Below, piece after piece: positions 1-64,000 of a DNA stretch of 64,000 nt. The translations under genes were made by a program, and so were the position numbers. Under the pieces are notes generated by a model. The model ran no database searches. It worked only from the letters and a program-made list of their open reading frames with translations, and was not told the origin of the DNA. This DNA is from Bacteroidota bacterium (GTDB taxonomy: Bacteria > Bacteroidota > Bacteroidia > NS11-12g > UBA9320): contig CANIKO010000016.1 in the NCBI GenBank assembly GCA_947468275.1, positions 7,346 through 71,345 on the forward strand, given 5' to 3'. The first letter of the stretch is position 1. The number at the start of each line of letters is the position of its first letter.

Positions 1-1302
1 ATCATTAGCTCCTTCAGGGCTCATTGTCATCGAAACTCCTATTTCACCACTTTGGCTCACCTGCTTACGGGCGCTAGTTACAGCATCTCCAGGCAAGGCA
101 GGTAATCCGTCACGGCTAGCTTTTACACCATATAGCATGAAGAAAGGTGAATTTTTTCCGATTGGTTTAAAACTCCATCGCAATAATAAGTTAGGAGGAA
201 GTACTGCCTTTACTTCAGGTAAATCAAAGTAACCTTGAAGTTTTTCCATTTCAGTTCTTGGTACATAACCAATTCCAGCTCCTTCAGCCCATTTCTTTTG
301 TTTTGTTTCAGCATCATCTATCGTATTTGGAATTAAATATGAAAGAATGGGATTTTCTTTTAATAATTGTTCAGGTGATTTCTTTTTAGATGTATCATTT
401 TTAGAACCTGCAATAGAACCAAGTTTTGACTTTGAAGTATCAGTTTTAGAAGTATCTCCTGCTGGCTTCAAAGTTGAACTTGCTAATTTTGAAGTATCTT
501 TACTTCCACCTTTCAACAATTCTTCAGAAGCAAGTTTATTTTTTACAACCTCATTGGCAGCTTCCAAAAATTTATAGGCTTCATAATTATGGTAAGTACT
601 CCAAAATTCCAATTTAGCTGAACTTTGTAAAATATTTCTAACACGCTTAGGGTCATCCACCCCAGGTAATTCAACCAATATACGGCCATTGCCAAGCTCC
701 TGCACGTTAGGCTGAACTACACCAAATTGATCAATACGTTGATTGATGATTTGGTAGGCTCTTGATACCGCTTGCTTGGCCTGAATTTTTAACCATGAGT
801 AAACTTTATCATTTGGTGAATCATATGGCAATTCATCTTTAAGATCTTTATTGGTAAATAAAGGTGCTAATTTCTGACCTGGAGCTACTTTGTCCCATTC
901 AGTCTGAAACAAATCAACAAAATTTTGCTGTCCAGTAAATGCTAACTTAGCATTATCTAATGCAGTAGCAAATTTTGGGTCTTTGGCATTGTTGGATAAT
1001 CCTGAAATAATATCAGGAACCGAAACTTCCATCGTAACGTTCATCCCACCTTTTAAGTCCAATCCCAAACCAATTTCTTTTTCTTTACACTCAAGGTAGG
1101 TGTATTTAATAAGGCCGAGCATATTATACACGGTTACTGATCCTACTGAATCTAAATACTTGGCTTCGGGCTTACCCGTTTTTTTTGCCCACTCTTTGGC
1201 TTGACTTTCTACACTGCGGGTTTTCCAGGTAAAAGATAACTGGTAAATACATGCAATTGCCAAAAGGATAGTAAAAATTTGTACAAAACCTTTATTTTTC
1301 AT
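1..1302 (-). CDS. secDF: Protein translocase subunit SecDF, N-terminal part (runs off the window start)
   Basis: Not in the ORF track; translated by hand from ATG at 1302: MKNKGFVQIFTILLAIACIYQLSFTWK...GLGLDLKGGMNVTMEVS...RIDQFGVVQPNVQ...RIlVELPG, which are SecD motifs. Confidence 0.93.
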   Translation of the reverse strand, partial: MKNKGFVQIFTILLAIACIYQLSFTWKTRSVESQAKEWAKKTGKPEAKYLDSVGSVTVYNMLGLIKYTYLECKEKEIGLGLDLKGGMNVTMEVSVPDIISGLSNNAKDPKFATALDNAKLAFTGQQNFVDLFQTEWDKVAPGQKLAPLFTNKDLKDELPYDSPNDKVYSWLKIQAKQAVSRAYQIINQRIDQFGVVQPNVQELGNGRILVELPGVDDPKRVRNILQSSAKLEFWSTYHNYEAYKFLEAANEVVKNKLASEELLKGGSKDTSKLASSTLKPAGDTSKTDTSKSKLGSIAGSKNDTSKKKSPEQLLKENPILSYLIPNTIDDAETKQKKWAEGAGIGYVPRTEMEKLQGYFDLPEVKAVLPPNLLLRWSFKPIGKNSPFFMLYGVKASRDGLPALPGDAVTSARKQVSQSGEIGVSMTMSPEGAND

Positions 1303-1339
1303 TTGAATTCTATTATATCGAGATTTTTTTTAAAGACGG

Positions 1340-1347
1340 CAAAAGTA
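1340..1347 (-). promoter_or_regulatory. Bacteroidota sigma -7 box (TACTTTTG) upstream of secDF
   Basis: caaaagta on + reads TACTTTTG on -, matching TAnnTTTG, about 40 nt above the ATG. Confidence 0.55.
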
Positions 1348-1428
1348 GATATTTTGACTTTGATATTCAATAATATGTTTTAAAGGATTTTAATACTAAA
1401 AAAAAGACGGGTTGATGGCAATAAAATT

Positions 1429-3966
1429 TTAAAACTTAAGTACAAAATTCACCTTAATTCCAAAAGGATTTACATAATTGCCATTAACCTTTTTATTGTC
1501 CAGATAATTTAGCCGATGAATAAAATCAACCCTCACAAACTTAAAGATATTTTCTACTCCATAACCCAGCTCTGTATAAGGAATCCCCTTGGTGTATCCT
1601 CCAATTGGAGCATATTGTATATTACCCGAGGGGTCTGTAGGCGGCACCATATTAAAATTTTTGCTTCGTAAACTCCCATAAATAGATTTGGCATTATAAA
1701 AAAAACGCCATTTCAATTTTTTAATTAATGGAATCCTGTTAAATATCAATCCATTGTCATTGTGTTCATACTGTATTGAAACATATTGATCGCTTACAAA
1801 TTCAAAAATATTCATCAAATTATAACCATAATAGGATGAAACAAGAGATTGATTTCCTCTTGCTACTTCTAATATAGGATAAGGAATGGTTCCAAAAGTT
1901 TTACCAGCTTGAAATGTATATTCAAAATTCCCAAAATTACCCCAATTATTATACTGCCAAATTTTAAATCCTACCTTGTCAAAATTATATTGTCCACCCA
2001 AAATACCCGATAAGCCCTTGGTATAATTAAGAGTAAAAACAGGTTGTTTAAGATTTCCAAAATTATACCTGTCAACATGCCTAAATACAAATTGTTGTTT
2101 TAATGATATTTTAGTTTCAAAATTAATAGTAGAAACACTGAATTTATTGGAAATCAAACCGGTTTCAGGATTTTTATAATAGGCAAAATTGTATTTGTTA
2201 TAATCATTACGGGTTACAAACTGGTAATCATTATGCCTGAAATTAGCCCTGAAAGTAATTCCTTTAACCACTTCTCTCTCAGCCCATGCCTTATATTCAA
2301 AAGTGTAATTGAGCCTATAAGAGCCCAAGGTATTTAATGACTTATAAAGACTACTGGTTACAAACGGATTATCGGTAACGCCGAGTAAATCTACATCGTC
2401 CTTTATTCCTACCCCTACCCTAGTCCATCGTTTTCTATCTAACACCTGAGTATAATTAAAACCGTACTTCCATTTTTCATCCAAAAAACCATAGGCTGCA
2501 AATCCTTCGAACTGCGAATTTTTAAATAATGTTTCGGTAGTTCTTAACCCGGCTCTAAGTCTAAATCCTTCTAATGGATTCCAAGCTATTGTAGAAATAT
2601 ATGGCCCAACTTCTAATTTATCCTTAGCAAAGGGCTTATACCCTTCGGCAATAATTTCAACGATATCTACATACGTTCTAACCAAAGGTTGATTTTTAAA
2701 GGAATCTACAAGATTAAATATTTTTATATCAGCGCTTGATAGTTGCTCATGCCGTGCCGTATCCCAATAATAATCGTCTTTGGTGTATGCATCTTCTTTT
2801 ACGGTTACTTTTTGTTCAAAAAATTTATTATCATGCTTGGTGCTTACTTTTTGATTCCGGGTGGTGGTGTAATAGGTACCTATCATGCCTAAAGTATTGT
2901 CCGAAATTTCGGAAACATCAATGAGCACACGGGTTTTTTGAGGCAGCCATGCATCTTTTTCCGCCTCCACCATTTCTTGTTGAATTTTTATTTTTTCAAC
3001 AAAATTGATATTGGCCTCTTTTGTTATTTCTAATGAAACCTGTTTTAAAGCCCAAGTGGAATCCTGAATCCAAATATTTCCTGTAAATACCAGATCTTTC
3101 TTATTTTTGGGCCACACCATAATCTTATACGTTTTATGCCCGTCAATAATCATGCTATCCATTAAGGCATAATGATAGTAGGTTAACGACAATCCCGAAA
3201 TAGGCGAAATAAAATCTTTATCAAACAGGTAAAGATTGTTTTCATAAAAATTGTATTGCTGAAATGAAGAGCCTAAAACCTGCGCCACATAACTATCTTC
3301 ACCTACACCTACTCCTTTTATACGGGTTGCTTTTATAACTTCTTTGGTTCTAAAAGGGTTTTTATTATAATAAAAGTCGCTTAGTGTTTCGGACACAAAT
3401 ACCGGCAAAACCGGGATCGCATTGGTGTCAGCCCTAAGGCTGCTGATGGTATCAAAAAGCGATTCCATCGTTTTGTATAATTTCCTTTTTTTAAACTTAT
3501 CGGTAATGTTATCTACGGCAATCTGCACTTTTGTAAAACTTTCATACTCGTATTGTTCCAGTTTTTCAATGTTATATTTTTTTCTATTGTCCTGCACATT
3601 TTTTATAATTCTTATGGCTTTATTAATTCCCGGTCGAATTACAATTTCATTTAGACTGCTTGTATTGGGCTCCAAAGCAAAATTTACTTCTTGAGTAATT
3701 CCTTGTTTTATTTTTTTTGCGATTCTAATATAACCTACAGATTTGGCTATAATACTATCAACTTTTTTATCGGTTAAAATTACGTAAAAGCCTTCGAAAT
3801 CTGTCGTTGTCCCTAAAGTGGTACCTGACAAAAAAACAGTTATATACGGCAATGCCTCACCCGATTCGGCATCCGATATTTTACCTTTTATTATTGTTTG
3901 TGAAAAAGAATTGAAGGCAGAAATAACCAATATCAAACTTAAACTACATTTTTTAAACACCACCAT
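1429..3966 (-). CDS. Outer-membrane protein with carboxypeptidase-regulatory-like N-domain and DUF5686-type barrel
   Basis: Signal peptide, IKGKISDAESGEALPY/GTTTDFEGFY N-domain, ELGYGVENIFKFVRVDF near the end, terminal Phe. Confidence 0.8.
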   Translation of the reverse strand: MVVFKKCSLSLILVISAFNSFSQTIIKGKISDAESGEALPYITVFLSGTTLGTTTDFEGFYVILTDKKVDSIIAKSVGYIRIAKKIKQGITQEVNFALEPNTSSLNEIVIRPGINKAIRIIKNVQDNRKKYNIEKLEQYEYESFTKVQIAVDNITDKFKKRKLYKTMESLFDTISSLRADTNAIPVLPVFVSETLSDFYYNKNPFRTKEVIKATRIKGVGVGEDSYVAQVLGSSFQQYNFYENNLYLFDKDFISPISGLSLTYYHYALMDSMIIDGHKTYKIMVWPKNKKDLVFTGNIWIQDSTWALKQVSLEITKEANINFVEKIKIQQEMVEAEKDAWLPQKTRVLIDVSEISDNTLGMIGTYYTTTRNQKVSTKHDNKFFEQKVTVKEDAYTKDDYYWDTARHEQLSSADIKIFNLVDSFKNQPLVRTYVDIVEIIAEGYKPFAKDKLEVGPYISTIAWNPLEGFRLRAGLRTTETLFKNSQFEGFAAYGFLDEKWKYGFNYTQVLDRKRWTRVGVGIKDDVDLLGVTDNPFVTSSLYKSLNTLGSYRLNYTFEYKAWAEREVVKGITFRANFRHNDYQFVTRNDYNKYNFAYYKNPETGLISNKFSVSTINFETKISLKQQFVFRHVDRYNFGNLKQPVFTLNYTKGLSGILGGQYNFDKVGFKIWQYNNWGNFGNFEYTFQAGKTFGTIPYPILEVARGNQSLVSSYYGYNLMNIFEFVSDQYVSIQYEHNDNGLIFNRIPLIKKLKWRFFYNAKSIYGSLRSKNFNMVPPTDPSGNIQYAPIGGYTKGIPYTELGYGVENIFKFVRVDFIHRLNYLDNKKVNGNYVNPFGIKVNFVLKF

Positions 3967-3997
3967 TAATTAGCTAGCAATATTAAAGTTTATAATT

Positions 3998-4777
3998 TTA
4001 TGATTCTTCAAAATTTTGACTTAAAAACTCAATAACTACCTTCAAAAACACTTCAGGATTTTCGGCATGTACCCAATGCCCTGAATTCGGAATAGTTTCG
4101 AAACTTACATTGGTAAAGTTTTGTTTTATTATCTGTTTATCATTTTCAGAAATGTAATTTGAATTTTGGCCTTTAATAAAAAGTGTTGGAGAGTTTATAG
4201 GTTTGCTAAAATTTACTTCTCCAATTATTTCCTCATAATTAATTTCAATGGCTTCTAAATTAATTTTTAACCCAAATTCTCCGCTTTCCTTTCGGTACAG
4301 GTTTTTTAATAAAAAAAGCATCTCCCCTTTATCGGCAATACGTTTTGCCAATTGATTTTCAATTTCTTTTCGCCCCGTGGCTTTAAAATCTATAGTTTTC
4401 ATGGCATCAAAATAAATAATATGTCCAGGTTTATAGGCTTTCGGAGCGATATCAACTACTATAAGTTTTTCAGTTTTAGCAGGATATTTATCAGCAAATG
4501 CCATAGCAGTTTTACCTCCCATGGAGTGGCCAATTAGTATAGCTTCAACAATATTTTCAGATTTCATAAATTCCCAAATATCATCCGCCATCACACTATA
4601 ATTCATAACCGGCGAATGGGGGGATTGGCCGTGGTTCCTTTGGTCTAAAGTAAATACGATATTGGTTTCCGAAAGTTTCCGGGCTATGTTATGCCAATTA
4701 TCACTCATGCCAAATAATCCATGCAGAATTATGAGTATTTTACCCTCTGTTCCATATTTTTTAAAATACAATTGCAT
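3998..4777 (-). CDS. Alpha/beta hydrolase, YbfF-like esterase
   Basis: LHGLFG, DQRNHG, GHSMGG nucleophile, DIAP, GHWVHAE. Confidence 0.88.
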   Translation of the reverse strand: MQLYFKKYGTEGKILIILHGLFGMSDNWHNIARKLSETNIVFTLDQRNHGQSPHSPVMNYSVMADDIWEFMKSENIVEAILIGHSMGGKTAMAFADKYPAKTEKLIVVDIAPKAYKPGHIIYFDAMKTIDFKATGRKEIENQLAKRIADKGEMLFLLKNLYRKESGEFGLKINLEAIEINYEEIIGEVNFSKPINSPTLFIKGQNSNYISENDKQIIKQNFTNVSFETIPNSGHWVHAENPEVFLKVVIEFLSQNFEES

Positions 4778-4883
4778 TTACAGCAAAATTAAAGACGAAT
4801 TTTGAGAATTAGTTATTTGTTATTGAGTTATTACAATTAGGCCCTAATTCAAAAAAACAATTTAGCAACTAAACAGTTTAATA

Positions 4884-5477
4884 ATGGATATGAAAATTAT
4901 TTTAATCACAGCTCTTACCTTGATTGGTGTATTTGGAATCTGGAAATTATTATTGGCTAGCAAGCCAGTAGCAGCAATTAACTTGGCAATCAGTTCATCT
5001 GATTCTCCTATTTTGGAACAATGTATTACCAAATTAAATTCGAAAGACAAATTATGTTTGAAAGATTTTAAAGGAAAAAAAATACTATTGGTAAACGTAG
5101 CATCAGAATGCGGATTTACTAAACAATACTCCGACCTTGAAAAATTATACACAACCTACAATGATAAATTGGTGATAATAGGATTTCCATGCAATCAATT
5201 TGGTGGACAAGAGCCAGGAAGTGAAGTAGAAATAGAAAAATTTTGCTCCTCTAAATTTGCAGTAACTTTTCCACTAACAACCAAAATAGATGTAAAAGGA
5301 AACCATCAACACCCAATTTTCAAATGGTTAACGTCAAAAACAATGAACGGAGTGGATAATTATAAAGTTAGCTGGAATTTTAACAAATTTATGTTGGATG
5401 AAAACGGTCAATTAATTGGATATTTCAGCAGCAGAATAAATCCAATGGATAGTGAAATCACCAATCTTTTAAAATAA
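4884..5477 (+). CDS. Cys-type glutathione peroxidase family protein with N-terminal anchor
   Basis: NVASECGFT, GFPCNQFGGQEPG, WNFNKF. Confidence 0.93.
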   Translation: MDMKIILITALTLIGVFGIWKLLLASKPVAAINLAISSSDSPILEQCITKLNSKDKLCLKDFKGKKILLVNVASECGFTKQYSDLEKLYTTYNDKLVIIGFPCNQFGGQEPGSEVEIEKFCSSKFAVTFPLTTKIDVKGNHQHPIFKWLTSKTMNGVDNYKVSWNFNKFMLDENGQLIGYFSSRINPMDSEITNLLK

Positions 5478-5525
5478 TTTTGTCATGGCCTATTATGGTA
5501 AGGCCAAATTATAAAATCAATAATC

Positions 5526-5912
5526 ATGGTTAAAGCAATTACTCAAAACATAGAGATATCGGTAGAAACATTTTTCCAATCGAATCAATCCAAGCCTGAT
5601 CTTGATTTTTACCTTTATTCATATCGAATCACCATCAATAATGCTAGTGAATATACGGTGCAATTATTAAGTCGTTATTGGGAAATTTTTGATATAATAA
5701 TGGAAAAGCGCACCATGGAAGGTGAAGGAGTTGTTGGTGAGCAGCCAGTTCTATTACCTGGCGAATCCTATCAATACACATCGTATTGTCAATTAAAAAC
5801 AGATGCAGGAAGTATGAAAGGATTTTATACTTTTAAGAGACAGGCGGATGACACTTTGTTTAATGCAGTTATTCCTGAATTTATACTTTTGCCAGATTAT
5901 AGAAGGAATTAA
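5526..5912 (+). CDS. apaG: ApaG protein
   Basis: YRITINN, QLLSRYW, GEGVVGEQP, GSMKGFY. Confidence 0.93.
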   Translation: MVKAITQNIEISVETFFQSNQSKPDLDFYLYSYRITINNASEYTVQLLSRYWEIFDIIMEKRTMEGEGVVGEQPVLLPGESYQYTSYCQLKTDAGSMKGFYTFKRQADDTLFNAVIPEFILLPDYRRN

Positions 5913-5964
5913 CTAATAATCAAATAATCTTATAAGAAATTATTTTGTGTTGTAATATCCAATA

Positions 5965-6411
5965 TTACAATATCTGATTTGCATGATTTTTGGTATCTAC
6001 TTTTTCAATAATATCGGTAATAACTCCATTATCAAAAATAAAAGTAACCCTTGCTATCCCCATATACTTTCTGCCGTACATACTTTTTTCGACCCAAGTG
6101 CTAAAAGCTTCGGCCACGGCATGATCTTCGTCGGTTAATAAATCAAAAGGCAATTCGTATTTTTCTATAAATTTCAAATGCTTCGCAGTTCCATCAGGAC
6201 TAATCCCATAAATGGTATACCCCTTTTCCAATAGGGCCTGGTAATTATCTCGCAAGCTACATGCCTCGGCAGTGCAACCGGGAGTATCATCTTTGGGATA
6301 AAAATAAAGAACAACCTTTTTTCCAATAAAATCTTTTGATTCAACAGTGATGTTATGTTGATTTACAGTCTTAAATTCGGGGGCATTGTCGCCAATTTTT
6401 AATTTTATCAT
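5965..6411 (-). CDS. bcp: Peroxiredoxin BCP
   Basis: LYFYPKDDTPGCTAEACSLRD; ATG at 6411 preferred to the upstream GTG. Confidence 0.92.
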   Translation of the reverse strand: MIKLKIGDNAPEFKTVNQHNITVESKDFIGKKVVLYFYPKDDTPGCTAEACSLRDNYQALLEKGYTIYGISPDGTAKHLKFIEKYELPFDLLTDEDHAVAEAFSTWVEKSMYGRKYMGIARVTFIFDNGVITDIIEKVDTKNHANQIL

Positions 6412-6428
6412 ACTACCTTTAAACACCT

Positions 6429-8225
6429 TTAAAGTATAATAGTTTGCACAAATTCTTTACTATTTCCTCGAGTATCGGTAACTTTTATTTTAAAGTTGTG
6501 TTTTCCTGTGGTTATAAAATCCGGTATTTTGCCTGAAATCAAATCAGATTTTGGTTCATAATCCGTCAATATCCATTCGTTATCTATAGTTGTTGTTATT
6601 TCTTTTATTCCACTTAAATCGTCTTTTGCTTTGCCCGAAAAATTCCTTCCATTCACTTTTACTCCTGATATAACCGGGGCGGTTTCGTCAATGTCGTAAT
6701 AAAATTGCCCTAACATTTTGGCCTTAGTTTTCAAATAACCGTCTTCCCAGATTCCACCTTCCGGTTTTTTTGCACCACCACGAGTTAATCGTATTATTAG
6801 ATACTTTTCAGGATTTGAAATTAAAAATTCAGGTTTAAAAGCTATTGAAAAAGAATCATTAACAGGAATATTACTGCTCATTATATCCCAAACTGGTTTT
6901 CCATTTATTTGCTTTCCACTAGGACCCAATCTAAACATAATAGTATCATATAAACCTCCTTTTGGAATTTCAATTTTCACCATTGCATCCTCAGCCATCC
7001 ATTCCATTTTATTTTGTAAATCGGGATAAAACAATTGCTTTTGGAACAAAGGGTTTTCCTTTATAAAAATTCGTTCGGGGAGAATATTGGCATCCTCCGT
7101 TTTATTCCCATTTACTGTAAAATTTACAGAATCCTTATGTCCAGGGAAATCGCGAATTATTAATTTTATAGTATAGTGTTTACCATCCTCAACAATTACT
7201 CTTCCTTGATTTATGGCAGTTGGATAAATTTTTAACGTATTTCCATCGTCCACAAAAAGTTTAACAATTTTCAAGTCTTTTTCTTCAAGGACGGAATGAT
7301 CAAGATGACAATTTATTAATCTCCAATCGGCAAATGGAATTTGTTCAATTTTTTGTTCAAAAACCAATTGACCATTAACAAATAATTTGGCATATTGAAT
7401 TCCCATATTAAAACCGCCTTTTCGTAAATGGTCAACCCAGGAAGCACCAAAAGCATAAGTGCCAGGAGATAGATTTAACAGTGGATTGGAAATACTTACC
7501 CCCAATCTTCCATACTGCGAAAACCGGTAAGTTCCGGTTTCCAATCGTTTTGTATTATCTAAAGCATAAACTGTAATACTATTTATTTGTGGTTTAATGT
7601 TATCGTTTAAATACAATCCAAAAAGGAGAGGATTGAGGGCATCTCCCGTTTCAGAATCACGAATCTCAAAATGCAAATGCGGACCGGCTGAACCGCCCGT
7701 ATTTCCTGAATAAGCAATCAAATCACCTTTTTTTACCGGAATTAAATTTGATTCTGGTTGCGTTTCTATTTCAAAAGCTTTGCGTTTGTAATGTTCAGTT
7801 TCAATATAGTTTGTAATGGCAGGAGCAAAACTCATCAAATGCCCATAAACGGAAGTGTAGCCATTAGGATGTATTATATAAATTGCCTTTCCATAGCCTT
7901 TGGCTGAAATATTGATGCGACCAATATACCCATCACCAGCTGCATATACAGGTATTCCTGTTTTGCCTTCACCCGTTCGTATATCCACTCCCGAATGAAA
8001 ATGATTGGTTCTTAATTCTCCAAAATTGCCAGCTAAATCAATGGTTCCTTTTATTGGCCATGCAAAAAAATTCTTTGGGTATGATTTTATAATTGGCAAA
8101 GGCTTAACAACTTCTCTAACATTCTTGTAATCGGCATTTTTAGATTTATACCTTGAAATACAAACCAATGCCATGGCTGAGCAACTAAGAAAAAGAGTTG
8201 TTATAATTAAGGTGCGTTTTACCAT
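6429..8225 (-). CDS. M23 family metallopeptidase
   Basis: FGELRTNHFHSGVD, YGHL, GNTGGSAGPHLHFEIRD. Confidence 0.9.
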   Translation of the reverse strand: MVKRTLIITTLFLSCSAMALVCISRYKSKNADYKNVREVVKPLPIIKSYPKNFFAWPIKGTIDLAGNFGELRTNHFHSGVDIRTGEGKTGIPVYAAGDGYIGRINISAKGYGKAIYIIHPNGYTSVYGHLMSFAPAITNYIETEHYKRKAFEIETQPESNLIPVKKGDLIAYSGNTGGSAGPHLHFEIRDSETGDALNPLLFGLYLNDNIKPQINSITVYALDNTKRLETGTYRFSQYGRLGVSISNPLLNLSPGTYAFGASWVDHLRKGGFNMGIQYAKLFVNGQLVFEQKIEQIPFADWRLINCHLDHSVLEEKDLKIVKLFVDDGNTLKIYPTAINQGRVIVEDGKHYTIKLIIRDFPGHKDSVNFTVNGNKTEDANILPERIFIKENPLFQKQLFYPDLQNKMEWMAEDAMVKIEIPKGGLYDTIMFRLGPSGKQINGKPVWDIMSSNIPVNDSFSIAFKPEFLISNPEKYLIIRLTRGGAKKPEGGIWEDGYLKTKAKMLGQFYYDIDETAPVISGVKVNGRNFSGKAKDDLSGIKEITTTIDNEWILTDYEPKSDLISGKIPDFITTGKHNFKIKVTDTRGNSKEFVQTIIL

Positions 8226-8291
8226 ATTTTGAACATTTCAAAATTACAATGGAACTAAATTGCCAAGTGAAAAGGTTATAAACGGTTGTCT

Positions 8292-8329
8292 AATTTATTG
8301 CCGTTGCCTTGCAGCAATAGCAATAAATT
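8292..8329. terminator. Intergenic hairpin directly after the M1 peptidase stop
   Basis: aatttattgc...gcaataaatt 10-bp arms with a further imperfect inner stem. Confidence 0.45.
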
Positions 8330-10221
8330 TACTTCAAAATTTCCTCAACGGAATGAGATGAAACAGAGTGATATCCTGATTTTGCTTTTTCAAATACCTT
8401 CTTAGCCCATATTTTCCCATTGGGTGTTTTTTCCAAAGCTTCATAAATTGGAACTAAAAATTTTCGACGGCCCACTGAAATAAGAAATTTTTCTATTTGT
8501 AGTTGGTTTTGAGTGTCACCTTTTTTTACAGATAAAGTGAACCAATCACAGCAAATCTCAGCATTACTGCGATTTGAAAATTTGAAGATTTTATCAAAAT
8601 TTTCAACTTGCTGTAAAGTGGCTTTTTTGCCAAACTGTCTAATTAGATATTGCCAATGATGAGTTGTAAATCCATTGGTATCAAACAATTCAGGCTTTAA
8701 TTTTCCATTAAAAAAATTGATAAGCGCAGCATCTACCTTATTTAATTCAGTTGAAACTGGCTTTACAGCATCTTTGGGCAATCCTTCTCCATAAACCCAT
8801 TCTTGAACATTGGCTGCTTTTTTCCATTTCGGATTTTTATCCAAAAGTTGTATATTTAAATATTCCAAAAATCCTTCTGTAGTGTTGTAACTAAAAGCAT
8901 ACGCTTTAAAATATTTATTTAAAAATTCGTCCCAATTTTTCTTTCCTACACTTTTTTCGAGATGACACAAAAAGAAACGTCCCTTATCATATGCTACATC
9001 GCTTAATCCGTCATCTGGGTCGCGGCCTTTTAAATCTAATTTAAGTTTCGTGTCAGCTGATAATCCTTCAGATTTCATATCAGCAATAGTGGTTTCCAAA
9101 TCATTCCAAGCCAATACTTGTCTCATTTCATCATACGGTTTACCATATAATTGTTCCATTATACGTTGTTCAAAATAATTAGTAAATCCTTCGTTTAACC
9201 AAAAATCATTCCATGCAGCATTGGTTACTAAATTTCCACTCCATGAATGAGCTAACTCATGAGCTATAAGTGAAACCTGACTCCTATCTCCTGTAATAAC
9301 AGTTGGTGTAGCAAATGTCAATCGCGGATTTTCCATCCCTCCAAAAGGAAAACTTGGAGGTAAGACCAAAACATCGTAGCGTTTCCATATGTAGGTACCA
9401 TAAAGTTTTCCAGCTTCATCAATCATTTTTTGCATATCAGCAAATTCCCAAGCCGCTTTTTCCAACATGCCCGGTTCGGCATATATTCCACAATCCTTGC
9501 CCAATGATTTAAATTCAATTTTACCAGAACTTAAGGCCAATAAATAGGACGAAATAGGTTGCTCCATTTCAAAGGTATAAATTCCCGATTCAATAATATG
9601 TTGCGGATTGGTGGCACTCATCAAAACAAGGTAACCAGGTTTAGTTTTTATTTTAGCAGTATAAGTAAATTTAACTGCAGGGGCATCCTGACAAGGCACC
9701 CAACTTCTGGCTAAAATTGCCTGACTTTGACTATATAAAAAATCGTCCTTTTTATCATGCGTTTGTGTTGGAGTAACCCATTGTAAAGCCGCCGCTTCGG
9801 GGTGAGTTTGGTATTCTACTACTACCTTGTCGGTAGCCTTTTCTAGGATAATAGTTAACGGGGATCCAAATATTAGGTCACTATTTCCTAACCAAAACTT
9901 TAAGGGCATTCCTTCCTTATTTTTTACGGATGAAATAATAAGTTGGCGTGTGTCTAAAATAAGGGTATCAGCGTTTTCTTTTTTGTCCAAATTAAGAGTA
10001 GCTGTACCTTTTAAAATATGCGCATCCCATAAAATTTCTAGGTTGAGGTCAATATGATTAACGCTTATTTTATAAGGGTTTGAGTATGAATGTGGATCAC
10101 CAGATGAAAATATTTTCGGTTTTTTTTCTTCGACAGCATATTTTTTTTCGTTTCGGCACGTTATTAACAAGATAACTGAGAAAACGATTATAAAAAAGGA
10201 TGATAAACTTTTTAGAAACAT
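8329..10221 (-). CDS. M1 family aminopeptidase (LTA4 hydrolase-like)
   Basis: GGMEN, HELAH(x18)E, WLNEG, GRRKF. Confidence 0.93.
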   Translation of the reverse strand: MFLKSLSSFFIIVFSVILLITCRNEKKYAVEEKKPKIFSSGDPHSYSNPYKISVNHIDLNLEILWDAHILKGTATLNLDKKENADTLILDTRQLIISSVKNKEGMPLKFWLGNSDLIFGSPLTIILEKATDKVVVEYQTHPEAAALQWVTPTQTHDKKDDFLYSQSQAILARSWVPCQDAPAVKFTYTAKIKTKPGYLVLMSATNPQHIIESGIYTFEMEQPISSYLLALSSGKIEFKSLGKDCGIYAEPGMLEKAAWEFADMQKMIDEAGKLYGTYIWKRYDVLVLPPSFPFGGMENPRLTFATPTVITGDRSQVSLIAHELAHSWSGNLVTNAAWNDFWLNEGFTNYFEQRIMEQLYGKPYDEMRQVLAWNDLETTIADMKSEGLSADTKLKLDLKGRDPDDGLSDVAYDKGRFFLCHLEKSVGKKNWDEFLNKYFKAYAFSYNTTEGFLEYLNIQLLDKNPKWKKAANVQEWVYGEGLPKDAVKPVSTELNKVDAALINFFNGKLKPELFDTNGFTTHHWQYLIRQFGKKATLQQVENFDKIFKFSNRSNAEICCDWFTLSVKKGDTQNQLQIEKFLISVGRRKFLVPIYEALEKTPNGKIWAKKVFEKAKSGYHSVSSHSVEEILK

Positions 10222-10364
10222 ACAATTATTTAGCTTCCAAAAGTAGTACTGTAAACTTTACTAAACTAACATTTATGAAGTGGATAAATATGGCAAACAG
10301 GGCTAATAAAATTCAGAATCAAAATTTTACCTTTGCATGTTTAACGCAATTCCAAAATAAAACA

Positions 10365-11054
10365 ATGACATATTACACTAAGACAATTGCACTTATAGCA
10401 ACAATGTTTTTAGGGCTTTCGGCTTCAATGGCCCAGGACAATACAAAACCTGACTCAGCGGTTTATGACCCTTATGCCACCGACACTGCATCTTCATTTC
10501 TTGAATCAGGCAGAAACAGTGAATCTGCACAGCCGGTGCGAAAGCCATATATGCGATTTGCCGTTCCTTTTGACACCATTACCGAAATGGTAACTTACGC
10601 CGAAATTGTAAATGAAGAGGAAGCCGTTACAGATTCACTTTATTGGCGAGCAAAACGTTGGATAAAGCATGAATTTAAAGGTACAAAAAAACAAGTCATA
10701 AAAAAAGATGATAAAAAAGATTTCAAAATTGTAATGGAAGGAGAATTTCCATTATACATTGAAGCTAATAAATTTTCAAAATCGCAGAATGGCAGAGTCG
10801 CTTTTGATATGGAGTTGCGATTTAAAGAAGGCAGATACAAATACAAAATAAATAATTTAGTACACGTTGTAGATCCTCCTCCTGGGGAAGACAGAGAAAT
10901 TAAAACTTATTTTGAGTTTTATCGCAAATCAACTGTAAACCCAAAAGGCAATGATGCGGTTTTAATAGCTGCCGATAAGAAAATTCAAAAAATGATTAAA
11001 GATCTTAAAAAATACTGTAAGGAACCAATTTTTGTTGACGAGGATGATTGGTAG
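10365..11054 (+). CDS. Secreted DUF4468-like protein
   Basis: Signal peptide from ATG 10365; LYWRAKRWI...KEGRYKY pattern. Confidence 0.55.
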   Translation: MTYYTKTIALIATMFLGLSASMAQDNTKPDSAVYDPYATDTASSFLESGRNSESAQPVRKPYMRFAVPFDTITEMVTYAEIVNEEEAVTDSLYWRAKRWIKHEFKGTKKQVIKKDDKKDFKIVMEGEFPLYIEANKFSKSQNGRVAFDMELRFKEGRYKYKINNLVHVVDPPPGEDREIKTYFEFYRKSTVNPKGNDAVLIAADKKIQKMIKDLKKYCKEPIFVDEDDW

Positions 11055-11096
11055 TTAGATTTAAGAATTTTAAGATGTAAGATATAGAATAATATC

Positions 11097-11123
11097 AAAG
11101 GCTGCCATTGGCGGCCTTTTTTT
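11097..11123. terminator. Bidirectional intrinsic terminator
   Basis: aaaggctgcc-att-ggcggccttttttt between convergent genes. Confidence 0.75.
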
Positions 11124-11964
11124 ATAACAATATACAAAGCGCTTTTTCCACTTCCCCCTCATTAATAAGGTCAATAGCCAACTCTTCCTTATTAACTGCT
11201 GCATAAAAAGTGCTTTTCACTTCTACTATTTTTTCTTCGGTTGGATAATGTTCTAAATTACCTAATCGCCCCAAATCATTCCCTGTAAGTATTTTACTAA
11301 AGCGAATATGTTCGGGTAAAGAATCTATTCCAATCCCAATCGTTGTTAATGGCTTTTGCACTTCAAACAAAGCCTCTCCATGCGCCCTACAATACCAATT
11401 GCCGCCCATACGAGCCACCTGATCTATTTTAGTTTGATCTATTTCATCATTCGCATCCAAAACAGATTCATTGATATGAATGCATTTTACTTTGCAAATT
11501 ATTAAATTACCTGCTCCTCCTAGCTCTCCAAGTTCTTTTACTTCTATGACCTCACACTCTATTTGTACAGGGCTTTCTTTTACTCTCCATGGTTTTACTG
11601 TTAATGATTCCACCGGTGTAAAACCAGATTTTATAAATTCATCCACACCTTTTCCATAAGGACTGCTGGTCAAACTCATTTGGTGAACCATGGAATAATT
11701 TACAATATTTATTACCACTTCGGCCACTTCCTTTACATTATCATGTGTATGCTTTGTTTCACCAGTTCGACCACTTCTCGCTGGAGAAAATATTAATATT
11801 GGCGGATTGGCACTAAAAACATTAAAAAAACTAAAAGGCGCCAAATTTCTGTTTCCATTTTTATCAATTGTACTTGCAAATGCTATTGGCCTTGGGCCAA
11901 CTGCTCCCAACAAATAATGATGTAGTTTTGGAACCGATATTTCGGAAGGAATGATGGTTTTCAT
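11122..11964 (-). CDS. Flavin reductase (DIM6/NTAB) family protein
   Basis: PRPIAFAST, NLAPFSFFN, VKESPVQIEC, RMGGNWY. Confidence 0.88.
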   Translation of the reverse strand: MKTIIPSEISVPKLHHYLLGAVGPRPIAFASTIDKNGNRNLAPFSFFNVFSANPPILIFSPARSGRTGETKHTHDNVKEVAEVVINIVNYSMVHQMSLTSSPYGKGVDEFIKSGFTPVESLTVKPWRVKESPVQIECEVIEVKELGELGGAGNLIICKVKCIHINESVLDANDEIDQTKIDQVARMGGNWYCRAHGEALFEVQKPLTTIGIGIDSLPEHIRFSKILTGNDLGRLGNLEHYPTEEKIVEVKSTFYAAVNKEELAIDLINEGEVEKALCILL

Positions 11965-11976
11965 AATATATTATTT

Positions 11977-12009
11977 AAACCTTTCAGGTTTTGTAAACTA
12001 CAAAGGTTT
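11977..12009. repeat. 33-nt REP-like imperfect palindrome
   Basis: aaaccttt-caggttttgtaaactac-aaaggttt, with 8-bp perfect outer arms, intergenic. Confidence 0.6.
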
Positions 12010-12018
12010 GTCGAAAAA

Positions 12019-13236
12019 TTAAACTAATAGCTTAACAGGTTCTTCTAAAAGTTCTTTTAGAGTATTCAAAAATTTGGAGCCTACCACTCCATCCACCACT
12101 CGGTGGTCGCAACTTAGGGTAACCTTCATGGTTTTAACTGGCTTCATTTCGCCATTCACAACCCCTACAGTATCTTTAACCCCGCCAACTGCCAAAATGC
12201 AGGCATCAGGAGGATTAATTATTGCGGTAAATTCTTCAATTCCAAACATACCAAGATTGCTGATGGTAAAGGTATTTCCTTGCCAATCAACAGGTTGAAG
12301 TTTTTTATCTTTTGCCTTTATTCCGTAGGCCTTTATTTCACTACTAATGGCCGAAAGATTTTTATGATTTACAAATCTTACCACAGGCACCAAAAGTCCA
12401 TCTTCCACTGCCATTGCTACACCTATATGAATATGATGATTATAGCGAATTTTCGTTCCTAACCATGATGAATTAACCGCAGGATGTTTTTGCAAAGCAA
12501 CTGCTGAAGCCTTTACCACCATATCATTTACTGATATTTTAACGTCTGAATAGTCGTTCATTTTTTCACGTGCCTCCATGGCTTTGTCCATGTTTATTTC
12601 CATAGTTAAATAAAAATGAGGAGCAGTAAATTTACTTTCAGCCAAACGGCCCGCAATTGTTTTACGCATTTGCGAAACATTAACTTCGTCATAACTTTCT
12701 ACCCATCCTGATGATGCAGAAGTTGTTTGCGCTGAAGGAGTATAATTTTCAATATCTCGCATTATAATTCTGCCATTATCGCCACTACCATTTATATTTT
12801 GAATATCAATTCCTTTATCCTGAGCTAATTTTTTGGCTAAAGGACTTGCTTTTATTCTATCGTCGCCAGAATTAATTATTGGCTGAAGTACTTCAGCAAT
12901 TTTAATTTCACTAATTGGTGTAGTTTCATTTTTTGAAGATGCTACTGCCTTTATTTCAGAAGTTGCAGCTCCATTAAGTAATACTGAATAATCCTCTCCA
13001 GCTTGGCCAATAACAGCAATTACAGAATCTACAGGAGTAGCTTCCCCTTCTTTAGCTTTTAAATGCAAGACTGTGCCTTTTACAAAATTTTCAAGCTCCA
13101 TGGTGGCCTTATCAGTTTCCACATCAGCAAGAATATCTCCTGTTTTTACAGTATCTCCTACTTTTACATTCCATTTTACAATAACACCCTCTTCCATAGT
13201 GTCACTCATTTTTGGTAAGCGAATTAATTCAGCCAT
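12019..13236 (-). CDS. pdhC: Pyruvate dehydrogenase E2 (dihydrolipoamide acetyltransferase), single lipoyl domain
   Basis: ETDKATME lipoyl site, ASPLAKKLA E3-binding domain, DHRVVDG. Confidence 0.93.
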   Translation of the reverse strand: MAELIRLPKMSDTMEEGVIVKWNVKVGDTVKTGDILADVETDKATMELENFVKGTVLHLKAKEGEATPVDSVIAVIGQAGEDYSVLLNGAATSEIKAVASSKNETTPISEIKIAEVLQPIINSGDDRIKASPLAKKLAQDKGIDIQNINGSGDNGRIIMRDIENYTPSAQTTSASSGWVESYDEVNVSQMRKTIAGRLAESKFTAPHFYLTMEINMDKAMEAREKMNDYSDVKISVNDMVVKASAVALQKHPAVNSSWLGTKIRYNHHIHIGVAMAVEDGLLVPVVRFVNHKNLSAISSEIKAYGIKAKDKKLQPVDWQGNTFTISNLGMFGIEEFTAIINPPDACILAVGGVKDTVGVVNGEMKPVKTMKVTLSCDHRVVDGVVGSKFLNTLKELLEEPVKLLV

Positions 13237-13250
13237 ATTTTTTTAGGTTG

Positions 13251-13258
13251 CAAAAGTA
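13251..13258 (-). promoter_or_regulatory. -7 box TACTTTTG for pdhC
   Basis: caaaagta on +, 14 nt above the ATG. Confidence 0.55.
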
Positions 13259-13280
13259 TAAAATTTATATGGCTATAAAA

Positions 13281-13637
13281 TCAATCTTCTTTTTTTAGGC
13301 CACATTCCCATTGCTTGGCTTTGTTTTTAGCAAATAAAAAAATAGTTTCGTTTCTATAATCTCTTGGGCCTTCATCATTAGGCAATGACCCGTTTTGATA
13401 GGTTCCCGATACAATTACCTTTACCTGCCAAACTTTTTTCTCCTTCCATTTTTTAACTTCCAAAATCTTAATCTCGGAAATGTTATAGGTGCCTGAACCA
13501 TCCTGATTTGAGAGTTCTGCATAATGGTGCCTAATACATTTATTCACACTTTTTGTATCCGGTTGCGATTGGCAAGACTGTATTAAAAACAACAGTGTTA
13601 ATACCATTCCTATTTTTAAATAACTTTTCATACCCAT
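13281..13637 (-). CDS. Hypothetical lipoprotein
   Basis: Basic N-terminus, hydrophobic stretch, IQSC lipobox. Confidence 0.6.
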   Translation of the reverse strand: MGMKSYLKIGMVLTLLFLIQSCQSQPDTKSVNKCIRHHYAELSNQDGSGTYNISEIKILEVKKWKEKKVWQVKVIVSGTYQNGSLPNDEGPRDYRNETIFLFAKNKAKQWECGLKKED

Positions 13638-13813
13638 TTATTTATCAAACAAATTTAAAGGTAAATATCAATCCAATGAAAACACATTCCTTTCTTTCTT
13701 TTAATAAGTTTTATACCTGCTTTCGTTGTTTTTTGTCTAAAATTAAATTTACTAAACACTTAACACATTACCTTTGGACTCTCCAATGCTTGTATTTTAC
13801 TCAAAATAAATTA

Positions 13814-16705
13814 ATGACGTGTAGTTCCATTCCCAATTCCAAGATATCAATTTGTGTAACTTTGCTTTGGCTATTTATCATTTTTTCTTCCAGCCATTTG
13901 CAGGCCCAATCCATTTTTATAGCAGGCAAAATTATAGACAAGCTAGCCACCCCCTTAACTGGAGCAACGGTAAAAGTGTTGAACAAAGATTCGGTTTTTA
14001 TAAAAGGAAGCGCTACCGATGAAAGAGGATTTTTCAGAATAGTAGATTTAAAATCAGGAACCATTATTATTAAAATTACATACTTAGGTTTTGAAGATTT
14101 ATTTTTAAATAAACAATTGGCAGACAAGCCACTTTTTCTTGGACCAATCGTTTTGAAAGAAAATTCAAAAACTTTAAAAGGAGCAACGGTTAGCGCACAA
14201 GTAAAAATGGCGGAAATAAAAGGCGACACCACTCAATATAATGCGGGAGCCTTTAAAACCAACCCAGATGCTACAACTGAAGATTTAGTAAAAAAAATGC
14301 CGGGCATTACCACCGAAGATGGAAAACTTAAATCGCAGGGAGAAGAAATAAAGACAGTATTGGTAGACGGAAAACCTTTTTTTGGGGATGACCCAAGTGC
14401 TGTATTAAAAAATCTTCCAGCCGAGGTGGTTGATAAAATTCAAGTGTTTGACCGTAAAAGTGACCAAAGTCAACTTACCGGCTTCGATGATGGTAATACG
14501 TCCAAATCGATTAATATTATAACGAAGGCCCAATTTAGAAATGGAACTTTCGGAAAAATATATTCTGGATATGGATACCAAAATAAATATAAAGCGGGAG
14601 AAAGTGTTAATTTTTTTAAGGATAAACGCCGAATTACAATTTTGACGAATGCCAACAATATAAATGAACAAAATTTTTCAGCCGAAGATTTGGTTGGAGT
14701 TATGAGTACTTCTTCAGGAGGAAATCAAAGGCCGGGAAGTCAAAGTGGAAGTTCATCATCCGGAGGTTCAAACAGAGGTGGAGGAAGACAGTCGGGCGGC
14801 CAAGGCAATGATGCCAATAATTTTTTAGTGGATCAAAAAAACGGAATTTCTACAACCAATGCTTTTGGAATAAACTATTCCAACGGTTGGAAAAAGCTTG
14901 ATATTTCGGGAAGCTATTTTTTAAACTATACCGAGAATAATTCGGTAAGTAATTTATTCCGTCAATTTGTAAGCAATGAAACCAAAGGTTTGAATTATTT
15001 AGAAAAAAGCACTTCCATCACTTATAATACTAACCACCGCATGAACCTTAAATTTGATTGGAAAATAAACTCTAAAAATTCTCTTATTTTTCAACCTAAA
15101 ATTTCTTACCAGTACAATGCAGGCAACAGTGATATCAATGGCTTAAACAAACTTTTAAATACCTCATTAAGTAGTTTAAGCAATATTTATAAAACACATC
15201 TTGGAGGTTCAAATATTTCGGCACCAATTTTATATAAACATTCATTTGCAAAAAAAGGAAGGTCACTTTCTGTAAATTTCAATCCCGGATACAACAACAA
15301 TAATGGTAACAGTCAACTTAATTATTTTACAACTAAATATTCTGACACTATATCATCTAAAGATACAATTAGTCAAACTGCAAATTTGGTAAAAGATGGT
15401 TTTGTGGTTTTGTCCAATGTTTCTTATTCAGAACCTATCAATGCGAAAAGCCAAGTTTTATTGACTTATAGCACTAATTTTAATGCTTCTGATTCAAAGA
15501 AAAATACCTTTAATATTTCAACGCCTATATATTCGGAGGTTTTGGACACCTCCTTGTCAAACACCTTTAATACTAAATATTTTTCTCAATCATTAGGAAC
15601 TAGTTACCGTTATCAGATTGATAAATGGAATTTTAACGGAGGTCTGGCTTTTCAGCTGGCACAATTAAAAAACAGTCAACATTTTCCACCAAAAGCACCT
15701 TTAGAAAAAACGTTTTACAGCGTTCTTCCAAATGCATCGTTTCAATACAAATTTACACTTCAAAAAAACTTGCGAATTAGTTATAATAGTTCAAACAATG
15801 CGCCATCAGCTGACCAATTACAAAATGTAATTAATAATAAAAACCCAATATTATTAACCACAGGTAATCCATACCTAAAACAAGATTGGCAAAACAATAT
15901 TAACTTTAGATATACTGCGGTTGATACCAAGAAAAACACAGCATTTTTTGCATTGCTAGGTGGTTCATTAACCAAAAACTATATTGTGAATAGTACTTTT
16001 ATAGCCTCCTATGATACTTTAATAGCCCCTACTATTCTTTTGTCTAAAGGCTCACAAATTTCAAAACCTATAAATATTGATGGGTATTATAATTTGCGGT
16101 CTTTTGTTAATTATTCGTTTCCAATTAATAAATTGAAATTAAAAATCAATTTAAATGCGGGTGGTTCGGTAAACAGAACACCGGCCTTAATAAATGAAAA
16201 AATAAATTATGCCGACAATTCCAATGTGAATGCAGGAGTTGCCATTACCAGTAATATCAGTACTTTATGGGATTTTACCCTTTCATCCAATACCAGTTAC
16301 AGTTTAATTACCAATTCGCTTCAAACCAGTTTAAACAGCAGTTATATTAACCAAAATACCCGTTTCAAAATTCAGGCCAATCCTTGGAAAGGTTTGGTAA
16401 TAGTTACCGACCTTAGTCATCAATATTATAATGGGCTCTCAGCCAGTTATAATCAAAATTTTATGCTTTGGAGTGCCGCTATTGGCTATAAATTTCTAAA
16501 GGAAAAACAAGCCGATTTGCGATTGAGTGTATATGATATATTGAAACAAAACAATAGTATATCCCGCACCACCAGTGAAACCTATTATCAGGATGTTCAA
16601 ACCAACATATTGCAGCGATATTTTATGCTCACCTTTACTTACAATCTTAAATTTTTTAAGGATGCAAAAAAATCCGGAGAAAATTCAACGCTTAAAGTAA
16701 AATAA
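13814..16705 (+). CDS. Outer-membrane beta-barrel / TonB-dependent receptor-like protein
   Basis: Likely start ATG 13814; CarboxypepD_reg-like domain, KGDTTQYNA, EDLVKKMPG, VLVDGKPFFGDDP, GNPYLK, RYFMLTFTYNL. Confidence 0.82.
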   Translation: MTCSSIPNSKISICVTLLWLFIIFSSSHLQAQSIFIAGKIIDKLATPLTGATVKVLNKDSVFIKGSATDERGFFRIVDLKSGTIIIKITYLGFEDLFLNKQLADKPLFLGPIVLKENSKTLKGATVSAQVKMAEIKGDTTQYNAGAFKTNPDATTEDLVKKMPGITTEDGKLKSQGEEIKTVLVDGKPFFGDDPSAVLKNLPAEVVDKIQVFDRKSDQSQLTGFDDGNTSKSINIITKAQFRNGTFGKIYSGYGYQNKYKAGESVNFFKDKRRITILTNANNINEQNFSAEDLVGVMSTSSGGNQRPGSQSGSSSSGGSNRGGGRQSGGQGNDANNFLVDQKNGISTTNAFGINYSNGWKKLDISGSYFLNYTENNSVSNLFRQFVSNETKGLNYLEKSTSITYNTNHRMNLKFDWKINSKNSLIFQPKISYQYNAGNSDINGLNKLLNTSLSSLSNIYKTHLGGSNISAPILYKHSFAKKGRSLSVNFNPGYNNNNGNSQLNYFTTKYSDTISSKDTISQTANLVKDGFVVLSNVSYSEPINAKSQVLLTYSTNFNASDSKKNTFNISTPIYSEVLDTSLSNTFNTKYFSQSLGTSYRYQIDKWNFNGGLAFQLAQLKNSQHFPPKAPLEKTFYSVLPNASFQYKFTLQKNLRISYNSSNNAPSADQLQNVINNKNPILLTTGNPYLKQDWQNNINFRYTAVDTKKNTAFFALLGGSLTKNYIVNSTFIASYDTLIAPTILLSKGSQISKPINIDGYYNLRSFVNYSFPINKLKLKINLNAGGSVNRTPALINEKINYADNSNVNAGVAITSNISTLWDFTLSSNTSYSLITNSLQTSLNSSYINQNTRFKIQANPWKGLVIVTDLSHQYYNGLSASYNQNFMLWSAAIGYKFLKEKQADLRLSVYDILKQNNSISRTTSETYYQDVQTNILQRYFMLTFTYNLKFFKDAKKSGENSTLKVK

Positions 16706-16715
16706 CTTCAGAAGG

Positions 16716-17216
16716 TTATTCATTCCAAATTTTGTCTGTAGTAACATTATGACAACTGTTGCATTCACCACTAATAATAGGAGATTGCATATATTTTTTA
16801 TTGCCATTATTTTGTTGATGCACAGGATATAAACCACCGGTAAAATTTATAGTTTCGGTAGTATAAAAATTACCTTTACCATCAACCTCTATTGTATATT
16901 TGAGAGTACCTTTACCATCAGGATCTGTATACAAAAATATTTTTCCATTAGGATTGCGTGAAGCTTTGTCAGATTTATAGACGGAGCCTGCAGCAGTAAA
17001 CCAACCTGGACCTTCACCACCTACACTATGGCACCTCATACAATTCTTTCCGTTATTATGGCTATTATCGTCTCCCACACTGCTTTTCATAGATACTTTC
17101 ATACCCATTTTATAATGACTGCATGATTCGATGGCAATTGCTATTGCAATTAAAATAATGCTTAATAAAATTATTTTCTTTATTGACACGTTTCTATTTT
17201 TTTTAAAGACGCACAA
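16716..17216 (-). CDS. Small diheme c-type cytochrome lipoprotein
   Basis: CMRCH and CNSCH heme-binding motifs; IESC lipobox-like signal; start uncertain. Confidence 0.7.
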   Translation of the reverse strand: MCVFKKNRNVSIKKIILLSIILIAIAIAIESCSHYKMGMKVSMKSSVGDDNSHNNGKNCMRCHSVGGEGPGWFTAAGSVYKSDKASRNPNGKIFLYTDPDGKGTLKYTIEVDGKGNFYTTETINFTGGLYPVHQQNNGNKKYMQSPIISGECNSCHNVTTDKIWNE

Positions 17217-17379
17217 AGTTAATACTTATTGCTGATGACATTTTATTTGACTGAAAGATTAGAATCATTTTATCTTCATAGTTATAAATCAAAAAAGCTT
17301 TTGATAACATTTTTTTATAACTAAGACTATTTTTATTTTAGGTTTGCGTTTATCAATCCTTATGCTTGATTGCTAAATA

Positions 17380-18285
17380 TTGAAACTTGTGAGCAATTAC
17401 CTAGATACACTTGAGTCAGAATCAATTTATATTTTTAGAGAGATTTATGGACAATTTAAAAAACCTGTACTGTTATTTTCTGGAGGCAAAGATTCAACAC
17501 TACTAATTCATTTAGCCCGAAAAGCACTATTTCCTGCAAATTCACCCTTTCCTCTTTTGCATATTGATACCGGTCATAACTTTAAGGAAGCACTTGATTT
17601 TAGAGATGAATTGGTAAGCAAGTTTGGCTTTAAACTGATTGTGCGAAAAGTGGAAGATACCATCAAAGAAAAAAATCTTGTTGATTCGACCGGTAAATTT
17701 CCAAGTAGAAATATTTTGCAGTCCATTACTTTATTGGATGCCATAAATGAGTTTGGTTTTGATGCTTGCATTGGTGGCGGACGAAGAGATGAAGAAAAAG
17801 CCAGAGCAAAGGAGCGAATATTTTCAATAAGGGATAAAAATGGAGCTTGGCAGCCCTATAACCAACGACCTGAATTATGGAAATTATTTAACGGAAAAAT
17901 TAATAAGGGTGAAAATGTGAGAGTGTTTCCTATTAGCAACTGGAGCGAACTGGATGTGTGGAATTATATACTTCGTGAAAAGATTGAACTACCTTCCTTA
18001 TATTTTGCTCATGACCGCGAGTGTATAAATTTTAATGGTAAACTAATAGCAGTTTCCGATTTTATTAATTTGGATGAAAATGATATAATTGAAAAGAAAA
18101 AAGTAAGGTACAGAACAGTTGGAGATATGACCTGCACCGCGGCAATAGAAAGCGAAGCTGCTAATATTGAACAAGTGATTGATGAAATTGCCTCATCCAA
18201 TATTAGTGAACGTGGCGAAACACGAATAGACGATCAATTTTCGGACGCAGCCATGGAAGATAGAAAATTACAAGGTTATTTTTAA
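17380..18285 (+). CDS. cysD: Sulfate adenylyltransferase subunit 2
   Basis: LESESIYIFRE, FSGGKDS, HIDTGHNF, GGGRRDEEKARAKER, RYRTVGD, C-terminal GYF. Confidence 0.96.
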   Translation: MKLVSNYLDTLESESIYIFREIYGQFKKPVLLFSGGKDSTLLIHLARKALFPANSPFPLLHIDTGHNFKEALDFRDELVSKFGFKLIVRKVEDTIKEKNLVDSTGKFPSRNILQSITLLDAINEFGFDACIGGGRRDEEKARAKERIFSIRDKNGAWQPYNQRPELWKLFNGKINKGENVRVFPISNWSELDVWNYILREKIELPSLYFAHDRECINFNGKLIAVSDFINLDENDIIEKKKVRYRTVGDMTCTAAIESEAANIEQVIDEIASSNISERGETRIDDQFSDAAMEDRKLQGYF

Positions 18286-18287
18286 AT

Positions 18288-19520
18288 TTGGATATACTTA
18301 GATTTATAACTGCAGGAAGCATTGATGATGGAAAAAGTACCCTCATTGGGAGATTGCTTTATGATATTGGCCAAATAAAATCGGATGTTATTCAATCTGT
18401 TTCTAAATCCAACAAAGCTGTAAATACTATAAATCTTGCACATATTACGGATGGCCTAAGAAGTGAACGGGAACAAGGAATAACAATCGATATAGCCTAT
18501 AAATATTTTACTACCCCGAATAGAAAATACATTATTACTGATGCTCCCGGTCATTTTCAATATACAAAAAATCTGGTAACCGGTGCCTCGGAAGTAGATG
18601 CTATGATTATTTTGATTGATGCGAATAATGGCATTACCGAGCAAACAAGACGACATTCATTAGTGGCTTCATTTCTTAATATCCCAAATGTGTTGGTGGC
18701 CATCAATAAGATGGATGATGTAGCTTACAGTGAAGAACAATTTACTTCCATTAAGAATCAATATTTGGTTATTGCTGAAAAATTAAAGCTTCAAAATATT
18801 TCCTTTTTCCCGATTAGTGCTTTGCTAGGTGATAATGTAAATTTAGCATCATCCAATATGATTTGGTATAAGGACAATACTCTTATGCAATGTTTGGAAA
18901 CTATAAATGCTAAAATAACAAACAACCATATTACACGATTTTCGGTGCAATGCGTTATTGAAACTAAAAACTTTGAAAAAGGATTTGCAGGAAAACTTAT
19001 ATCCGGAAATCTTAAAATCGGAGATTCAATTGAAATTAATCCGGAAAGAAAAAGTGCAATAATAAAAAATATAATTATTGGGAAATCATATAAAAATGAA
19101 GCCATGGCAGGTGATGATATTTGCCTTTATTTTGAAAATAGCATTGAGGCAAAAAGGGGGGATTTAATAAGTAAGTCCGCTAACGACTCACCGTTACTTT
19201 TTAGCAATAAATTGGAGACAACACTTTGTTGGCTTAATGAAGAAAAGCAATTGCAATCAGGAGAGGAGTATTTGTTAAGAATCAACTCGTTTGAAACAAA
19301 ATGCAGCATTACCAGTATTCTTCATAAAATTGATATTCAGTCTTTCGAAAAAAACACCGAAAAGAATTTATCCGGCATAAATGACTTTTTGGGAGTGATA
19401 ATTGAAACTGCTGAAGAAATTTCGTATGACCCTTTTTCAATATTACCTGAAACCGGCTGCGGAATACTTATTGATTTAAAAACAAATTATACTTCGGCGG
19501 CTTTTATTATTGAAAAATAA
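18288..19520 (+). CDS. cysN: Sulfate adenylyltransferase subunit 1 (GTPase), no fused APS kinase
   Basis: GSIDDGKSTLIGRL, EREQGITIDIAY, DAPGH, NKMD; TTG start. Confidence 0.94.
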   Translation: MDILRFITAGSIDDGKSTLIGRLLYDIGQIKSDVIQSVSKSNKAVNTINLAHITDGLRSEREQGITIDIAYKYFTTPNRKYIITDAPGHFQYTKNLVTGASEVDAMIILIDANNGITEQTRRHSLVASFLNIPNVLVAINKMDDVAYSEEQFTSIKNQYLVIAEKLKLQNISFFPISALLGDNVNLASSNMIWYKDNTLMQCLETINAKITNNHITRFSVQCVIETKNFEKGFAGKLISGNLKIGDSIEINPERKSAIIKNIIIGKSYKNEAMAGDDICLYFENSIEAKRGDLISKSANDSPLLFSNKLETTLCWLNEEKQLQSGEEYLLRINSFETKCSITSILHKIDIQSFEKNTEKNLSGINDFLGVIIETAEEISYDPFSILPETGCGILIDLKTNYTSAAFIIEK

Positions 19521-19548
19521 GGGTTGACAAATCCTATTTTTAAAACAC

Positions 19549-20250
19549 CTATTTCTTTTTAAAAAAATCAATAATTAATGTAGCACTTTCATCAACGCTT
19601 AGATTATTTGTATCTAAAATTATTTCCGGATTTAAGGGAGGATAGTAGGGTGCTGAAACTCCTGTAAAATCTTTTAATTCTCCGGATTGTGCTTTTTTAT
19701 AAAGTCCTTTTGGATCTCTTTCGATACAGACATCTAATTTTGTTGAAACGTATACCTCTATAAAATTAGAACACATTTTTCGTATTTCATTTCTGGTATC
19801 ATCATATGGTGAAATTAAGGATACAATAACTATGTTTCCCTGTTTTTCGAACAGAGAAGCAATATATCCTACATTTAAATTGTGCTTTTTTCTCGAATCT
19901 TCGTCAAATCCTTGCAGTTTTATGGCATGCCTAATTTCGTCACCATCCAAGATTACAGGTACAATGGATCTTTCTTTTAAGAGTTCAGTTAATTTGTTGG
20001 CTATGGTAGTTTTACCGGAACCACTTAACCCTGTTAACCAAATAACCGACGGCTTAACATCAAAACCGGTTAGTTTTTTCCAAAGAATATCAAAATAAGA
20101 ATAGGAAAATATTTTAACGAGTGTGTCTAATAACCCGATGGAAATGGCCGCAAGCAAATTTCCGGTAAGTATAAATGATATTACAAAGGTTATCAAAGTT
20201 GAAAACAACCTGTAAAAAACCGATTTCATTAATATTGATTTTTTTAACAT
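19549..20250 (-). CDS. cysC: Adenylyl-sulfate kinase with N-terminal DUF2061-like membrane domain
   Basis: WLTGLSGSGKTT, LDGD, SLISPY, RDPKGLYKKA, FTGVSAPY; about 60-aa hydrophobic N-domain. Confidence 0.92.
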   Translation of the reverse strand: MLKKSILMKSVFYRLFSTLITFVISFILTGNLLAAISIGLLDTLVKIFSYSYFDILWKKLTGFDVKPSVIWLTGLSGSGKTTIANKLTELLKERSIVPVILDGDEIRHAIKLQGFDEDSRKKHNLNVGYIASLFEKQGNIVIVSLISPYDDTRNEIRKMCSNFIEVYVSTKLDVCIERDPKGLYKKAQSGELKDFTGVSAPYYPPLNPEIILDTNNLSVDESATLIIDFFKKK

Positions 20251-21561
20251 TTACTTTTCTTTTAAAATTCTTGATTCCACTCTTCTGAATTTATTTCCGG
20301 CTGAATGTTCTATCGAATCGAAAAATAATAATTTGGTGGTTGTAATTCCATATTCCCCAAGTAATTCCTCAATTGCTCTTGTAAATTCAAGGATGCATTT
20401 TTCCTTTTGGTACAAATCTGTTTCCAAATAAATATGTAGTGTGTCAATATCTGTTTGAATAATCTTATAATTTTTAAACGTATCCGTTTGAATGGCAATC
20501 CTGCGGCAAATCAGGTCAGGATAAATCGAAACACTGCCTTTTTCAGAATGAAAAGTCAAAATATCATCGGCTCTTCCAACAATTTTTTCTAAAGCAATGA
20601 ACACCGAACCGCATTTGCATTTTTCCTTTTTTTCAATCAAAATATCATCTAATCGGTACCTAACCACGGGTTGGCTGCTTCTGCTAAAATCAGTGATGAT
20701 GGGATAAAACCGATTATCTTCAATCATTTCTTTTTCAACATGGATAATATCTTCGTTCAAATGCATCACACCGTATTTGCACGAAACCCCAAGAAATCCT
20801 TCTGTACATTGGTAAACTTCAGTTATTGGGCAATTAAAAGTTTCCTCTATTAATTTTTTATGTTCATTTTCTAATACCTCAGCAAATGAAATAATTTTTG
20901 TTGGCGAAACATTAAGCTTGCTTTTAATACTTAGTCTGCATAAATCCATAAGAACAGACGGTTGCGCAGCAATACTATTAGGATTAAATTGTTCAAGTTC
21001 TTCAGCTAGAATTTCCAAAGGTTTGAAAATATCAAAATATCTAAATTCAAACAGTGAAGAATTGACAGAAGTATAAAGATTATTATTGGCTCGCAGAAAA
21101 AAAGCAACCTTTTGACGTTTGAAAAGTTTTGGTTTTAATACACGTGTCATTACCATGGCTGTCCAGGCTGCACGTTCGTTTTCCGATACTATAAATATAC
21201 CCCGATGGCCGCTGGTTCCTGTAGAAAGTCCCACCGATATATTATTTATCACTGGGGCAAAGTCTCTTGTTTTTTCAGCTTCCAAGGCCACATTCATCGC
21301 TTCTTCAAGCTTTAACCCAACGGTGTTAATGCTATCAAATTGACCCATAAATTGTTTCTTTTGAATAACGGGAACATCGGTGAATGACTTAATATTTTTT
21401 ATATATGGTAAATAAAAAGGTGAATGAACTAAAACATTTGACACAAATTTTTTGAATGCCTTTTTCTGAAAATTTTCAAGTGATTCCCTATTTCTAAACG
21501 TTCCTCTAAAACGAAATCTTAGCCAATACTTTATAATTTTTAGTTTAAAAAGCATTCTCAA
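20251..21561 (-). CDS. F390 synthetase-related adenylate-forming enzyme (PaaK-like superfamily)
   Basis: GLSTGTSGHRG P-loop, EVYQCTEG, RYRLDD, GRADD. Confidence 0.85.
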   Translation of the reverse strand: MRMLFKLKIIKYWLRFRFRGTFRNRESLENFQKKAFKKFVSNVLVHSPFYLPYIKNIKSFTDVPVIQKKQFMGQFDSINTVGLKLEEAMNVALEAEKTRDFAPVINNISVGLSTGTSGHRGIFIVSENERAAWTAMVMTRVLKPKLFKRQKVAFFLRANNNLYTSVNSSLFEFRYFDIFKPLEILAEELEQFNPNSIAAQPSVLMDLCRLSIKSKLNVSPTKIISFAEVLENEHKKLIEETFNCPITEVYQCTEGFLGVSCKYGVMHLNEDIIHVEKEMIEDNRFYPIITDFSRSSQPVVRYRLDDILIEKKEKCKCGSVFIALEKIVGRADDILTFHSEKGSVSIYPDLICRRIAIQTDTFKNYKIIQTDIDTLHIYLETDLYQKEKCILEFTRAIEELLGEYGITTTKLLFFDSIEHSAGNKFRRVESRILKEK

Positions 21562-22387
21562 CGTGGTTTAAAGTTTGCGGACAATGGGTAAAAAGAATTT
21601 CAGTCTTCGGATTCTCCTTCAAAAATCTAAGTAAGTTTTCATTCGTTAGCTTAAAATCTTTCCATGAATCAAAAAATAATTTTACAATTGGTGAAGGCAA
21701 TATTTTGTTTAAAAAAGCACCTTTATCCCAAGCTGCATCCGTGGCATACAATAAATCCTGCTCTTCGGTTTTTAAATAAAAACCTATCATTCCACGGGCG
21801 TGGCCCGGTAACTCAACAAAGTGAAGTCCGTCATGATGAAAAGGAACGTAAAATTTAAGTTTGCTTACCGAATCAATAGACACACTATAAATATCCTCTA
21901 ACAAAACTATCCTTTCAAAAAAATCAATCGGCAGTAATTTTTTAAGTATTCCTTTTCTAACGGCTGCAAATCCGTTTAGTTCCTTGACTTGCTTTAGTGC
22001 TGCTTCCGTGCACAAAAATTTAGCTGAAGGGAAATCTTTCAGGGCACAAATATGGTCACCATGAAAATGAGAGATAACAAAATAATTCACATCCTCCGGC
22101 GCTATTCCTTCCTTTGCTAAAATAACTTTTGCAGTTTCTTCTTCTTTTATATCAACGGGTGTAGCCCATCTATAAAGTCGCTCAGGCAATTTTTTTGTAA
22201 CCTCAAAAAACTCTGAATTATAGCCTGCATCAAAAAGCATAATACCAAGTTCAGGATGTTTAATTAATGCCCAAACTGCATAAAACCGTGTCATTCCCCT
22301 TCCGCTTTTAAGGTTAACCACGCGGGCATGTGCAGTGCAATATCCCGAGGTAAAAAATTTAACTTCTATTTTGCTGCTTTGAACCAT
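21545..22387 (-). CDS. MBL-fold metallo-hydrolase (GumP-like)
   Basis: FDAGY, SHFHGDH (HxHxDH), LPGHARG, DAAW, THC. Confidence 0.88.
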   Translation of the reverse strand: MVQSSKIEVKFFTSGYCTAHARVVNLKSGRGMTRFYAVWALIKHPELGIMLFDAGYNSEFFEVTKKLPERLYRWATPVDIKEEETAKVILAKEGIAPEDVNYFVISHFHGDHICALKDFPSAKFLCTEAALKQVKELNGFAAVRKGILKKLLPIDFFERIVLLEDIYSVSIDSVSKLKFYVPFHHDGLHFVELPGHARGMIGFYLKTEEQDLLYATDAAWDKGAFLNKILPSPIVKLFFDSWKDFKLTNENLLRFLKENPKTEILFTHCPQTLNHVENAF

Positions 22388-23367
22388 TCAATAAATTCCA
22401 TTAATCCTTCATCTGTTGATTGCACTGGTTTATAATTTAAAAATTGTTTTGCTTCAGAAATATCCAAAGTCATGCTAACACCTAGGGTTCCCAATCCATA
22501 TTTGGTTATATCAGGTTCACCACTAATTCCTAGTAGTTTGTGTTTTTTTTCAATAAAAGAGGCGAATAATAAGGCCAGTGAAACGGGAACCTTCTTTTTC
22601 ACCGGTTCCAAATCTAATGCTTTAAGCACAAAATTAATTTTATCCCATAGAACGACAGGTTCTCCATTGCAAATGTTATAGGCTTTCCCAAAAGCATTTT
22701 CTACAGTGTTAACAGAACACTCAATGGCCTCTATCACATTTCTCACACAGGTAAGGTCACAAATATTCTTTCCGTTGCCAATAATTTTAAGTTTTCCGGA
22801 ATTATAGGCTCTTATTAATCGCGGCATAATCACCATATCTTCAGCTCCAATTATAGCTCTCGGACGGAGTGCCAAAGTTTTAATTCCGTTGCCATTTTGC
22901 TTTATTACCATTTCCTCTGCCAGCAATTTGGTAGATGCATAATGGTTTATCAATTGGGAAGGAAGAGCATCGGATTCTTTAATAGAAAATCGATTTTTAT
23001 GATTGTAATAAACACTTGGTGTTGAAATTAATATAAATTTTTTTACATGGTTTCTTACCGAAGCTTCCAACAAATTTTGAGTAGCTTCAAAATTGGCTTG
23101 ATAAAAATCTTTGTAATTGCCCCATGGCGATGAAAGTGCAGCACAATGAACCACCACTTCAACACCTTTTGTTATTTCATCGCAATGATTCATCTGTAAC
23201 AAATCACCAGGCATAAAGTTGCAATTATTTTCTTCTAACTCTCGCTGCCGTTCCGAACGACGCGAAGTTGCCACAACACTATATTTTTCTTTTTGCGAAG
23301 CAAAGTATTTAGCTGTTCGTCCACCTAAAAACCCTGCACTTCCTGTAATAAGTAGCTTAGTTGTCAT
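22366..23367 (-). CDS. NAD(P)-dependent 3-beta-HSD/OleD-like extended SDR
   Basis: TGSAGFLG, HCAALSSPWG, ISTPS, YASTK, LRPRAIIG. Confidence 0.88.
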   Translation of the reverse strand: MTTKLLITGSAGFLGGRTAKYFASQKEKYSVVATSRRSERQRELEENNCNFMPGDLLQMNHCDEITKGVEVVVHCAALSSPWGNYKDFYQANFEATQNLLEASVRNHVKKFILISTPSVYYNHKNRFSIKESDALPSQLINHYASTKLLAEEMVIKQNGNGIKTLALRPRAIIGAEDMVIMPRLIRAYNSGKLKIIGNGKNICDLTCVRNVIEAIECSVNTVENAFGKAYNICNGEPVVLWDKINFVLKALDLEPVKKKVPVSLALLFASFIEKKHKLLGISGEPDITKYGLGTLGVSMTLDISEAKQFLNYKPVQSTDEGLMEFIEWFKAAK

Positions 23368-23371
23368 TGGC

Positions 23372-24487
23372 TTAATTGGTTTTATAATTTTGAATTTCGT
23401 CTAAAGTAATACTCTTATAATGATGCGGACTTTTATACCTTTTTGATTTATTTTCTTCTGCAAGATAAATATCTTTTGCCGATTGGTTCATATCAATATT
23501 TAGAAGATTATATATTTTTTGACCTGTTTGAAAAGGATTTTTTGTAAGGTCTGAAAAATCAAGATTCAAAATTTTAGAACTGAAGCTGCTATTCTCACAA
23601 AAATTCTTTAATTTTTCATCCCATTTTAAAAGCGAAGCAATGGTTATTTCTTTTAACGGTTGAGATTCTTTTACTGAACACGCTCCTGAAAGTAGCCTGT
23701 TATTTAAACTTAAAGTAGAAGCTATTGCTTCCTTTTGGTTTCGAACAGGATTGATATAAAATGAATTGGGAAAATTTGAAGATAACAAATCTATCATTCC
23801 AGGATAGGCAGGGTTTTTGGAAACAAAATAACGATGCCCCGATTGGTTATAAAAATAATTATGCCGCTTTACACAATTGGTATAAAACCGCATCATTCGT
23901 TGTCCCGCCTCTGTATTATTGAGTTCGTCACGATTCAAAAGTGTGAGTTTTTTTTCAACATCCGGAAAAATGTATTGAAGATATATGCTTCGAAAAAGAA
24001 AAAGATAAAGAAACTCATCTTCTTCATTTGCAAAAAAAGAAATATCATGAACGCCTTTTGTTGACTTAAATAAAAATTTCTCTGCGAACAGAATCGACTT
24101 TTTTAAAGGTTTCCCAATAAATTCATCCAATTTAGAAAAAATGAGATAGAAGTATTTCTGGATTATTGAAGGTGCAAAAACCATTTCACCCAAACTAAAA
24201 CAGGTAAAATCTTTTTTATTGGCACAAATGAAATTTAAAAGAAATGAAGTTCCGGAACGTGGCATTCCTATTATAAAAATACTTTTTGAAACATCCGCTT
24301 TGTGATAGGATGGAAAAATTAATTCATCAAACCAAAGAAAAATCCAGTTTATTAATGTGTTTAAAAAGAATAATGGTAATACTAAAAAAACAAAAAACAG
24401 CCTTTTGAAGGAAGGAAATCGTAAGCTGCCTTTTTTAAATGAAAAGGAATGAGAGATTAAATAAAATGCCGTGCGAAAATCAAACAT
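23372..24487 (-). CDS. PAPS-dependent sulfotransferase with N-terminal membrane segment
   Basis: IFIIGMPRSGTSFL (5'-PSB), SKNP, VRNQKEAIAS (3'-PB). Confidence 0.85.
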   Translation of the reverse strand: MFDFRTAFYLISHSFSFKKGSLRFPSFKRLFFVFLVLPLFFLNTLINWIFLWFDELIFPSYHKADVSKSIFIIGMPRSGTSFLLNFICANKKDFTCFSLGEMVFAPSIIQKYFYLIFSKLDEFIGKPLKKSILFAEKFLFKSTKGVHDISFFANEEDEFLYLFLFRSIYLQYIFPDVEKKLTLLNRDELNNTEAGQRMMRFYTNCVKRHNYFYNQSGHRYFVSKNPAYPGMIDLLSSNFPNSFYINPVRNQKEAIASTLSLNNRLLSGACSVKESQPLKEITIASLLKWDEKLKNFCENSSFSSKILNLDFSDLTKNPFQTGQKIYNLLNIDMNQSAKDIYLAEENKSKRYKSPHHYKSITLDEIQNYKTN

Positions 24488-24490
24488 TAC

Positions 24491-25492
24491 TTAGTACCTA
24501 ATTAATAGCCCACCTATTGCAAATCCGGCTGATGTGCCGGTCAAAAACAGTGTATCTCCTGATTTTATCTTACCGTTTTTTATTGAATCACATAACATCA
24601 ATGGAATAGAAGCCGAAATACAATTCCCCTTTTCAGTAAGATTACTTATTTCTTTAGTTTCGTCAATATTATAGATTGAATTAAAAAGTTTCAATCCCAT
24701 TTTGCTTGCCTGATGCGGAAAGATATGATCAACACCTGAAATATCGATTGGCAAATCTTTAAAAAAAAGATTCATAAACTCAGGAATCTTGTTTTTTGCA
24801 AGTTTTAAAAGTTTAATACCTTCCATTGTAAATGAATGCAACTGTGGACTATACGGATTATCTTTAAAAAAGTATTTGTTTCCTCCCCCTTTAATTATAG
24901 TGTATTCAACCCCGTCCGAATACGTTTGCATATCATAATGAATGGCTCCCGATTCATTGGTTTCATCATATTTTATAATAACGGCTGCAGCTCCGTCACC
25001 AAACAAACTTAGGGTTTCCCAATTGGAAGCATCCAATCCCTTGGAAGAAATTTCGGAACAAACGACTGCAATATATTTTAATCTTGAATTGTCAACCATT
25101 CGTGAAGCATAATCAAGAGCCGTTACAAAACCCAGGCAGGTAGTATTAATATCTACACAAGGAATATTTATTGTGTTGCCGTCTTTTAATTCACTTTTTA
25201 TTAAGCTGGATTGATTGGGTAACGGGTGGTCATAAGTAGCCGAACCTGAAATTAACATCCCAATTTGCCTAAGTTCAATCCCTGCATTTGACATTGCTTC
25301 ATTTAATGCTTCGGCCCCAAGTTGGGCCACAGTTTCATAGGTTGCATGATAACGCACATCAACTCCCGAATTTTTAAAACTCCATCCTTCTGGTATTCCA
25401 TGCTTTTTTTCAAGTGCTTCGGAGGTTACCTTATTTGCGGGGAAACTAGTTCCTGTTCCTACAATTTTAAAAGCTCGTTTTACATTCAACAT
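24491..25492 (-). CDS. 3-oxoacyl-ACP synthase III (FabH/OleA/GumO-like) condensing enzyme
   Basis: Cys-His-Asn triad: TTCLGF, PHQAS, GNCISAS; LFGDGAAA; ATG at 25492. Confidence 0.88.
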   Translation of the reverse strand: MLNVKRAFKIVGTGTSFPANKVTSEALEKKHGIPEGWSFKNSGVDVRYHATYETVAQLGAEALNEAMSNAGIELRQIGMLISGSATYDHPLPNQSSLIKSELKDGNTINIPCVDINTTCLGFVTALDYASRMVDNSRLKYIAVVCSEISSKGLDASNWETLSLFGDGAAAVIIKYDETNESGAIHYDMQTYSDGVEYTIIKGGGNKYFFKDNPYSPQLHSFTMEGIKLLKLAKNKIPEFMNLFFKDLPIDISGVDHIFPHQASKMGLKLFNSIYNIDETKEISNLTEKGNCISASIPLMLCDSIKNGKIKSGDTLFLTGTSAGFAIGGLLIRY

Positions 25493-25494
25493 AA

Positions 25495-26625
25495 TCAAGG
25501 ATTTTTTAAGGATGATAGGTTTGTTTTTTTATTCAACTGAGAATAAAAATTTATAAGAATAATCAACGTGTAAACCATGCTAAAACCAAAAAGAAATATT
25601 ACAATTAATGGCACCGAATACTGCCAAATAAATACAGAAAGACCCAAACAGAAAAATAATATCCAACTAATCATTCCCCATATTCTTCCTTCGGCAAGGC
25701 CGCAAATAGAAATGGTACTAAAAAAAATAATAACGAACAAACAGGATAATTGCAGGGTGTCCCAACTCTTTTCAACGGATATATAAAATAACAGCCATCC
25801 AAATAAGAGTAATCCGCCCAATCCAATTAAGAAATCATTCAGCATATAAACCTGTGATTTTTCAGTTTTAAAAGAAGGTTCTTTAATTCCTAAAAAACGG
25901 AGAAATGGAACCGTATTTATCCAAAACGGGTTTTCGGATTTTATCGGTTCATCTATGCCAAATTTTATTGGAACATCTTTCAGTTCCGTTTGAAAAGTTC
26001 CAAATAATTTATCCCAAATAATAAAAGCGCCCGAACAGTTTTTGTCTAGATATTCAGGATTTCTTCCGTGATGAACCTTATGGTGTGCAGGAGTTACCAT
26101 GAAATATTCCAACCAGCCTGATCTTTTTACCAAACGATTATGATTATAAAATTGAATGAAATAGTGAATTGACCCAACAATCACAAATTGTTCTAACGAG
26201 GCTCCAAGAATGGCAAGTGGAATAAAAAATGGTATTGAGGTTAGTGAAGAGTACCACGAATTGCGAATGCCTAATGACAAGCTAAAATGCTCGCCTTGAT
26301 GATGAACCACATGAATACTCCACAAAAGTGGAATGGAATGATGTAATCTGTGCAGCCAGTAGAAACAAAAATCCCAAGCTATAAAAACAAAAATCCATTG
26401 AATTGCTTTTGGCCAATGGCCTATCCAACCCAATGTAAAATGATTTAAAATATAAGAATAACAAAGCACTTCTATCCCACGCCCAACCCACATTAATACA
26501 TGGCCCGAGTTAAGATTCAAAACCATTTCTTTCCACGGCAATGGCTCTTTCATGCTAAAATGGATAATCAAAAATTCAATGATTATCAACCCATAAAGTA
26601 AAGCAATTCCTAATGCTGTTTCCAT
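25495..26625 (-). CDS. Fatty acid hydroxylase/sterol desaturase family membrane enzyme, alkylglycerol monooxygenase-like
   Basis: His boxes HRLHH, HVVHH, NH, HHKVHH; TPAHHKVHHGRN...DKN...IIWDKLFGTF; extra C-terminal TM segments. Confidence 0.85.
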   Translation of the reverse strand: METALGIALLYGLIIIEFLIIHFSMKEPLPWKEMVLNLNSGHVLMWVGRGIEVLCYSYILNHFTLGWIGHWPKAIQWIFVFIAWDFCFYWLHRLHHSIPLLWSIHVVHHQGEHFSLSLGIRNSWYSSLTSIPFFIPLAILGASLEQFVIVGSIHYFIQFYNHNRLVKRSGWLEYFMVTPAHHKVHHGRNPEYLDKNCSGAFIIWDKLFGTFQTELKDVPIKFGIDEPIKSENPFWINTVPFLRFLGIKEPSFKTEKSQVYMLNDFLIGLGGLLLFGWLLFYISVEKSWDTLQLSCLFVIIFFSTISICGLAEGRIWGMISWILFFCLGLSVFIWQYSVPLIVIFLFGFSMVYTLIILINFYSQLNKKTNLSSLKNP

Positions 26626-26871
26626 ATTTTAACCTATCACAAAGATTAACGGAACGTGGTAATAAAAAAAATTAGTTTGCACAAAAGCATTTTTAGTTTT
26701 GGCAATAAACCCTAATTTTATTTAAAGAGTTAAAAGTAATTATTGGTTTTTGCAAAAAACAAATTCAATACACCCAAATTTTGCATTTTTTGCAAATTAT
26801 AACATTACAAAAAATCGCTTATGAACCGATAATTCTTATAAAACTTCCAACCTTTTTTGTAAGCTTTTATT

Positions 26872-26879
26872 TAAGTTTG
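26872..26879 (+). promoter_or_regulatory. -7 box TAAGTTTG for thyA (near-leaderless)
   Basis: TAnnTTTG ending 5 nt before the ATG at 26885. Confidence 0.5.
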
Positions 26880-26884
26880 CATTT

Positions 26885-27712
26885 ATGAATCAATACGAGC
26901 AATTCCTAAAATTTGTGTATGAAAACGGAACAGAAAAATCAGACCGCACAGGTACGGGAACACGCAGCTGGTTTGGCGGGCAAATGCGTTTTGATTTAAA
27001 AGATTCATTTCCTTTAATTACCACAAAAAAGGTTCACTTAAAATCTATTATATACGAATTGCTTTGGTTTATAAAAGGTGAAACCAATATTAAATATTTA
27101 ACCGACAACGGCGTTACCATTTGGAACGAATGGGCTGATGCCGATGGAAACCTTGGCCCGGTGTATGGCAAGCAATGGCGAAGCTGGGAAGGTGCCGAAG
27201 GAAAAACCTACGACCAGTTAAAAGAGGTTATAAATACGATAAAAACAAACCCCGACAGCCGTCGGATTATCATAAGTGCATGGAACGTGGCCGATATTCC
27301 CAAAATGGCTTTGGCTCCGTGCCATTGTTTGTTTCAGTTTTATACCACCCCAGCTACTGAAGAACAGAAAGCCCGAGGAATTAAGGGTTCTTTGTCTTGT
27401 CAATTGTATCAACGAAGTGCCGATTTATTTTTGGGAGTTCCGTTCAATATTGCCAGTTATGCCTTGTTCACCATGATGATAGCCCGCGAATGCAATATGG
27501 AAGCCCATGAATTTGTGCATACATTTGGTGATGCCCATATTTACAGCAATCATTATGAGCAGGTGGAATTACAACTAAGTCGCGAGCCACGTCCCTACCC
27601 CACCATGGAACTTAACCCTGCTAAAACCTCCATTTTTGATTTTGAATTTGAAGATTTTGTGGTAAAAAATTATGACCCGCATCCAGGAATTAAAGCACCG
27701 ATAGCGGTGTAA
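26885..27712 (+). CDS. thyA: Thymidylate synthase
   Basis: DRTGTGT, PLITTKK, LAPCH, YQRSAD, PFNIASY, HIYSNH. Confidence 0.97.
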
Positions 27713-27748
27713 GAATAAACACTCGTAATTTCTAATTGCTAATTTAAA

Positions 27749-29149
27749 CTATTTCCCCCACATGGCATTAGCCACTGCCGGATAATCAACCGTAGTTTCA
27801 GGAACGGATAATTCCATTTTATTTACCCATTCCACCCCTTGCATCAAGCTATGGTCTTGGTTACTTACCTCGTATTTCCATGCACCAAAGCGACCACGGC
27901 TGTAAATATTTTTGTTTTCCAGCCAAGGTTGAAGCGGTTTTAACAAAGCATCCCGATTTACCGAAGGAGTTGGGTATCCATACTCATAACTCACCATAAA
28001 TTCAGAAACTACATCCGATGCATTTTCTATTAATCCATCTTCCACCATGGCTTTGATAGTATCTTTTATTAAGGTTTCCCGGTCCACAGGTTTGGCTGAT
28101 GATTCACTGGTTTCAGCCATCAGGCTCCAATGGGTGTTTATGTCAGGAACGTTATTAGGGCTGTAGTTTGAAAACACGGTAACCCGGTAATACGGACTGT
28201 TATTCTCCGGAAAATACATCCAGCATTTGGTTGCCAGTTCGGGTTTTGGTTTTCCCTTTAGTCCAATTCCCACAATATTGGTTCGGGAATGCTTCAGTTG
28301 AGCTGAGGTTTCTATTAATTCTTGGGGTGCATTCTCAATGGTTTTGAATAAAATATCAATAGGCATCGTACTCAGTAAATTCTCATAATTCAAGGTCTCA
28401 CCATTGCTTAAATAAACGGTTTTGGCAGTTGCATCAATTTTTGATACTTCCGAATTGAGTGAAAAATTTTCTGTTCCAATCAGGTTTTCTCCTACCGATT
28501 TCCATATTCCTCCCGTGCCACCATGTTTCGGAAATTGAAAGGTATTATTTGGCCCCCAACTTAAATCATCTCTTTCAAAAATTATATTTTCAGTAACCCG
28601 TTGCAAATCGGTTACTGCCACCCGTTCGCCTATCCAGTTGTAAGCCATATCCTTTGGTGGATACGCCCAAACCTTAAAATTATAAGGCATCATAAATTCA
28701 TCGGCTATGCCCTGACCAAACGTAGCCAAAATCCATTCTTCAAAATTTGCAGGTTTTTTGGTACTTGGGTTTTGGTAATTATGAATAATCCCGTTCAGGC
28801 ATTTCCACATGCTGTCTTTTGGCAGGTAGCGTATATTGTTTTGAAACGGGTAAGGCACAAAGCGGTTTTTCATCCACACCCAACTTTCGCGTTGATGGCT
28901 AAGCCAGCCTTCTTCACCCAGAGCTTCCAACATCAGTTTATCGAAATAGGTGTAATGCGAAAACTGGACGTGTCCGCCTACATCCCATGTAAATCCTTTA
29001 TCATCCAAAAAACTGGTAGCCAAACCCCCTATGTATTTTTCCTTTTCAATAATATGAAAATCGGTAATCCCTAATTCTTTTAAACGGTAAGCGGCACCAA
29101 GCCCTGTAGGCCCTGAACCGATAATTAAATATTTAAAGCTTTTTGCCAT
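27749..29149 (-). CDS. FAD-dependent enzyme, eukaryote-type UDP-galactopyranose mutase-like
   Basis: IIGSGPTGLGAA, DVGGHVQFSH, PYPFQNN, PYNFKVW, GERVA, WGPN, RGRFGAWKYEVSNQDHS; likely ATG 29149. Confidence 0.8.
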   Translation of the reverse strand: MAKSFKYLIIGSGPTGLGAAYRLKELGITDFHIIEKEKYIGGLATSFLDDKGFTWDVGGHVQFSHYTYFDKLMLEALGEEGWLSHQRESWVWMKNRFVPYPFQNNIRYLPKDSMWKCLNGIIHNYQNPSTKKPANFEEWILATFGQGIADEFMMPYNFKVWAYPPKDMAYNWIGERVAVTDLQRVTENIIFERDDLSWGPNNTFQFPKHGGTGGIWKSVGENLIGTENFSLNSEVSKIDATAKTVYLSNGETLNYENLLSTMPIDILFKTIENAPQELIETSAQLKHSRTNIVGIGLKGKPKPELATKCWMYFPENNSPYYRVTVFSNYSPNNVPDINTHWSLMAETSESSAKPVDRETLIKDTIKAMVEDGLIENASDVVSEFMVSYEYGYPTPSVNRDALLKPLQPWLENKNIYSRGRFGAWKYEVSNQDHSLMQGVEWVNKMELSVPETTVDYPAVANAMWGK

Positions 29150-29206
29150 TATTAATTTAAGTGGGCAAAGGTAAAGTTTTGAAATCAAATGCCCATTTTT
29201 GCAACT

Positions 29207-30781
29207 ATGAAATATTTTCTTTTATTCATTGCATTGTATTCGTGCACCTTATCATTTGCCCAATATCCAATCGTAACTATTGATAACCAAACCTACGGGC
29301 CAAACGAACCTTCCATTTATATCAATCCTGCTAACCCAACCCAAATAGTAGCCGGAAGTAATATTAACAACCATTATGTTTCGTCCGATACAGGCAAAAC
29401 CTGGGAGATTAAAACACTGCGTTCAAGCCTTGGTGTGTATGGCGACCCGGTGATTTATGCCGATGAATATGGCAATTTTTATTTCTGCCACCTTGCTGCT
29501 ACTAAAACCAAACATTACCCCGATTGGATTGACAGAATTGTGGTTCAAAAAAGCGATGATGGGGGTAAGAGTTTTAATGACGGAAGTTTTGCCGGACTGA
29601 ATGGTGATAAGGAGCAAGACAAACACTGGATTGTAAAAGACCAACACAGTTTGTTGCACAAAGACAACATCTATTTGAGCTGGACGGAGTTTGACAATTA
29701 CGATAGCAAAGACCCGAAAGACCATTCCCGAATACAATTTGCACGCTCGGTGGATGGTGCTGCCAGTTTTGAGCAAGCCATTACCATAAGCGATACCGTT
29801 GGGGATTGTTTGGATGATGATAATACATTGGAAGGAGCCACCGCTGCTATTGGAAAAAATGGGGAAGTATATGTGGCATGGGCTGGATATGGAAAAATTT
29901 ATTTTGATAAATCATTGGATGGTGGCCGCACTTGGGGAAAAGACCGGTTAATATCCACACAAGATGATGGCTGGGCTTTGGATTTTGACCAAATATACCG
30001 AAGCAACGGATTGCCTTTTTTAGTAGCCGACCACAGCCGGGGAAAATACAAAAACCGTTTGTATTTGCTTTGGGGCGAAAGCCTTCCGGGCATTGGTGGT
30101 GAAATAAAACTAAAATATACCGACAATGGGGGCGATAGTTGGAGTGATGAAATTACGGTAAACTCTAGTTCGGTTGGCGACCAATTTCTGCCCCATATTG
30201 CCATCGACCAAATCGACGGAACAGTATATGTAGTTTTTTACGACCGAAGGAATTCAGCTTCCAATTTACTGATGGATGTGTATGTTTCCTTTAGTGAAGA
30301 TGGCGGTCAAACGTTTACCAATAAATTAATTACACCTCAGCCTTTTTTGCCTCCTGGCAAAGAGGTGTTCTTTGGTGATTACAATGGTATTTCAGCCCAC
30401 AGAGGAATTGTGCGGCCTATTTGGACCGCCACCGACGAAAGCCTTCAAGGTAAACTTATGATACAAACGGCGTTGCTTAATAAAGACCTGTTAAAAAGTA
30501 AAAACCAAACTTTGGCTGATACCATTCTTTACAAATTTTATCAAACTGCCAATGAAAATATGTTTGTCATCTACTCCAGCAAAATGGTGGAGTATTCCTT
30601 AAAAATAAAGGTTAAAAAAAATAAATTTTCCCTGTTTGGTAAAACCTATAAAAAACATGGAGTAATCAAACCTCAAGACATAGACAAAACGATTATTTTA
30701 AAAGGTGGAAAAGGCAAAAAGGTGGATTACAGAATGAAGTTGAAAGGGAAGGGTTTTGAGGTTAATTATTCCAGTAAGTAG
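29207..30781 (+). CDS. Secreted BNR/Asp-box repeat (sialidase-like) protein
   Basis: Signal peptide; repeated SxDxGxTW/F boxes (SSDTGKTW, SDDGGKSF, SLDGGRTW, SEDGGQTF); FFGDY. Confidence 0.8.
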   Translation: MKYFLLFIALYSCTLSFAQYPIVTIDNQTYGPNEPSIYINPANPTQIVAGSNINNHYVSSDTGKTWEIKTLRSSLGVYGDPVIYADEYGNFYFCHLAATKTKHYPDWIDRIVVQKSDDGGKSFNDGSFAGLNGDKEQDKHWIVKDQHSLLHKDNIYLSWTEFDNYDSKDPKDHSRIQFARSVDGAASFEQAITISDTVGDCLDDDNTLEGATAAIGKNGEVYVAWAGYGKIYFDKSLDGGRTWGKDRLISTQDDGWALDFDQIYRSNGLPFLVADHSRGKYKNRLYLLWGESLPGIGGEIKLKYTDNGGDSWSDEITVNSSSVGDQFLPHIAIDQIDGTVYVVFYDRRNSASNLLMDVYVSFSEDGGQTFTNKLITPQPFLPPGKEVFFGDYNGISAHRGIVRPIWTATDESLQGKLMIQTALLNKDLLKSKNQTLADTILYKFYQTANENMFVIYSSKMVEYSLKIKVKKNKFSLFGKTYKKHGVIKPQDIDKTIILKGGKGKKVDYRMKLKGKGFEVNYSSK

Positions 30782-31234
30782 TCTGAACTATGATTTTTTT
30801 GATTAAATGATATCTTATGATAAAGGAAGAATATAAATATTCGGCATTAACTTCCAAAATTATTGGATGTGCAATGACAGTTCATAAAACTTTAGGCAAT
30901 GGATTTCAAGAAGTTATTTACCAACGTGCCTTAAGAATTGAGATGAGTATTGCGGGAATTCCCTTTCAAAGAGAATTTGAAATGCCAATTTTTTATATGG
31001 GGGAACAGATTGGAACAAGAAGGGTTGATTTTTTGATAGAAGGAACTATTTCTTTAGAGTTAAAAGCAATTACAAAATTGGAAGATGTTCATTTTGCACA
31101 AGCCATAAATTATCTAGAAGCGTATAATTTAGAGATTGGTTTGCTTATCAATTTCGGGGAAACAAGTCTAAATTTCAAACGACTCACTAACAAAAAATTC
31201 AAATCATCCTAATCAAAAAAATCATAGTTCAGAC
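30781..31234. mobile_element. Putative 454-bp minimal element: 25-bp perfect terminal inverted repeats around the GxxExxY gene
   Basis: 30781-30805 gtctgaactatgatttttttgatta is the exact reverse complement of 31210-31234 taatcaaaaaaatcatagttcagac; mobility is inferred. Confidence 0.6.
30817..31212 (+). CDS. GxxExxY protein (PD-(D/E)xK nuclease-like)
   Basis: VHKTLGNGFQEVIYQ (GxxExxY), RVDFLIE...LELKA (D...ExK), AQAINYL, GLLINFG. Confidence 0.93.
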   Translation: MIKEEYKYSALTSKIIGCAMTVHKTLGNGFQEVIYQRALRIEMSIAGIPFQREFEMPIFYMGEQIGTRRVDFLIEGTISLELKAITKLEDVHFAQAINYLEAYNLEIGLLINFGETSLNFKRLTNKKFKSS

Positions 31235-31244
31235 ATTATCCCCC

Positions 31245-32528
31245 CTACTTCATCAGCATCCACTTAAACAACTGTTTGTAAGTTGGTTTTTTGCCCATCA
31301 TCAATATTCCTACTTTGTAAATTCGTCCGGCAAGCCAGGTAAATAAAATAAAGGTTAGAACCAAAGTAATCATGGATACAGCCAGCTCCCAACCTGGTGG
31401 GTCAAACGGCAAACGAACCATCATAATAATGGGTGATGTTAAGGGAAATAAGGACATAAACGTAGCCATAGAACCATGAGGATCGGAAGCCAATATAGAA
31501 AAACTGGTAGCAAAACTTATGATTAACGGCAAAGTAACCGGTAACATAAATTGTTGCGTATCCGATTCGCTGTCAACGGCTGAACCAATGGCCGCAAACA
31601 TAGAACTGTAAAGCAAATAACCAAACAAAAAGTAGAAAACAAAAATGGCGATATAGAAACTAAAGTTCAGATTAAAGAAAGCTTCTAAAATCGGGTTCAT
31701 GGCTTGTATTTGGTTTCCGGCCTGTGGAAGATTATGGGGAACACTGCCAATTTGCGAAGCAAAAAAGATGGAAATAATGCCTGTTAAAATTCCGCTGAGC
31801 GCTATCCAAATTAAAAACTGGGTAAGTCCAACCATGGCTATTCCTAATATTTTACCCATCATGAGCTGAAATGGTTTTACTGATGAAATAATAATTTCAA
31901 CTATCCGGTTGGTTTTTTCTTCCATCACACCCCGCATTACCTGAACGCCGTATAAAAAGATGAAAAAATAAATAATGAAGGCAAAGGCAGCCCCAAGTCC
32001 AAAATTTAATTCAGCCTGAGAGCTTAACAAATCGCCCGTTTCACTTATTTCTAAGGTTTTCATTTGAACCTCCATTTTCAAACTGTCCAAAAACGATTGC
32101 CTCACGCCTTTTTGCATCAGCTTTTGGTTTTTGCCTGAGGCCTCAACAGCATTGGTTAATTTACCTTGCAAATCAAGCGTGGCCGATTCGGTGGATTTAA
32201 AAACAATTTCTTTAGGATTATCTAAAGTAAAATCCTTGGGAATTATCATCCACCCAAAAATATCCTTTCCAAGTGTTGTGGTATCATTTTCGGTATATAT
32301 AAACTCAACTTTTGAAGGATTTTCCAAATGATTCTTGAACAAACCGCTACTATCAACCACCGCAATGGTTCTGGTTTTTTCACCCGTTTTTTGGTTTACT
32401 GCCAATCCGATGATTACCCCGTAAAACAAGGCTATAAGCACCGGACCTAAAATGGTCATCACAATAAACGATTTTTTGGTAACACGGCTCAAGTACTCGC
32501 GTTTTGTAATCAACCAAATCTTATGCAT
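31245..32528 (-). CDS. ABC-2 type permease (NatB-like)
   Basis: KREYLSRV, EEKTNRIVEII, LMMGKILG, multiple TMs. Confidence 0.9.
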   Translation of the reverse strand: MHKIWLITKREYLSRVTKKSFIVMTILGPVLIALFYGVIIGLAVNQKTGEKTRTIAVVDSSGLFKNHLENPSKVEFIYTENDTTTLGKDIFGWMIIPKDFTLDNPKEIVFKSTESATLDLQGKLTNAVEASGKNQKLMQKGVRQSFLDSLKMEVQMKTLEISETGDLLSSQAELNFGLGAAFAFIIYFFIFLYGVQVMRGVMEEKTNRIVEIIISSVKPFQLMMGKILGIAMVGLTQFLIWIALSGILTGIISIFFASQIGSVPHNLPQAGNQIQAMNPILEAFFNLNFSFYIAIFVFYFLFGYLLYSSMFAAIGSAVDSESDTQQFMLPVTLPLIISFATSFSILASDPHGSMATFMSLFPLTSPIIMMVRLPFDPPGWELAVSMITLVLTFILFTWLAGRIYKVGILMMGKKPTYKQLFKWMLMK

Positions 32529-33423
32529 GGTTCACCTCCTGTACTTTATCTATAAAAATTTGGTGAATAGTTGGAACAATTTCGCGAAAAGACCAAACGT
32601 TCACCTCATTGGCCACACGTTTTATAATTTCAGCACGGTTCATATTTTTCACCTTAAACACCAACTTTGTAAGGCCTTCATCGGTAGGTTCTTCGCTTAT
32701 TTTTTCAATCCATGTTGGCATAATTCCTTCAAAAACCAACTCAAACAAATTTTTGCTGTTTTGTTTTTTAATCTCCTTTACACTGCCATCCAGTATTTTT
32801 TTTGATTTGTTTATCAAACAAATATGGTCGCAAATTTCCTCAACACTTTCCATACGGTGAGTGCTGTATAGTATCGTAGTTCCTTGAGCTTTTAGTGATT
32901 TTATTTCGTTCATAATAATCTCGGAATTGATAGGATCAAAACCTGTGAACGGTTCATCCAAAATTAAAAGCTTTGGTTTGTGAAGCACCGTTATAATAAA
33001 TTGAACCTTTTGCTGCATTCCCTTACTCAGTTCCTCTACCTTTTTATTTTTCCATTCTCTCAAATCGAATTTCACAAGCCATTCTTCTGATCTTTTTTTG
33101 GCTTCGGCCAATGACAAGCCTTTAAGCTGACCGAAATAAATCATCTGTTCCCAAACCTTTTGCTTTTTGTACAAGCCACGTTCTTCGGGGAGATAGCCAA
33201 TTTTGTAAATATGCTCGGTATTCAGAGGTTCATTGTCAAATGTAATACTTCCTGTATCGGGAGCCGTAATTTGGTTAATAATCCGAATTAGAGAAGTTTT
33301 GCCGGCACCATTGGGGCCTAGCAAACCATAAATACTTCCTTCGGGCACCGAAAGGCTGACATGGTCAAGCGCCTTGTGGGTTTGGTAAAATTTTGAGACT
33401 TCGTTTATTTCGAGGAAGGACAT
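32521..33423 (-). CDS. ABC transporter ATP-binding protein (NatA-like, DUF4162 C-term)
   Basis: GPNGAGKT, GYLPEERGLY, LSKGMQQK, LILDEPF. Confidence 0.93.
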   Translation of the reverse strand: MSFLEINEVSKFYQTHKALDHVSLSVPEGSIYGLLGPNGAGKTSLIRIINQITAPDTGSITFDNEPLNTEHIYKIGYLPEERGLYKKQKVWEQMIYFGQLKGLSLAEAKKRSEEWLVKFDLREWKNKKVEELSKGMQQKVQFIITVLHKPKLLILDEPFTGFDPINSEIIMNEIKSLKAQGTTILYSTHRMESVEEICDHICLINKSKKILDGSVKEIKKQNSKNLFELVFEGIMPTWIEKISEEPTDEGLTKLVFKVKNMNRAEIIKRVANEVNVWSFREIVPTIHQIFIDKVQEVNHA

Positions 33424-33634
33424 GTTTGTATAATGGTTAATTGTTAGTGATTAATTATTAATGAAAACCGTCAGCGAAAATATTGAAAAGGTATTATCTC
33501 AAATTTACGATTGTATGAGTGCTATGATTAAATCGTTAAATCAATTTTCATTTTCAAATTTCCAAAATAGAATATTCGACAATTCCTTTAATAAAAATAA
33601 ACAATAACTAATTGTCAATCTTCAAATTTCCAAA

Positions 33635-34243
33635 TCATTTCACCACCACATCAAACACCTTTACATCGCCTGCAAAGCCTTCCAATCTATCGCCAATGCT
33701 TATTTTTCCTACACCTTCGGGGGTTCCGGTAAAAAACAAATCTCCAATTTTTAAAGTAAAAAACTGCGAGCTGTATTCAATTACTTTCTCAATTGGAAAA
33801 ATCATATTGGCTGAATTTCCTTTTTGAACTACCTCACCATTTTTGACCAAATGGAAGGAAATATTGTGAATATCAACTCCTGTTAATGGTAAAAAATCGC
33901 CAACGACGGCACTCTGGTCAAAAGCTTTAGAAATTTCCCATGGCAAACCTTTCGATTTTTGCTTATCCTGTAAATCACGGGCGGTAAAGTCAATACCAAT
34001 GGTGTATTCAGCAAAATATTTATGAGCAAATTTTGCATCGATATGCCTTCCTATTTTCTTTATTCTAAAAACAATTTCAGTTTCGTAATGAATATTTTCA
34101 GAAAAATTAGGATGGAAAAAAGGTTCTCCTTTTCGCAGCAAAGCCGAATCGGGTTTCATAAACAAAACCGGTTCAGTGGGTAATGCATTGTTTAGTTCCT
34201 TGGCATGTTCCGCATAATTGCGACCTACACAGATTATTTTCAT
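33635..34243 (-). CDS. Fumarylacetoacetate hydrolase family protein
   Basis: KIICVGRNYAEH, HYETE, DFTARDLQ, TGTPEGVG. Confidence 0.93.
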   Translation of the reverse strand: MKIICVGRNYAEHAKELNNALPTEPVLFMKPDSALLRKGEPFFHPNFSENIHYETEIVFRIKKIGRHIDAKFAHKYFAEYTIGIDFTARDLQDKQKSKGLPWEISKAFDQSAVVGDFLPLTGVDIHNISFHLVKNGEVVQKGNSANMIFPIEKVIEYSSQFFTLKIGDLFFTGTPEGVGKISIGDRLEGFAGDVKVFDVVVK

Positions 34244-34254
34244 TTCACAAAAGT

Positions 34255-34290
34255 AATTTGAAAATTTGAAGATTTGAAAATTTGAAAATG
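34255..34290 (+). repeat. Tandem octamer (AATTTGAA) x4
   Basis: aatttgaa aatttgaa gatttgaa aatttgaa aatg. Confidence 0.85.
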
Positions 34291-34358
34291 GGTAGGAAAA
34301 TTAATTAACGGATTTTTAAATTGATTAATTTTCACTTTACCAAATTACCTTCGCATCC

Positions 34359-34919
34359 ATGTTCGACCCACACATTGTTATTCAGGCATACACCCAAGGC
34401 TATTTCCCGATGGCACATTCTGATGAAGGCAATGAGATTTTTTGGCATTTACCTGAAAATCGGGGAATTATTCCAATTGATGAACGATTTAAAATCAGCA
34501 AAAATTTAGGCAAACTTTATAAAAAAGGAAAATTCGAACTCAAACAAAATACGGATTTTGAAGCTGTCATCAGGCATTGTTCTGAACGCGAAGAGACTTG
34601 GATTTCAGAAGAAATTATTGATATCTACTGTCAACTAAACGAGATGGGTGTGGCTCATAGTTTTGAATCCTGGCTAGATGGAAAATTAGTCGGTGGGCTT
34701 TATGGACTTGCCATTGGCAAAGTTTTTTTTGGTGAGAGCATGTTTCATACGGTAACAGATGCTTCAAAAATTGCATTAGTATTTTTGGTAGAAACGCTTC
34801 GTAAAAAAGACTTTAAATTATTGGATAGCCAATACCTCAACGATCACATAAAACAGTTTGGGGCTTACGAAATAAATCACGACGACTATTTGGAATTATT
34901 GCACGAGGCCCTAGGTTAA
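34359..34919 (+). CDS. aat: Leucyl/phenylalanyl-tRNA--protein transferase
   Basis: AYTQGYFPM, TWI, AHSFESW, LVGGLYG, FFGESMF, DASKIAL. Confidence 0.94.
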   Translation: MFDPHIVIQAYTQGYFPMAHSDEGNEIFWHLPENRGIIPIDERFKISKNLGKLYKKGKFELKQNTDFEAVIRHCSEREETWISEEIIDIYCQLNEMGVAHSFESWLDGKLVGGLYGLAIGKVFFGESMFHTVTDASKIALVFLVETLRKKDFKLLDSQYLNDHIKQFGAYEINHDDYLELLHEALG

Positions 34920-34953
34920 AACTTTTAATAAAGTTTAAAACTTTGGAAAAGTT
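34920..34953. repeat. REP-like imperfect palindrome right after the aat stop
   Basis: aactttt-aat-aaagttt-a-aaacttt-gg-aaaagtt, same two-stem layout as 11977-12009. Confidence 0.55.
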
Positions 34954-34975
34954 AAATTACTATTTTTGAACCTCC

Positions 34976-37393
34976 ATGTCGAAGAAGAATCATCAACAAA
35001 ATCCAAATCCAAATAAACCAAAGGATGCGCCTAAAGCTAAAGGTCCAAGACTTTCGTTAAAAACACGATTCATTGGCTTTTTTAAAGAAAAGAGCGCTTT
35101 TTTTATAACCGAACCATTGGCTTCCTTAAAAAATGAGGAATACAAAAACTCTTGGTGGAACGGGCAACATCCGTTTTACCGGTTGATATTTGCCACACTC
35201 GTATTTTTGGCATTTATTTTTATACCCTATTTAAGTTTTGATTATGGAATAACCTGGGACGAATTTGAAGATATTGGATATTTTAATGAAGTATTAGCTT
35301 ATTTTACTTCCTTTGGGGCGGATCGTCGTTGCTTAGATATAGCAGGAACATTGCCCGGCCATGAAGTAAAAACAGCTCTAATTCCTCACTTGGTTAATTA
35401 TGGCCCATTTGTAAACCTTGCAAGCGCTTTTGCTAATAAATTTTTATCCCCGTTTGGTTTATATGAAACCCGCCATTTGGTGGTTTCGTTATTTTCATGC
35501 ATTGGTTTAATGTTCACCGGACTTTTGGCCAAACGTTTGGGCAACTGGCAAACAGGCGTTTTTGCATTTATATTTATTTTATTAACCCCTACTATTTTTG
35601 GTCATGGGATGAATAACCAAAAGGATATTCCCTTTCTAGCTTTTTATCTAGCATCACTTTATTTCATCATTAAATTTTTAGAAGAAATGCCGGCACCAAC
35701 TCGAGGGACTTGGATTAAGTTGGCCATAAGCATGGGAATTTTAATGAGCATACGTGTAGGAGGATTGCTTGTTTTTGCCTATCTGTTGCTATTTACTGGC
35801 ATACTTTTCCTTTGGAATGTTTATACCAAAAAGCATGGTTTTGATGGTAAAAACATTTGGATTTATATCAAGAATCTTTTTAAACCATTAACCCTAGGTT
35901 ATGCCGTTGGAGTTGCTTTTTGGCCTGCAGCAATTCAAGATCCTTTAAAACATCCTTTAGAGGCACTAAAGAATTTTGAAAAATTCAGTTTAGTTCATAT
36001 CTATGAAATATTTGAAGGTAAAAAATACTACATGAAAGATTTTCCGTGGTATTATGAACCCAAGAGTATGTTAATTACAATACCACTATTTGTTTTAGCC
36101 GGATTTGCCATTGCATTTTTATTATCTGTTATTAATTTCAAAAAAATAAAGGTTTGGCATATTGCGGTATTGGTATTTGCATCAACTTTTCCGGTTTTTT
36201 ATGTAATTTATAAAAAATCAGCTTTATACAGTAGTTGGAGGCATTTATTGTTCATTTATCCAACAGTAGTAGTAATGGCCGCCATAGGTTGGCAAAGCCT
36301 TATTCAATTATTAAAACCAAAATATCTGAAATGGATTTCGGTTGCAATTCTAGTTTTATTGGTTGGTAAAGTTGGGGCGTGGATGGTAAAGAACCATCCC
36401 TATCAATACGTTTACTATAATGAAACAGTTGGAGGGGTAAAAGGTGCTTACGGTAATTATGAAACTGATTATTGGTGCCAAAGTCCAAGAGCTGCTATGG
36501 AATGGCTTTTAGATCATGAAAAATTAAAAGACACTAAAAAACGGATATATGTTGCTAGTAATAATGAAAGCCACAGTATGAGTTACTATGCTCAAAAGCA
36601 AACCGACAGCATAACGTTGGTTTGGACCCGCGATTTTGAATGGGAAGAAAGCTATTGGGATTATGCAATATTTACAAGCAGAACCTTGAGTCATGAGCAA
36701 ATGACTAATGGCTATTATCCTTTAAAAGGAACCATTCATAAAATCATGGTAGATGGCATTCCATTGGCAACTATAGTAAAACGTGAAAGTTTTGATTTTT
36801 ATAAAGCACATCAGTTAAAAAATAAAAACCTTTTAGATTCTGCATTAACTTTTTACCAAAAAGCAATGACCTATAACCCTATTAGTGAGGGGCCATATCG
36901 AGAAATGGGGTATATTAAAATGGCTCAAAATAAATTAAATGAAGCCGTGCCATATTTAAAAAAATCCATAAAACTTTGTCCTGAAAATTATTACTCCTTC
37001 ACCTATTTAGGGTACATTTATCAGCAGCGCAAAATGAATGATTCTTCGGAATTTTTCTTTAAAAAAGCGATAGAATACAAAGCCAATATGAGCAACGCTT
37101 GGGAAGGACTTGGAAGTATTTACCTAGACAAAAATGACCCAATGACAGCTAAAAATGACTTTCTTCGCTCTGCAGAATTGGGAAACCAAGGAGTGTATTT
37201 ATACTATAATTTAGGAAGAGCTTATGAAATGCTTAATTATCCTGATTCAGCTTTGATGTATTACAACGTTGCGACCCAAATTAACCCTAACTTTCCTTAT
37301 CCATTCAAGGCCATGGGAATAATACTTCAAAAACAGGGAAATCAGCAAGCACAGCAGTATTTGGAAAAAGCCCGTGCTTTAGGATTGCCATAA
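34976..37393 (+). CDS. GT-C (PMT/ArnT-like) membrane glycosyltransferase with C-terminal TPRs
   Basis: GITWDE acidic motif after TM1, NYGP, NNQKDIPF, many TMs, TPR helices at the C-terminus. Confidence 0.75.
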   Translation: MSKKNHQQNPNPNKPKDAPKAKGPRLSLKTRFIGFFKEKSAFFITEPLASLKNEEYKNSWWNGQHPFYRLIFATLVFLAFIFIPYLSFDYGITWDEFEDIGYFNEVLAYFTSFGADRRCLDIAGTLPGHEVKTALIPHLVNYGPFVNLASAFANKFLSPFGLYETRHLVVSLFSCIGLMFTGLLAKRLGNWQTGVFAFIFILLTPTIFGHGMNNQKDIPFLAFYLASLYFIIKFLEEMPAPTRGTWIKLAISMGILMSIRVGGLLVFAYLLLFTGILFLWNVYTKKHGFDGKNIWIYIKNLFKPLTLGYAVGVAFWPAAIQDPLKHPLEALKNFEKFSLVHIYEIFEGKKYYMKDFPWYYEPKSMLITIPLFVLAGFAIAFLLSVINFKKIKVWHIAVLVFASTFPVFYVIYKKSALYSSWRHLLFIYPTVVVMAAIGWQSLIQLLKPKYLKWISVAILVLLVGKVGAWMVKNHPYQYVYYNETVGGVKGAYGNYETDYWCQSPRAAMEWLLDHEKLKDTKKRIYVASNNESHSMSYYAQKQTDSITLVWTRDFEWEESYWDYAIFTSRTLSHEQMTNGYYPLKGTIHKIMVDGIPLATIVKRESFDFYKAHQLKNKNLLDSALTFYQKAMTYNPISEGPYREMGYIKMAQNKLNEAVPYLKKSIKLCPENYYSFTYLGYIYQQRKMNDSSEFFFKKAIEYKANMSNAWEGLGSIYLDKNDPMTAKNDFLRSAELGNQGVYLYYNLGRAYEMLNYPDSALMYYNVATQINPNFPYPFKAMGIILQKQGNQQAQQYLEKARALGLP

Positions 37394-37513
37394 AAAAGTA
37401 TTTTATAGGAAATTTGTAGAAAAAACTTCTAGTTCAATAAATCACTTTTGGTATTGTTCTAAAATTAATTTTACTTTACATAACTTTTCAGAGACTTAAT
37501 TCGTCTTAAAACT

Positions 37514-39994
37514 ATGAGGTTCGTTATCGCCATAATTCTTTTTATTTCAAGCCTAACAAACTTATTTGCTTCTCATATTGTTGGCGGCGACTTTTATTAT
37601 AAATACCTTGGTGGCGATAAGTATCAAATAACCATGAAACTCTACATAGATTGCTATCACGGCAATCCTGACGCAATAAGTAGTGATGAAACGGCCTTTA
37701 TGACTGTTTTTTGTGCCGATAATAACAATATATTTAAGACTTTTGAAATACAAAGAACTGGACCTATCCACTTAAATGGCGTTGCTTATAAATGCATTAA
37801 AAATCCAGGGGATGTCTGTGTAGATCAATACAATTATGTTTTTGAAACAGACTTACCAAAAAGAAAAGAAGGATATATAATTGCTTTTCAGAGATGTTGC
37901 CGAAATAATACGATTAAAAACATATTTCAACCGGATGGTACAGGCGCTACCTACTGGGTACATGTGCCAGATAGAAGTATCGTATCTGTAGATAATAGCC
38001 CTATTTTTAAAAAATTTCCTCCCATTTTTATTTGCAAAGGTTTCCCATTGGTTTTTGACCATTCAGCAACCGACGCAGACGGGGATTCATTAAGCTATGA
38101 ACTGTATCGACCTTATATTGGCGGCGACAAGCTAGGGCCTGCTCCTGGAAAGATTGATAACCCACCGCCAAGCGCACCTCCATTTAAAACGGTTCAATGG
38201 TTTTCGGGATACAGCACTGCTAATCAAATGAAGGGAACCCCTATTCTACAAATTGATGAAATAACGGGAGAATTAACTGTTACACCAGATGATATAGGAC
38301 AATTTGTTTGTGGAGTAAAAGTACTGGAGTGGAGAAACGGCGTATTGATAGGCGAAACTCTCAGGGACTATCAATTTAATGTTATAGAATGTGATGCTGT
38401 GGCAGTTGCAAATTTTAAACCTCAAATTTGGTGTTCTGATACTGTAAATTTTATTGACAAAAGTATTGGAGCTACTACCGTTTCTTGGGATTTTGGCGAC
38501 CCAGCCTCTGGGATTGATAACAATATGAGTTTTTTAAAAAACCCTACCCACATATTTTCAAAAGGTGGAGATTTTATTGTTAAACAAAAAGTTTGGAATA
38601 CAGCCTGTGATGATCAATATGCATTAAAAGTTAAAGTTAGAATTAAAAAAGGATTTGATATTGGAAGTGATAAAACATATTGTGTTCCATTCAAACAAGT
38701 AATCGGTGTTCCATGGAATGACTATACCTCCATACTTTGGTCAACTGGCTCAAAAGCTGGTTTTATTACAATTGATAAACCAGGACGATATCAAGTAGAA
38801 GCTAAATACGGCACTTGTATTATTAGAGATACTATAAACATATATTACGACCCAGTTTCGTTCGTTTGCTTAAACCGTGATTCATTGTTCTGTGATAAGG
38901 TGGATGTCAATCTTGAGGTAACAAACAGATCAGCAAATACAAAAATTTTATGGAATACTGGTGATACCACATCAAAAATAAAAGTTCTTACTGAAGGTAA
39001 ATATATCGTAAGGGTTTCGAATAAAAATTGCACAAAAAATGATACCGTTAATCTTGTATTGGCGAAAATAACTCCTAATCTAGGGCATGATATTTTTATT
39101 TGCAATAACTTTCTAAGAACACTTGATGCAGGAAAACAAGCCATAGGCACCACCTATTTATGGAGTACAGGCAGCACCAATCAGGCAATTATTACCGACC
39201 AACCTGGAAAATATTGGGTAACCACTCGACTCAAACATTGCATAAAATCAGATACAATGGTAATTAGTAATTCTAAGGTTGTTTTAAATATTGGACCAGA
39301 TAAACATTTTTGCGATTCTGTGCGAATCTTATTGGATGCAGGCCCCTCTAATCAGGGCGCTACAACTTCTTATTCTTGGAGCAATGGGGCAACTAATCAG
39401 ACTAATTTTATAAAAACGGAGGGAAAACATTGGGTAACCAAAACCGATAATTTCGGATGCAACAATTCTGATACTATACAGTTTTTTATGTCTTTGTCGC
39501 CAATCATTTCAGTGGGAAAAGACACTACCATTTGCCTTAGAGCCCCTATTGCCTTGACTCCTGGAGGCAACTTTAACAGTTATATTTGGGAAGATGGTTC
39601 TACCAACAAACTTCGTTACGTGGAGGTAGCTGGAAAATATTATGTAACCGTAACCGATGAGGTGGGCTGTCATGCCACTGATACAATTATTGTAAAAACC
39701 GACCCGAATAAACTGCCAAACAAAATTTATATCCCAAATGCTTTTTCACCTAATGGCGATGGACTGAATGATGTGTTCCCGTTTGAAATGCCTTTATTTT
39801 ACAATGATTATAATTTAAAAGTATTTAATCGATGGGGCGAAAAACTATATGATTCTGATTCAACTCCTAAACCTTGGGATGGAAATACCCTTACTAAAGA
39901 TGACCAATTGGATGCCTACATTTGGGTTGTTACATACAAAGGTTGCGATGGGACAAGGCACTCCGATAAAGGAACAATAACTATTCTTAGGTAA
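37514..39994 (+). CDS. T9SS type B (gliding-motility C-terminal domain) protein with PKD domain
   Basis: ASHIVGG, QRCCRN, WDFGD PKD, YxWST repeats, IPNAFSPNGDGLNDVF...FNRWG. Confidence 0.9.
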   Translation: MRFVIAIILFISSLTNLFASHIVGGDFYYKYLGGDKYQITMKLYIDCYHGNPDAISSDETAFMTVFCADNNNIFKTFEIQRTGPIHLNGVAYKCIKNPGDVCVDQYNYVFETDLPKRKEGYIIAFQRCCRNNTIKNIFQPDGTGATYWVHVPDRSIVSVDNSPIFKKFPPIFICKGFPLVFDHSATDADGDSLSYELYRPYIGGDKLGPAPGKIDNPPPSAPPFKTVQWFSGYSTANQMKGTPILQIDEITGELTVTPDDIGQFVCGVKVLEWRNGVLIGETLRDYQFNVIECDAVAVANFKPQIWCSDTVNFIDKSIGATTVSWDFGDPASGIDNNMSFLKNPTHIFSKGGDFIVKQKVWNTACDDQYALKVKVRIKKGFDIGSDKTYCVPFKQVIGVPWNDYTSILWSTGSKAGFITIDKPGRYQVEAKYGTCIIRDTINIYYDPVSFVCLNRDSLFCDKVDVNLEVTNRSANTKILWNTGDTTSKIKVLTEGKYIVRVSNKNCTKNDTVNLVLAKITPNLGHDIFICNNFLRTLDAGKQAIGTTYLWSTGSTNQAIITDQPGKYWVTTRLKHCIKSDTMVISNSKVVLNIGPDKHFCDSVRILLDAGPSNQGATTSYSWSNGATNQTNFIKTEGKHWVTKTDNFGCNNSDTIQFFMSLSPIISVGKDTTICLRAPIALTPGGNFNSYIWEDGSTNKLRYVEVAGKYYVTVTDEVGCHATDTIIVKTDPNKLPNKIYIPNAFSPNGDGLNDVFPFEMPLFYNDYNLKVFNRWGEKLYDSDSTPKPWDGNTLTKDDQLDAYIWVVTYKGCDGTRHSDKGTITILR

Positions 39995-40055
39995 TTATAT
40001 ATATTCCTGACTAATAGCTTTCTTAACTAATTAAGTTTTTATTTGTAATAATATT

Positions 40056-40682
40056 ATGACGAAAAAAATTCTATTGTTAAACATTTTTATTGCTTTTTTT
40101 TTAGAATCGTTCGCTTTTAATCCAAAACTAGATTTGGGCAAAAAACTTGATGCTGAATCCTTTCAGGTCAATATATTTACCAACCAATATTTTTTCCCTT
40201 TTTTGGGAATGGGAAATATTTTCACAGCTAAATATCATCCTGGCATATCGGCTGGTTTCGTAAAAAACATCAAAAAAACAGAAAAAACCACTTTTTATTA
40301 CGACGCAAAAATTGGCCTTTATCATCATCGCTTTATTCAAACAGGTGTTCAGTTATATGGTGACTTAGGTTATCGAATTACTCTGCCAAAAAAGTTTTTT
40401 GCAGCCGGTGAATTTGGCTTCGGATACCTTCATACCATTATTCATCAATCCAATTTCAAAGCAGATGGTAATGGAAATTATATCAAAGTTAAAAATTTTG
40501 GAAAGCCACAAGTGATGACCGGAATTGGCATAAAAGTTGGCAAACAAATCACTGTTTGTAAAAATCCAGGAAGATTGTTTATTAATTATCAACCTTGGTT
40601 TCAGTTTCCATTTATAAAATCGTATGTGCCACTTTTACCCAATAATTCGTTGCATATTGGTTTTGACTTAATAATTAAATAA
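40056..40682 (+). CDS. Hypothetical exported protein, probably a small beta-barrel
   Basis: Signal peptide, alternating aromatic/Gly strands; 2 nt from the next gene. Confidence 0.6.
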   Translation: MTKKILLLNIFIAFFLESFAFNPKLDLGKKLDAESFQVNIFTNQYFFPFLGMGNIFTAKYHPGISAGFVKNIKKTEKTTFYYDAKIGLYHHRFIQTGVQLYGDLGYRITLPKKFFAAGEFGFGYLHTIIHQSNFKADGNGNYIKVKNFGKPQVMTGIGIKVGKQITVCKNPGRLFINYQPWFQFPFIKSYVPLLPNNSLHIGFDLIIK

Positions 40683-40684
40683 AA

Positions 40685-41875
40685 ATGAAATCGAAAATAA
40701 TAATTTTAATCGCCATAATAGTAACAAGTTTTGGTGCCTGCAAAAAAGCAGAAGTTGGCAAAACCGGTGATTGCAACAATTCGATCTATCCGAATACCAA
40801 ATTGTCTCACCCAAAAGGAGCCGCTTTGCAAGCCATTATTGATACATATATTAAAAAAGGATTGCCTGGTATCTCACTAATGGTAAGTAATAGCGATGGT
40901 GTATGGAATGGTGTGGGTGGATATTCAAGCCTAGATGATAAAATAAAATACAAAGCTTGCCAAATAGGTAAAGTGGCTAGTATTACGAAGTTTATGGTTG
41001 GTACTTTGGTTTTTAAATTGATGGAAGATTCTGCCAATTCTCATTTAGGCTATTTAGATTTAGACAAACCGTTAACCAATTGGATTGACAAGAAAACTTT
41101 AGAAAAAATAGAAAACGGAACCGAAGCAACTTTGCGCCAATGCATGAATCATTCGTCCGGCATTTATGACATAATCATCGATTCTGATTTCTATTTGGCG
41201 GTATTAAACAACCCTAATAAACATTGGTCTCAAGAAGAATTATTAAACTATGTGTATGGCAAACCAAGAGCCTTCAAAACTGGCGACACCTCAGGTTATT
41301 CCAATACCAACACGCTTTTGGTTAGCATGGTTATAGAAAAAGCAACAGGAAGACCGCATGGCGAACTAATGCGTGAAAAACTTTGGACTCCACTTGGCAT
41401 GAGCGATACATATTATCAAGGTCGTGAAAATCTACCGGATTTTGTAACTCAAGGATATTTTGATTTATATAACAAAAAACAATTGACCAATGTATCCAAT
41501 ATTCTACCAGGAAGTGGAAACGGTTATGGTGGAGTTTTCTCAAATGTGTATGATTTACAAAAATTTATCGAAGGGGTTTTGGTTAATAAGACTGTGTTGA
41601 ATACTAAATCTTTAAGTATCATGCAAACTTATGGCCCGCCCGATGAGGTAAACCAATATGGGGTTGGGATGATGAAAAAATTCATTGACCGTGGTATTAA
41701 TTATGGACTTGGTCATTCTGGTAGAGATTTGGGATACAGCGCCGACCTTTTCTATTTCCCTAACAAAAATTTTACGACCAATTTCTTTGTCAATTATGGA
41801 ACAGATTCAGATAGTTTTCTAAAGCAAATCTTTAAAGATTTTGAGAATGAAGTGATGGATGAAATGTTGAAGTAA
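40685..41875 (+). CDS. Serine hydrolase (beta-lactamase class C/S12 family) lipoprotein
   Basis: FGAC lipobox, SITK (SxxK), YSN, GHSG. Confidence 0.88.
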   Translation: MKSKIIILIAIIVTSFGACKKAEVGKTGDCNNSIYPNTKLSHPKGAALQAIIDTYIKKGLPGISLMVSNSDGVWNGVGGYSSLDDKIKYKACQIGKVASITKFMVGTLVFKLMEDSANSHLGYLDLDKPLTNWIDKKTLEKIENGTEATLRQCMNHSSGIYDIIIDSDFYLAVLNNPNKHWSQEELLNYVYGKPRAFKTGDTSGYSNTNTLLVSMVIEKATGRPHGELMREKLWTPLGMSDTYYQGRENLPDFVTQGYFDLYNKKQLTNVSNILPGSGNGYGGVFSNVYDLQKFIEGVLVNKTVLNTKSLSIMQTYGPPDEVNQYGVGMMKKFIDRGINYGLGHSGRDLGYSADLFYFPNKNFTTNFFVNYGTDSDSFLKQIFKDFENEVMDEMLK

Positions 41876-42159
41876 TTATCTTTCATAACCTTAATTTTCA
41901 AATTATATTTCCTTGGTAGGTTTTTAAGGCTCGAACTCTAAAACCAAATGAAATTCATTGAAGTTCATTTCGTATTTGAAATGTAAAGTTTAGTCAATTT
42001 CTATGTCAAGATAAATTGAGTAATTGCTCAACACATATTTCACCTTTCTTCAATTTATTTAGAGGTGAATTGGAGAAAACTATTCAATAATCAGGAAATA
42101 TTTTTTTTGATAAAATCCGATAGTATCTTAATTATATTTGTTTCCTTAATTACATAATT

Positions 42160-44301
42160 ATGCAGAAGATTATAAACAAACAAATGCTCCTAATTTTAGC
42201 AGGCACATTGCTAATGATAAACCCTGGAAATGCGCAAAACTGGAACCAAATAATTAAAACAGTGGCAAGTGACCGAGGCACCAATGATCAATTTGGTTAT
42301 AGTGTCGCCATCAGTGGAGATTTTGCAATAGTTGGAGCATATAAAGAATCTGAAGATGCAAATGGAGCAAATACAAAAAGTGAGGCAGGATCTGCCTATA
42401 TATTCAAGAAAACTGCAGGAGTTTGGGCACAACAGCAAAAAATTGTTGCCTCAGATCGCGCTTCTGGTGATTGGTTCGGATACAGTGTGGCTATCAGTGG
42501 GGATTTTGCAATTATTGGCGCCTATCAGGAAGATGAAGACGCCAGTGGAACAAATACTTTAAGTGCAGCAGGTTCTGCTTATATATTTAAACAAACTGCT
42601 GGGGTTTGGGCACAACAAAAAAAGATAATTGCATCTGACCGCAATACCGATGACGAATTTGGTTTCTCGGTAGCTATCAGTGGGGATTTTGCAATTGTTG
42701 GTGCCCATTGGGAAGATGAGGATGTTAGCGGGGCAAATAATCTAAGTGCAGCAGGTTCTGCTTATGTATTTAAGCAAACTGCGGGGGTATGGGCGCAACA
42801 GCAAAAGATTGTAGCGACTGATCGTGCCACGGATGATCAATTTGGAACCAAGGTAGCCATAAGTGGAGATTTTGCAATTATTGGTGCACCAAATGAAGAT
42901 GAAGATGCCAATGGAGGAAACACCCTTAGTTATGCTGGTTCTGCCTATATATTTAAACAAACTTCAGGGGTGTGGGCGCAGCAGCAAAAGATAGTAGCAG
43001 CTGACCGAGCTACACTCGACTTTTGGGGCAGTAGTTTGGATATAAATGGTGATTATGCCATAATAGGAGCCTCTAATGAAGATGAAGATGCCAGTGGGGC
43101 CAACAAATTGTCAAATGCAGGGTCGGCTTACATATTCAAGCAAACTTCGGGAGTTTGGCAACAACAAAAAAAGATTGTAGCCTCCGATAGGGCTCTCAAT
43201 GATGGATTTGGTATTAGAGTGGCTATGGGTAACGATTATGCCATTGTAGGGGCTAGTTTAGAGGATCACGATGCTAGTGGAGCAAATCTACTTGATGCCG
43301 CTGGTTCAGCCTATATTTTTAAACAAACCTCAGGGGTTTGGGCACAACTGCAAAAGATAGTAGCTACCGACCGAGCAGCCAGTGATAACTTTGGCAGCAG
43401 TGTGGCCATCAGTGGTGATTATGCTATTGTTGGTGCTCCTAATGAGGATGAAGATGCCAATGGTGCAAATACACTAAGTGCGGCTGGCTCAAATTATATA
43501 TTTAAGATGTGTATCAATACTACTGGAACTGATAAAAAAACAGCTTGCAATTCATTTAAGTGGATCGATGGAACTACATACACAGTTAGCAACAACACTG
43601 CAACTTTCAAAATTGTTGGAGGGAATAAGGGAGGTTGTGATTCAACCGTTACTTTAAATTTAACCATTAATAAAAGCACTACAGGAACAGATGTAAAAAC
43701 AGCTTGTAACTCTTACAAGTGGATTGATGGTAAAATTTACATGGCAAACAACAATACTGCTACTTTCACTCTTGTTGGTGGTAACAAAGCAGGTTGTGAC
43801 TCTATTATAACTTTAAACTTAACCATCAATACTGTAAGTAATATATTAGTTACAAAAACAGGAGCCACACTAACAGCTAGCTTAGCTGGTGCCAGCTATC
43901 AATGGTTGGATTGTGATAAATCATATAGCATTATCGCAGGAAAAAATAGTCAAAGTTTTACACCCGCTGCCACTGGAAATTATGCTGTTAAAATCACTCA
44001 AAATAGTTGTTCTGACACATCAATTTGCTATAATGTTAAATTAGGCAAGATAGAAAACACATTTGAACAAGCTGTTTTAATTTACCCAAACCCTACTAAT
44101 GGAATCATTACAATTGATTTGGGATATAATTTTCAAAATACAGAAATTACGCTTCGGGATATTATGGGCAGATTGATTGGTCAGTATAACCATATTAACA
44201 AACAAACCTTTGAAATAGATGTACCCGGGCCTTCAGGCATTTACTTTTTAAATGTTCAAGCAGGAGATAAGATGGCTGTACTGAGGCTTACAAAAAATTA
44301 A
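42160..44301 (+). CDS. FG-GAP repeat beta-propeller protein with T9SS type A CTD
   Basis: Seven 61-aa repeats (DxFGxSVAISGDxAIVGA...AGSAYIF), two TACNSxKWIDG..CDS repeats, IYPNP...SGIYFL CTD. Confidence 0.9.
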   Translation: MQKIINKQMLLILAGTLLMINPGNAQNWNQIIKTVASDRGTNDQFGYSVAISGDFAIVGAYKESEDANGANTKSEAGSAYIFKKTAGVWAQQQKIVASDRASGDWFGYSVAISGDFAIIGAYQEDEDASGTNTLSAAGSAYIFKQTAGVWAQQKKIIASDRNTDDEFGFSVAISGDFAIVGAHWEDEDVSGANNLSAAGSAYVFKQTAGVWAQQQKIVATDRATDDQFGTKVAISGDFAIIGAPNEDEDANGGNTLSYAGSAYIFKQTSGVWAQQQKIVAADRATLDFWGSSLDINGDYAIIGASNEDEDASGANKLSNAGSAYIFKQTSGVWQQQKKIVASDRALNDGFGIRVAMGNDYAIVGASLEDHDASGANLLDAAGSAYIFKQTSGVWAQLQKIVATDRAASDNFGSSVAISGDYAIVGAPNEDEDANGANTLSAAGSNYIFKMCINTTGTDKKTACNSFKWIDGTTYTVSNNTATFKIVGGNKGGCDSTVTLNLTINKSTTGTDVKTACNSYKWIDGKIYMANNNTATFTLVGGNKAGCDSIITLNLTINTVSNILVTKTGATLTASLAGASYQWLDCDKSYSIIAGKNSQSFTPAATGNYAVKITQNSCSDTSICYNVKLGKIENTFEQAVLIYPNPTNGIITIDLGYNFQNTEITLRDIMGRLIGQYNHINKQTFEIDVPGPSGIYFLNVQAGDKMAVLRLTKN

Positions 44302-44357
44302 GGATTTAATAAAAGTAGGTTTTAGAAATCGAATAGAAAGTTACGATTAAAATATTC

Positions 44358-44379
44358 TGATTCGTGAGGACGCGAATCA
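44358..44379. repeat. REP-like hairpin
   Basis: tgattcgtg-agga-cgcgaatca; loop related to the GGGA/GAGA loops (minus strand) of the hairpins at 58457, 58898 and 59006. Confidence 0.6.
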
Positions 44380-44558
44380 AGGCGAAATGCTTACTTAAAT
44401 AAACAGATTTATACGTTAATTTGTGAACTGTCCGAGTTAAAAAACTGGAACCAGCTAGGGACAATCATAAAAAAACACCCCCCTCTCCATTTCACAGGCC
44501 ACCTCATAAAGGGAACTTGCAACCTAGAGCATTTTCAAATTGACCAATTTTCAAATTC

Positions 44559-47500
44559 CTAAATCATCCTCTCCAAAACCTCACAAGCCGCTTTGGTAAT
44601 TATTGTTCCAGGGCCAAAGATAAAGTGGGTTCCGGCTTGGTAAAGCGCATCGTAATCCTTTGCTGGAATAACTCCCCCAGCTATGATAATTACATCATCC
44701 CTTCCGTATTTTTTAAGTTCATTGATAACTTCGGGTATGAGGGTTTTGTGCCCACCTGCCAGGCTAGAAATACCTAGACAATGTACGTCGTTTTCTACCG
44801 CTTGCTTGGCTACTTCCTGCGGGGTTTGGAACAATGGCCCGATGTCAACATCAAAACCAAGGTCGGCAAAGGCTGTGGCTATTACTTTAGCCCCACGGTC
44901 GTGGCCGTCTTGTCCCATTTTGGCCACCATGATTCTTGGACGGCGGCCATCTTTTAAGGCAAATTCATCCGATAATTTTCGGGCTTTTATAAAATCTTCA
45001 TCCATTTGGGCTTCATTTTTAAATACTCCTGAAATGGTTCGTATGGTGGGCTGGTAGCGGCCATAATGTTTTTCCAACGCTAAGGAAATTTCTCCTAAAG
45101 TAGCCCGTTTTCGGGCGGCATCGATGGCCAGTTCCAATATATTTCCAGTGCCTTCGGTGGCAGCTTTTGTAATGGCATTCAATGACTCTTCCACTTCGGC
45201 AGGATTTCTATTCGCTTTTAATTTTGTTAGTCGATTTATTTGTTGTTGCCGCACATCGTTGTTGTCAATGGATAAAATATCCATCGGAGTTTCGGATTCA
45301 AGGCGATATTTATTTATACCTACAATGGTATCTTTTCCGTTATCAATGCGGGCTTGTTTTTTGGCAGCCGCTTCTTCTATTCGCAATTTAGGCAAACCGG
45401 TTTCAATGGCTTTTGCCATTCCGCCAAGAGCTTCCACTTCTTGTATTAATTCCCAAGCTTTATCCACCAATTTACCTGTTAAATATTCCACATAATACGA
45501 ACCGCCCCAAGGGTCAACGGCTTTAGTGATATTGGTTTCTCCAGCCAAATATATTTGGGTATTTCGGGCTATTCGTGCAGAATAATCCGTAGGTAAAGCA
45601 ATGGCTTCATCGAGGGCATTGGTGTGCAAACTTTGGGTTCCGCCAAAAACGGCAGCCATCGCTTCAATGCAGGTTCGAGCTATGTTATTGTAAGGGTCTT
45701 GCTCAGTGAGGCTCCAGCCCGAAGTTTGACAATGGGTTCGCAAAGCAAGTGATTTATCACTTTTAGGATTAAACTCTTTAATCAACTTTGCCCATAACAA
45801 TCGACCAGCCCTCATTTTGGCAATTTCTTTATAAATATTCATGCCCATTCCCCAAAAAAAGGAAAGTCGCGGCGCAAAATCATCAATGGAAAGTCCGGCA
45901 GCCAATCCCGTTCGCACATATTCAATACCATCTGCTAAAGTATAGGCCAACTCAATATCAGCGGTAGCTCCGGCTTCGTGCATGTGGTAACCACTAATGC
46001 TGATGCTGTTGAATTTTGGCATATGGGCCGAAGCATATTTAAAAATATCACCTACCAACCGCATGGAAGGTAAAGGCGGATAAATAAAGGTATTACGAAC
46101 CATAAATTCCTTTAAAATATCATTTTGAATTGTTCCAGAAAGCTGCTCGGGTTTTAAACCTTGTTCCTCCGCTGCCACAATATAAAAAGCCATGATGGGT
46201 ATTACCGCCCCGTTCATGGTCATGCTAACACTCATTTTATCCAAAGGAATTTGATCAAAAAGAATTTTCATATCCTCCACCGAATCGATAGCCACTCCCG
46301 CCATACCAACGTCTCCAGTCACCCTTGGGTGATCGCTGTCGTAACCGCGATGGGTAGCTAAGTCAAAAGCCACAGAAAGCCCCATTTGCCCACCTGCCAA
46401 ATTTTTACGGTAAAATGCATTGGATTCTTCAGCAGTTGAAAATCCAGCATACTGTCGAATAGTCCAGGGTTTTTGAACATACATACTTCCATAAGGTCCA
46501 CGTAAAAAAGGGGGTATTCCTGCGCCAAATTTTTCAAAACCAAAATCCTTAATATCTTCAGAATTGAATGAGGACTTTAAATCAAAGCCTTCAAGAGTTT
46601 TTGAAGAAGTGATTTGTTTGGGTTGGGTTTCGTAGTATTTTAAATCTTTTAGATTTGGAAAACCTTGTATATCTTTTAAAAATAACTCCTTGGTTAATTT
46701 TTCTATAAAATAACTTCCTTTGGCTGGATCGTTTACCATATCCGTAAAACTTTCCTCTTTCAATAAAAGTTGAATATTGCGAATCATCCTTAAGGAAAAT
46801 CCCTTGGATTGTTTTTCAATATCCTTTAACCCTTTTACTAAAAAAACATTGGCTCCGCCCGAAATAGCAGCAAAAGCAATAGCCGTAGCTCGAATTATAT
46901 TCTGTTCCGATTCGGTATTGGTCTTTGATAAATTCTGAGTTTCGGCAATTATAAAAGGCTCGCAAAGTTGTAAATTATGATGCTTTAAAAAATGAAACCA
47001 ACCTTGCTTTAAAGCCCTTATTTTGGCAATATTTAAATAAAAGTCCTTACCTAAAGGTAGTCTGAAAAAAATATCAGAAACACCTTGTTGATGATTTTTT
47101 CGCTCTTTTATAAACCAATTTAACTGCATTAATGCCTGTTCCAATTGTTCTTTGTCATTGAGGTTTTGCCATGAAGCAATATCAATACACAAATTTTTAA
47201 AGCCTTTAATTGGGTTATCAATCAGATGCTGAATGGCTTTTGTATAATATTCTGGGTCATTCGAAATTTCAATGGTAATGCTCCCCCCAGATGAATGGTT
47301 CTTTAAATGTTGAATAACTTCAATATCAGGCGCACCAATAGTCACATGAATTTTTAAAGCATTTAACGATTCAGGAATTAGAGAATCCTCATAAAATAAA
47401 TCAACTGCCTCTACCCCATTTTTTATGATAGTTTCCCAATTCTTGTCCTTTAAATCTATTGGAATGCTAACCTGAAACGGTTCTCCGTTATCAATAGAAA

Positions 47501-47666
47501 TATATTCTTTTTTGAAGCTATCTTCCTCGGTTGAGTATGCAGGAACTTCAATGCCTGGAAAAGGATTATAATTTAAATAATTGGAGATATCCTCTCCCTT
47601 TGCCATTTTTTGAGTCATGACTAACCAATCAGTTTTGGTTGCGGAGGAAAATTCGGGAAAGTTCAT
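44559..47666 (-). CDS. scpA: Methylmalonyl-CoA mutase: truncated small-subunit-like domain fused to a complete B12-binding large subunit
   Basis: [42 protein letters not shown]; about 330 extra N-terminal aa ending [10 protein letters not shown]. Confidence 0.9.
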
Positions 47667-47667
47667 A

Positions 47668-49203
47668 CTATAAATTATTTAGAAGCTTTTTCCAGCTTAC
47701 CTCATTACTAATTAAGTTGTGAAGTTCATCTATTTTTATGCGTTTTTGTTCCATAGTGTCACGATAACGAAGCGTTACAGAATTATCATTAACACTTTCA
47801 TAATCAATGGTCACACAAAATGGTGTTCCAATAGCATCCTGACGGCGGTAACGCTTTCCAATGGTATCTTTTTCTTCGTAAAAACAGTTGAAGTCAAATT
47901 TTAAATCATTGTAAATTTTCTCGGCTATTTCGGGTAAACCATCCTTTTTTACCAAAGGCAAAATAGCTACTTTGTATGGAGCCAAAACTGGATTTATCAT
48001 AAATACCGTGCGGGTTTCACCATTTTCTAAAACTTCATCAACCAAATTTTCACACATCTGTAAAAGAAATAAACGGTCTAACCCAATAGAAGTTTCAACG
48101 ACATATGGCACATAATTTTGGTTAGTTTCAGGATCAAAATATTGAAGCTTTTTACCTGAAAATTCCTGATGACGACCTAAATCAAAATCGGTACGGCTGT
48201 GTATTCCTTCCACTTCTTTAAATCCAAAAGGAAATTTGTACTCAATATCTACTGCTGCATTTGCATAATGCGCTAGTTTTAAATGGTCATGATATTTTAA
48301 GTTTTCAGCGTTGGTTCCCAAAGCTTTGTGCCATTTCAAGCGGGTGTCTTTCCAGTAGGTATACCATTCCATTTCAGTTCCAGGCCTTACAAAAAACTGC
48401 ATTTCCATTTGTTCAAATTCCTTCATCCTCATGATAAACTGCCGTGCTACTATTTCATTGCGAAAAGCTTTTCCGGTTTGGGCTATTCCAAAAGGAATTT
48501 TCAAGCGCCCCGATTTTTGAACATTTAAAAAATTAATAAAAATCCCCTGAGCAGTTTCAGGACGCAAATACAATTCTGATTCACCGTCAGTGGCCGTCAT
48601 TTGGGTGCTATACATCAAATTAAACTGACGCACATCGGTCCAATTTTTGGTGCCGCTTATTGGACAAACTATTTCAAGTTGCTCAATTAATCCTTTTATT
48701 AAATCTAGATTTCCGGAATCCAATCCGATTTTAAGTGTGTCATCAATCAAAGAAATAGATGTACTATATTCTAAAATCCGAGGATTGGTCTCTGCATAGA
48801 GTTTTGAATCAAACGATTCGCCAAACCGCTTGGCAGCTTTATCAATTTCCTTATTTATTTTGTCCCTTATTTTATCCTGATGTTCTTCTAGTAATACATC
48901 CGCTCTGTAGCGTTTTTTACTATCTTTGTTGTCAATCATCGGGTCACTAAATCCATCCACATGACCACTAGCCTTCCAAACTTTAGGGTGCATAAATATG
49001 GATGAATCCAGTCCAACAATATTTTGATGCATCTGAACCATACTTTTCCACCAATATTGACGGAGATTATTTTTAAGTTCTACCCCATTTTGACCATAAT
49101 CATAAACGGCAGCTAAGCCTTCGTATATCTCACTTGAAGGAAATATAAAACCATACTCTTTACAATGTGAAATTATCTTCTTAAATTGTTCTTCTGCACT
49201 CAT
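47668..49203 (-). CDS. glyQS: Glycine--tRNA ligase (homodimeric type)
   Basis: [37 protein letters not shown]. Confidence 0.96.
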
Positions 49204-49276
49204 TTTTCGTTAGGGCAAAACTAATATTTTAACCCTATATATGTCTTATTATGTAATTTTGACACTTTAAAACAAA

Positions 49277-50236
49277 ATGCAACACTCTAAATCAATTTTA
49301 CTAATTGTTTTTTTAGCCCCTATTTTAGCCTTTGGACAGTTTGGACCAAAGAAAAAAGACCTTCAATCGCGAATTGACACTTTGGGCTCGTCAATAGAGT
49401 TTCAACAATTTGAAATAAATAATCTCAAAATCAGAGATTCAATTACATCATCTGAATTAAAACGGTTAAGTAATGAATTAAAAGATTTAAAAAAATATAC
49501 TATTGACCTTAATGATAATATTGAAAGACTCAGACTTGAAAACGAAAGCTTTTCTAAGGATAATGGTAAGCTAAAAAAACAATATGAAGAATTAGTAAAG
49601 AAAGTTGAAATTCATCAAATCTTAATTCGAAATGTAATTGGAGGGGATTCATTGGAATTATTTGAAAAACAAATACAAGATGAAAATTCACCAAAAAGCA
49701 GTGAGATTGAAAGTTCGAAAAATTTTGCTGCTTTTGCTAATGAGTTTATTTACACAATAAAAAAGGAAGGCGAATCAGGACTTGAATCCTATCTCGACAA
49801 TAAAAAATCATTCTATTATCTTTCAAAACCTGGTTTTATTACCTCGGTAGCAGAAATTAAAGAGGTGAATGAATTAACAGAAGAAATTCCTTGGCGAGCT
49901 GGTTTTGACGTTTTTAAAAAATCAAAATTCACTCTAATCGAAGGCGAGAAACCAGAGATAAATTGTGATATGGCTGATTTTTACAATAAAAGAGGATGCT
50001 ATGGAGGTATAGAACAAGATTTTGATAAAGTATCAAAAGCCTTAGTGGCGCTTAAAGAATTTAGTCCAGATGAGGACCATAATATTGACAGCCAAATAGA
50101 AGAGGCTAAAAAAACAGAACCCGATGTTGTTGCTTTTATTTTTAGCACCGACGGAAATTTAGGTTTCTATTTTATTAAATCGGAAGGAACATGGAAACTT
50201 TATTGCCTTGAAATAGAGGACCCTTGCAGTACTTAA
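49277..50236 (+). CDS. Hypothetical exported coiled-coil protein
   Basis: Signal peptide, heptad-rich region at about aa 25-115. Confidence 0.6.
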   Translation: MQHSKSILLIVFLAPILAFGQFGPKKKDLQSRIDTLGSSIEFQQFEINNLKIRDSITSSELKRLSNELKDLKKYTIDLNDNIERLRLENESFSKDNGKLKKQYEELVKKVEIHQILIRNVIGGDSLELFEKQIQDENSPKSSEIESSKNFAAFANEFIYTIKKEGESGLESYLDNKKSFYYLSKPGFITSVAEIKEVNELTEEIPWRAGFDVFKKSKFTLIEGEKPEINCDMADFYNKRGCYGGIEQDFDKVSKALVALKEFSPDEDHNIDSQIEEAKKTEPDVVAFIFSTDGNLGFYFIKSEGTWKLYCLEIEDPCST

Positions 50237-50334
50237 AATTATTTTATTTATCAAAACTCCCTTAAAAAAAGGACTTTAAAAATTGATTATTAAAAATTTC
50301 AATATTACCCCCTTGAATATTTAAATATAATAAT

Positions 50335-50342
50335 TACTTTTG
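50335..50342 (+). promoter_or_regulatory. -7 box TACTTTTG for rpsT
   Basis: Consensus TAnnTTTG with TTG about 20 nt upstream. Confidence 0.65.
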
Positions 50343-50363
50343 CAGCCCTTTATAAGAAAATAG

Positions 50364-50618
50364 ATGGCAAACCATAAATCATCAATAAAAAGAATACGAT
50401 CAAATAACGCCAAGCGTTTGAGAAACAGATACCAGCATAAATCAACTCGTACTGTTATTAAAGCTATTCGTAAATCAACTGATAAAAAAGAAGCTAGCAC
50501 CTTGATTCCAAAAATATTTTCAATGCTTGACAAGTTAGTTAAGAAAAATATTATTCATAGAAACAAAGCTGCTAATCAAAAAAGTAAATTATTCAAGCTT
50601 GTAAATGCTATGAAATAA
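50364..50618 (+). CDS. rpsT: 30S ribosomal protein S20
   Basis: MANHKSSIKRIR...NIIHRNKAANQKSKL. Confidence 0.97.
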   Translation: MANHKSSIKRIRSNNAKRLRNRYQHKSTRTVIKAIRKSTDKKEASTLIPKIFSMLDKLVKKNIIHRNKAANQKSKLFKLVNAMK

Positions 50619-50640
50619 GATAATTTAACGTAAAAAGTAT

Positions 50641-50670
50641 AAAAATCCGCTTAAAAGCGGATTTTTTTTT
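50641..50670 (+). terminator. Intrinsic terminator after rpsT
   Basis: aaaaatccgctt-aa-aagcggattttttttt. Confidence 0.88.
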
Positions 50671-50861
50671 GTCCGTTGGTAAAAAAAAACCTCCCGCTGG
50701 TCGGCTTAACCCATCTGATTATATGGCATTTAACACAACGGAGTCAATATAAATAAAACAAATTTATAATTTATAACGTTAAATTAATGTATTGGTGAAG
50801 TATAAATTTTATTTTTGCCATCCGATAATTAAAAGAATAATAAAAAAACAATCATCACAAT

Positions 50862-51656
50862 ATGAGCAGTCAAAAATCATCAACAGATTTAAGCAGGTTT
50901 TTTGCCGGAATGGTAATCCTACTAGCCCTTGTCATTGGACATCTTATTTTTTACCTAGTTTTAGGCGACAAAGCAAATTTTGACGCTGAAGGACATCCAA
51001 AGGCAGGAAGTTTTTTAGGCGTAATGTACAAAGGTGGATTTATAGTTCCTATACTTTTAGCCTTGTTTATTACAATCATCACTATCGGCATCGAAAGATT
51101 TATCACAATCCAACGCGCTAAAGGAAAAGGTTCTATTGAAGCATTTGTTCGCAAAATTAAAGGCTTTTTGGCATCAGGTAAAATTGATGAGGCTATCGCT
51201 GAATGTGATAAGCAACAAGGATCCTTGGCCAATGTAATGCGTTGCGGATTAGGTAGATACAAAGAAGTTCAAAACGACAGTTCGTTTGATTTTAATGCTA
51301 AAGAAGCTGCTATTATGAAAGAATTAGAAGAAGCCACAGCATTAGAACTTCCAATGCTTGGAAAAAATTTACCAATACTTTCTACCTCTGCTTCTATTGG
51401 CACTTTGATTGGACTAATAGGAACAGTTGTAGGTATGATTCGTGCATTTGCGGCACTCGCAGTTGCTGGTCAGCCTGACACTGCAGCTTTGGCAACAGGT
51501 ATTTCGGAGGCTCTTGTAAACACAATGGTTGGTATTATCTCTTCTACATTTGCAATTATCCTTTATAACTTTTTCTCTACTAAAATAGATGCTTTAACTT
51601 ATAGCATGGATGAGGCGGGTTTTAGCATTATGCAAACTTTAAAGTCAAAAGGTTAA
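50862..51656 (+). CDS. exbB: MotA/TolQ/ExbB proton channel
   Basis: TLIGLIGTVVGMIRAF, GISEALVNT. Confidence 0.92.
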   Translation: MSSQKSSTDLSRFFAGMVILLALVIGHLIFYLVLGDKANFDAEGHPKAGSFLGVMYKGGFIVPILLALFITIITIGIERFITIQRAKGKGSIEAFVRKIKGFLASGKIDEAIAECDKQQGSLANVMRCGLGRYKEVQNDSSFDFNAKEAAIMKELEEATALELPMLGKNLPILSTSASIGTLIGLIGTVVGMIRAFAALAVAGQPDTAALATGISEALVNTMVGIISSTFAIILYNFFSTKIDALTYSMDEAGFSIMQTLKSKG

Positions 51657-51717
51657 TAATTTGCCTTTTTTGAGATATTGAATATTTAAAAAAAACTTTA
51701 AAAAATACAAAAAGAAT

Positions 51718-52377
51718 ATGCCAAAAATAAAAATGCCAAGATCAAATCCAACGTTGGACATGACTCCAATGGTGGACCTTGCATTCCTATTGGTTACCTT
51801 CTTTATTTTAACTGCTTCTTTTCGCAATCCAGAGCCTGTTCAAGTATCAACACCAAGTTCAACATCTGAAAAAATGATGCCTGAAAATTCGGTATTAATT
51901 ACTATTTCACCAGACGGAAAAGTTTTCTATACTATTTCAGGTTTTGATGTTAGAAAAAAAACATTGCAGCGGATGGCCGATAAATACAAAATTAAATTTA
52001 CTATGAAGGAAATTGAAGAGTTTGGCAAAATGACAAGTTTCGGCGTTTCAATGCAAAACCTAGGTAAATTTATTAATACCGAACCTGGACAGAGGGAAAA
52101 ATTCCCATCAACTGGTATCCCAATGGATTCTTCCAACAATCAATTGGGTGATTGGATACGGTTTGGCCAATACGAAGGAGTTGTTCAATATAAAGATTTA
52201 AAGGATGCAGCAGAAGCTTCCGGACGACAGGTAGTAATCGAACCACTTAGGTTTGCTATTAAAGCCGATGGCAATGCAAATTTTATAGTTGTAAAGGAAG
52301 TTATAAAAACTTTTACAGATTTGAAAATATACAAGTTTAACTTGTTAACTAATTTTGAAAAAGGACCAAACCAATAA
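51718..52377 (+). CDS. exbD: ExbD/TolR family protein
   Basis: LDMTPMVDLAFLLVTFF, IKAD. Confidence 0.92.
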   Translation: MPKIKMPRSNPTLDMTPMVDLAFLLVTFFILTASFRNPEPVQVSTPSSTSEKMMPENSVLITISPDGKVFYTISGFDVRKKTLQRMADKYKIKFTMKEIEEFGKMTSFGVSMQNLGKFINTEPGQREKFPSTGIPMDSSNNQLGDWIRFGQYEGVVQYKDLKDAAEASGRQVVIEPLRFAIKADGNANFIVVKEVIKTFTDLKIYKFNLLTNFEKGPNQ

Positions 52378-52389
52378 TATAATAACGAG

Positions 52390-53028
52390 ATGGCAGAATT
52401 AGGAGAAGGCTCAGGCTCACATGCACATGGCAAAAAAGGCCCTCTAAGGGCAAAAAAACAAAGCACTAGGGTGGATATGACTCCAATGGTGGATTTGGCT
52501 TTTTTACTTCTAACATTTTTTGTACTTACTTCCACATTTAGCAAGCCAAAAACTATGGAGATTACCTTTCCGGTGCCTCCAGATAAAAACAATCCACCGC
52601 CACCAATGAAGGTGAATGGATATACTTTTTTATTAACGAAAGATAACCGAGTATTTTGGTATAGTGGTGAATTTAAAGATGCACCAAAAAATGGATTACC
52701 CGCTACAACACTTACTGAAGTAAAATTCGGTGAAGACTTAAATAAATTACTTCTAGATAAAAATGATTTGGTAGAAAAGGCTGTTTTGGAATTAAAAAAG
52801 AAAAGGCTTAGCAAAGAAATAGAAGATACAACTTATAAAAGGCTTGCTGTAGAAGCTAAAGGTGACCCAAAATCCCCGTTTTTTGTTATCAAGGCAGATG
52901 ACAAAGCTGTATATCGAAACCTTATAGATTTGATAGATGAGTTCAATATTTGTAATGTAGGTAAATATGCTGTTACAGATATTATGGTTAGTGAAGTAAA
53001 TTTAATAAATCAAGCAACAAAAGAATAA
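52390..53028 (+). CDS. exbD: Second ExbD/TolR family protein
   Basis: VDMTPMVDLAFLLLTFF. Confidence 0.92.
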   Translation: MAELGEGSGSHAHGKKGPLRAKKQSTRVDMTPMVDLAFLLLTFFVLTSTFSKPKTMEITFPVPPDKNNPPPPMKVNGYTFLLTKDNRVFWYSGEFKDAPKNGLPATTLTEVKFGEDLNKLLLDKNDLVEKAVLELKKKRLSKEIEDTTYKRLAVEAKGDPKSPFFVIKADDKAVYRNLIDLIDEFNICNVGKYAVTDIMVSEVNLINQATKE

Positions 53029-53032
53029 AATT

Positions 53033-53887
53033 ATGGCAGGTTCGTTTGATAGAATTTTTAACGATTGGGTAAATGTAACTTCCGATTTAAGAAATGAATT
53101 AGTTTTTTCCGATCGAAATAAAGAATACGGCGCATATCAATTACGCAAAAAATACAATCGCGTATATTCGTTTTCACTTTTAATTACACTTGTAGCATGT
53201 ATTCTAGGTTTCGGTATTCCAAAATTGGTTCAGGTGCTTACTACTAGACCTGATGTGGTATCGAATGTGGATACACAGATAGATTTAACACCACCACCAG
53301 TGGATGAAAATGAACCTGAACCACCACCACCACCGCCACCACCGCCACCGCCAGTGCAGGAACAAATTAGATTTATACCTCCAGTGGTTGTTGACGAACC
53401 AATTCCTGAGGACGAAATACCTCCACCACAAGAAAAACTAAACGATACCCAAGCTGGTACAACTACTCAAAAAGGAAATGGTGATGATGACATGATTCCT
53501 CCAGATTTAGGAGGAGATGGAGATAGACCAATTGAACCAGCAAAAGCGCAAGAACCTTTTTTGGCGGTTGAAGAAATGCCTCAGTTTATACCTGGAGATG
53601 CATCAAGAAGTGAAGCCGCTATGGTAAAGTATATTGCAGAAAACACCAAATATCCTGAACAAGCCATTGCCGCAGGTATAGAAGGTAGTGTTCGTGTTAA
53701 GTTTACAGTTACATCTGATGGAAATATAAAAGATGCTAAAATTATTAGCAAAGATAGATTAGGTGCAGGTTGTGAAGAAGAAGCAATTCGTGTAATAATG
53801 AGTATGCCGAGGTGGGTTCCTGGTCGTCAAAACGGACAAGCTGTTCCCGTATATTTCAATTTGCCTGTTCGTTTTAGATTATTTTAA
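53033..53887 (+). CDS. tonB: TonB energy transducer
   Basis: RNKEYGAYQLR, TM, poly-Pro linker, YP..A...GIEG.V.V.F C-domain. Confidence 0.92.
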   Translation: MAGSFDRIFNDWVNVTSDLRNELVFSDRNKEYGAYQLRKKYNRVYSFSLLITLVACILGFGIPKLVQVLTTRPDVVSNVDTQIDLTPPPVDENEPEPPPPPPPPPPPVQEQIRFIPPVVVDEPIPEDEIPPPQEKLNDTQAGTTTQKGNGDDDMIPPDLGGDGDRPIEPAKAQEPFLAVEEMPQFIPGDASRSEAAMVKYIAENTKYPEQAIAAGIEGSVRVKFTVTSDGNIKDAKIISKDRLGAGCEEEAIRVIMSMPRWVPGRQNGQAVPVYFNLPVRFRLF

Positions 53888-53900
53888 TTTCTCAGGCACA

Positions 53901-54131
53901 ATGCCCGATAAGCTTAAACGCGAAGGTTTTTTAAACCTTAAAACCAGCATCCAACTAATTGCAGGTATACTTTTTATATTTGTTGGAGTTTGTATCATGG
54001 TTAGAACTTTTGATAACAATTATATTTTACGAGGTTCAACAAAATATTGGTTTGGCGGTATCCTATGCCTTTATGGAATTGTAAGAATAGCTAGAATTTA
54101 TTTTAATTGGAATACCCAAAAAGAAGATTAG
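53901..54131 (+). CDS. Small two-TM hypothetical protein
   Basis: Two hydrophobic helices, inside the operon. Confidence 0.6.
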   Translation: MPDKLKREGFLNLKTSIQLIAGILFIFVGVCIMVRTFDNNYILRGSTKYWFGGILCLYGIVRIARIYFNWNTQKED

Positions 54132-54133
54132 TT

Positions 54134-55066
54134 ATGAAAAAGAACTTCAATTTAATTTTGATTATTTTACTGGTATTTTTAGCTTCATGCAAAAGTGGCC
54201 CTAGTAATGAACCAACTGATACTCTTACCTCAGGTGAAACAAAAATTGCTATGGATGATTCATACACTTTTTTATTTGAAACAATAACGAGAGTTTTTGA
54301 AGATCAAAATCCTGAAGCAAATATTATTTCTGTAATAAAAAATGAGACGAATGCAATAGAAGCATTGCTCAACGACTCTTGCAAAGTGATTGTTTTGAAC
54401 CGTGAACTCACTAAAAAAGAATTAACCAATTTTGAAAGTAAAAATATATATCCAAAATCTATAAAATTCGCATACGATGCTGTAGCATTAATCATACATC
54501 CTGATAATCCTGATTCTACAATTGATGTCGAGGATTTAAAATCTCTGTTAACCGGAAAAATAACAAAGTGGAATGATCTAGGAAAAAATGCCGATAAGGA
54601 GGTTATAGTTGTATTTGACAAACCTAACTCAGCCAATTTTAGATACATGAAAGACACATTACTTAGTGGGAAAGAACTTCAAAAAAACTGTTTTGGGGTT
54701 AACGGCAATAAAGAAGTGATAGATTATGTAACAAAAAATAAATACGCTATTGGGATAATTAGTGCGGGATGGATTACAGACGATTATAGCAATGCGGCAA
54801 AAGCATTTTTAAAAAGCGTAAAAGTAATGGGCATAGGTCATAATAGCAGCGGATTATACTACAAGCCATACCAATATTATATCCATGATGGCAGTTATCC
54901 TTTTGTAAGAAGTGTATATTTAGTGAACCGCCAAACCAGAATGGGACTTGGCACAGGATTTGTAAATTTCATTTGCAGAGCGGACAAAGGCCAACAAATT
55001 GTAACTAAATCAGGACTTGTTCCCGTTTATGCCTACATTAGAGAAATAAAAGCAAACGTAGATTAA
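54134..55066 (+). CDS. PstS-like substrate-binding lipoprotein
   Basis: LASC lipobox, DAVALIIHPDN, YPFVR, GLGTGF; ATG at 54134. Confidence 0.8.
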   Translation: MKKNFNLILIILLVFLASCKSGPSNEPTDTLTSGETKIAMDDSYTFLFETITRVFEDQNPEANIISVIKNETNAIEALLNDSCKVIVLNRELTKKELTNFESKNIYPKSIKFAYDAVALIIHPDNPDSTIDVEDLKSLLTGKITKWNDLGKNADKEVIVVFDKPNSANFRYMKDTLLSGKELQKNCFGVNGNKEVIDYVTKNKYAIGIISAGWITDDYSNAAKAFLKSVKVMGIGHNSSGLYYKPYQYYIHDGSYPFVRSVYLVNRQTRMGLGTGFVNFICRADKGQQIVTKSGLVPVYAYIREIKANVD

Positions 55067-55080
55067 CAATAAAAAAAGCA

Positions 55081-56760
55081 ATGAAAAAAATAATTTTATT
55101 TGGAGGAGTTTTCCTTTTAAGCTTGGTTTCACAATCCCAAACTTTAAAGGATGCAATGAGATTGACTGAAAATGAAAGATTTGAAAGTGCAAAAAATGCT
55201 TTCAAGAATTTAGTTATAGCAGAACCCAATAATGGTAATATCTATTATTACTTTGGAGAAACATACTTTGATCAAAGCCTTACAATTCGTGATACAGCCT
55301 TTGCAAGAGTGTTAAAAGATTCTTCCTACCTTATGTTCAAAAAAGGTTCGGAAGTAGAACCAACTAATCCTTTAAATTTTGTGGGTTTAGGAAAGGTATT
55401 ATGGTATAGCAAACATCAAAACCAAGCCGATGCCTTTTTTACTCAGGCCTTGGAAATGACTAAAAATAAAAATGCCACAGTAATGTTAAAAATTGCTGAA
55501 ACCTATATAAATGCTGATTTTAAAAATCTGAAATCAGCTAATGAATTATTAATAAAAGCATTAAAATTGGAACCAAAAAATCCAGATGTCCATATACTAA
55601 TTGGGGATGCTATGTTAGAAACCGACCCAATGGATGGCAGCGGACCCGTAAAAAAATATAATGAAGCTGCGGCTTTAGATATTGCAAGTGCCAAACCTAT
55701 ATTGCGAATTGGTAAACTTTATTACAGAGCTAAAAACCCTACCGAAGCATTAAAGTGGTATAAACAAGCCGTTACTATTGACTCAACATTTGCGCCAGCA
55801 TATATTGAAATGGGAGAATTATATATTATGGCGGGTTTAAACAAAAGAGCTTTGGAATCCTACAAAAAATATTTAATACTAAATAATGATAAAGAAGCCC
55901 GAGATCGTTTTTCACAAGTTCTTTGGTTAAATAAGTTATTTGAAGATGCTGTCAATGAAATTTCACAAATCCAATCAACTGATAGTTCGAGTTACACTTT
56001 ATATCGTTTATTGGGCTATAGTTACTCTGAAGTTGGCGATAAATTTCCGCCTGATGGTTATAAAAAAGGGTTATATGCTATGCGAAAGTTTTTTGATATG
56101 ACCTCACAAAAACCAAATTTCAAGTATTTATCTACGGATTATTCTGTGCTTGGAAAATTATTTTCAAAAACCAATCAAGATTCATTAGGAATAGTAGAAC
56201 TAAAAAAAGGGTATGATTTAGATACAACTAAAAAATCTCTCTATAGTGAAATTGCATTAGCCTATTATAAAACAAAGAAATATAATGATGCCATTTTTTA
56301 TTACAATAAGAAAATTACTTCTGGCGAACCAACCGTAAATGATTACATTTATTTAGGTTCATGTTATTATTTTACTAAACAATTTCCTTTGGCTGACAGT
56401 GCTTTCAAAAAAGTAACTATAGCTAGTCCTGAGTTGATATTGGGTTATAAATTCAGAGCAAAATGTAATGTTCAATTAGATCTTGATTCAAAACTTGGCT
56501 TAGCAAAACCATATTATGAAAAAGTAGTAGAACTAATACTTGCAAAACCTGAAAACTTTGAAAAAGGAACCAACAAAAAAGATATAATTGAAGCATACGA
56601 ATATCTTGGAGCATATCATTTTATTGTATTAAAAGATATGGATAAAGCCACAGAGTACTTTAATAAAATAAAAGAAATAGACGCTACAAATAAAAAGGTA
56701 ATTGATTTTTTCAAAGCTATTGAAGACAAGAAAAAAGCACCTGAACCCAAAAAGGACTAG
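55081..56760 (+). CDS. Periplasmic TPR protein
   Basis: Signal peptide, many TPR helices, GLAKPYYEK. Confidence 0.85.
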   Translation: MKKIILFGGVFLLSLVSQSQTLKDAMRLTENERFESAKNAFKNLVIAEPNNGNIYYYFGETYFDQSLTIRDTAFARVLKDSSYLMFKKGSEVEPTNPLNFVGLGKVLWYSKHQNQADAFFTQALEMTKNKNATVMLKIAETYINADFKNLKSANELLIKALKLEPKNPDVHILIGDAMLETDPMDGSGPVKKYNEAAALDIASAKPILRIGKLYYRAKNPTEALKWYKQAVTIDSTFAPAYIEMGELYIMAGLNKRALESYKKYLILNNDKEARDRFSQVLWLNKLFEDAVNEISQIQSTDSSSYTLYRLLGYSYSEVGDKFPPDGYKKGLYAMRKFFDMTSQKPNFKYLSTDYSVLGKLFSKTNQDSLGIVELKKGYDLDTTKKSLYSEIALAYYKTKKYNDAIFYYNKKITSGEPTVNDYIYLGSCYYFTKQFPLADSAFKKVTIASPELILGYKFRAKCNVQLDLDSKLGLAKPYYEKVVELILAKPENFEKGTNKKDIIEAYEYLGAYHFIVLKDMDKATEYFNKIKEIDATNKKVIDFFKAIEDKKKAPEPKKD

Positions 56761-56780
56761 TTAAAAAATAAAAGCTTATA

Positions 56781-56818
56781 AAAAGCCCGTTAAAGAAAAT
56801 TTAACGGGCTTTTATTTT
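56781..56818 (+). terminator. Intrinsic terminator of the ton operon
   Basis: aaaagcccgttaaa-gaaaa-tttaacgggctttt-atttt. Confidence 0.88.
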
Positions 56819-56848
56819 AAATTAGCATTTTTTTAATGAATAAAAATT

Positions 56849-57529
56849 ATGCATAGGCCTATACCACAATGGTCATCCGATGAAAAACCTCGCGAAAAAT
56901 TGGTTCTTCATGGAAAAGAAAGTTTAAGTAATGCGGAGTTAATCGGGATATTACTATCCACCGGCACAAGAACCAAGTCGGCAGTAGATCTTGGCGTTGA
57001 AATAATGGCATTAGCAAAAAATGATTTGAATACTCTAGCCCGTTTTAATGTGTCTGAGTTTAAAAAGATACTTGGAATAGGGGAGGCCAAAGCAATAACT
57101 ATTATAGCAGCGGTTGAGTTAGGCAGTCGCCGTAAACTGGCCGAAGCTACCAAAGAAAAAATTACTACAAGCCGGCACGCCTTTGAAATATTGCACCCAA
57201 AAATGGCCGATAAGCAATATGAGCAATTTTGGATGATAGCACTCAATCGTGCCAACAATTTAATATCCCTAAAACAAATAAGCGATGGCGGCATAACAGG
57301 AACGGTGGTGGATATACGACGAATTTTTAAACTTGCATTGGAAGAAAACGCCACTTCTATTATATTGGCTCACAATCATCCATCAGGAAATTTAAGCCCT
57401 AGCGATGCTGATAAAAAAATAACACGAAGCTTAAAAGATGCGGGAAATACAATGGATATAATAGTTAAGGATCATTTAATTATTACCGATTCAGGCTATT
57501 ATAGTTTTGCCGATGAAGGATTAATTTAG
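56849..57529 (+). CDS. radC: RadC (JAB domain) protein, full length
   Basis: KPREKL, LSNAEL, GIGEAKA, AHNHPSG, DHLII. Confidence 0.95.
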   Translation: MHRPIPQWSSDEKPREKLVLHGKESLSNAELIGILLSTGTRTKSAVDLGVEIMALAKNDLNTLARFNVSEFKKILGIGEAKAITIIAAVELGSRRKLAEATKEKITTSRHAFEILHPKMADKQYEQFWMIALNRANNLISLKQISDGGITGTVVDIRRIFKLALEENATSIILAHNHPSGNLSPSDADKKITRSLKDAGNTMDIIVKDHLIITDSGYYSFADEGLI

Positions 57530-57677
57530 AGTTAATAGATTCTAACTTTTGCTCTTGCCGCCGGCCCAAAAAAAAATATGACATTAATCACCTTGCTATT
57601 TAAAAACTATAGTTAACATTTGAATAAATATTGCTACTATTAAAAAACCTCATAAAATTATAAAGGCATCTATACTA

Positions 57678-58292
57678 TTGTTTTTTATAACTTTTATAAC
57701 TTCTGTATTAACCAATTGCAACCAATGTGATACAACTCAATCTACTGAGGGCAATACCAAAAACAAAATTAGTAGTGTAGCCAAAAAATATTTTTACTTT
57801 AAATTAGGTAGCTGGTGGGTGTATCAAAATGAAATATCATTAGAACGAGATAGTATTTATGTGGTGCAAAACAAACTTGAAAGAATTAAAGGTGTTGAAT
57901 CTTGCAAATGTGATGAAAGGATTTTTGTAAGCTATGAATCTACTTTTAATGATTCCTTTTATTTTTACACGGAAAGTTATAGTTCACCATCTATTACTTT
58001 TAATAGAATTAGTTTTGGCTCTTCTATTAGTTATCTTACCTATCGTTTTAGAGTCCAAGATGATACCTCATTAAGTTTAACTAATCAACATAATGCCATA
58101 ATTACTTTTTCACCAAGCTATAAAGGTATAAAAGAAGAATTTAAAGAGGTCTATCGATGTTTTTATAACAAAGCATTAACTGATTATTTATCCAATTCTT
58201 ATTTTGCTCCTAAAATAGGATTAATACGATACCAATACAAAAATGGGGATGAAACTTACTGGAATTTAGTTAACTATCATGTAATTCAATAA
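57678..58292 (+). CDS. Hypothetical lipoprotein-like protein
   Basis: Hydrophobic N-terminus + Cys, FKLGSWWVY, FAPKIGLI, WNLVNY; start uncertain (frame is open back to 57624 without an ATG). Confidence 0.6.
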   Translation: MFFITFITSVLTNCNQCDTTQSTEGNTKNKISSVAKKYFYFKLGSWWVYQNEISLERDSIYVVQNKLERIKGVESCKCDERIFVSYESTFNDSFYFYTESYSSPSITFNRISFGSSISYLTYRFRVQDDTSLSLTNQHNAIITFSPSYKGIKEEFKEVYRCFYNKALTDYLSNSYFAPKIGLIRYQYKNGDETYWNLVNYHVIQ

Positions 58293-58295
58293 TGT

Positions 58296-58972
58296 ATGAA
58301 AAAAAATATTTTTTATTTACTAAGCGTTCTTATGAGCACATTTGCTTCTGCTCAGCAATGTTCAAAAAGTGACTTTGAATCGGCTTATGCTACGGTTAAT
58401 TCTCATGAATTAAATGACCATATCGGTAATTTAGATGTTAGAATTACTTTATCTTATCGGTTGGTGTCCCCACCAACCGAAACATGTTATCAAGGACTAA
58501 TTCGATGCCCCAAGATTACTCATCTCTATAATTCTTTAAAATATTAAATTTTCTCATCGGCTGGTCTTTTAATGATTCCTTTTTTACGGCATCTTTATTG
58601 AATGGTTTCACAAAATCTTTTATTGATTCGTCCGATACCGCTTCCATTTATTTCAACCTTAGTTATGATTCTACCAAATTACCTTATAACCCTAAGGAAT
58701 TATCATTTACCATTAAAGCTATAAATAAATATGGCGATACTTTTTCAATTGTTGTTCCTACAGTTGTTTATTTTACCCTTTATGGCAGTACAGAAATTTG
58801 GGATATTGAAGAATTTAATAATTTACCACGTAAGTGGCTGCCAAAAATAAGCCCGGAGCCAACTCGGGTGCATGTTGCACCATCCAGTATTATCTTATCA
58901 GTTGGTGTCCCCACCAACCGAAACATGTTATCAAGGACTAATTCGATGCCTCAAGATTACTCATCTCTATAA
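58296..58972 (+). pseudogene. Secreted protein gene interrupted and truncated by two copies of a 102-bp repeat
   Basis: Signal peptide ORF 58296-58547 reads into repeat copy 1; coding resumes in another frame (LIGWSFNDS...) and ends inside copy 2. Confidence 0.65.
58449..58550 (+). repeat. 102-bp direct repeat copy 1, headed by REP hairpin tcggttggtg-tccc-caccaaccga
   Basis: 100/102 identical to 58890-58991. Confidence 0.92.
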
Positions 58973-58991
58973 TTCTTTAAAATATTAAATT
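58890..58991 (+). repeat. 102-bp direct repeat copy 2
   Basis: Differs from copy 1 at two positions (g>a, c>t). Confidence 0.92.
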
Positions 58992-58997
58992 CATCTT

Positions 58998-59037
58998 TTA
59001 TCTAATCGGTTGGTGTCTCCACCAAATGATAAGAAAA
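58998..59037. repeat. Third REP hairpin
   Basis: ttatctaatcggttggtg-tctc-caccaaatgataag. Confidence 0.8.
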
Positions 59038-59119
59038 ATCCAATGCTAATTTATATTTCTAAACAACCTTGGTAATTGCCTAAAAATATTTTAAAATTGA
59101 AAAGTCAATTCAAATACCT

Positions 59120-60295
59120 ATGAAGCATTTTTTGGCATTATTTACTCTGCTTTGTTCCATGGCTGGCTATACTCAGCCTCCCAAATCTTCTATACTATTT
59201 AAACTTATGGGCCATTCGGATGATTTGGAATGCATGGCTGTTTCGGGTAACGGCAAATTAATAGCCTCCGGTTCATGGGATGGAATTGTAAATTTATTTT
59301 ACACGGATTCCAATTATACACCAATTGGCACTTTCTCCGATCATTTTTCAGCCGTTAATTGTATTTCATTTACCAACAATGGTAAAACAATGGTTACAGG
59401 TGGTAATGATGGAAAGATCTTCACCTATTTAATAGATTCTCTTGGGGTGGTTACAAAAGATAAATATGCGCCATTACACCGAATGTCAATTAACGCTGTT
59501 TATATTGATCCGGGAGGAAAATTTGTATATACCGGAAGTAATGATGGCACCATTATTCAATACGAGCTTGCAAAAAATAAAGAACGAAAAATAAACAACA
59601 CTAATGCTGTATCAAGTATTGCAATTGGTAATGACAGAAAATCTGTTTATTGTTCAGACAATACCAGCATTATTAAAAAATATGATATTTTAAATGCTAC
59701 CGCTAAAGTGGTAGAATTTGAAGGCCATACCGATCAGGTAAATTGTATTGTGTTGAGTAAAGATAACAAATATCTTATTTCGGCGTCAAGCGATAAAACG
59801 GTAAAAATTTGGAATACCCAAAACGGAAAACTGGAAAAAACCCTCATAGGCCACGATTGGAAAGTAATTACTGTAGCAATTTCTGCAAATGGCAAATACA
59901 TCGCATCAGGTAGTAATGATGGGAGCACGAAATTATGGGATTTAGAAACGGGTAAAGTAATAAACTCATTTGATGATATTGGCAATAATGTAAGAGGTGT
60001 TGCGTTTAATGCAAGCAACTCACTTTTATACACCGCCATGAACTATCCAGTGGATTCATTCGAAACAAAAGGAATATTGGTTCTTAAAACTGGAATTGAG
60101 GTAGCTAAAAAAGATCCTCCTAAAAATTCAGGAAAAACACCTTTGCCCAAAGGAACTACCCCTAAAAGCGCAGTCAAAAAAACTGCTACCAATCCCGCTC
60201 TTGAAAGCAATAAAGAAATAATAAAAAAAACTGACGAAATAGAAATTTCCGAAGAAAAGAAAAAAACACCCGAACCTAAAAAAAATGACAATTGA
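59120..60295 (+). CDS. Exported WD40-repeat protein with Lys/Pro-rich tail
   Basis: GH...SGSWDG, GHTDQV...SASSDKTVKIW, GHDWKV...SGSNDGSTKLWD. Confidence 0.9.
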   Translation: MKHFLALFTLLCSMAGYTQPPKSSILFKLMGHSDDLECMAVSGNGKLIASGSWDGIVNLFYTDSNYTPIGTFSDHFSAVNCISFTNNGKTMVTGGNDGKIFTYLIDSLGVVTKDKYAPLHRMSINAVYIDPGGKFVYTGSNDGTIIQYELAKNKERKINNTNAVSSIAIGNDRKSVYCSDNTSIIKKYDILNATAKVVEFEGHTDQVNCIVLSKDNKYLISASSDKTVKIWNTQNGKLEKTLIGHDWKVITVAISANGKYIASGSNDGSTKLWDLETGKVINSFDDIGNNVRGVAFNASNSLLYTAMNYPVDSFETKGILVLKTGIEVAKKDPPKNSGKTPLPKGTTPKSAVKKTATNPALESNKEIIKKTDEIEISEEKKKTPEPKKNDN

Positions 60296-60701
60296 CAGGA
60301 TTGAGAGTAATAAAGCACCTGAACCCGTAGGATTATATCCACATGCACGCAAAATTGGCAACCTTCTTTTTTTATCTGGGGTTGGCCCTCGAGAAAGAGG
60401 AACAAAAAAAATACCTGGAGTAGAATTAACGGAAGACGGAATAATAATTTCTTACGATATTGAAGCTCAATGTCATTCCGTATTTAGAAATGTTAAATAT
60501 ATATTAGAAGATGCAGGAAGTAGTTGGCAAAATATTGTTGATGTAACTGTTTATCTTACGAATATGAAAGATGATTTTCCAATATACAACAAACTTTGGG
60601 CTGAATATTTCAAAGACAATTTACCCTGTCGCACCACACTCGAGATTAATTGTTTACCAACACCTATCGGTATTGAACTAAAAGTAATAGCTACTATTTA
60701 G
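60285..60701 (+). CDS. RidA/YjgF family protein, 2-aminomuconate deaminase-like
   Basis: APEPVGLYPHA, LFLSG, PCRTT, LPTPIGIELK. Confidence 0.85.
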   Translation: MTIDRIESNKAPEPVGLYPHARKIGNLLFLSGVGPRERGTKKIPGVELTEDGIIISYDIEAQCHSVFRNVKYILEDAGSSWQNIVDVTVYLTNMKDDFPIYNKLWAEYFKDNLPCRTTLEINCLPTPIGIELKVIATI

Positions 60702-60734
60702 TATTTCTTTTTTTAATTATCATCTACCTAACTA

Positions 60735-61505
60735 ATGTCATATAATAACATCATAACACACTTTGAAGGTCCTGCATTTATCATAACCATTAATCGGGAA
60801 GTCAAATTAAATGCTTTAAATTATGAAACCTTACAGGAAATAAAACAGGCTATAGTGTCTGTTCAGGAAAATACTTCGGTGAGAGGAATTATTCTCACAG
60901 GTGCTGGCACTAAAGCTTTTGCAGCAGGAGCTGACATTTCAGAGTTTGCTGAATTTGATACGGAACAAGGGACTAGGTTAAGTTCTGAAGGGCATGAAGT
61001 AATGAATACCATCGAACAATCTAACATACCAGTTATTGCAGCAGTAAATGGATTTAGTTTAGGTGGAGGATGCGAATTGGCAATGGCTTGCCATATTCGA
61101 ATTGCTTCTGAAAATGCCAAATTTGGCCAGCCTGAAGTTAATCTAGGTTTGCCTCCTGGTTACGCAGGCACCCAGCGCTTAGTTCAACTTTTAGGAAAAG
61201 CAAAAGCTTTAGAAATGCTGCTATCAGCTGAAATTATTAATGCAGAAAAAGCCCTCAGCTGTGGAATGGTATCAAAAGTAGTTCCTATTGAACAACTGCT
61301 ACCAACATGTATGGAACTAGTTAATCTGTATTCCACTAAATCACCCTCAGCAATAGCAATGGTAATACGGTGTGTAAATTCGCATTTCCAAGGCACCAAA
61401 CCAGGTTTTGAAAAAGAAATATCAGAATTCGGCAGAGCTTTCGGAACTAAGGATTTTAAAGAAGGGACTTCTGCTTTTTTAGAAAAACGAAAACCAAATT
61501 ATTAA
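60735..61505 (+). CDS. Enoyl-CoA hydratase/isomerase (crotonase) family
   Basis: AFAAGADISE, LGGGCELAMAC, GQPEVNLG. Confidence 0.92.
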   Translation: MSYNNIITHFEGPAFIITINREVKLNALNYETLQEIKQAIVSVQENTSVRGIILTGAGTKAFAAGADISEFAEFDTEQGTRLSSEGHEVMNTIEQSNIPVIAAVNGFSLGGGCELAMACHIRIASENAKFGQPEVNLGLPPGYAGTQRLVQLLGKAKALEMLLSAEIINAEKALSCGMVSKVVPIEQLLPTCMELVNLYSTKSPSAIAMVIRCVNSHFQGTKPGFEKEISEFGRAFGTKDFKEGTSAFLEKRKPNY

Positions 61506-61564
61506 AAATATTTATTTGGTATTTAAATTGCTTTATATTTGTCACACTAAAAAAAATAAAGAAA

Positions 61565-62083
61565 ATGAAAAAAATTGTATTAACCGTTATTTTAGGCGTT
61601 TTCGTTTCTGGTTTTGTATCAGCACAGAAAACTAAAAAATCAGCTTCTAAAAAAGCCACCCCTACTACCATTGTTGCTCCAGTAAAAGCAGCTGACGAGA
61701 AAATTGAAATCGTTACAGATGGTTTACCAAAAATTAAATTTGTGGAAGAATCACACGATTTTGGAAACATTAAAGAAGGCACACAAGCTACTTATGAATT
61801 TAAGTTTACCAATACAGGTAATGCCCCACTAATATTAGAATCTGTGCAAGCTAGTTGTGGATGCACAACTCCAGAATGGAGTAAAGACCCAATAGCAGCA
61901 GGTCAAAGCGGCAAAGTTATTGCTACATTTAACAGTTCAGGCCGTCCTGGAACATTTACCAAAACAATCACTGTAAAATATAATGGTGCTGTTGAAACCA
62001 ACACTAATTACTTAACAATTAAAGGATTTGTAGAATCAGCTCCAGTTACTCCTCCAACACCGGTTGCTGTTCCTGAACATTAA
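61565..62083 (+). CDS. DUF1573 protein 1
   Basis: HDFGNI, FTNTG, ASCGCT, F.KTITV. Confidence 0.88.
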   Translation: MKKIVLTVILGVFVSGFVSAQKTKKSASKKATPTTIVAPVKAADEKIEIVTDGLPKIKFVEESHDFGNIKEGTQATYEFKFTNTGNAPLILESVQASCGCTTPEWSKDPIAAGQSGKVIATFNSSGRPGTFTKTITVKYNGAVETNTNYLTIKGFVESAPVTPPTPVAVPEH

Positions 62084-62104
62084 TAAAAATTAATTTTTAA
62101 ATAT

Positions 62105-62142
62105 AAAAACCGGTTAGTCATTTAAACTTACCGGTTTTTTTT
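62105..62142 (+). terminator. Intrinsic terminator
   Basis: aaaaaccggt...accggtttttttt. Confidence 0.75.
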
Positions 62143-62184
62143 ATGGTATTCCGTTTGTTATAAACAAGTTAAAAAAAATAATAT

Positions 62185-62688
62185 ATGAAACTTTTGTTCG
62201 CTCTTTTTGTTGTTTTTAGTATTAATCAAAGTAACCTTTGGGCACAGGTAGATACTTCAACCAAAAATATAAATTCAAAAAAAGATACAAATACACCTAT
62301 TAAATTAGACACTTTGCCATTTGAAAAAGTATACTTAGGTAAGTCAAAGATTACTTTTAATGAAACAATTCATGACTTTGGAAAAGTCAAACTAAACCAT
62401 CCCGTAACTTGTATTTTTATATTTACAAATACTGGCAATGAGGATATTGCCATTACAGAGGTACAAAGAAGCTGTGGTTGCACAATACCTGATTGGAATC
62501 AAGATCCAGTGATTAAAGGCAATACTGGAAAAATTTCAGTTGTTTATAATAGTGCCAATATGGGTGAGTTTTCGAAAAGTATTTCCGTGAAATTTTCAAA
62601 TGGCGATATGGAATTCTTAACAATTAAAGGAACTGTAGAGTCGATTGCATCAGATCCAGCCACTCCATTACATACTCCGAATCATTAG
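62185..62688 (+). CDS. DUF1573 protein 2
   Basis: HDFGKV, FTNTG, SCGCT. Confidence 0.88.
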   Translation: MKLLFALFVVFSINQSNLWAQVDTSTKNINSKKDTNTPIKLDTLPFEKVYLGKSKITFNETIHDFGKVKLNHPVTCIFIFTNTGNEDIAITEVQRSCGCTIPDWNQDPVIKGNTGKISVVYNSANMGEFSKSISVKFSNGDMEFLTIKGTVESIASDPATPLHTPNH

Positions 62689-62727
62689 ATATTTTCCTTG
62701 GCATCAAATTTGTAAACTTTCTAATAG

Positions 62728-63138
62728 ATGAAGGTTTTTAGATTTGTTTCCATCGCATTATTGTTGATTACACTATCAGCCAAGGCTCAACCAGGCAGAA
62801 AAACTATCACCTTAGAAGCCGAAGGTCAACCCTCTTTAAAATTTGAAGAAATATTACACGATTTTGGAAATATAGTTGATGGAACTCAGGCGAGTTATGA
62901 GTTTAAATATACCAATACAGGCAAATCACCCCTTATTTTAACAGATGTAAAGCCACCCTGCAGCTGCACTACTCCTGAATGGCCTAAAGACCCTCTATTG
63001 CCTGGAAAATCAGCTAAAATAAAGGTAACTTTTGATAGTAAAGGAAAACCTGGTAGTTTTAGCAAAACGATAGAAGTGAAGCATAACGGGGAATCAGTAA
63101 GAGATTATATCACCATTAAAGGAATGGTTGGTACTTAA
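62728..63138 (+). CDS. DUF1573 protein 3
   Basis: HDFGNI, YTNTG, PCSCT. Confidence 0.88.
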   Translation: MKVFRFVSIALLLITLSAKAQPGRKTITLEAEGQPSLKFEEILHDFGNIVDGTQASYEFKYTNTGKSPLILTDVKPPCSCTTPEWPKDPLLPGKSAKIKVTFDSKGKPGSFSKTIEVKHNGESVRDYITIKGMVGT

Positions 63139-63173
63139 AAGAACAAATAGGATTGCAAATATATTTTTCAGTT

Positions 63174-63208
63174 AAAAACCCTTGTCAGTGTGTGACGAGG
63201 GTTTTTTT
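63174..63208. terminator. Bidirectional intrinsic terminator
   Basis: aaaaacccttgtca-gtgtg-tgacgagggttttttt between convergent genes. Confidence 0.85.
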
Positions 63209-64000
63209 ATAATATACTTTTCTGTACATCATTGAGCATTTTTTCAGACAATAGACCAGTAAGCCCACCAGTATGAATTGCCAAAATAGTTTCTCCTTTT
63301 TTGAAATACCCTTTTTTTGTTAAATCAGTAATCGCAAAAAATAACTTTGCTGTGTAAATAGGATCCGTTAATATGCCTGTTTTTGAGGCTAAATAGTTTA
63401 AAAACTGAAATAATTCAGGAGTTGTTTTAGCATAACCTCCAAAATGATAATTACTATGTACTGCATAGTTTTCTGCATTTGGAAAATATTTCAATAAGGT
63501 ATCTATTATAAATTCCCCTTGCTTTAGCACAGGTATACTATGGCATTGGGTCGTTAAATTGTAAGAAGCAATTCCTTTTACAATTCCAGCAAAAGTGCAA
63601 CCAGTGCCCGATGCACAAAATATGTGATTATAGCTGCGGGTAAGTTCAGTAATTATTTCCTCACATCCTTTAACTCCTTCCTCGTTTTCTCCACCTTCAG
63701 GAACAATAAAATATCCTTCATTTTTCCATCGTTCAGCTAATTGCCCTTTGTCTTTGTAGGATTCTCTAGTTACAAACTCCAGTTTCATTCCCCATAATTG
63801 AGCTAATATTAAAACATGATTCATTCCAGAAGGCTTTTCACCTCTTATAATTCCGATACATTCCACCTTATTTTCGGCGCAAAATGCCGCGGTGGCAATA
63901 ATATGATTAGAAAATGCTCCACCAAAAGTTACAATTCCTTTACAACCTGAATTTACAAAGCTAACATGATTGTATTTCAGTTTACGCCACTTATTGCCTG
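63207..64000 (-). CDS. ACC deaminase/D-cysteine desulfhydrase family PLP enzyme (5' end outside the window)
   Basis: Frame stays open past 63866: GNKWRKLKYN, TFGGAFSNH; also PEGG, GTG, FGGYAK, DPIYTAK, HTGG. Confidence 0.9.
   Translation of the reverse strand, partial: GNKWRKLKYNHVSFVNSGCKGIVTFGGAFSNHIIATAAFCAENKVECIGIIRGEKPSGMNHVLILAQLWGMKLEFVTRESYKDKGQLAERWKNEGYFIVPEGGENEEGVKGCEEIITELTRSYNHIFCASGTGCTFAGIVKGIASYNLTTQCHSIPVLKQGEFIIDTLLKYFPNAENYAVHSNYHFGGYAKTTPELFQFLNYLASKTGILTDPIYTAKLFFAITDLTKKGYFKKGETILAIHTGGLTGLLSEKMLNDVQKSIL

Follow-up and report, generated by a model that had tools for sequence, protein, structure and literature searches.

A conserved Bacteroidota gene cluster with its own PAPS supply is a candidate operon for a sulfated, fatty-acid-derived metabolite

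The window analysed here is a 64,000-nt stretch of contig CANIKO010000016.1 from a freshwater Bacteroidota bacterium. The locus contains cysD and cysN on the plus strand (17380–19520), facing seven packed minus-strand genes (19549–26625); cysN and cysC converge, with their stop codons 28 nt apart. From cysC to the hydroxylase gene, the ORF coordinates give successive gaps of 0, −17, −22, +4, +3 and −4 nt, in agreement with the initial annotation, which described seven genes overlapping or 0–4 nt apart. Because the ORFs of the F390-synthetase-related enzyme and the ketosynthase (KS) each have a TTG start followed by an ATG two codons on, exact overlaps may shift by 6 nt. The gene families named in that annotation are borne out by family-model scores for all nine genes. 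Compared with a relative (L003, 86–93% identical), all nine genes have a dN/dS of 0.065–0.157, indicating purifying selection, and inspection of motifs shows that the catalytic motifs of the cluster enzymes are unbroken. Judged from these sequence features, the nine genes are conserved and functional. A 259-nt intergenic region (26626–26884) separates the operon from the divergent thyA and, from its position, presumably contains the promoter. A scan for sigma-70-type sites, a model that does not cover Bacteroidota promoters, showed no excess, with 46 sites versus 44.2 ± 7.3 in shuffled sequences. A domain search of the locus detected no ACP, acyltransferase or exporter in the operon, and the window as a whole contains neither an ACP nor an α/β-hydrolase thioesterase.

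Three of the nine genes encode sulfate activation. CysDN produces APS, and CysC converts APS to PAPS. The sulfate adenylyltransferase small subunit, CysD (17380–18285, plus strand), scores 407.9 bits on TIGR02039 (cut-off 396.6), and the GTPase subunit, CysN (18288–19520, plus strand), scores 408.8 bits on TIGR02034 (cut-off 336.1). CysN has 410 residues, aligns to model positions 1–405 and has no fused kinase domain. The APS kinase is encoded by the last gene of the operon (19549–20250, minus strand; TIGR00455, 192.4 versus 138.7; APS_kinase, E = 3.5e-51) and carries a DUF2061 domain (E = 2.6e-12; 47.4 bits versus 23.1), with hydrophobic residues 6–50 at its N-terminus. In the whole genome, this CysC is the sole convincing match to APS_kinase, with one further marginal P-loop match. 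The initial annotation noted that the window has no PAPS reductase or sulfite reductase, and this holds for the whole genome, which is 99.26% complete. Specifically, a genome-wide search with PF01507 gives one match, which is this cysD, so that no cysH (PAPS/APS reductase) is found, and a genome-wide search for the sulfite reductase domain NIR_SIR gives no match, with the control positive in 11 of 14 genomes. The possibility raised earlier that this is the sole assimilatory cysDN, which would have counted against the sulfation reading, is therefore not supported: cysD and cysC are indeed the only ones in the genome, but cysH and NIR_SIR were not found. Because both reductases are missing and cysD, cysC and the detectable sulfotransferase each occur once, all of them at this locus, PAPS serves sulfation and not assimilation, as the initial annotation had proposed. 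On this gene content, PAPS synthesis is devoted to sulfation, and the genome is unable to support growth on sulfate.

Four genes of the operon form a core. The KAS-III-type, FabH-like KS (24491–25498, minus strand) has the N- and C-terminal ACP_syn_III domains, and its Cys-His-Asn motifs are present, with C121, H262 and N292 invariant. It is closest to CorB (4yuc, E = 2.8e-56) and MxnB (4v2p, E = 1.3e-55), a family-level similarity of 194 bits over about 327 residues, while the best FabH has E = 4.7e-36. The KS is a dedicated enzyme: it scores 169.6 bits on the fabH model (cut-off 292.1), and two true FabH genes lie elsewhere in the genome (382 and 365 bits). The extended SDR (22366–23367, minus strand; 3Beta_HSD, 120 bits; Epimerase, 121 bits) contains the motifs GSAGFLGG and YASTK, and NSDHL is its nearest relative of known structure (E = 2.8e-24). 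It probably acts on a 3-oxo acid or thioester, reducing the keto group to a 3-hydroxyl. The metallo-beta-lactamase-fold (MBL) hydrolase (21545–22387, minus strand; Lactamase_B, 38.2 versus 22.7, E = 1.9e-9) has H107, H109, D111, H112, H196, D217 and H268 invariant across 38 homologues. The best PDB fold matches of its predicted model (pLDDT 95) are all lactonases down to about rank 26 (TMq 0.64–0.75), suggesting that it may open a lactone intermediate or decarboxylate it. The F390-synthetase-related enzyme (20251–21561, minus strand; TIGR02304, 448.4 bits versus 251.9) is a PaaK-type adenylate-forming enzyme, with PaaK ligases as its best solved relatives (E = 1e-8) and the motifs STGTSGHRG, YQCTEG and GRADD. 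It probably activates the carboxylate of a fatty or hydroxy acid.

The remaining two genes encode a PAPS-dependent sulfotransferase and a membrane hydroxylase. The sulfotransferase (23372–24487, minus strand; Sulfotransfer_3, PF13469, 67.9 bits versus 27) has a conserved PRSGT loop, with R77, E101, K224 and S257 invariant across 32 homologues, and a hydrophobic N-terminal helix at residues 24–53. Its predicted model (pLDDT 92) matches the mycobacterial enzymes Stf9 (TMq 0.73) and Stf1 (TMq 0.63) over the full length, versus 0.37 and 0.34 for the CurM and OLS domains. It is the only match in the genome to Sulfotransfer_1 and Sulfotransfer_3; the control was weak for Sulfotransfer_4 and silent for Sulfotransfer_2 and Stf0, so that further PAPS-using enzymes may exist. 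The hydroxylase, encoded by the first gene of the operon (25495–26625, minus strand), belongs to the membrane di-iron FA_hydroxylase family (PF04116, 96 bits versus 31) and contains the histidine boxes HRLHH, HVVHH and HHKVHH. It has several hydrophobic segments and is predicted to be an integral membrane protein with an extra C-terminal transmembrane bundle. Its Atlas model resembles alkylglycerol monooxygenase (AGMO; TM 0.80) and FA_hydroxylase-YhhN fusions, and it also matches the OlsE model (E = 6.9e-22).

The initial annotation described the KS/SDR/MBL/F390 set as a recurrent cassette, and loci found across at least 10 phyla confirm this; a literature search found no publication on it. 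Co-conservation of sulfotransferase and core is borne out, consistent with the earlier proposal. Specifically, a search with the sulfotransferase profile found 80 loci, 24 with at least two adjoining core genes and 19 with all four; in 17 of the 24, tblastn match ends place KS and sulfotransferase less than 50 nt from each other. The remaining 56 homologues lack a core in their vicinity, and 28 of these are flanked on each side by 5 kb of sequence or more. A homologous sulfotransferase is present in 28 of 84 other unique core loci, and cys genes lie within 9 kb of 6 of these 28 versus none of the 56 cores lacking it, in a pooled sample that was partly gathered by sulfotransferase searches and with counts that ignore kinship. 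The cys arrangement varies: cysC-D-N lies upstream in L040 but downstream in L068 and L118, while L038 and L125 have only cysC. In all five sampled genomes whose cluster has no adjoining cys genes, cysC and cysD are located elsewhere. Among 401 random Bacteroidota genomes, sulfotransferase homologues occur in 9 and TIGR02304 matches in 10 (8 over the cut-off); the source genome is the only one with both.

The genes around the core vary. The KS clade of the window is not exclusive to sulfotransferase-bearing loci: it is also found where only the hydroxylase is present and where both hydroxylase and sulfotransferase are missing. In L027, conversely, hydroxylase and sulfotransferase are paired in the absence of the core. 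A DesA-like fatty-acid desaturase is added in sister clusters (8 loci). A classical AMP-binding enzyme, either fatty-acid-CoA-ligase-like or OleC-like, replaces the F390-type enzyme in L026, L061 and L125. Other cassettes carry ATP-grasp, Rieske, radical SAM, methyltransferase or GT4 genes, and in some variants head-group-type tailoring genes adjoin the core in place of the sulfotransferase; these alternative modules include an ATP-grasp enzyme with an unknown protein, and GT4 with a carbamoyltransferase and PAP2_C. We propose that an old core of four genes has been combined with different tailoring modules, among them the sulfotransferase. In phylogenetic trees, the F390 gene nests among sulfotransferase-free cassettes (support 99), while the KS nests in another KS clade as sister to L026 (support 100). 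The cassette may therefore be a mosaic, with KS, sulfotransferase and hydroxylase from one lineage and SDR, MBL and F390 from another.

Because sulfate activation is kept without sulfate-based growth and lies beside an operon of core and sulfotransferase, the locus probably makes a sulfated lipid-like compound. Our leading interpretation, to which we assign a probability of about 50%, is an operon for a stable, fatty-acid-derived sulfate ester, most likely a membrane-associated sulfated hydroxy-lipid. CysDN would yield APS, which the membrane-anchored DUF2061-CysC would convert to PAPS. The KS would form a 3-oxo product by joining either two acyl-derived thioesters or an acyl unit with a malonyl unit, and the SDR would reduce the 3-oxo group to a hydroxyl. 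The adenylating enzyme would either prime the starting acid or close a lactone like OleC, and the MBL would open or otherwise process the lactone. The AGMO-like enzyme would hydroxylate the alkyl chain, and the N-terminally anchored Stf-type sulfotransferase would transfer sulfate from PAPS to a hydroxyl. Which substrates are used, in what order the steps run and which hydroxyl receives sulfate are guesses. A lipid or membrane character is suggested by the hydrophobic segments of CysC, sulfotransferase and hydroxylase, the AGMO/OlsE-like nature of the latter, the desaturases and the ligase-like replacements. A stable sulfate is favoured by the Stf9/Stf1 fold, the core-free hydroxylase-sulfotransferase pair and the head-group-type tailoring variants. 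Several observations weigh against this interpretation: the sulfotransferase is found in only 28 of the 84 core loci and cys genes near only 6 of these 28, the 401-genome sample has a single genome with both sulfotransferase homologue and TIGR02304 match, the KS clade also occurs without the sulfotransferase, 56 of the 80 sulfotransferase homologues stand apart from the core, and the operon lacks an ACP, acyltransferase and exporter.

It is less likely, though the first alternative to consider, that sulfate is a leaving group. The sulfotransferase would sulfate the 3-hydroxyl made by KS and SDR, the MBL (in relatives, an α/β-hydrolase) would free the acid, and decarboxylation with departure of the sulfate would give an olefin, as a discrete-enzyme counterpart of CurM/OLS assembled from Ole-like parts. 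Each catalytic role of OLS/CurM has a match, namely adenylating loader, KS, ketoreductase-like SDR, sulfotransferase and hydrolase, and by analogy this set would suit the olefin logic equally well. The KS directly adjoins the sulfotransferase in most sulfotransferase-bearing loci, the SDR is OleD-like, one relative has an OleC-like enzyme, and the sulfotransferase profile reaches the CurM (E = 3.7e-9) and OLS (E = 1e-7) domains; the fold of the predicted model, however, is of the Stf type. An α/β-hydrolase of the epoxide-hydrolase/dehalogenase type directly follows the sulfotransferase in 12 of 25 sulfotransferase-bearing clusters, but the best 60 of its 203 PDB sequence hits include none that specifically matches a known sulfate-eliminating thioesterase, and the operon in the window has neither this enzyme nor an ACP. 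Furthermore, because the adenylating enzyme and lactonase are kept with or without the sulfotransferase, the latter looks accessory, and the hydrophobic N-termini of sulfotransferase and CysC and the pairing with the hydroxylase fit a head group better.

Somewhat more doubtful is that the product, rather than being a membrane lipid, is a secondary metabolite or signal, namely a small sulfated compound of the lactone or pyrone type. In this case the KS would fuse two short 3-oxoacyl chains into a pyrone or lactone, MBL and SDR would remodel the product, and the sulfotransferase would sulfate an enol or alcohol. Caprazamycin biosynthesis offers a precedent for sulfated alkyl-pyrones. The nearest relatives of the KS (E = 1e-56) are CorB and MxnB, whose pyrone-forming chemistry is described in PMC4578411; the MBL has the fold of a lactonase, and the highly variable tailoring is typical of secondary metabolites. 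The likeness to CorB/MxnB is at the family level, however, no nearby PKS would provide 3-oxoacyl chains, and the desaturase, hydroxylase and fatty-acid-ligase-like genes suggest long alkyl chains. We consider it improbable that the sulfotransferase and cys genes merely neighbour the core and act on another acceptor, for example a polysaccharide, a tyrosine residue in a protein or a sterol-like compound taken up from outside. Most homologues indeed lack the core, the profile reaches tyrosylprotein sulfotransferases (E = 4e-10), and homologues adjoin cysC alone in L079, L080, L092 and L098, reminiscent of the cysDNC-BtSULT locus of Bacteroides. BtSULT is described as a Sulfotransfer_3 member in PMC13449962. 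However, the sulfotransferase lies inside the operon, flanked by KS and SDR at gaps of 3–4 nt, its adjacency to the KS recurs in several Bacteroidota families, a Rhodothermaceae MAG and a Balneola MAG, and cys genes adjoin only sulfotransferase-bearing cores. Least probable of all is a catabolic or detoxifying cassette that degrades lactones (e.g., quorum signals) or modifies imported lipids, with sulfation as conjugation: the closeness of the MBL to quorum-quenching lactonases, the frequent role of PaaK-type ligases in opening catabolic routes and the resemblance of the hydroxylase to the ether-lipid-cleaving AGMO would fit, but a condensing KS with an unbroken catalytic triad is biosynthetic and a constant member of the cassette, and the cassette has no conserved association with transporter, regulator or beta-oxidation genes.

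The initial annotation interpreted the locus by reference to Ole and CurM/OLS enzymes. Overall, its proposals of PAPS for sulfation, of linkage between sulfotransferase, cys genes and core, and of a resemblance to Ole stand, while orthology to Ole or CurM/OLS does not. For CurM/OLS, no orthologue is found in the cluster, and the predicted model gives the sulfotransferase the fold of mycobacterial Stf enzymes, which differs from that of the CurM/OLS sulfotransferase domains. For Ole, the SDR scores 205 bits (E = 1e-60) on NF042423 and 200 bits (E = 4.5e-59) on NF042422, both below the cut-off of 580, and none of the genes qualifies as an orthologue of an Ole enzyme; in L061, an OleC-like enzyme occupies the usual place of the F390-type gene. 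Compared with the Ole system, the cluster has an SDR that resembles OleD, an MBL with a lactonase fold and a KS that is nearest to CorB and MxnB.

The locus comprises seven minus-strand genes that converge on a plus-strand cysDN pair, cysD (17380-18285, +) and cysN (18288-19520, +). Reading outwards from cysN, the seven genes, all on the minus strand, encode the APS kinase CysC with an N-terminal DUF2061 (19549-20250), an F390-type adenylating enzyme (20251-21561), an MBL-fold hydrolase (MBL; 21545-22387), a 3-beta-HSD/epimerase-type SDR (22366-23367), a Sulfotransfer_3 sulfotransferase (ST; 23372-24487), a KAS-III-type ketosynthase (KS; 24491-25498), and an FA_hydroxylase-family di-iron enzyme (hydroxylase; 25495-26625), with junctions of 0, −17, −22, +4, +3, and −4 nt in that order. 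cysN and the last gene of the operon are convergent, and their stop codons are 28 nt apart. The ORF map agrees with the gene arrangement described in the initial annotation, and Pfam and NCBIfam support every family named there. All nine genes have dN/dS of 0.065–0.157 relative to the close relative L003 (86–93% protein identity), and the remaining genes of the window are housekeeping genes. A sigma-70 scan, which does not cover Bacteroidota promoters, gave 46 sites compared with 44.2 in shuffled sequences, and a terminator scan gave 8 compared with 6.7. Twenty DNA runs, freshwater and lake metagenomes from 8 studies, are listed as holders of the locus, and no RNA run is among the holders.

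Several features of the surroundings were also recorded. L003 carries two additional same-strand ORFs between cysC and cysN (L003:11044-12179; DUF1214, 204 aa, and DUF1254, 175 aa), where the window has the 28 nt. Directly upstream of cysD, the window (13553-17216) encodes a 1050-aa outer-membrane beta-barrel protein (OMP_b-brl_3 and CarboxypepD_reg) and then a 166-aa protein with weak CXXCH cytochrome-c-type matches only, the L003 counterpart of which (67% identity) likewise adjoins cysD. On the other side of the operon, a 530-aa ORF without Pfam match (29189-30781, +) and a flavin amine-oxidase-like gene (27749-29188, −) are divergently oriented, and the G+C content of the stretch around it is raised (0.41 versus ~0.33).

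CysDN makes APS, and CysC converts APS to PAPS. The three proteins pass the curated cut-offs of their families: 407.9 versus 396.6 bits for CysD (TIGR02039), 408.8 versus 336.1 bits for CysN (TIGR02034), and 192.4 versus 138.7 bits for the APS kinase (TIGR00455), the N-terminus of which is hydrophobic. In the genome (3.31 Mb, 32 contigs, 99.26% complete), PF01507, which covers both CysD and CysH, has one match, this cysD, so no cysH was found (control positive in 14 of 14 genomes). PF01077, which represents the sulfite/nitrite reductase domain, matched nothing in the genome, with the control positive in 11 of 14 genomes, and no sulfite reductase was found. Thus, neither component by which assimilatory sulfate reduction was to be recognized was detected in the genome. 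The search for APS kinases returned this cysC and one marginal P-loop match. Sulfotransfer_3 and Sulfotransfer_1 searches of the genome matched the operon ST only; Sulfotransfer_2 and Stf0 searches gave no match with silent controls, and Sulfotransfer_4 gave none with a weak control.

With the only cysD and cysC matches and the only detected ST in one locus, the sole detected genes of sulfate activation adjoin the sole detected consumer of PAPS. The proposal that the cluster has its own PAPS supply is therefore borne out: one cysDN, one convincing cysC, and one detected ST, and no reductive branch found in a 99.26%-complete genome. The initial annotation had set against this proposal the case that the pair is the only assimilatory cysDN of the genome. 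It is indeed the only cysDN; however, it does not appear to be assimilatory, as neither cysH nor a sulfite reductase was found. A lake bacterium apparently incapable of sulfate reduction nevertheless spends ATP and GTP on activating sulfate for one ST in one operon. This cost suggests that the sulfated product is probably important to the cell, with possible roles in the envelope or as a surfactant, a defence compound, or a signal.

The ST scores 67.9 bits on PF13469 (Sulfotransfer_3; cut-off 27). Its PRSGT loop, the 5’-phosphosulfate-binding loop, is conserved in 32 sequences, with R77 invariant and P76, S78, G79, and T80 nearly invariant, and residues E101, K224, and S257 are also invariant. 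The predicted model (pLDDT 92) has full-length matches to mycobacterial Stf9 (TMq, the fold-match score, 0.73) and Stf1 (0.63), whereas OLS, CurM, and TPST structures align with it on the core alone (TMq 0.34–0.40). The family score, the binding loop, and the modelled fold together place the enzyme among PAPS-dependent STs of the Stf type. Consistent with this, a profile built from 31 ST homologues (28–46% identity) matches Stf1 with an E-value of 5.7e-20, compared with 3.7e-9 (4gbm) and 1e-7 (4gox) for the CurM/OLS ST domains; by profile E-values and TMq (0.37 and 0.34), the ST is not most similar to the CurM/OLS domains. The N-terminus of the ST has a long hydrophobic helix, and from their sequences both the ST and CysC look membrane-anchored.

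The nearest solved relatives of the KS are CorB (E-value 2.8e-56) and MxnB (1.3e-55), followed by the best FabH (4.7e-36), while OleA structures match residues 60–151 only (about 4e-14). Across 24 sequences, C121, H262, and N292 do not vary, so the putative Cys-His-Asn triad of a CorB/MxnB relative is intact. The KS falls below the housekeeping FabH model TIGR00747 (169.6 versus 292.1 bits), and two true FabH genes are encoded elsewhere in the genome (382.5 and 364.6 bits). The SDR aligns over its full length with two OleD models, at 205.2 bits (NF042423, E-value 1e-60) and 200.5 bits (NF042422, 4.5e-59), both below the cut-off of 580; its sequence thus places it as an OleD homologue and not an equivalog. 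The best solved relative of the SDR is NSDHL.

The putative metal site of the MBL (HxHxDH..H..D..H) is complete, with H107, H109, D111, H112, H196, D217, and H268 invariant. In the PDB, the fold matches of its model (pLDDT 95) are all AHL lactonases or 4-pyridoxolactonase to about rank 26 (TMq 0.64–0.75), and the protein is probably an MBL-fold lactonase. On every NCBIfam lactonase model the protein scores far under the cut-off, with AttM highest (64 versus 390), and the MBL is therefore assigned to no named lactonase family. The lactonase matches at the top make a lactone a likelier substrate than a thioester, and the same matches make an assignment as a PqsE- or glyoxalase-II-type thioesterase less likely.

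The adenylating enzyme is of the PaaK/F390 type. It passes the equivalog model TIGR02304, F390 synthetase-related (448.4 versus 251.9 bits; model positions 2–428 of 430), its P-loop, YQCTEG, and GRADD motifs are intact, and it has no OleC model match. At 50% identity and an E-value of at most 1e-30, its family forms 489 clusters among 1.84 billion representatives. The hydroxylase has three intact histidine boxes, and its Atlas model is similar to alkylglycerol monooxygenase and to bacterial FA_hydroxylase-lysoplasmalogenase fusions (TM ~0.8); OlsE is its sole NCBIfam match. Sterol C4-demethylation by an ERG25-like hydroxylase and an NSDHL-like SDR was considered and rejected, because the hydroxylase is present in just 19 of the 84 core loci among the matches listed, and it is also disfavoured by the SDR score on the OleD models, which is double that on any other model.

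KS, SDR, MBL, and the F390-type enzyme make up a four-gene core that recurs without the other genes. A search with the F390-type protein returned 13 loci. L003 has the complete set in unchanged order; 11 of the remaining 12 have SDR-MBL-F390, usually followed by KS, and no ST or cys genes were found in those 12. A scan with the single ST protein returned near-identical L003 only, whereas the ST profile returned 106 relatives, of which the best 80 were kept. At least two of the four core genes adjoin the ST in 24 of these best 80 of 106 loci, and all four do so in 19. The usual order is SDR-MBL-F390-KS-ST, and the ends of the KS and ST tblastn matches are less than 50 nt apart in 17 loci. The other 56 of the best 80 of 106 lack the core, 28 of them flanked by 5 kb or more of sequence on each side, and are mostly from Desulfobacterales, Haliea/Alcanivorax, and Chloroflexota.

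A KS profile, independent of the ST, returned 229 relatives. Among the best 80, the four-gene core occurs in Bacteroidota, Balneola, Cyanobacteria, Sericytochromatia, Chloroflexota, Chlamydiae, Polyangiales, Actinomycetota, Paenibacillus, and Gammaproteobacteria. The core spans at least 10 phyla and, besides Bacteroidota, Cyanobacteria, Chlamydiae, Chloroflexota, Paenibacillus, and other groups, is also present in Myxococcota. Pooled and deduplicated, the matches listed contain 84 core loci besides the window, 28 of them with an ST. Thus, the association of ST and core on which the initial annotation depended is upheld by the 24 ST loci with at least two core genes among the best 80 of 106.

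The cys genes follow the ST. Of the 28 ST-bearing core loci, 6 (L003, L038, L040, L068, L118, and L125) have them within 9 kb, compared with none of the 56 without ST (Fisher p = 0.0009, uncorrected for kinship and from a sample partly selected via the ST). In L040 they lie upstream of the cluster and are colinear with it; in L068 and L118 they lie downstream, with CysN and CysC fused in L118; and L038 and L125 have cysC alone. These differing arrangements argue for repeated recruitment. In all five sampled genomes whose cluster has no adjacent cys genes, cysC and cysD are encoded elsewhere. Among 401 random Bacteroidota genomes, ST homologues occur in 9 (22–28% identity to the window ST) and TIGR02304 matches in 10 (8 over the cut-off), and the two overlap in this genome only, a result that weighs against the link of ST and core and indicates that the ST-bearing variant is rare. 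Among the loci sampled, this variant was met in MAGs only.

Individual relatives differ in other ways. In the Balneola MAG locus L118, SDR-MBL-F390-KS-ST-cysD is followed by a 627-aa ORF matching both cysN and cysC (13088-14971 of L118), the CysN-CysC fusion, and there is no separate DUF2061-CysC. Two contigs of one Saprospiraceae MAG each carry part of the set: L027 has an ST (39% identity) beside a hydroxylase (48%) with no core within 10 kb, and L122 has a KS (56% identity) alone among housekeeping genes. L119, L120, and L132, which are related and have SDR-MBL-KS, have no F390-type gene between MBL and KS, and the adenylating enzymes of L026 and L061 were not found there by tblastn. The cluster of L052, on a contig labelled ‘uncultured Akkermansia sp.’, is nearly identical to that of L048 from a Flavobacteriales MAG, and the two are sisters with very short branches in both trees, suggesting mis-binning or recent transfer.

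In FastTree phylogenies, the window F390 gene lies inside a clade of ST-less cassettes (support 99), while the window KS lies in the other KS clade, as sister to that of L026 from Cyclobacteriaceae (support 100). The order hydroxylase-KS-ST-SDR-MBL is common to L026 and the window. The discordant placements indicate that the operon combines a KS/ST/hydroxylase block with an SDR/MBL/F390 block. The reading that the KS tree cleanly separates ST-bearing from ST-less cassettes was withdrawn, as in the KS-profile scan the clade of the window KS also includes cassettes with the hydroxylase alone, or bare ones; in Shiella aurantiaca (L124), this type of KS occurs with a hydroxylase and no ST. From the sequence trees, the apparent mosaic placement is all that stands.

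The genes around the core vary widely. The commonest form, found in several phyla and often with a Rieske oxygenase, has an ATP-grasp enzyme and a protein of ~370–385 aa without Pfam match. Further neighbours are PAP2_C with GT4 and a carbamoyltransferase; GH3 with an acyltransferase; a formyltransferase, radical SAM enzyme, or methyltransferase; and a DesA-like desaturase. Among cultured strains without an ST, Shiella aurantiaca LB-30 (L124) has the core with a hydroxylase, Aestuariivivens sediminis S-DT1-15 (L127) has the ATP-grasp form, and Paenibacillus sp. DS2015 carries L168. Outside Bacteroidota, L162 (Simkaniaceae), L164 (a gammaproteobacterium), L168 (Paenibacillus), and L175 (Scytonema) share the order KS–ATP-grasp–SDR–MBL–F390; the next gene encodes the ~370–385-aa protein in L162, L164, and L175 and a short-chain dehydrogenase in L168, and L162 and L175 also have the Rieske oxygenase. 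In 12 of 25 clusters the gene directly after the ST encodes an alpha/beta-hydrolase, absent from the window operon, which is hardly ever found together with the hydroxylase. Against the PDB, this alpha/beta-hydrolase gives generic epoxide-hydrolase, dehalogenase, and C-C-hydrolase matches only (best 60 of 203). The adenylating enzyme is variable as well. A fatty-acid-CoA-ligase-like AMP-binding enzyme replaces the F390 type in L026 and L125 (mutual identity 41%), that of L026 being weakly OleC-like. The L061 enzyme passes PRK09274 (592 versus 478 bits), scores 459 and 448 bits on two OleC beta-lactone-synthetase models with cut-offs of 850 and 900, and is adjoined by a second OleD-like reductase (404 bits).

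These assignments can be arranged into a pathway. CysDN supplies APS and CysC converts it to PAPS, as established for these families. The KS would condense acyl-derived thioesters to a 3-oxo product, which the OleD-like SDR would reduce to a 3-hydroxy acid. The adenylating enzyme may prime the acid or close a lactone, the lactonase-fold MBL would process the lactone, and the di-iron enzyme would hydroxylate the chain. Finally, the Stf-type ST, at the membrane, would sulfate a hydroxyl. We favour a stable sulfate ester as the outcome, with a probability of about 0.5: the ST behaves as one exchangeable accessory among several head-group enzymes, it folds like the Stf enzymes, it is paired with the hydroxylase (in L027 the pair is present without the core), and both ST and CysC look membrane-anchored.

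An alternative is that sulfate serves as a leaving group and an olefin results. The enzyme roles match those of OLS/CurM one to one, and KS and ST are adjacent; however, the defining features of CurM/OLS, namely the ST type, the thioesterase, and the ACP, were looked for in the window and not found, and we consider this outcome unlikely. A small sulfated lactone or pyrone is rather improbable as the end product. It is very unlikely that the ST and cys genes are unrelated neighbours of the core, with which the ST is co-conserved, and a catabolic role of the operon is the least probable reading. More broadly than the sulfate ester, we tentatively suggest, as a possibility to be held with doubt, that ST-bearing cassettes represent a third route, made up of discrete enzymes, in which the logic of Ole and that of CurM merge. 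A 2-alkyl-3-hydroxy acid would be built by a CorB-like KS together with an OleD-like reductase, and PAPS-dependent sulfation would act alongside the adenylating enzyme and the lactonase-fold MBL, leading either to decarboxylative olefin formation or to branched hydroxy- or lactone lipids that carry sulfate and form a new class, in uncultured Bacteroidota of fresh and marine waters. The four-gene core, in at least 10 phyla, would then define an undescribed lipid family whose head groups (sulfate, amino-acyl, glycosyl, or carbamoyl) can be exchanged.

No description of the cassette was found in the openly available full-text articles searched, and two papers naming ‘coenzyme F390 synthetase’ list that enzyme only in tables. 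The novelty lies in the joining of sulfation to a multi-phylum, uncharacterised KS/SDR/lactonase/adenylase core, in a genome where sulfate is apparently activated for that purpose alone. Several hundred orphan clusters could be annotated once the product is identified, and the core chemistry becomes accessible through the sulfated variant, which can be traced by 34S labelling and by the m/z 97 fragment. Should sulfate act as a leaving group, the locus would be a compact alkene pathway of five to seven genes without a PKS, of interest for hydrocarbon engineering. Clustering of PAPS genes with an ST is already known. Bacterial sulfonation of hydroxy fatty acids has also been reported (PMC13449962).

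The operon resembles OleABCD in bringing together four roles in a small operon: a thiolase-fold condensing enzyme, a 3-beta-HSD-type reductase, an adenylating enzyme, and a hydrolase-fold enzyme acting on lactones. The two OleD models give the window SDR 205 and 200 bits, and L061 has both the OleC-like enzyme and the second OleD-like reductase. It differs in that the KS is CorB/MxnB-like and matches OleA only in part, the adenylating enzyme is PaaK/F390-type and not OleC-type, the MBL with its lactonase fold takes the place of the alpha/beta-hydrolase OleB, for which the operon has no counterpart of that fold, and ST, di-iron hydroxylase, and PAPS genes are added. The analogy to Ole made in the initial annotation thus holds for the logic, through the OleD-like SDR and the OleC-like enzyme of L061, but not for family membership, since no window gene attains an Ole model cut-off (580 for OleD; 850 and 900 for OleC). 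CorB, MxnB, and PpyS are head-to-head, pyrone-forming ketosynthases: KAS-III-like enzymes that stand alone, carry a Cys-His-Asn triad, and couple two acyl chains (PMC4578411). CorB and MxnB are the best solved relatives of the window KS, but at the family level only, and the window differs in having no trans-AT PKS context and in the OleD-like reductase and lactonase that follow the KS.

By analogy, the operon would share with CurM/OLS a PAPS-dependent sulfation that adjoins KS and ketoreduction on a fatty-acid-derived chain, and the STs belong to the same broad Sulfotransfer_3-type group. In contrast to the PKS domains of CurM/OLS, the window enzymes are discrete proteins, no PP-binding or alpha/beta-hydrolase domain was found in the seven operon proteins, and the ST fold is nearer to Stf9/Stf1, with an N-terminal hydrophobic helix. 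Mycobacterial Cyp128 and Stf3 make sulfomenaquinone. Similarly, the window has a stand-alone ST of ~370–400 aa with, as modelled, the same full-length fold and a hydroxylase gene paired with it, the mycobacterial ST acting on a lipid; one ST homologue (P0047) carries the source label omega-hydroxy-beta-dihydromenaquinone-9 sulfotransferase. However, sequence identity between the window ST and the solved Stf structures is ~13%, the hydroxylase is a di-iron membrane enzyme and not a P450, and the pair forms part of a KS/SDR/MBL/ligase operon.

PAPS genes are clustered with an ST in rhizobia (NodPQ/NodH) and in the BtSULT locus of Bacteroides (cysDNC). The bacterial Sulfotransfer_3 enzymes BtSULT and ErSULT use PAPS made by CysDN and CysC, and sulfonation of hydroxy fatty acids, reported in 2026, provides a documented acceptor for ErSULT (PMC13449962). 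Their substrates are imported or host-derived, and unlike the window ST they do not belong to a biosynthetic operon with a KS. Taken at the level of sequence, the operon appears to be in part OleABCD-like and in part like Stf- or BtSULT-type sulfation, and to be a member of neither.

What the first reader, a model, noticed from the sequence alone, without database searches (positions are those of the whole stretch)
30781..31234. GxxExxY nuclease-like gene packaged in perfect 25-bp terminal inverted repeats: candidate minimal mobile or RNA-excisable cassette
Seen: gtctgaactatgatttttttgatta (30781-30805) is exactly complementary to 31210-31234. The 454-bp unit holds only 36 nt of leader and the 131-aa ORF. 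The fit is tight: the ORF's TAA is the first three bases of the right repeat, and the first G of the left repeat completes the TAG of the upstream BNR gene. It sits between two convergent stops, with no obvious target-site duplication and no transposase in the window. Known: GxxExxY proteins are PD-(D/E)xK-fold proteins of unknown function; D...ExK and QxxxY are intact here. Inference: the protein may mobilise its own cassette, or the transcript closes into a 25-bp stem with the ORF as loop, like protein-coding rRNA intervening sequences cut by RNase III. Either would be a poorly described selfish-element class.
Basis: partly seen in the sequence, partly recalled or inferred. Interest (0 to 1): 0.82.

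Follow-up and report, generated by a model that had tools for sequence, protein, structure and literature searches.

The report
Hairpin-bracketed selfish nuclease gene cassette
A 454-base cassette holding one small nuclease-like gene between perfect inverted arms was inserted in this lake bacterium, and it belongs to a large family of such cassettes that resemble the gene-carrying intervening sequences of ribosomal RNA and have spread across bacterial phyla.

Summary
In detail: 30781-30805 and 31210-31234 are 25/25 complementary, and shuffles of the window give no such pair. They enclose one GxxExxY (PF13366) gene. The cassette is a species-specific insertion. Eight congeners with the same two flanking genes have either a 35-105 bp spacer (4) or unrelated inserts (4). 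It is not unique. Close homologues (69-89% aa) in 157 public loci usually carry the same ends (GTCTGAAC...GTTCAGAC) on arms of TGATT-type tandem repeats. Flank complementarity is present in 47/72 and 52/77 loci, against 0/191 and 1/151 shifted controls. These loci come from many Bacteroidota families, Cyanobacteria, Verrucomicrobia and other phyla. ORF-less 82-160 nt hairpins with the same ends also exist. The cassettes mostly lie co-directionally inside operons, and about half lie in restriction-modification operons. The upstream gene often ends at a stop codon inside the left arm. Genes of the 23S-rRNA intervening-sequence protein family in related genomes are bracketed in the same way (21/24). 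Best reading: a promoter-less, horizontally spreading, intervening-sequence-like cassette whose arms form an RNA stem, probably an RNase III site. It is not shown that the nuclease moves the DNA. Arm mismatches show no RNA-wobble signal, and no copy lies in rRNA.

The parts
30781..31234 (+). Whole cassette, 454 bp: left arm, 11-nt rest of the leader, GxxExxY ORF, right arm
   Evidence: Similarity to cassettes at unrelated loci starts at GTCTGAAC and ends at GTTCAGAC(A) (alignment A2). Metagenome contigs show loose ends exactly at 30781 and 31235.
30781..30805 (+). Left inverted arm. It has the conserved terminus GTCTGAAC followed by TGATT-type units. Its first G completes the TAG of the upstream gene, and its stop codons close all three frames within 26 nt.
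   Evidence: The terminus recurs in 29 L[ORF]R cassettes. Three-frame stop property.
30806..30816 (+). Remaining 11 nt of the 36-nt leader before the ATG. The sigma-70-type scan finds no promoter-like site inside the cassette upstream of the ATG (the only + strand site there lies at 30740-30769, in the upstream gene), and sites overall are no more frequent than in shuffles.
   Evidence: 5 promoter-like sites against 4.3 expected; 0 terminator-like sites.
30817..31212 (+). 131-aa GxxExxY protein with a PD-(D/E)XK nuclease fold. Motif G29-E32-Y35; D71, E81, K83; Q95...Y99.
   Evidence: AlphaFold2 model has mean pLDDT 94.1. Best Foldseek PDB match is Cas4 SSO0001 4ic1_B (E 9.2e-4), followed by lambda exonuclease and Hjc.
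31210..31234 (+). Right inverted arm. Its first three bases are the ORF's TAA, and it ends in GTTCAGAC.
   Evidence: Contig depth peaks in bin 31206-31272, and loose ends lie at 31202/31203 and 31235 in two lake metagenome runs.
29189..30781 (+). Upstream host gene (530 aa, Asp-box-like repeats, no Pfam hit). It is the likely source of read-through transcription.
   Evidence: Its tail is conserved in 8 congeners.
31245..32528 (-). Convergent host gene, an ABC-2 family permease. Its stop lies 10 nt beyond the right arm.

Best explanation
This is one copy of a widespread family of roughly 450-500 bp selfish gene cassettes. Each holds a GxxExxY (PD-(D/E)XK-fold) gene. It has no recognisable promoter. 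Its inverted arms are built from short tandem units (TGATT type here) with conserved ends GTCTGAAC...GTTCAGAC. In this species alone it was inserted directly after the last codon of the upstream gene.

Shown: the cassette is discrete. It is polymorphic between relatives. It is carried with its arms across families and phyla. It usually lies in the sense direction inside operons, and its left arm commonly supplies the stop codon of the upstream gene.

Inferred: it is transcribed by read-through. In the RNA the arms close into a 25-bp stem with the ORF as the loop, the layout of ORF-bearing intervening sequences of 23S rRNA. RNase III, which this genome encodes, then cuts the stem. Cutting would free or stabilise the cassette RNA and leave the host message with a defined end, so the insertion costs the host little.

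How the DNA moves is not shown. Riding in mobile restriction-modification operons and recombination through the repeated arms are the most economical routes. The encoded nuclease is the prime but untested candidate for a helper.
For: The IR is real and not chance.

Insertion polymorphism: 8 congeners have the same two flanking genes and none has a GxxExxY gene between them. Four have spacers of 35-105 bp and four have unrelated inserts of 664-1877 bp. A lake-metagenome contig matches 30002-30780 with 2 differences and then runs on unlike.

Family trait, measured as flank-IR score >=26:
- 21/47 distinct GxxExxY genes of relatives against 2/172 shifted controls.
- 47/72 metagenome loci against 0/191.
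- 52/77 named-genome loci against 1/151.
- 5/114 for ordinary 100-170 aa ORFs of the own genome.

The arms travel with the gene. The same termini occur in loci titled Cyanobacteria, Verrucomicrobia, Poribacteria, Gracilibacteria and many Bacteroidota families, and similarity stops at the termini. Distribution is patchy: 24 of 191 genomes of the order have a close homologue, and the best (85% aa) are in another family.

Sense placement in operons: the upstream open frame is on the same strand in 65/69 cases and the downstream one in 63/71. The upstream frame ends within -6 to +28 of the left terminus in 44/69. Left arms close all three frames within 30 nt in 58/114 cases, against 16/570 random 30-mers.

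IVS parallel: PF05635 genes in 40 relatives are IR-bracketed by tandem 6-9 nt motifs in 21/24 cases, against 0/96 controls. The Coxiella IVS is 428 nt, carries an ORF and has tandem heptamers of variable number at the RNase III 5' site. A lake variant of this cassette has one extra 9-nt unit in the right arm.

The RNA fold keeps the 25-bp stem in both the MFE and the centroid structure (z -2.61). An RNase III gene is present. The protein is conserved and looks functional. A metatranscriptome contig covers 30851-31163 at 8 differences. This is a weak hint only, because DNA can be present in such libraries.
Against: - No RNA ends, cleavage or strand-specific expression could be seen, because only assembled contigs were available.
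- Mismatches in imperfect arms are not biased towards G-U: 13 G-U type against 15 A-C type, 62 others.
- Within the close subfamily the arms are conserved as sequence, each arm with its own consensus and recurrent mismatches (position 10 is paired in only 13/29 cassettes). The terminal 16 nt are more conserved than the ORF (0.86-0.90 against 0.74 nt identity; this is biased because the termini were used for selection). That pattern suits recognition by a protein as well as or better than a mere stem.
- None of 327 fetched loci overlaps 23S rRNA, so no GxxExxY cassette was seen in a true IVS position.
- About a third of close homologues lack a clear bracket. Some ORFs lie between two hairpins rather than inside one.
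- In the window the downstream gene is convergent, so there is no operon to protect on that side.
Confidence: 0.5

Rival explanations
1. An autonomous DNA element. The GxxExxY nuclease recognises the conserved arm ends, or the hairpin/cruciform they form, and drives transposition or homing of its own cassette. The ORF-less hairpins are non-autonomous derivatives or landing pads.
For: The terminal 8-16 nt are conserved across phyla more than the ORF. There are 66 distinct ORF-less hairpins of 82-160 nt with the same ends, and their left part runs up to the position of the ORF's ATG. Presence/absence polymorphism has breakpoints at the arm edges. The fold is nearest to Cas4, lambda exonuclease and Hjc-type nucleases, and the catalytic residues are invariant. 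Distant subfamilies have different arms but are still bracketed. Genomes with exact arm termini are enriched for the ORF: 6 of 9 against 24 of 191 overall. This is partly trivial, since a cassette's own arms count.
Against: The same bracket surrounds unrelated non-nuclease PF05635 genes (21/24) and a DUF559 gene. No target-site duplication is seen. Copies within one genome are few and divergent, and this genome has one gene and no other arm copy. G100 (5 arm copies), G020 and G097 have arms but no close ORF (two of these genomes are incomplete). The strong sense-orientation bias is not needed by a symmetric TIR element.
Confidence: 0.25
2. The gene is an ordinary accessory gene of restriction-modification or defence operons. 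The arms are independent intercistronic hairpin repeats (ERIC/REP/Correia-like) that accumulate around it. The pair is not a mobile unit.
For: By my count from the table, 39 of 76 named-genome loci have a restriction-modification family (HsdS, HsdM, HsdR, RhuM, Eco57I, MmeI and similar) in a neighbouring frame. Hairpins occur alone, in tandem arrays and on both sides of the ORF. One arm-like stretch lies in frame inside an hsdM gene. Arms occur in genomes without the close ORF.
Against: The commonest architecture has the arms at fixed distances (left terminus at -35/-36, right terminus at +7 to +34), with the ORF inside one hairpin. The same unit sits in unrelated housekeeping contexts, namely leuD/leuB, moaA/moeA, liv permease genes and the window's own site. 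The window's cassette is absent from 8 congeners whose flanks are otherwise syntenic.
Confidence: 0.15
3. The inverted arms are sites for DNA inversion: a switch that flips the gene relative to the host promoter.
For: Perfect 25-bp inverted repeats 404 bp apart could recombine. Restriction-modification loci often hold invertible segments; this is recalled, not tested.
Against: Orientation is almost always sense with respect to the upstream frame (65/69). No contig with an inverted joint was reported in 4 runs (joints: none). No recombinase gene is associated.
Confidence: 0.05
4. Chance complementarity, or a simple bidirectional terminator between convergent genes.
For: The cassette lies between convergent stops. 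The arm contains a run of T/A.
Against: 0 of 100 shuffles give such a pair. The loop is 404 nt and holds a conserved gene. The scan finds no terminator-like site. The trait recurs in hundreds of homologues.
Confidence: 0.02

Closest known systems
ORF-bearing intervening sequences (IVS) of bacterial 23S rRNA (Coxiella, Leptospira and others; ORF of the S23p / PF05635 family)
   Same: Size is similar (428 nt in Coxiella, 454 bp here). A single small ORF forms the loop of a long terminal stem. Short tandem repeats of variable number lie next to the ORF start inside the stem. Distribution is sporadic and looks horizontal (passages of PMC4990558). PF05635 genes of related genomes carry the same kind of bracket outside rRNA.
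   Different: This cassette is not in rRNA. Its ORF is a PD-(D/E)XK-fold protein rather than a four-helix bundle. RNase III cutting is not shown here. The ORF looks fully functional, whereas the Coxiella paper reports that its ORF is decaying.
REPIN / RAYT systems (REP-associated tyrosine transposases flanked by inverted REP sequences)
   Same: A single-copy small gene is bracketed by inverted copies of a repeat that also exists as ORF-less hairpin doublets. This genome also has Y1_Tnp genes bracketed by inverted repeats.
   Different: The protein is not an HUH Y1 transposase. The arm sequence is not dispersed in this genome. Copy numbers elsewhere are low, 2-11 per genome.
MITE-like intergenic hairpin elements that are processed as RNA (Correia/NEMIS, ERIC); recalled, no paper read
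   Same: The ORF-less 82-160 nt elements have terminal inverted repeats, lie in transcribed intercistronic positions and sometimes form tandem arrays.
   Different: No target-site duplication is seen. The full-length form carries a nuclease-fold gene rather than a known transposase.
Free-standing homing endonuclease genes
   Same: A small nuclease-fold gene is inserted between conserved genes and is present or absent between close relatives.
   Different: Inverted arms and ORF-less derivatives are not features of homing endonuclease genes. No cleavage of an empty site is known.
Foldback transposons of eukaryotes (arms made of tandem subrepeats); recalled
   Same: Long inverted arms are composed of short tandem units, and most copies lack coding capacity.
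   Different: The host domain, the size and the encoded protein all differ. This is an analogy only.

Membership tests
GxxExxY protein family (TIGR04256 / Pfam PF13366 PDDEXK_3) | Scores above the curated cut-offs of the family models | tested here: met
   PF13366 129.7 bits (cut-off 22). TIGR04256 135.3 bits (cut-off 35).
GxxExxY protein family (TIGR04256 / Pfam PF13366 PDDEXK_3) | GxxExxY motif and the D...ExK catalytic core of the PD-(D/E)XK fold | tested here: met
   G29, Y35, D71 and E81 are invariant; E32, K83 and Y99 are at least 90% conserved in 50 sequences. The model has pLDDT 94.1. Foldseek matches are to Cas4, lambda exonuclease and Hjc.
23S rRNA intervening sequence (IVS) | Inserted in a helix of the 23S rRNA gene | tested here: not met
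   The cassette lies between two protein genes. None of 327 fetched loci is similar to the genome's own 23S gene.
23S rRNA intervening sequence (IVS) | Terminal inverted repeat that closes a stem around the element, with an ORF in the loop | tested here: met
23S rRNA intervening sequence (IVS) | Excision from the transcript by RNase III | not testable with these tools
   Only contigs were available. An RNase III gene is present.
23S rRNA intervening sequence (IVS) | ORF of the S23p / PF05635 family | tested here: not met
   The ORF is PF13366 only.
REPIN/RAYT system | The flanked gene encodes a Y1 (HUH) transposase | tested here: not met
REPIN/RAYT system | The flanking repeat is dispersed in many copies in the same genome | tested here: not met
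   The 25-mer with up to 3 mismatches occurs only at the two arms. A looser motif scan finds no other arm.
Classical IS / MITE with terminal inverted repeats | Terminal inverted repeats | tested here: met
Classical IS / MITE with terminal inverted repeats | Target-site duplication | tested here: not met
   No direct repeat at the ends in the window or in the other loci inspected.
Classical IS / MITE with terminal inverted repeats | Transposase of a known family in the full-length copy | tested here: not met
   Only PF13366, whose function is listed as unknown in the 2012 PD-(D/E)XK survey.
Free-standing homing endonuclease gene | Presence/absence at one site among close relatives | tested here: inconclusive
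   Absent in 8 congeners. One contig with a near-identical upstream gene diverges at 30781. No clean empty allele of the same species was recovered.
Free-standing homing endonuclease gene | The enzyme cuts the empty site | not testable with these tools
   Needs biochemistry.

The most novel reading that the evidence does not exclude
GxxExxY cassettes, the non-rRNA copies of the 23S-IVS protein family and at least some DUF559 genes form one large, undescribed class of 'free-living intervening sequences'. These would be promoter-less single-cistron parasites of operons, especially restriction-modification operons. Their tandem-repeat inverted arms would end translation of the host gene in any frame, close into an RNase III stem, and serve as homology or recognition sites for spread. 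In the GxxExxY branch the structure-specific nuclease would cut hairpin or arm DNA, so that ORF-less hairpins are converted into filled cassettes (homing into hairpins).
Probability: 0.25. Interest if true: 0.85.

Novelty: new variant of a known kind. Interest (0 to 1): 0.62.

Why it matters
GxxExxY proteins and the free-standing relatives of the rRNA intervening-sequence protein are among the commonest small genes of unknown function in Bacteroidota and Cyanobacteria. If they are cassettes of one architectural class, it would explain why they are so numerous, so patchy and so often found inside restriction-modification operons. It would tie the long-unexplained rRNA intervening sequences to a wider population of elements. 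It would also give a concrete handle, the conserved arm ends and the stem, for testing function. At about 450 bp the unit would be among the smallest gene-bearing mobile units known. In the papers I could search, I found no description of the bracket for either family. Subscription journals and database family notes were not visible, so prior description cannot be excluded.

Tried and rejected
- Rfam scan of 30300-31700 at E up to 10: only one chance-level hit.
- Sigma-70 promoter and terminator scan: no more sites than in shuffles. This scan does not cover Bacteroidota-type promoters.
- PDB sequence search: nothing.
- Phage collection: no homologue. Plasmids: 8 records, mostly very large replicons. 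Phage or plasmid carriage therefore does not explain the spread.
- Search for a filled-versus-hairpin-only pair at one orthologous site: the loci of G006:C4 and of G005:C24/G002:C30 gave no empty or hairpin-only allele among 10 congeners.
- G-U against A-C mismatch test for an RNA-level constraint: no bias.
- Fine co-variation within the subfamily: weak.
- Link to 23S rRNA: none of the fetched loci overlaps rRNA.
- Read laying: the runs with word shares of 0.50-0.74 were not empty-site strains. The lower share came from fragmented contigs or diverged lineages. No joint across the cassette was reported, which is no evidence of absence.
- The table of differences is cut (129 rows not shown). The impression that the cassette interior is less diverged than the flanks in the ~89% lineage could therefore not be confirmed.
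- Paper search for the two 8-mers returned adapter and primer papers (listing only).
- One paper search was rejected for a badly formed term and was not repeated.
Full report
**The observation.**
- Arms 30781-30805 and 31210-31234 are 25 of 25 complementary, with 404 nt between them.
- With up to three mismatches the 25-mer occurs only at these two places in the window. None of 100 dinucleotide shuffles gives two matches.
- The arms enclose a 36-nt leader and one 131-aa ORF at 30817-31212. Its TAA forms the first three bases of the right arm.
- The first G of the left arm completes the TAG of the upstream 530-aa ORF. A convergent 427-aa ORF stops 10 nt beyond the right arm.
- The ORF is a clear member of PF13366 and TIGR04256 GxxExxY.
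- The downstream gene is an ABC-2 permease. The upstream protein has no Pfam hit, so the 'BNR' label rests only on Asp-box-like motifs visible in its translation.

**It is an insertion, and single in this genome.**
- The genome (3.3 Mb, 32 contigs, 99% complete) has one GxxExxY gene.
- It has no further copy of the 25-mer at up to 3 mismatches and no other arm-like sequence in a looser scan.
- Eight of ten congeners have both flanking genes on one fetched stretch. None has a GxxExxY gene between them.
- Four have spacers of 35, 36, 90 and 105 bp. Four have unrelated inserts of 664, 1155, 1502 and 1877 bp.
- The junction is therefore a variable spot, and this cassette is specific to this lineage.

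**Evidence from lake-metagenome contigs.**
- One independent study bridges both junctions without a difference.
- A lineage about 89% identical carries the cassette at the same site with one extra 9-nt unit in the right arm.
- One contig matches the upstream gene up to 30780 with 2 differences in 779 nt and then continues with unlike sequence.
- Further contigs start or stop matching exactly at 30781, 31202/31203 and 31235. The arms therefore exist in other contexts in those communities.
- These are assembled contigs only. The table of differences is cut, so I could not confirm my impression that the cassette interior is less diverged than its flanks.

**It belongs to a large family whose arms travel with the gene.**
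- Close homologues (E <= 1e-25) occur in 24 of 191 genomes of the order. The best, at 85% aa identity, are in a different family, ahead of the congeners at 81%, 72% and 68%.
Each returned 80 loci, at 72-89% and 69-88% identity.
- The named records span many Bacteroidota families. They also include records titled Cyanobacteria (one complete chromosome), Synechococcales, Leptospiraceae, Verrucomicrobia, Akkermansia, Melioribacteraceae, Gracilibacteria, Poribacteria and Binatia. Most are metagenome-assembled genomes, so single assignments may be wrong.
- I scored flank complementarity with a gapped local alignment of the 150 nt upstream against the reverse complement of the 3' flank. A score of 26 or more was found as follows:

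| Set | Score >= 26 | Control |
|---|---|---|
| Distinct GxxExxY genes of relatives | 21/47 | 2/172 positions shifted within the same loci |
| Metagenome loci | 47/72 | 0/191 shifted |
| Named-genome loci | 52/77 | 1/151 shifted |
| Ordinary 100-170 aa ORFs of the own genome | 5/114 | (this row is itself a control) |

- Related sequences are not independent, so these ratios overstate statistical weight. The effect is nevertheless very large.
- In a ten-sequence alignment that includes the cyanobacterial, verrucomicrobial and poribacterial loci, similarity begins at GTCTGAAC and ends at GTTCAGAC(A), and the flanks are unrelated.

**Anatomy of the family.**
- The arms are runs of TGATT-type units spaced 8-9 nt behind an 8-nt terminus.
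- More distant GxxExxY subfamilies (25-40% identity) have quite different unit motifs. Examples are GGATT, GAATT, CACGGAG, GCAAAG and CACTAAAA types. They are still inverted on the two sides.
- The commonest layout is left arm, ORF, right arm: 25 of 107 and 27 of 80 loci under a strict motif definition. The left terminus often lies at -35/-36 and the right terminus at +7 to +34.
- Other layouts exist: a complete ORF-less hairpin followed by the ORF and a right arm; the ORF lying between two ORF-less hairpins; tandem arrays of hairpins; and tandem copies of the ORF's 3' end plus right arm.
- I collected 66 distinct ORF-less hairpins of 82-160 nt with the same ends. Their left half runs up to the ATGA that starts the ORF in filled copies. 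This is what deletion derivatives would look like.
- One such hairpin in a congener has a left arm identical to the window's at 24 of 25 positions.
- Exact arm termini occur in 9 of 191 genomes of the order at 1-11 copies, and the backward control pattern gives 0-1 per genome. Six of the nine also have the close ORF and three do not.

**Where the cassettes sit.**
- I used mechanical open frames of at least 100 codons as neighbours.
- The upstream frame is on the cassette's strand in 65 of 69 cases. The downstream frame is on that strand in 63 of 71.
- The upstream frame ends within -6 to +28 nt of the left terminus in 44 of 69 cases. Recurrent classes are +6 (13 cases, the TGA inside GTCTGA), +13 (9 cases) and +26/+28 (6 cases), one class per reading frame.
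- Left arms close all three frames within 30 nt in 58 of 114 cases, against 16 of 570 random 30-mers from the same loci.
The element lands at or in the very end of a gene, and its arm ends that gene's translation.
- By my count, 39 of 76 named-genome loci have a restriction-modification family in a neighbouring frame. These are mainly type I HsdS, HsdM, HsdR and RhuM, with some Eco57I, MmeI and type III-like families.
- The rest sit in housekeeping operons such as leuD/leuB, moaA/moeA and liv permease genes.
- One complete example is G027:C2, with the order hsdM, hsdS, hairpin plus GxxExxY plus arm, rhuM, hsdR, arm, ygjP.

**The protein.**
- Fifty aligned members keep G29, Y35, D71, E81, G108, N112 and F113 invariant. 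E32, K83, H92 and Y99 are nearly invariant.
- The AlphaFold2 model is confident, with mean pLDDT 94.1.
- Its nearest solved folds are weak matches to Cas4 (4ic1, E 9.2e-4, TM 0.57), lambda exonuclease and the Hjc resolvase.
- It looks like an active minimal PD-(D/E)XK nuclease. The one survey paper that lists PF13366 gives its function as unknown (passage read).

**RNA or DNA?**
For an RNA role:
- The sense-orientation bias.
- The lack of any promoter signal (a scan that does not cover Bacteroidota promoters).
- The stem is present in both the MFE and the centroid fold.
- The genome has an RNase III gene.
- Above all, the parallel with rRNA intervening sequences. The PF05635 family was named for those elements. 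In 40 related genomes, 21 of 24 of its genes examined are bracketed by inverted arms of tandem 6-9 nt motifs, against 0 of 96 controls. This genome has ten PF05635 matches, one of them with ATTTGAAA-repeat arms.
- The Coxiella IVS paper describes a 428-nt element with an ORF, tandem heptamers of strain-variable number just upstream of the ATG, and the RNase III 5' cut at the first repeat (passages read).
- A DUF559 gene of this genome is bracketed too.
- Three unrelated protein families share one bracket. This argues that the bracket serves the cassette as such, not one enzyme.

Against a purely RNA reading:
- Mismatches in imperfect arms show no G-U excess: 13 against 15 A-C type.
- Within the close subfamily each arm keeps its own consensus, with recurrent mismatches.
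- The terminal 16 nt are better conserved than the ORF (the latter is biased by how cassettes were picked). That pattern also suits recognition by a protein.
- No cassette was found in rRNA.

**Verdict.** I read it as an intervening-sequence-like, promoter-less selfish cassette that spreads horizontally as a unit, often inside restriction-modification operons. Its arms end host translation and form an RNase III-type stem. I put this at about 0.5. The rival that the nuclease itself moves the DNA is at about 0.25. The remainder goes to an accessory gene surrounded by independent hairpin repeats, an inversion switch, or chance. No cleavage, RNA end or movement was observed here. Those steps are inference.

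**Literature.** I found nothing in the searchable papers that describes the bracket for GxxExxY or for non-rRNA PF05635 genes. Subscription journals and curated family notes were not visible. No supplements were consulted.

Noticed in passing
L296 (G000:C5:161480-162170); arms at G000:C5:161583-161601 and 162050-162068: A 120-aa PF05635 (23S rRNA intervening-sequence protein) gene of the same genome is bracketed by inverted arms made of tandem ATTTGAAA units. In 40 relatives, 21 of 24 such genes are bracketed in the same way.
   Followed up: partly
L292 (G000:C1:228300-228960), minus strand: A 126-aa DUF559 ORF is bracketed by a 29-nt inverted repeat. It runs without a stop, through the arm, into the start of a Sua5/TsaC-type gene. 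It is either an in-frame insertion at the 5' end of a housekeeping gene or a fused frame.
   Followed up: partly
L293, L294, L297 (G000:C1:166041-166688, C20:9138-9790, C1:80012-80830): Three IS200-like Y1_Tnp genes of the genome are each flanked by long-range inverted repeats that contain small palindromes. This is the layout known for REP-associated transposases.
   Followed up: partly
L107 (G027:C2) about 2270-2322: A right-arm-like stretch (AATCA units ending in GTTCAGAC) lies in frame inside an 890-aa hsdM reading frame. It is translated as a short low-complexity linker.
   Followed up: partly
L147, downstream of the ORF; L168; L122; L068 (G020:C54:1-460): There are tandem arrays. One has four roughly 100-nt copies of the ORF's 3' end plus right arm. 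Others have three to five head-to-tail ORF-less hairpins, with periods of 74-105 nt.
   Followed up: partly
L108 (G085:C24) 218-310 and 706-805: A partial tandem duplication comprises the last 21 nt of an hsdS-like gene, the left arm and the first ~45 nt of the ORF, placed directly after a complete cassette.
   Followed up: no
window 30781/31245 junction compared with L064, L065, L066, L067: The junction between the two host genes is a hot spot. Four congeners hold four different inserts there: a 306-aa putative lipoprotein, a 288-aa ORF, two ORFs of 202 and 394 aa, and a 209-aa ORF. None of these was run against a family library.
   Followed up: no
L283, L231, L246, L282: Cassettes lie between paired or operonic housekeeping genes: two DUF1761 genes, two branched-chain amino-acid permease genes, leuD/leuB-like genes and moaA/moeA-like genes. 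Insertion is therefore tolerated inside ordinary operons.
   Followed up: no
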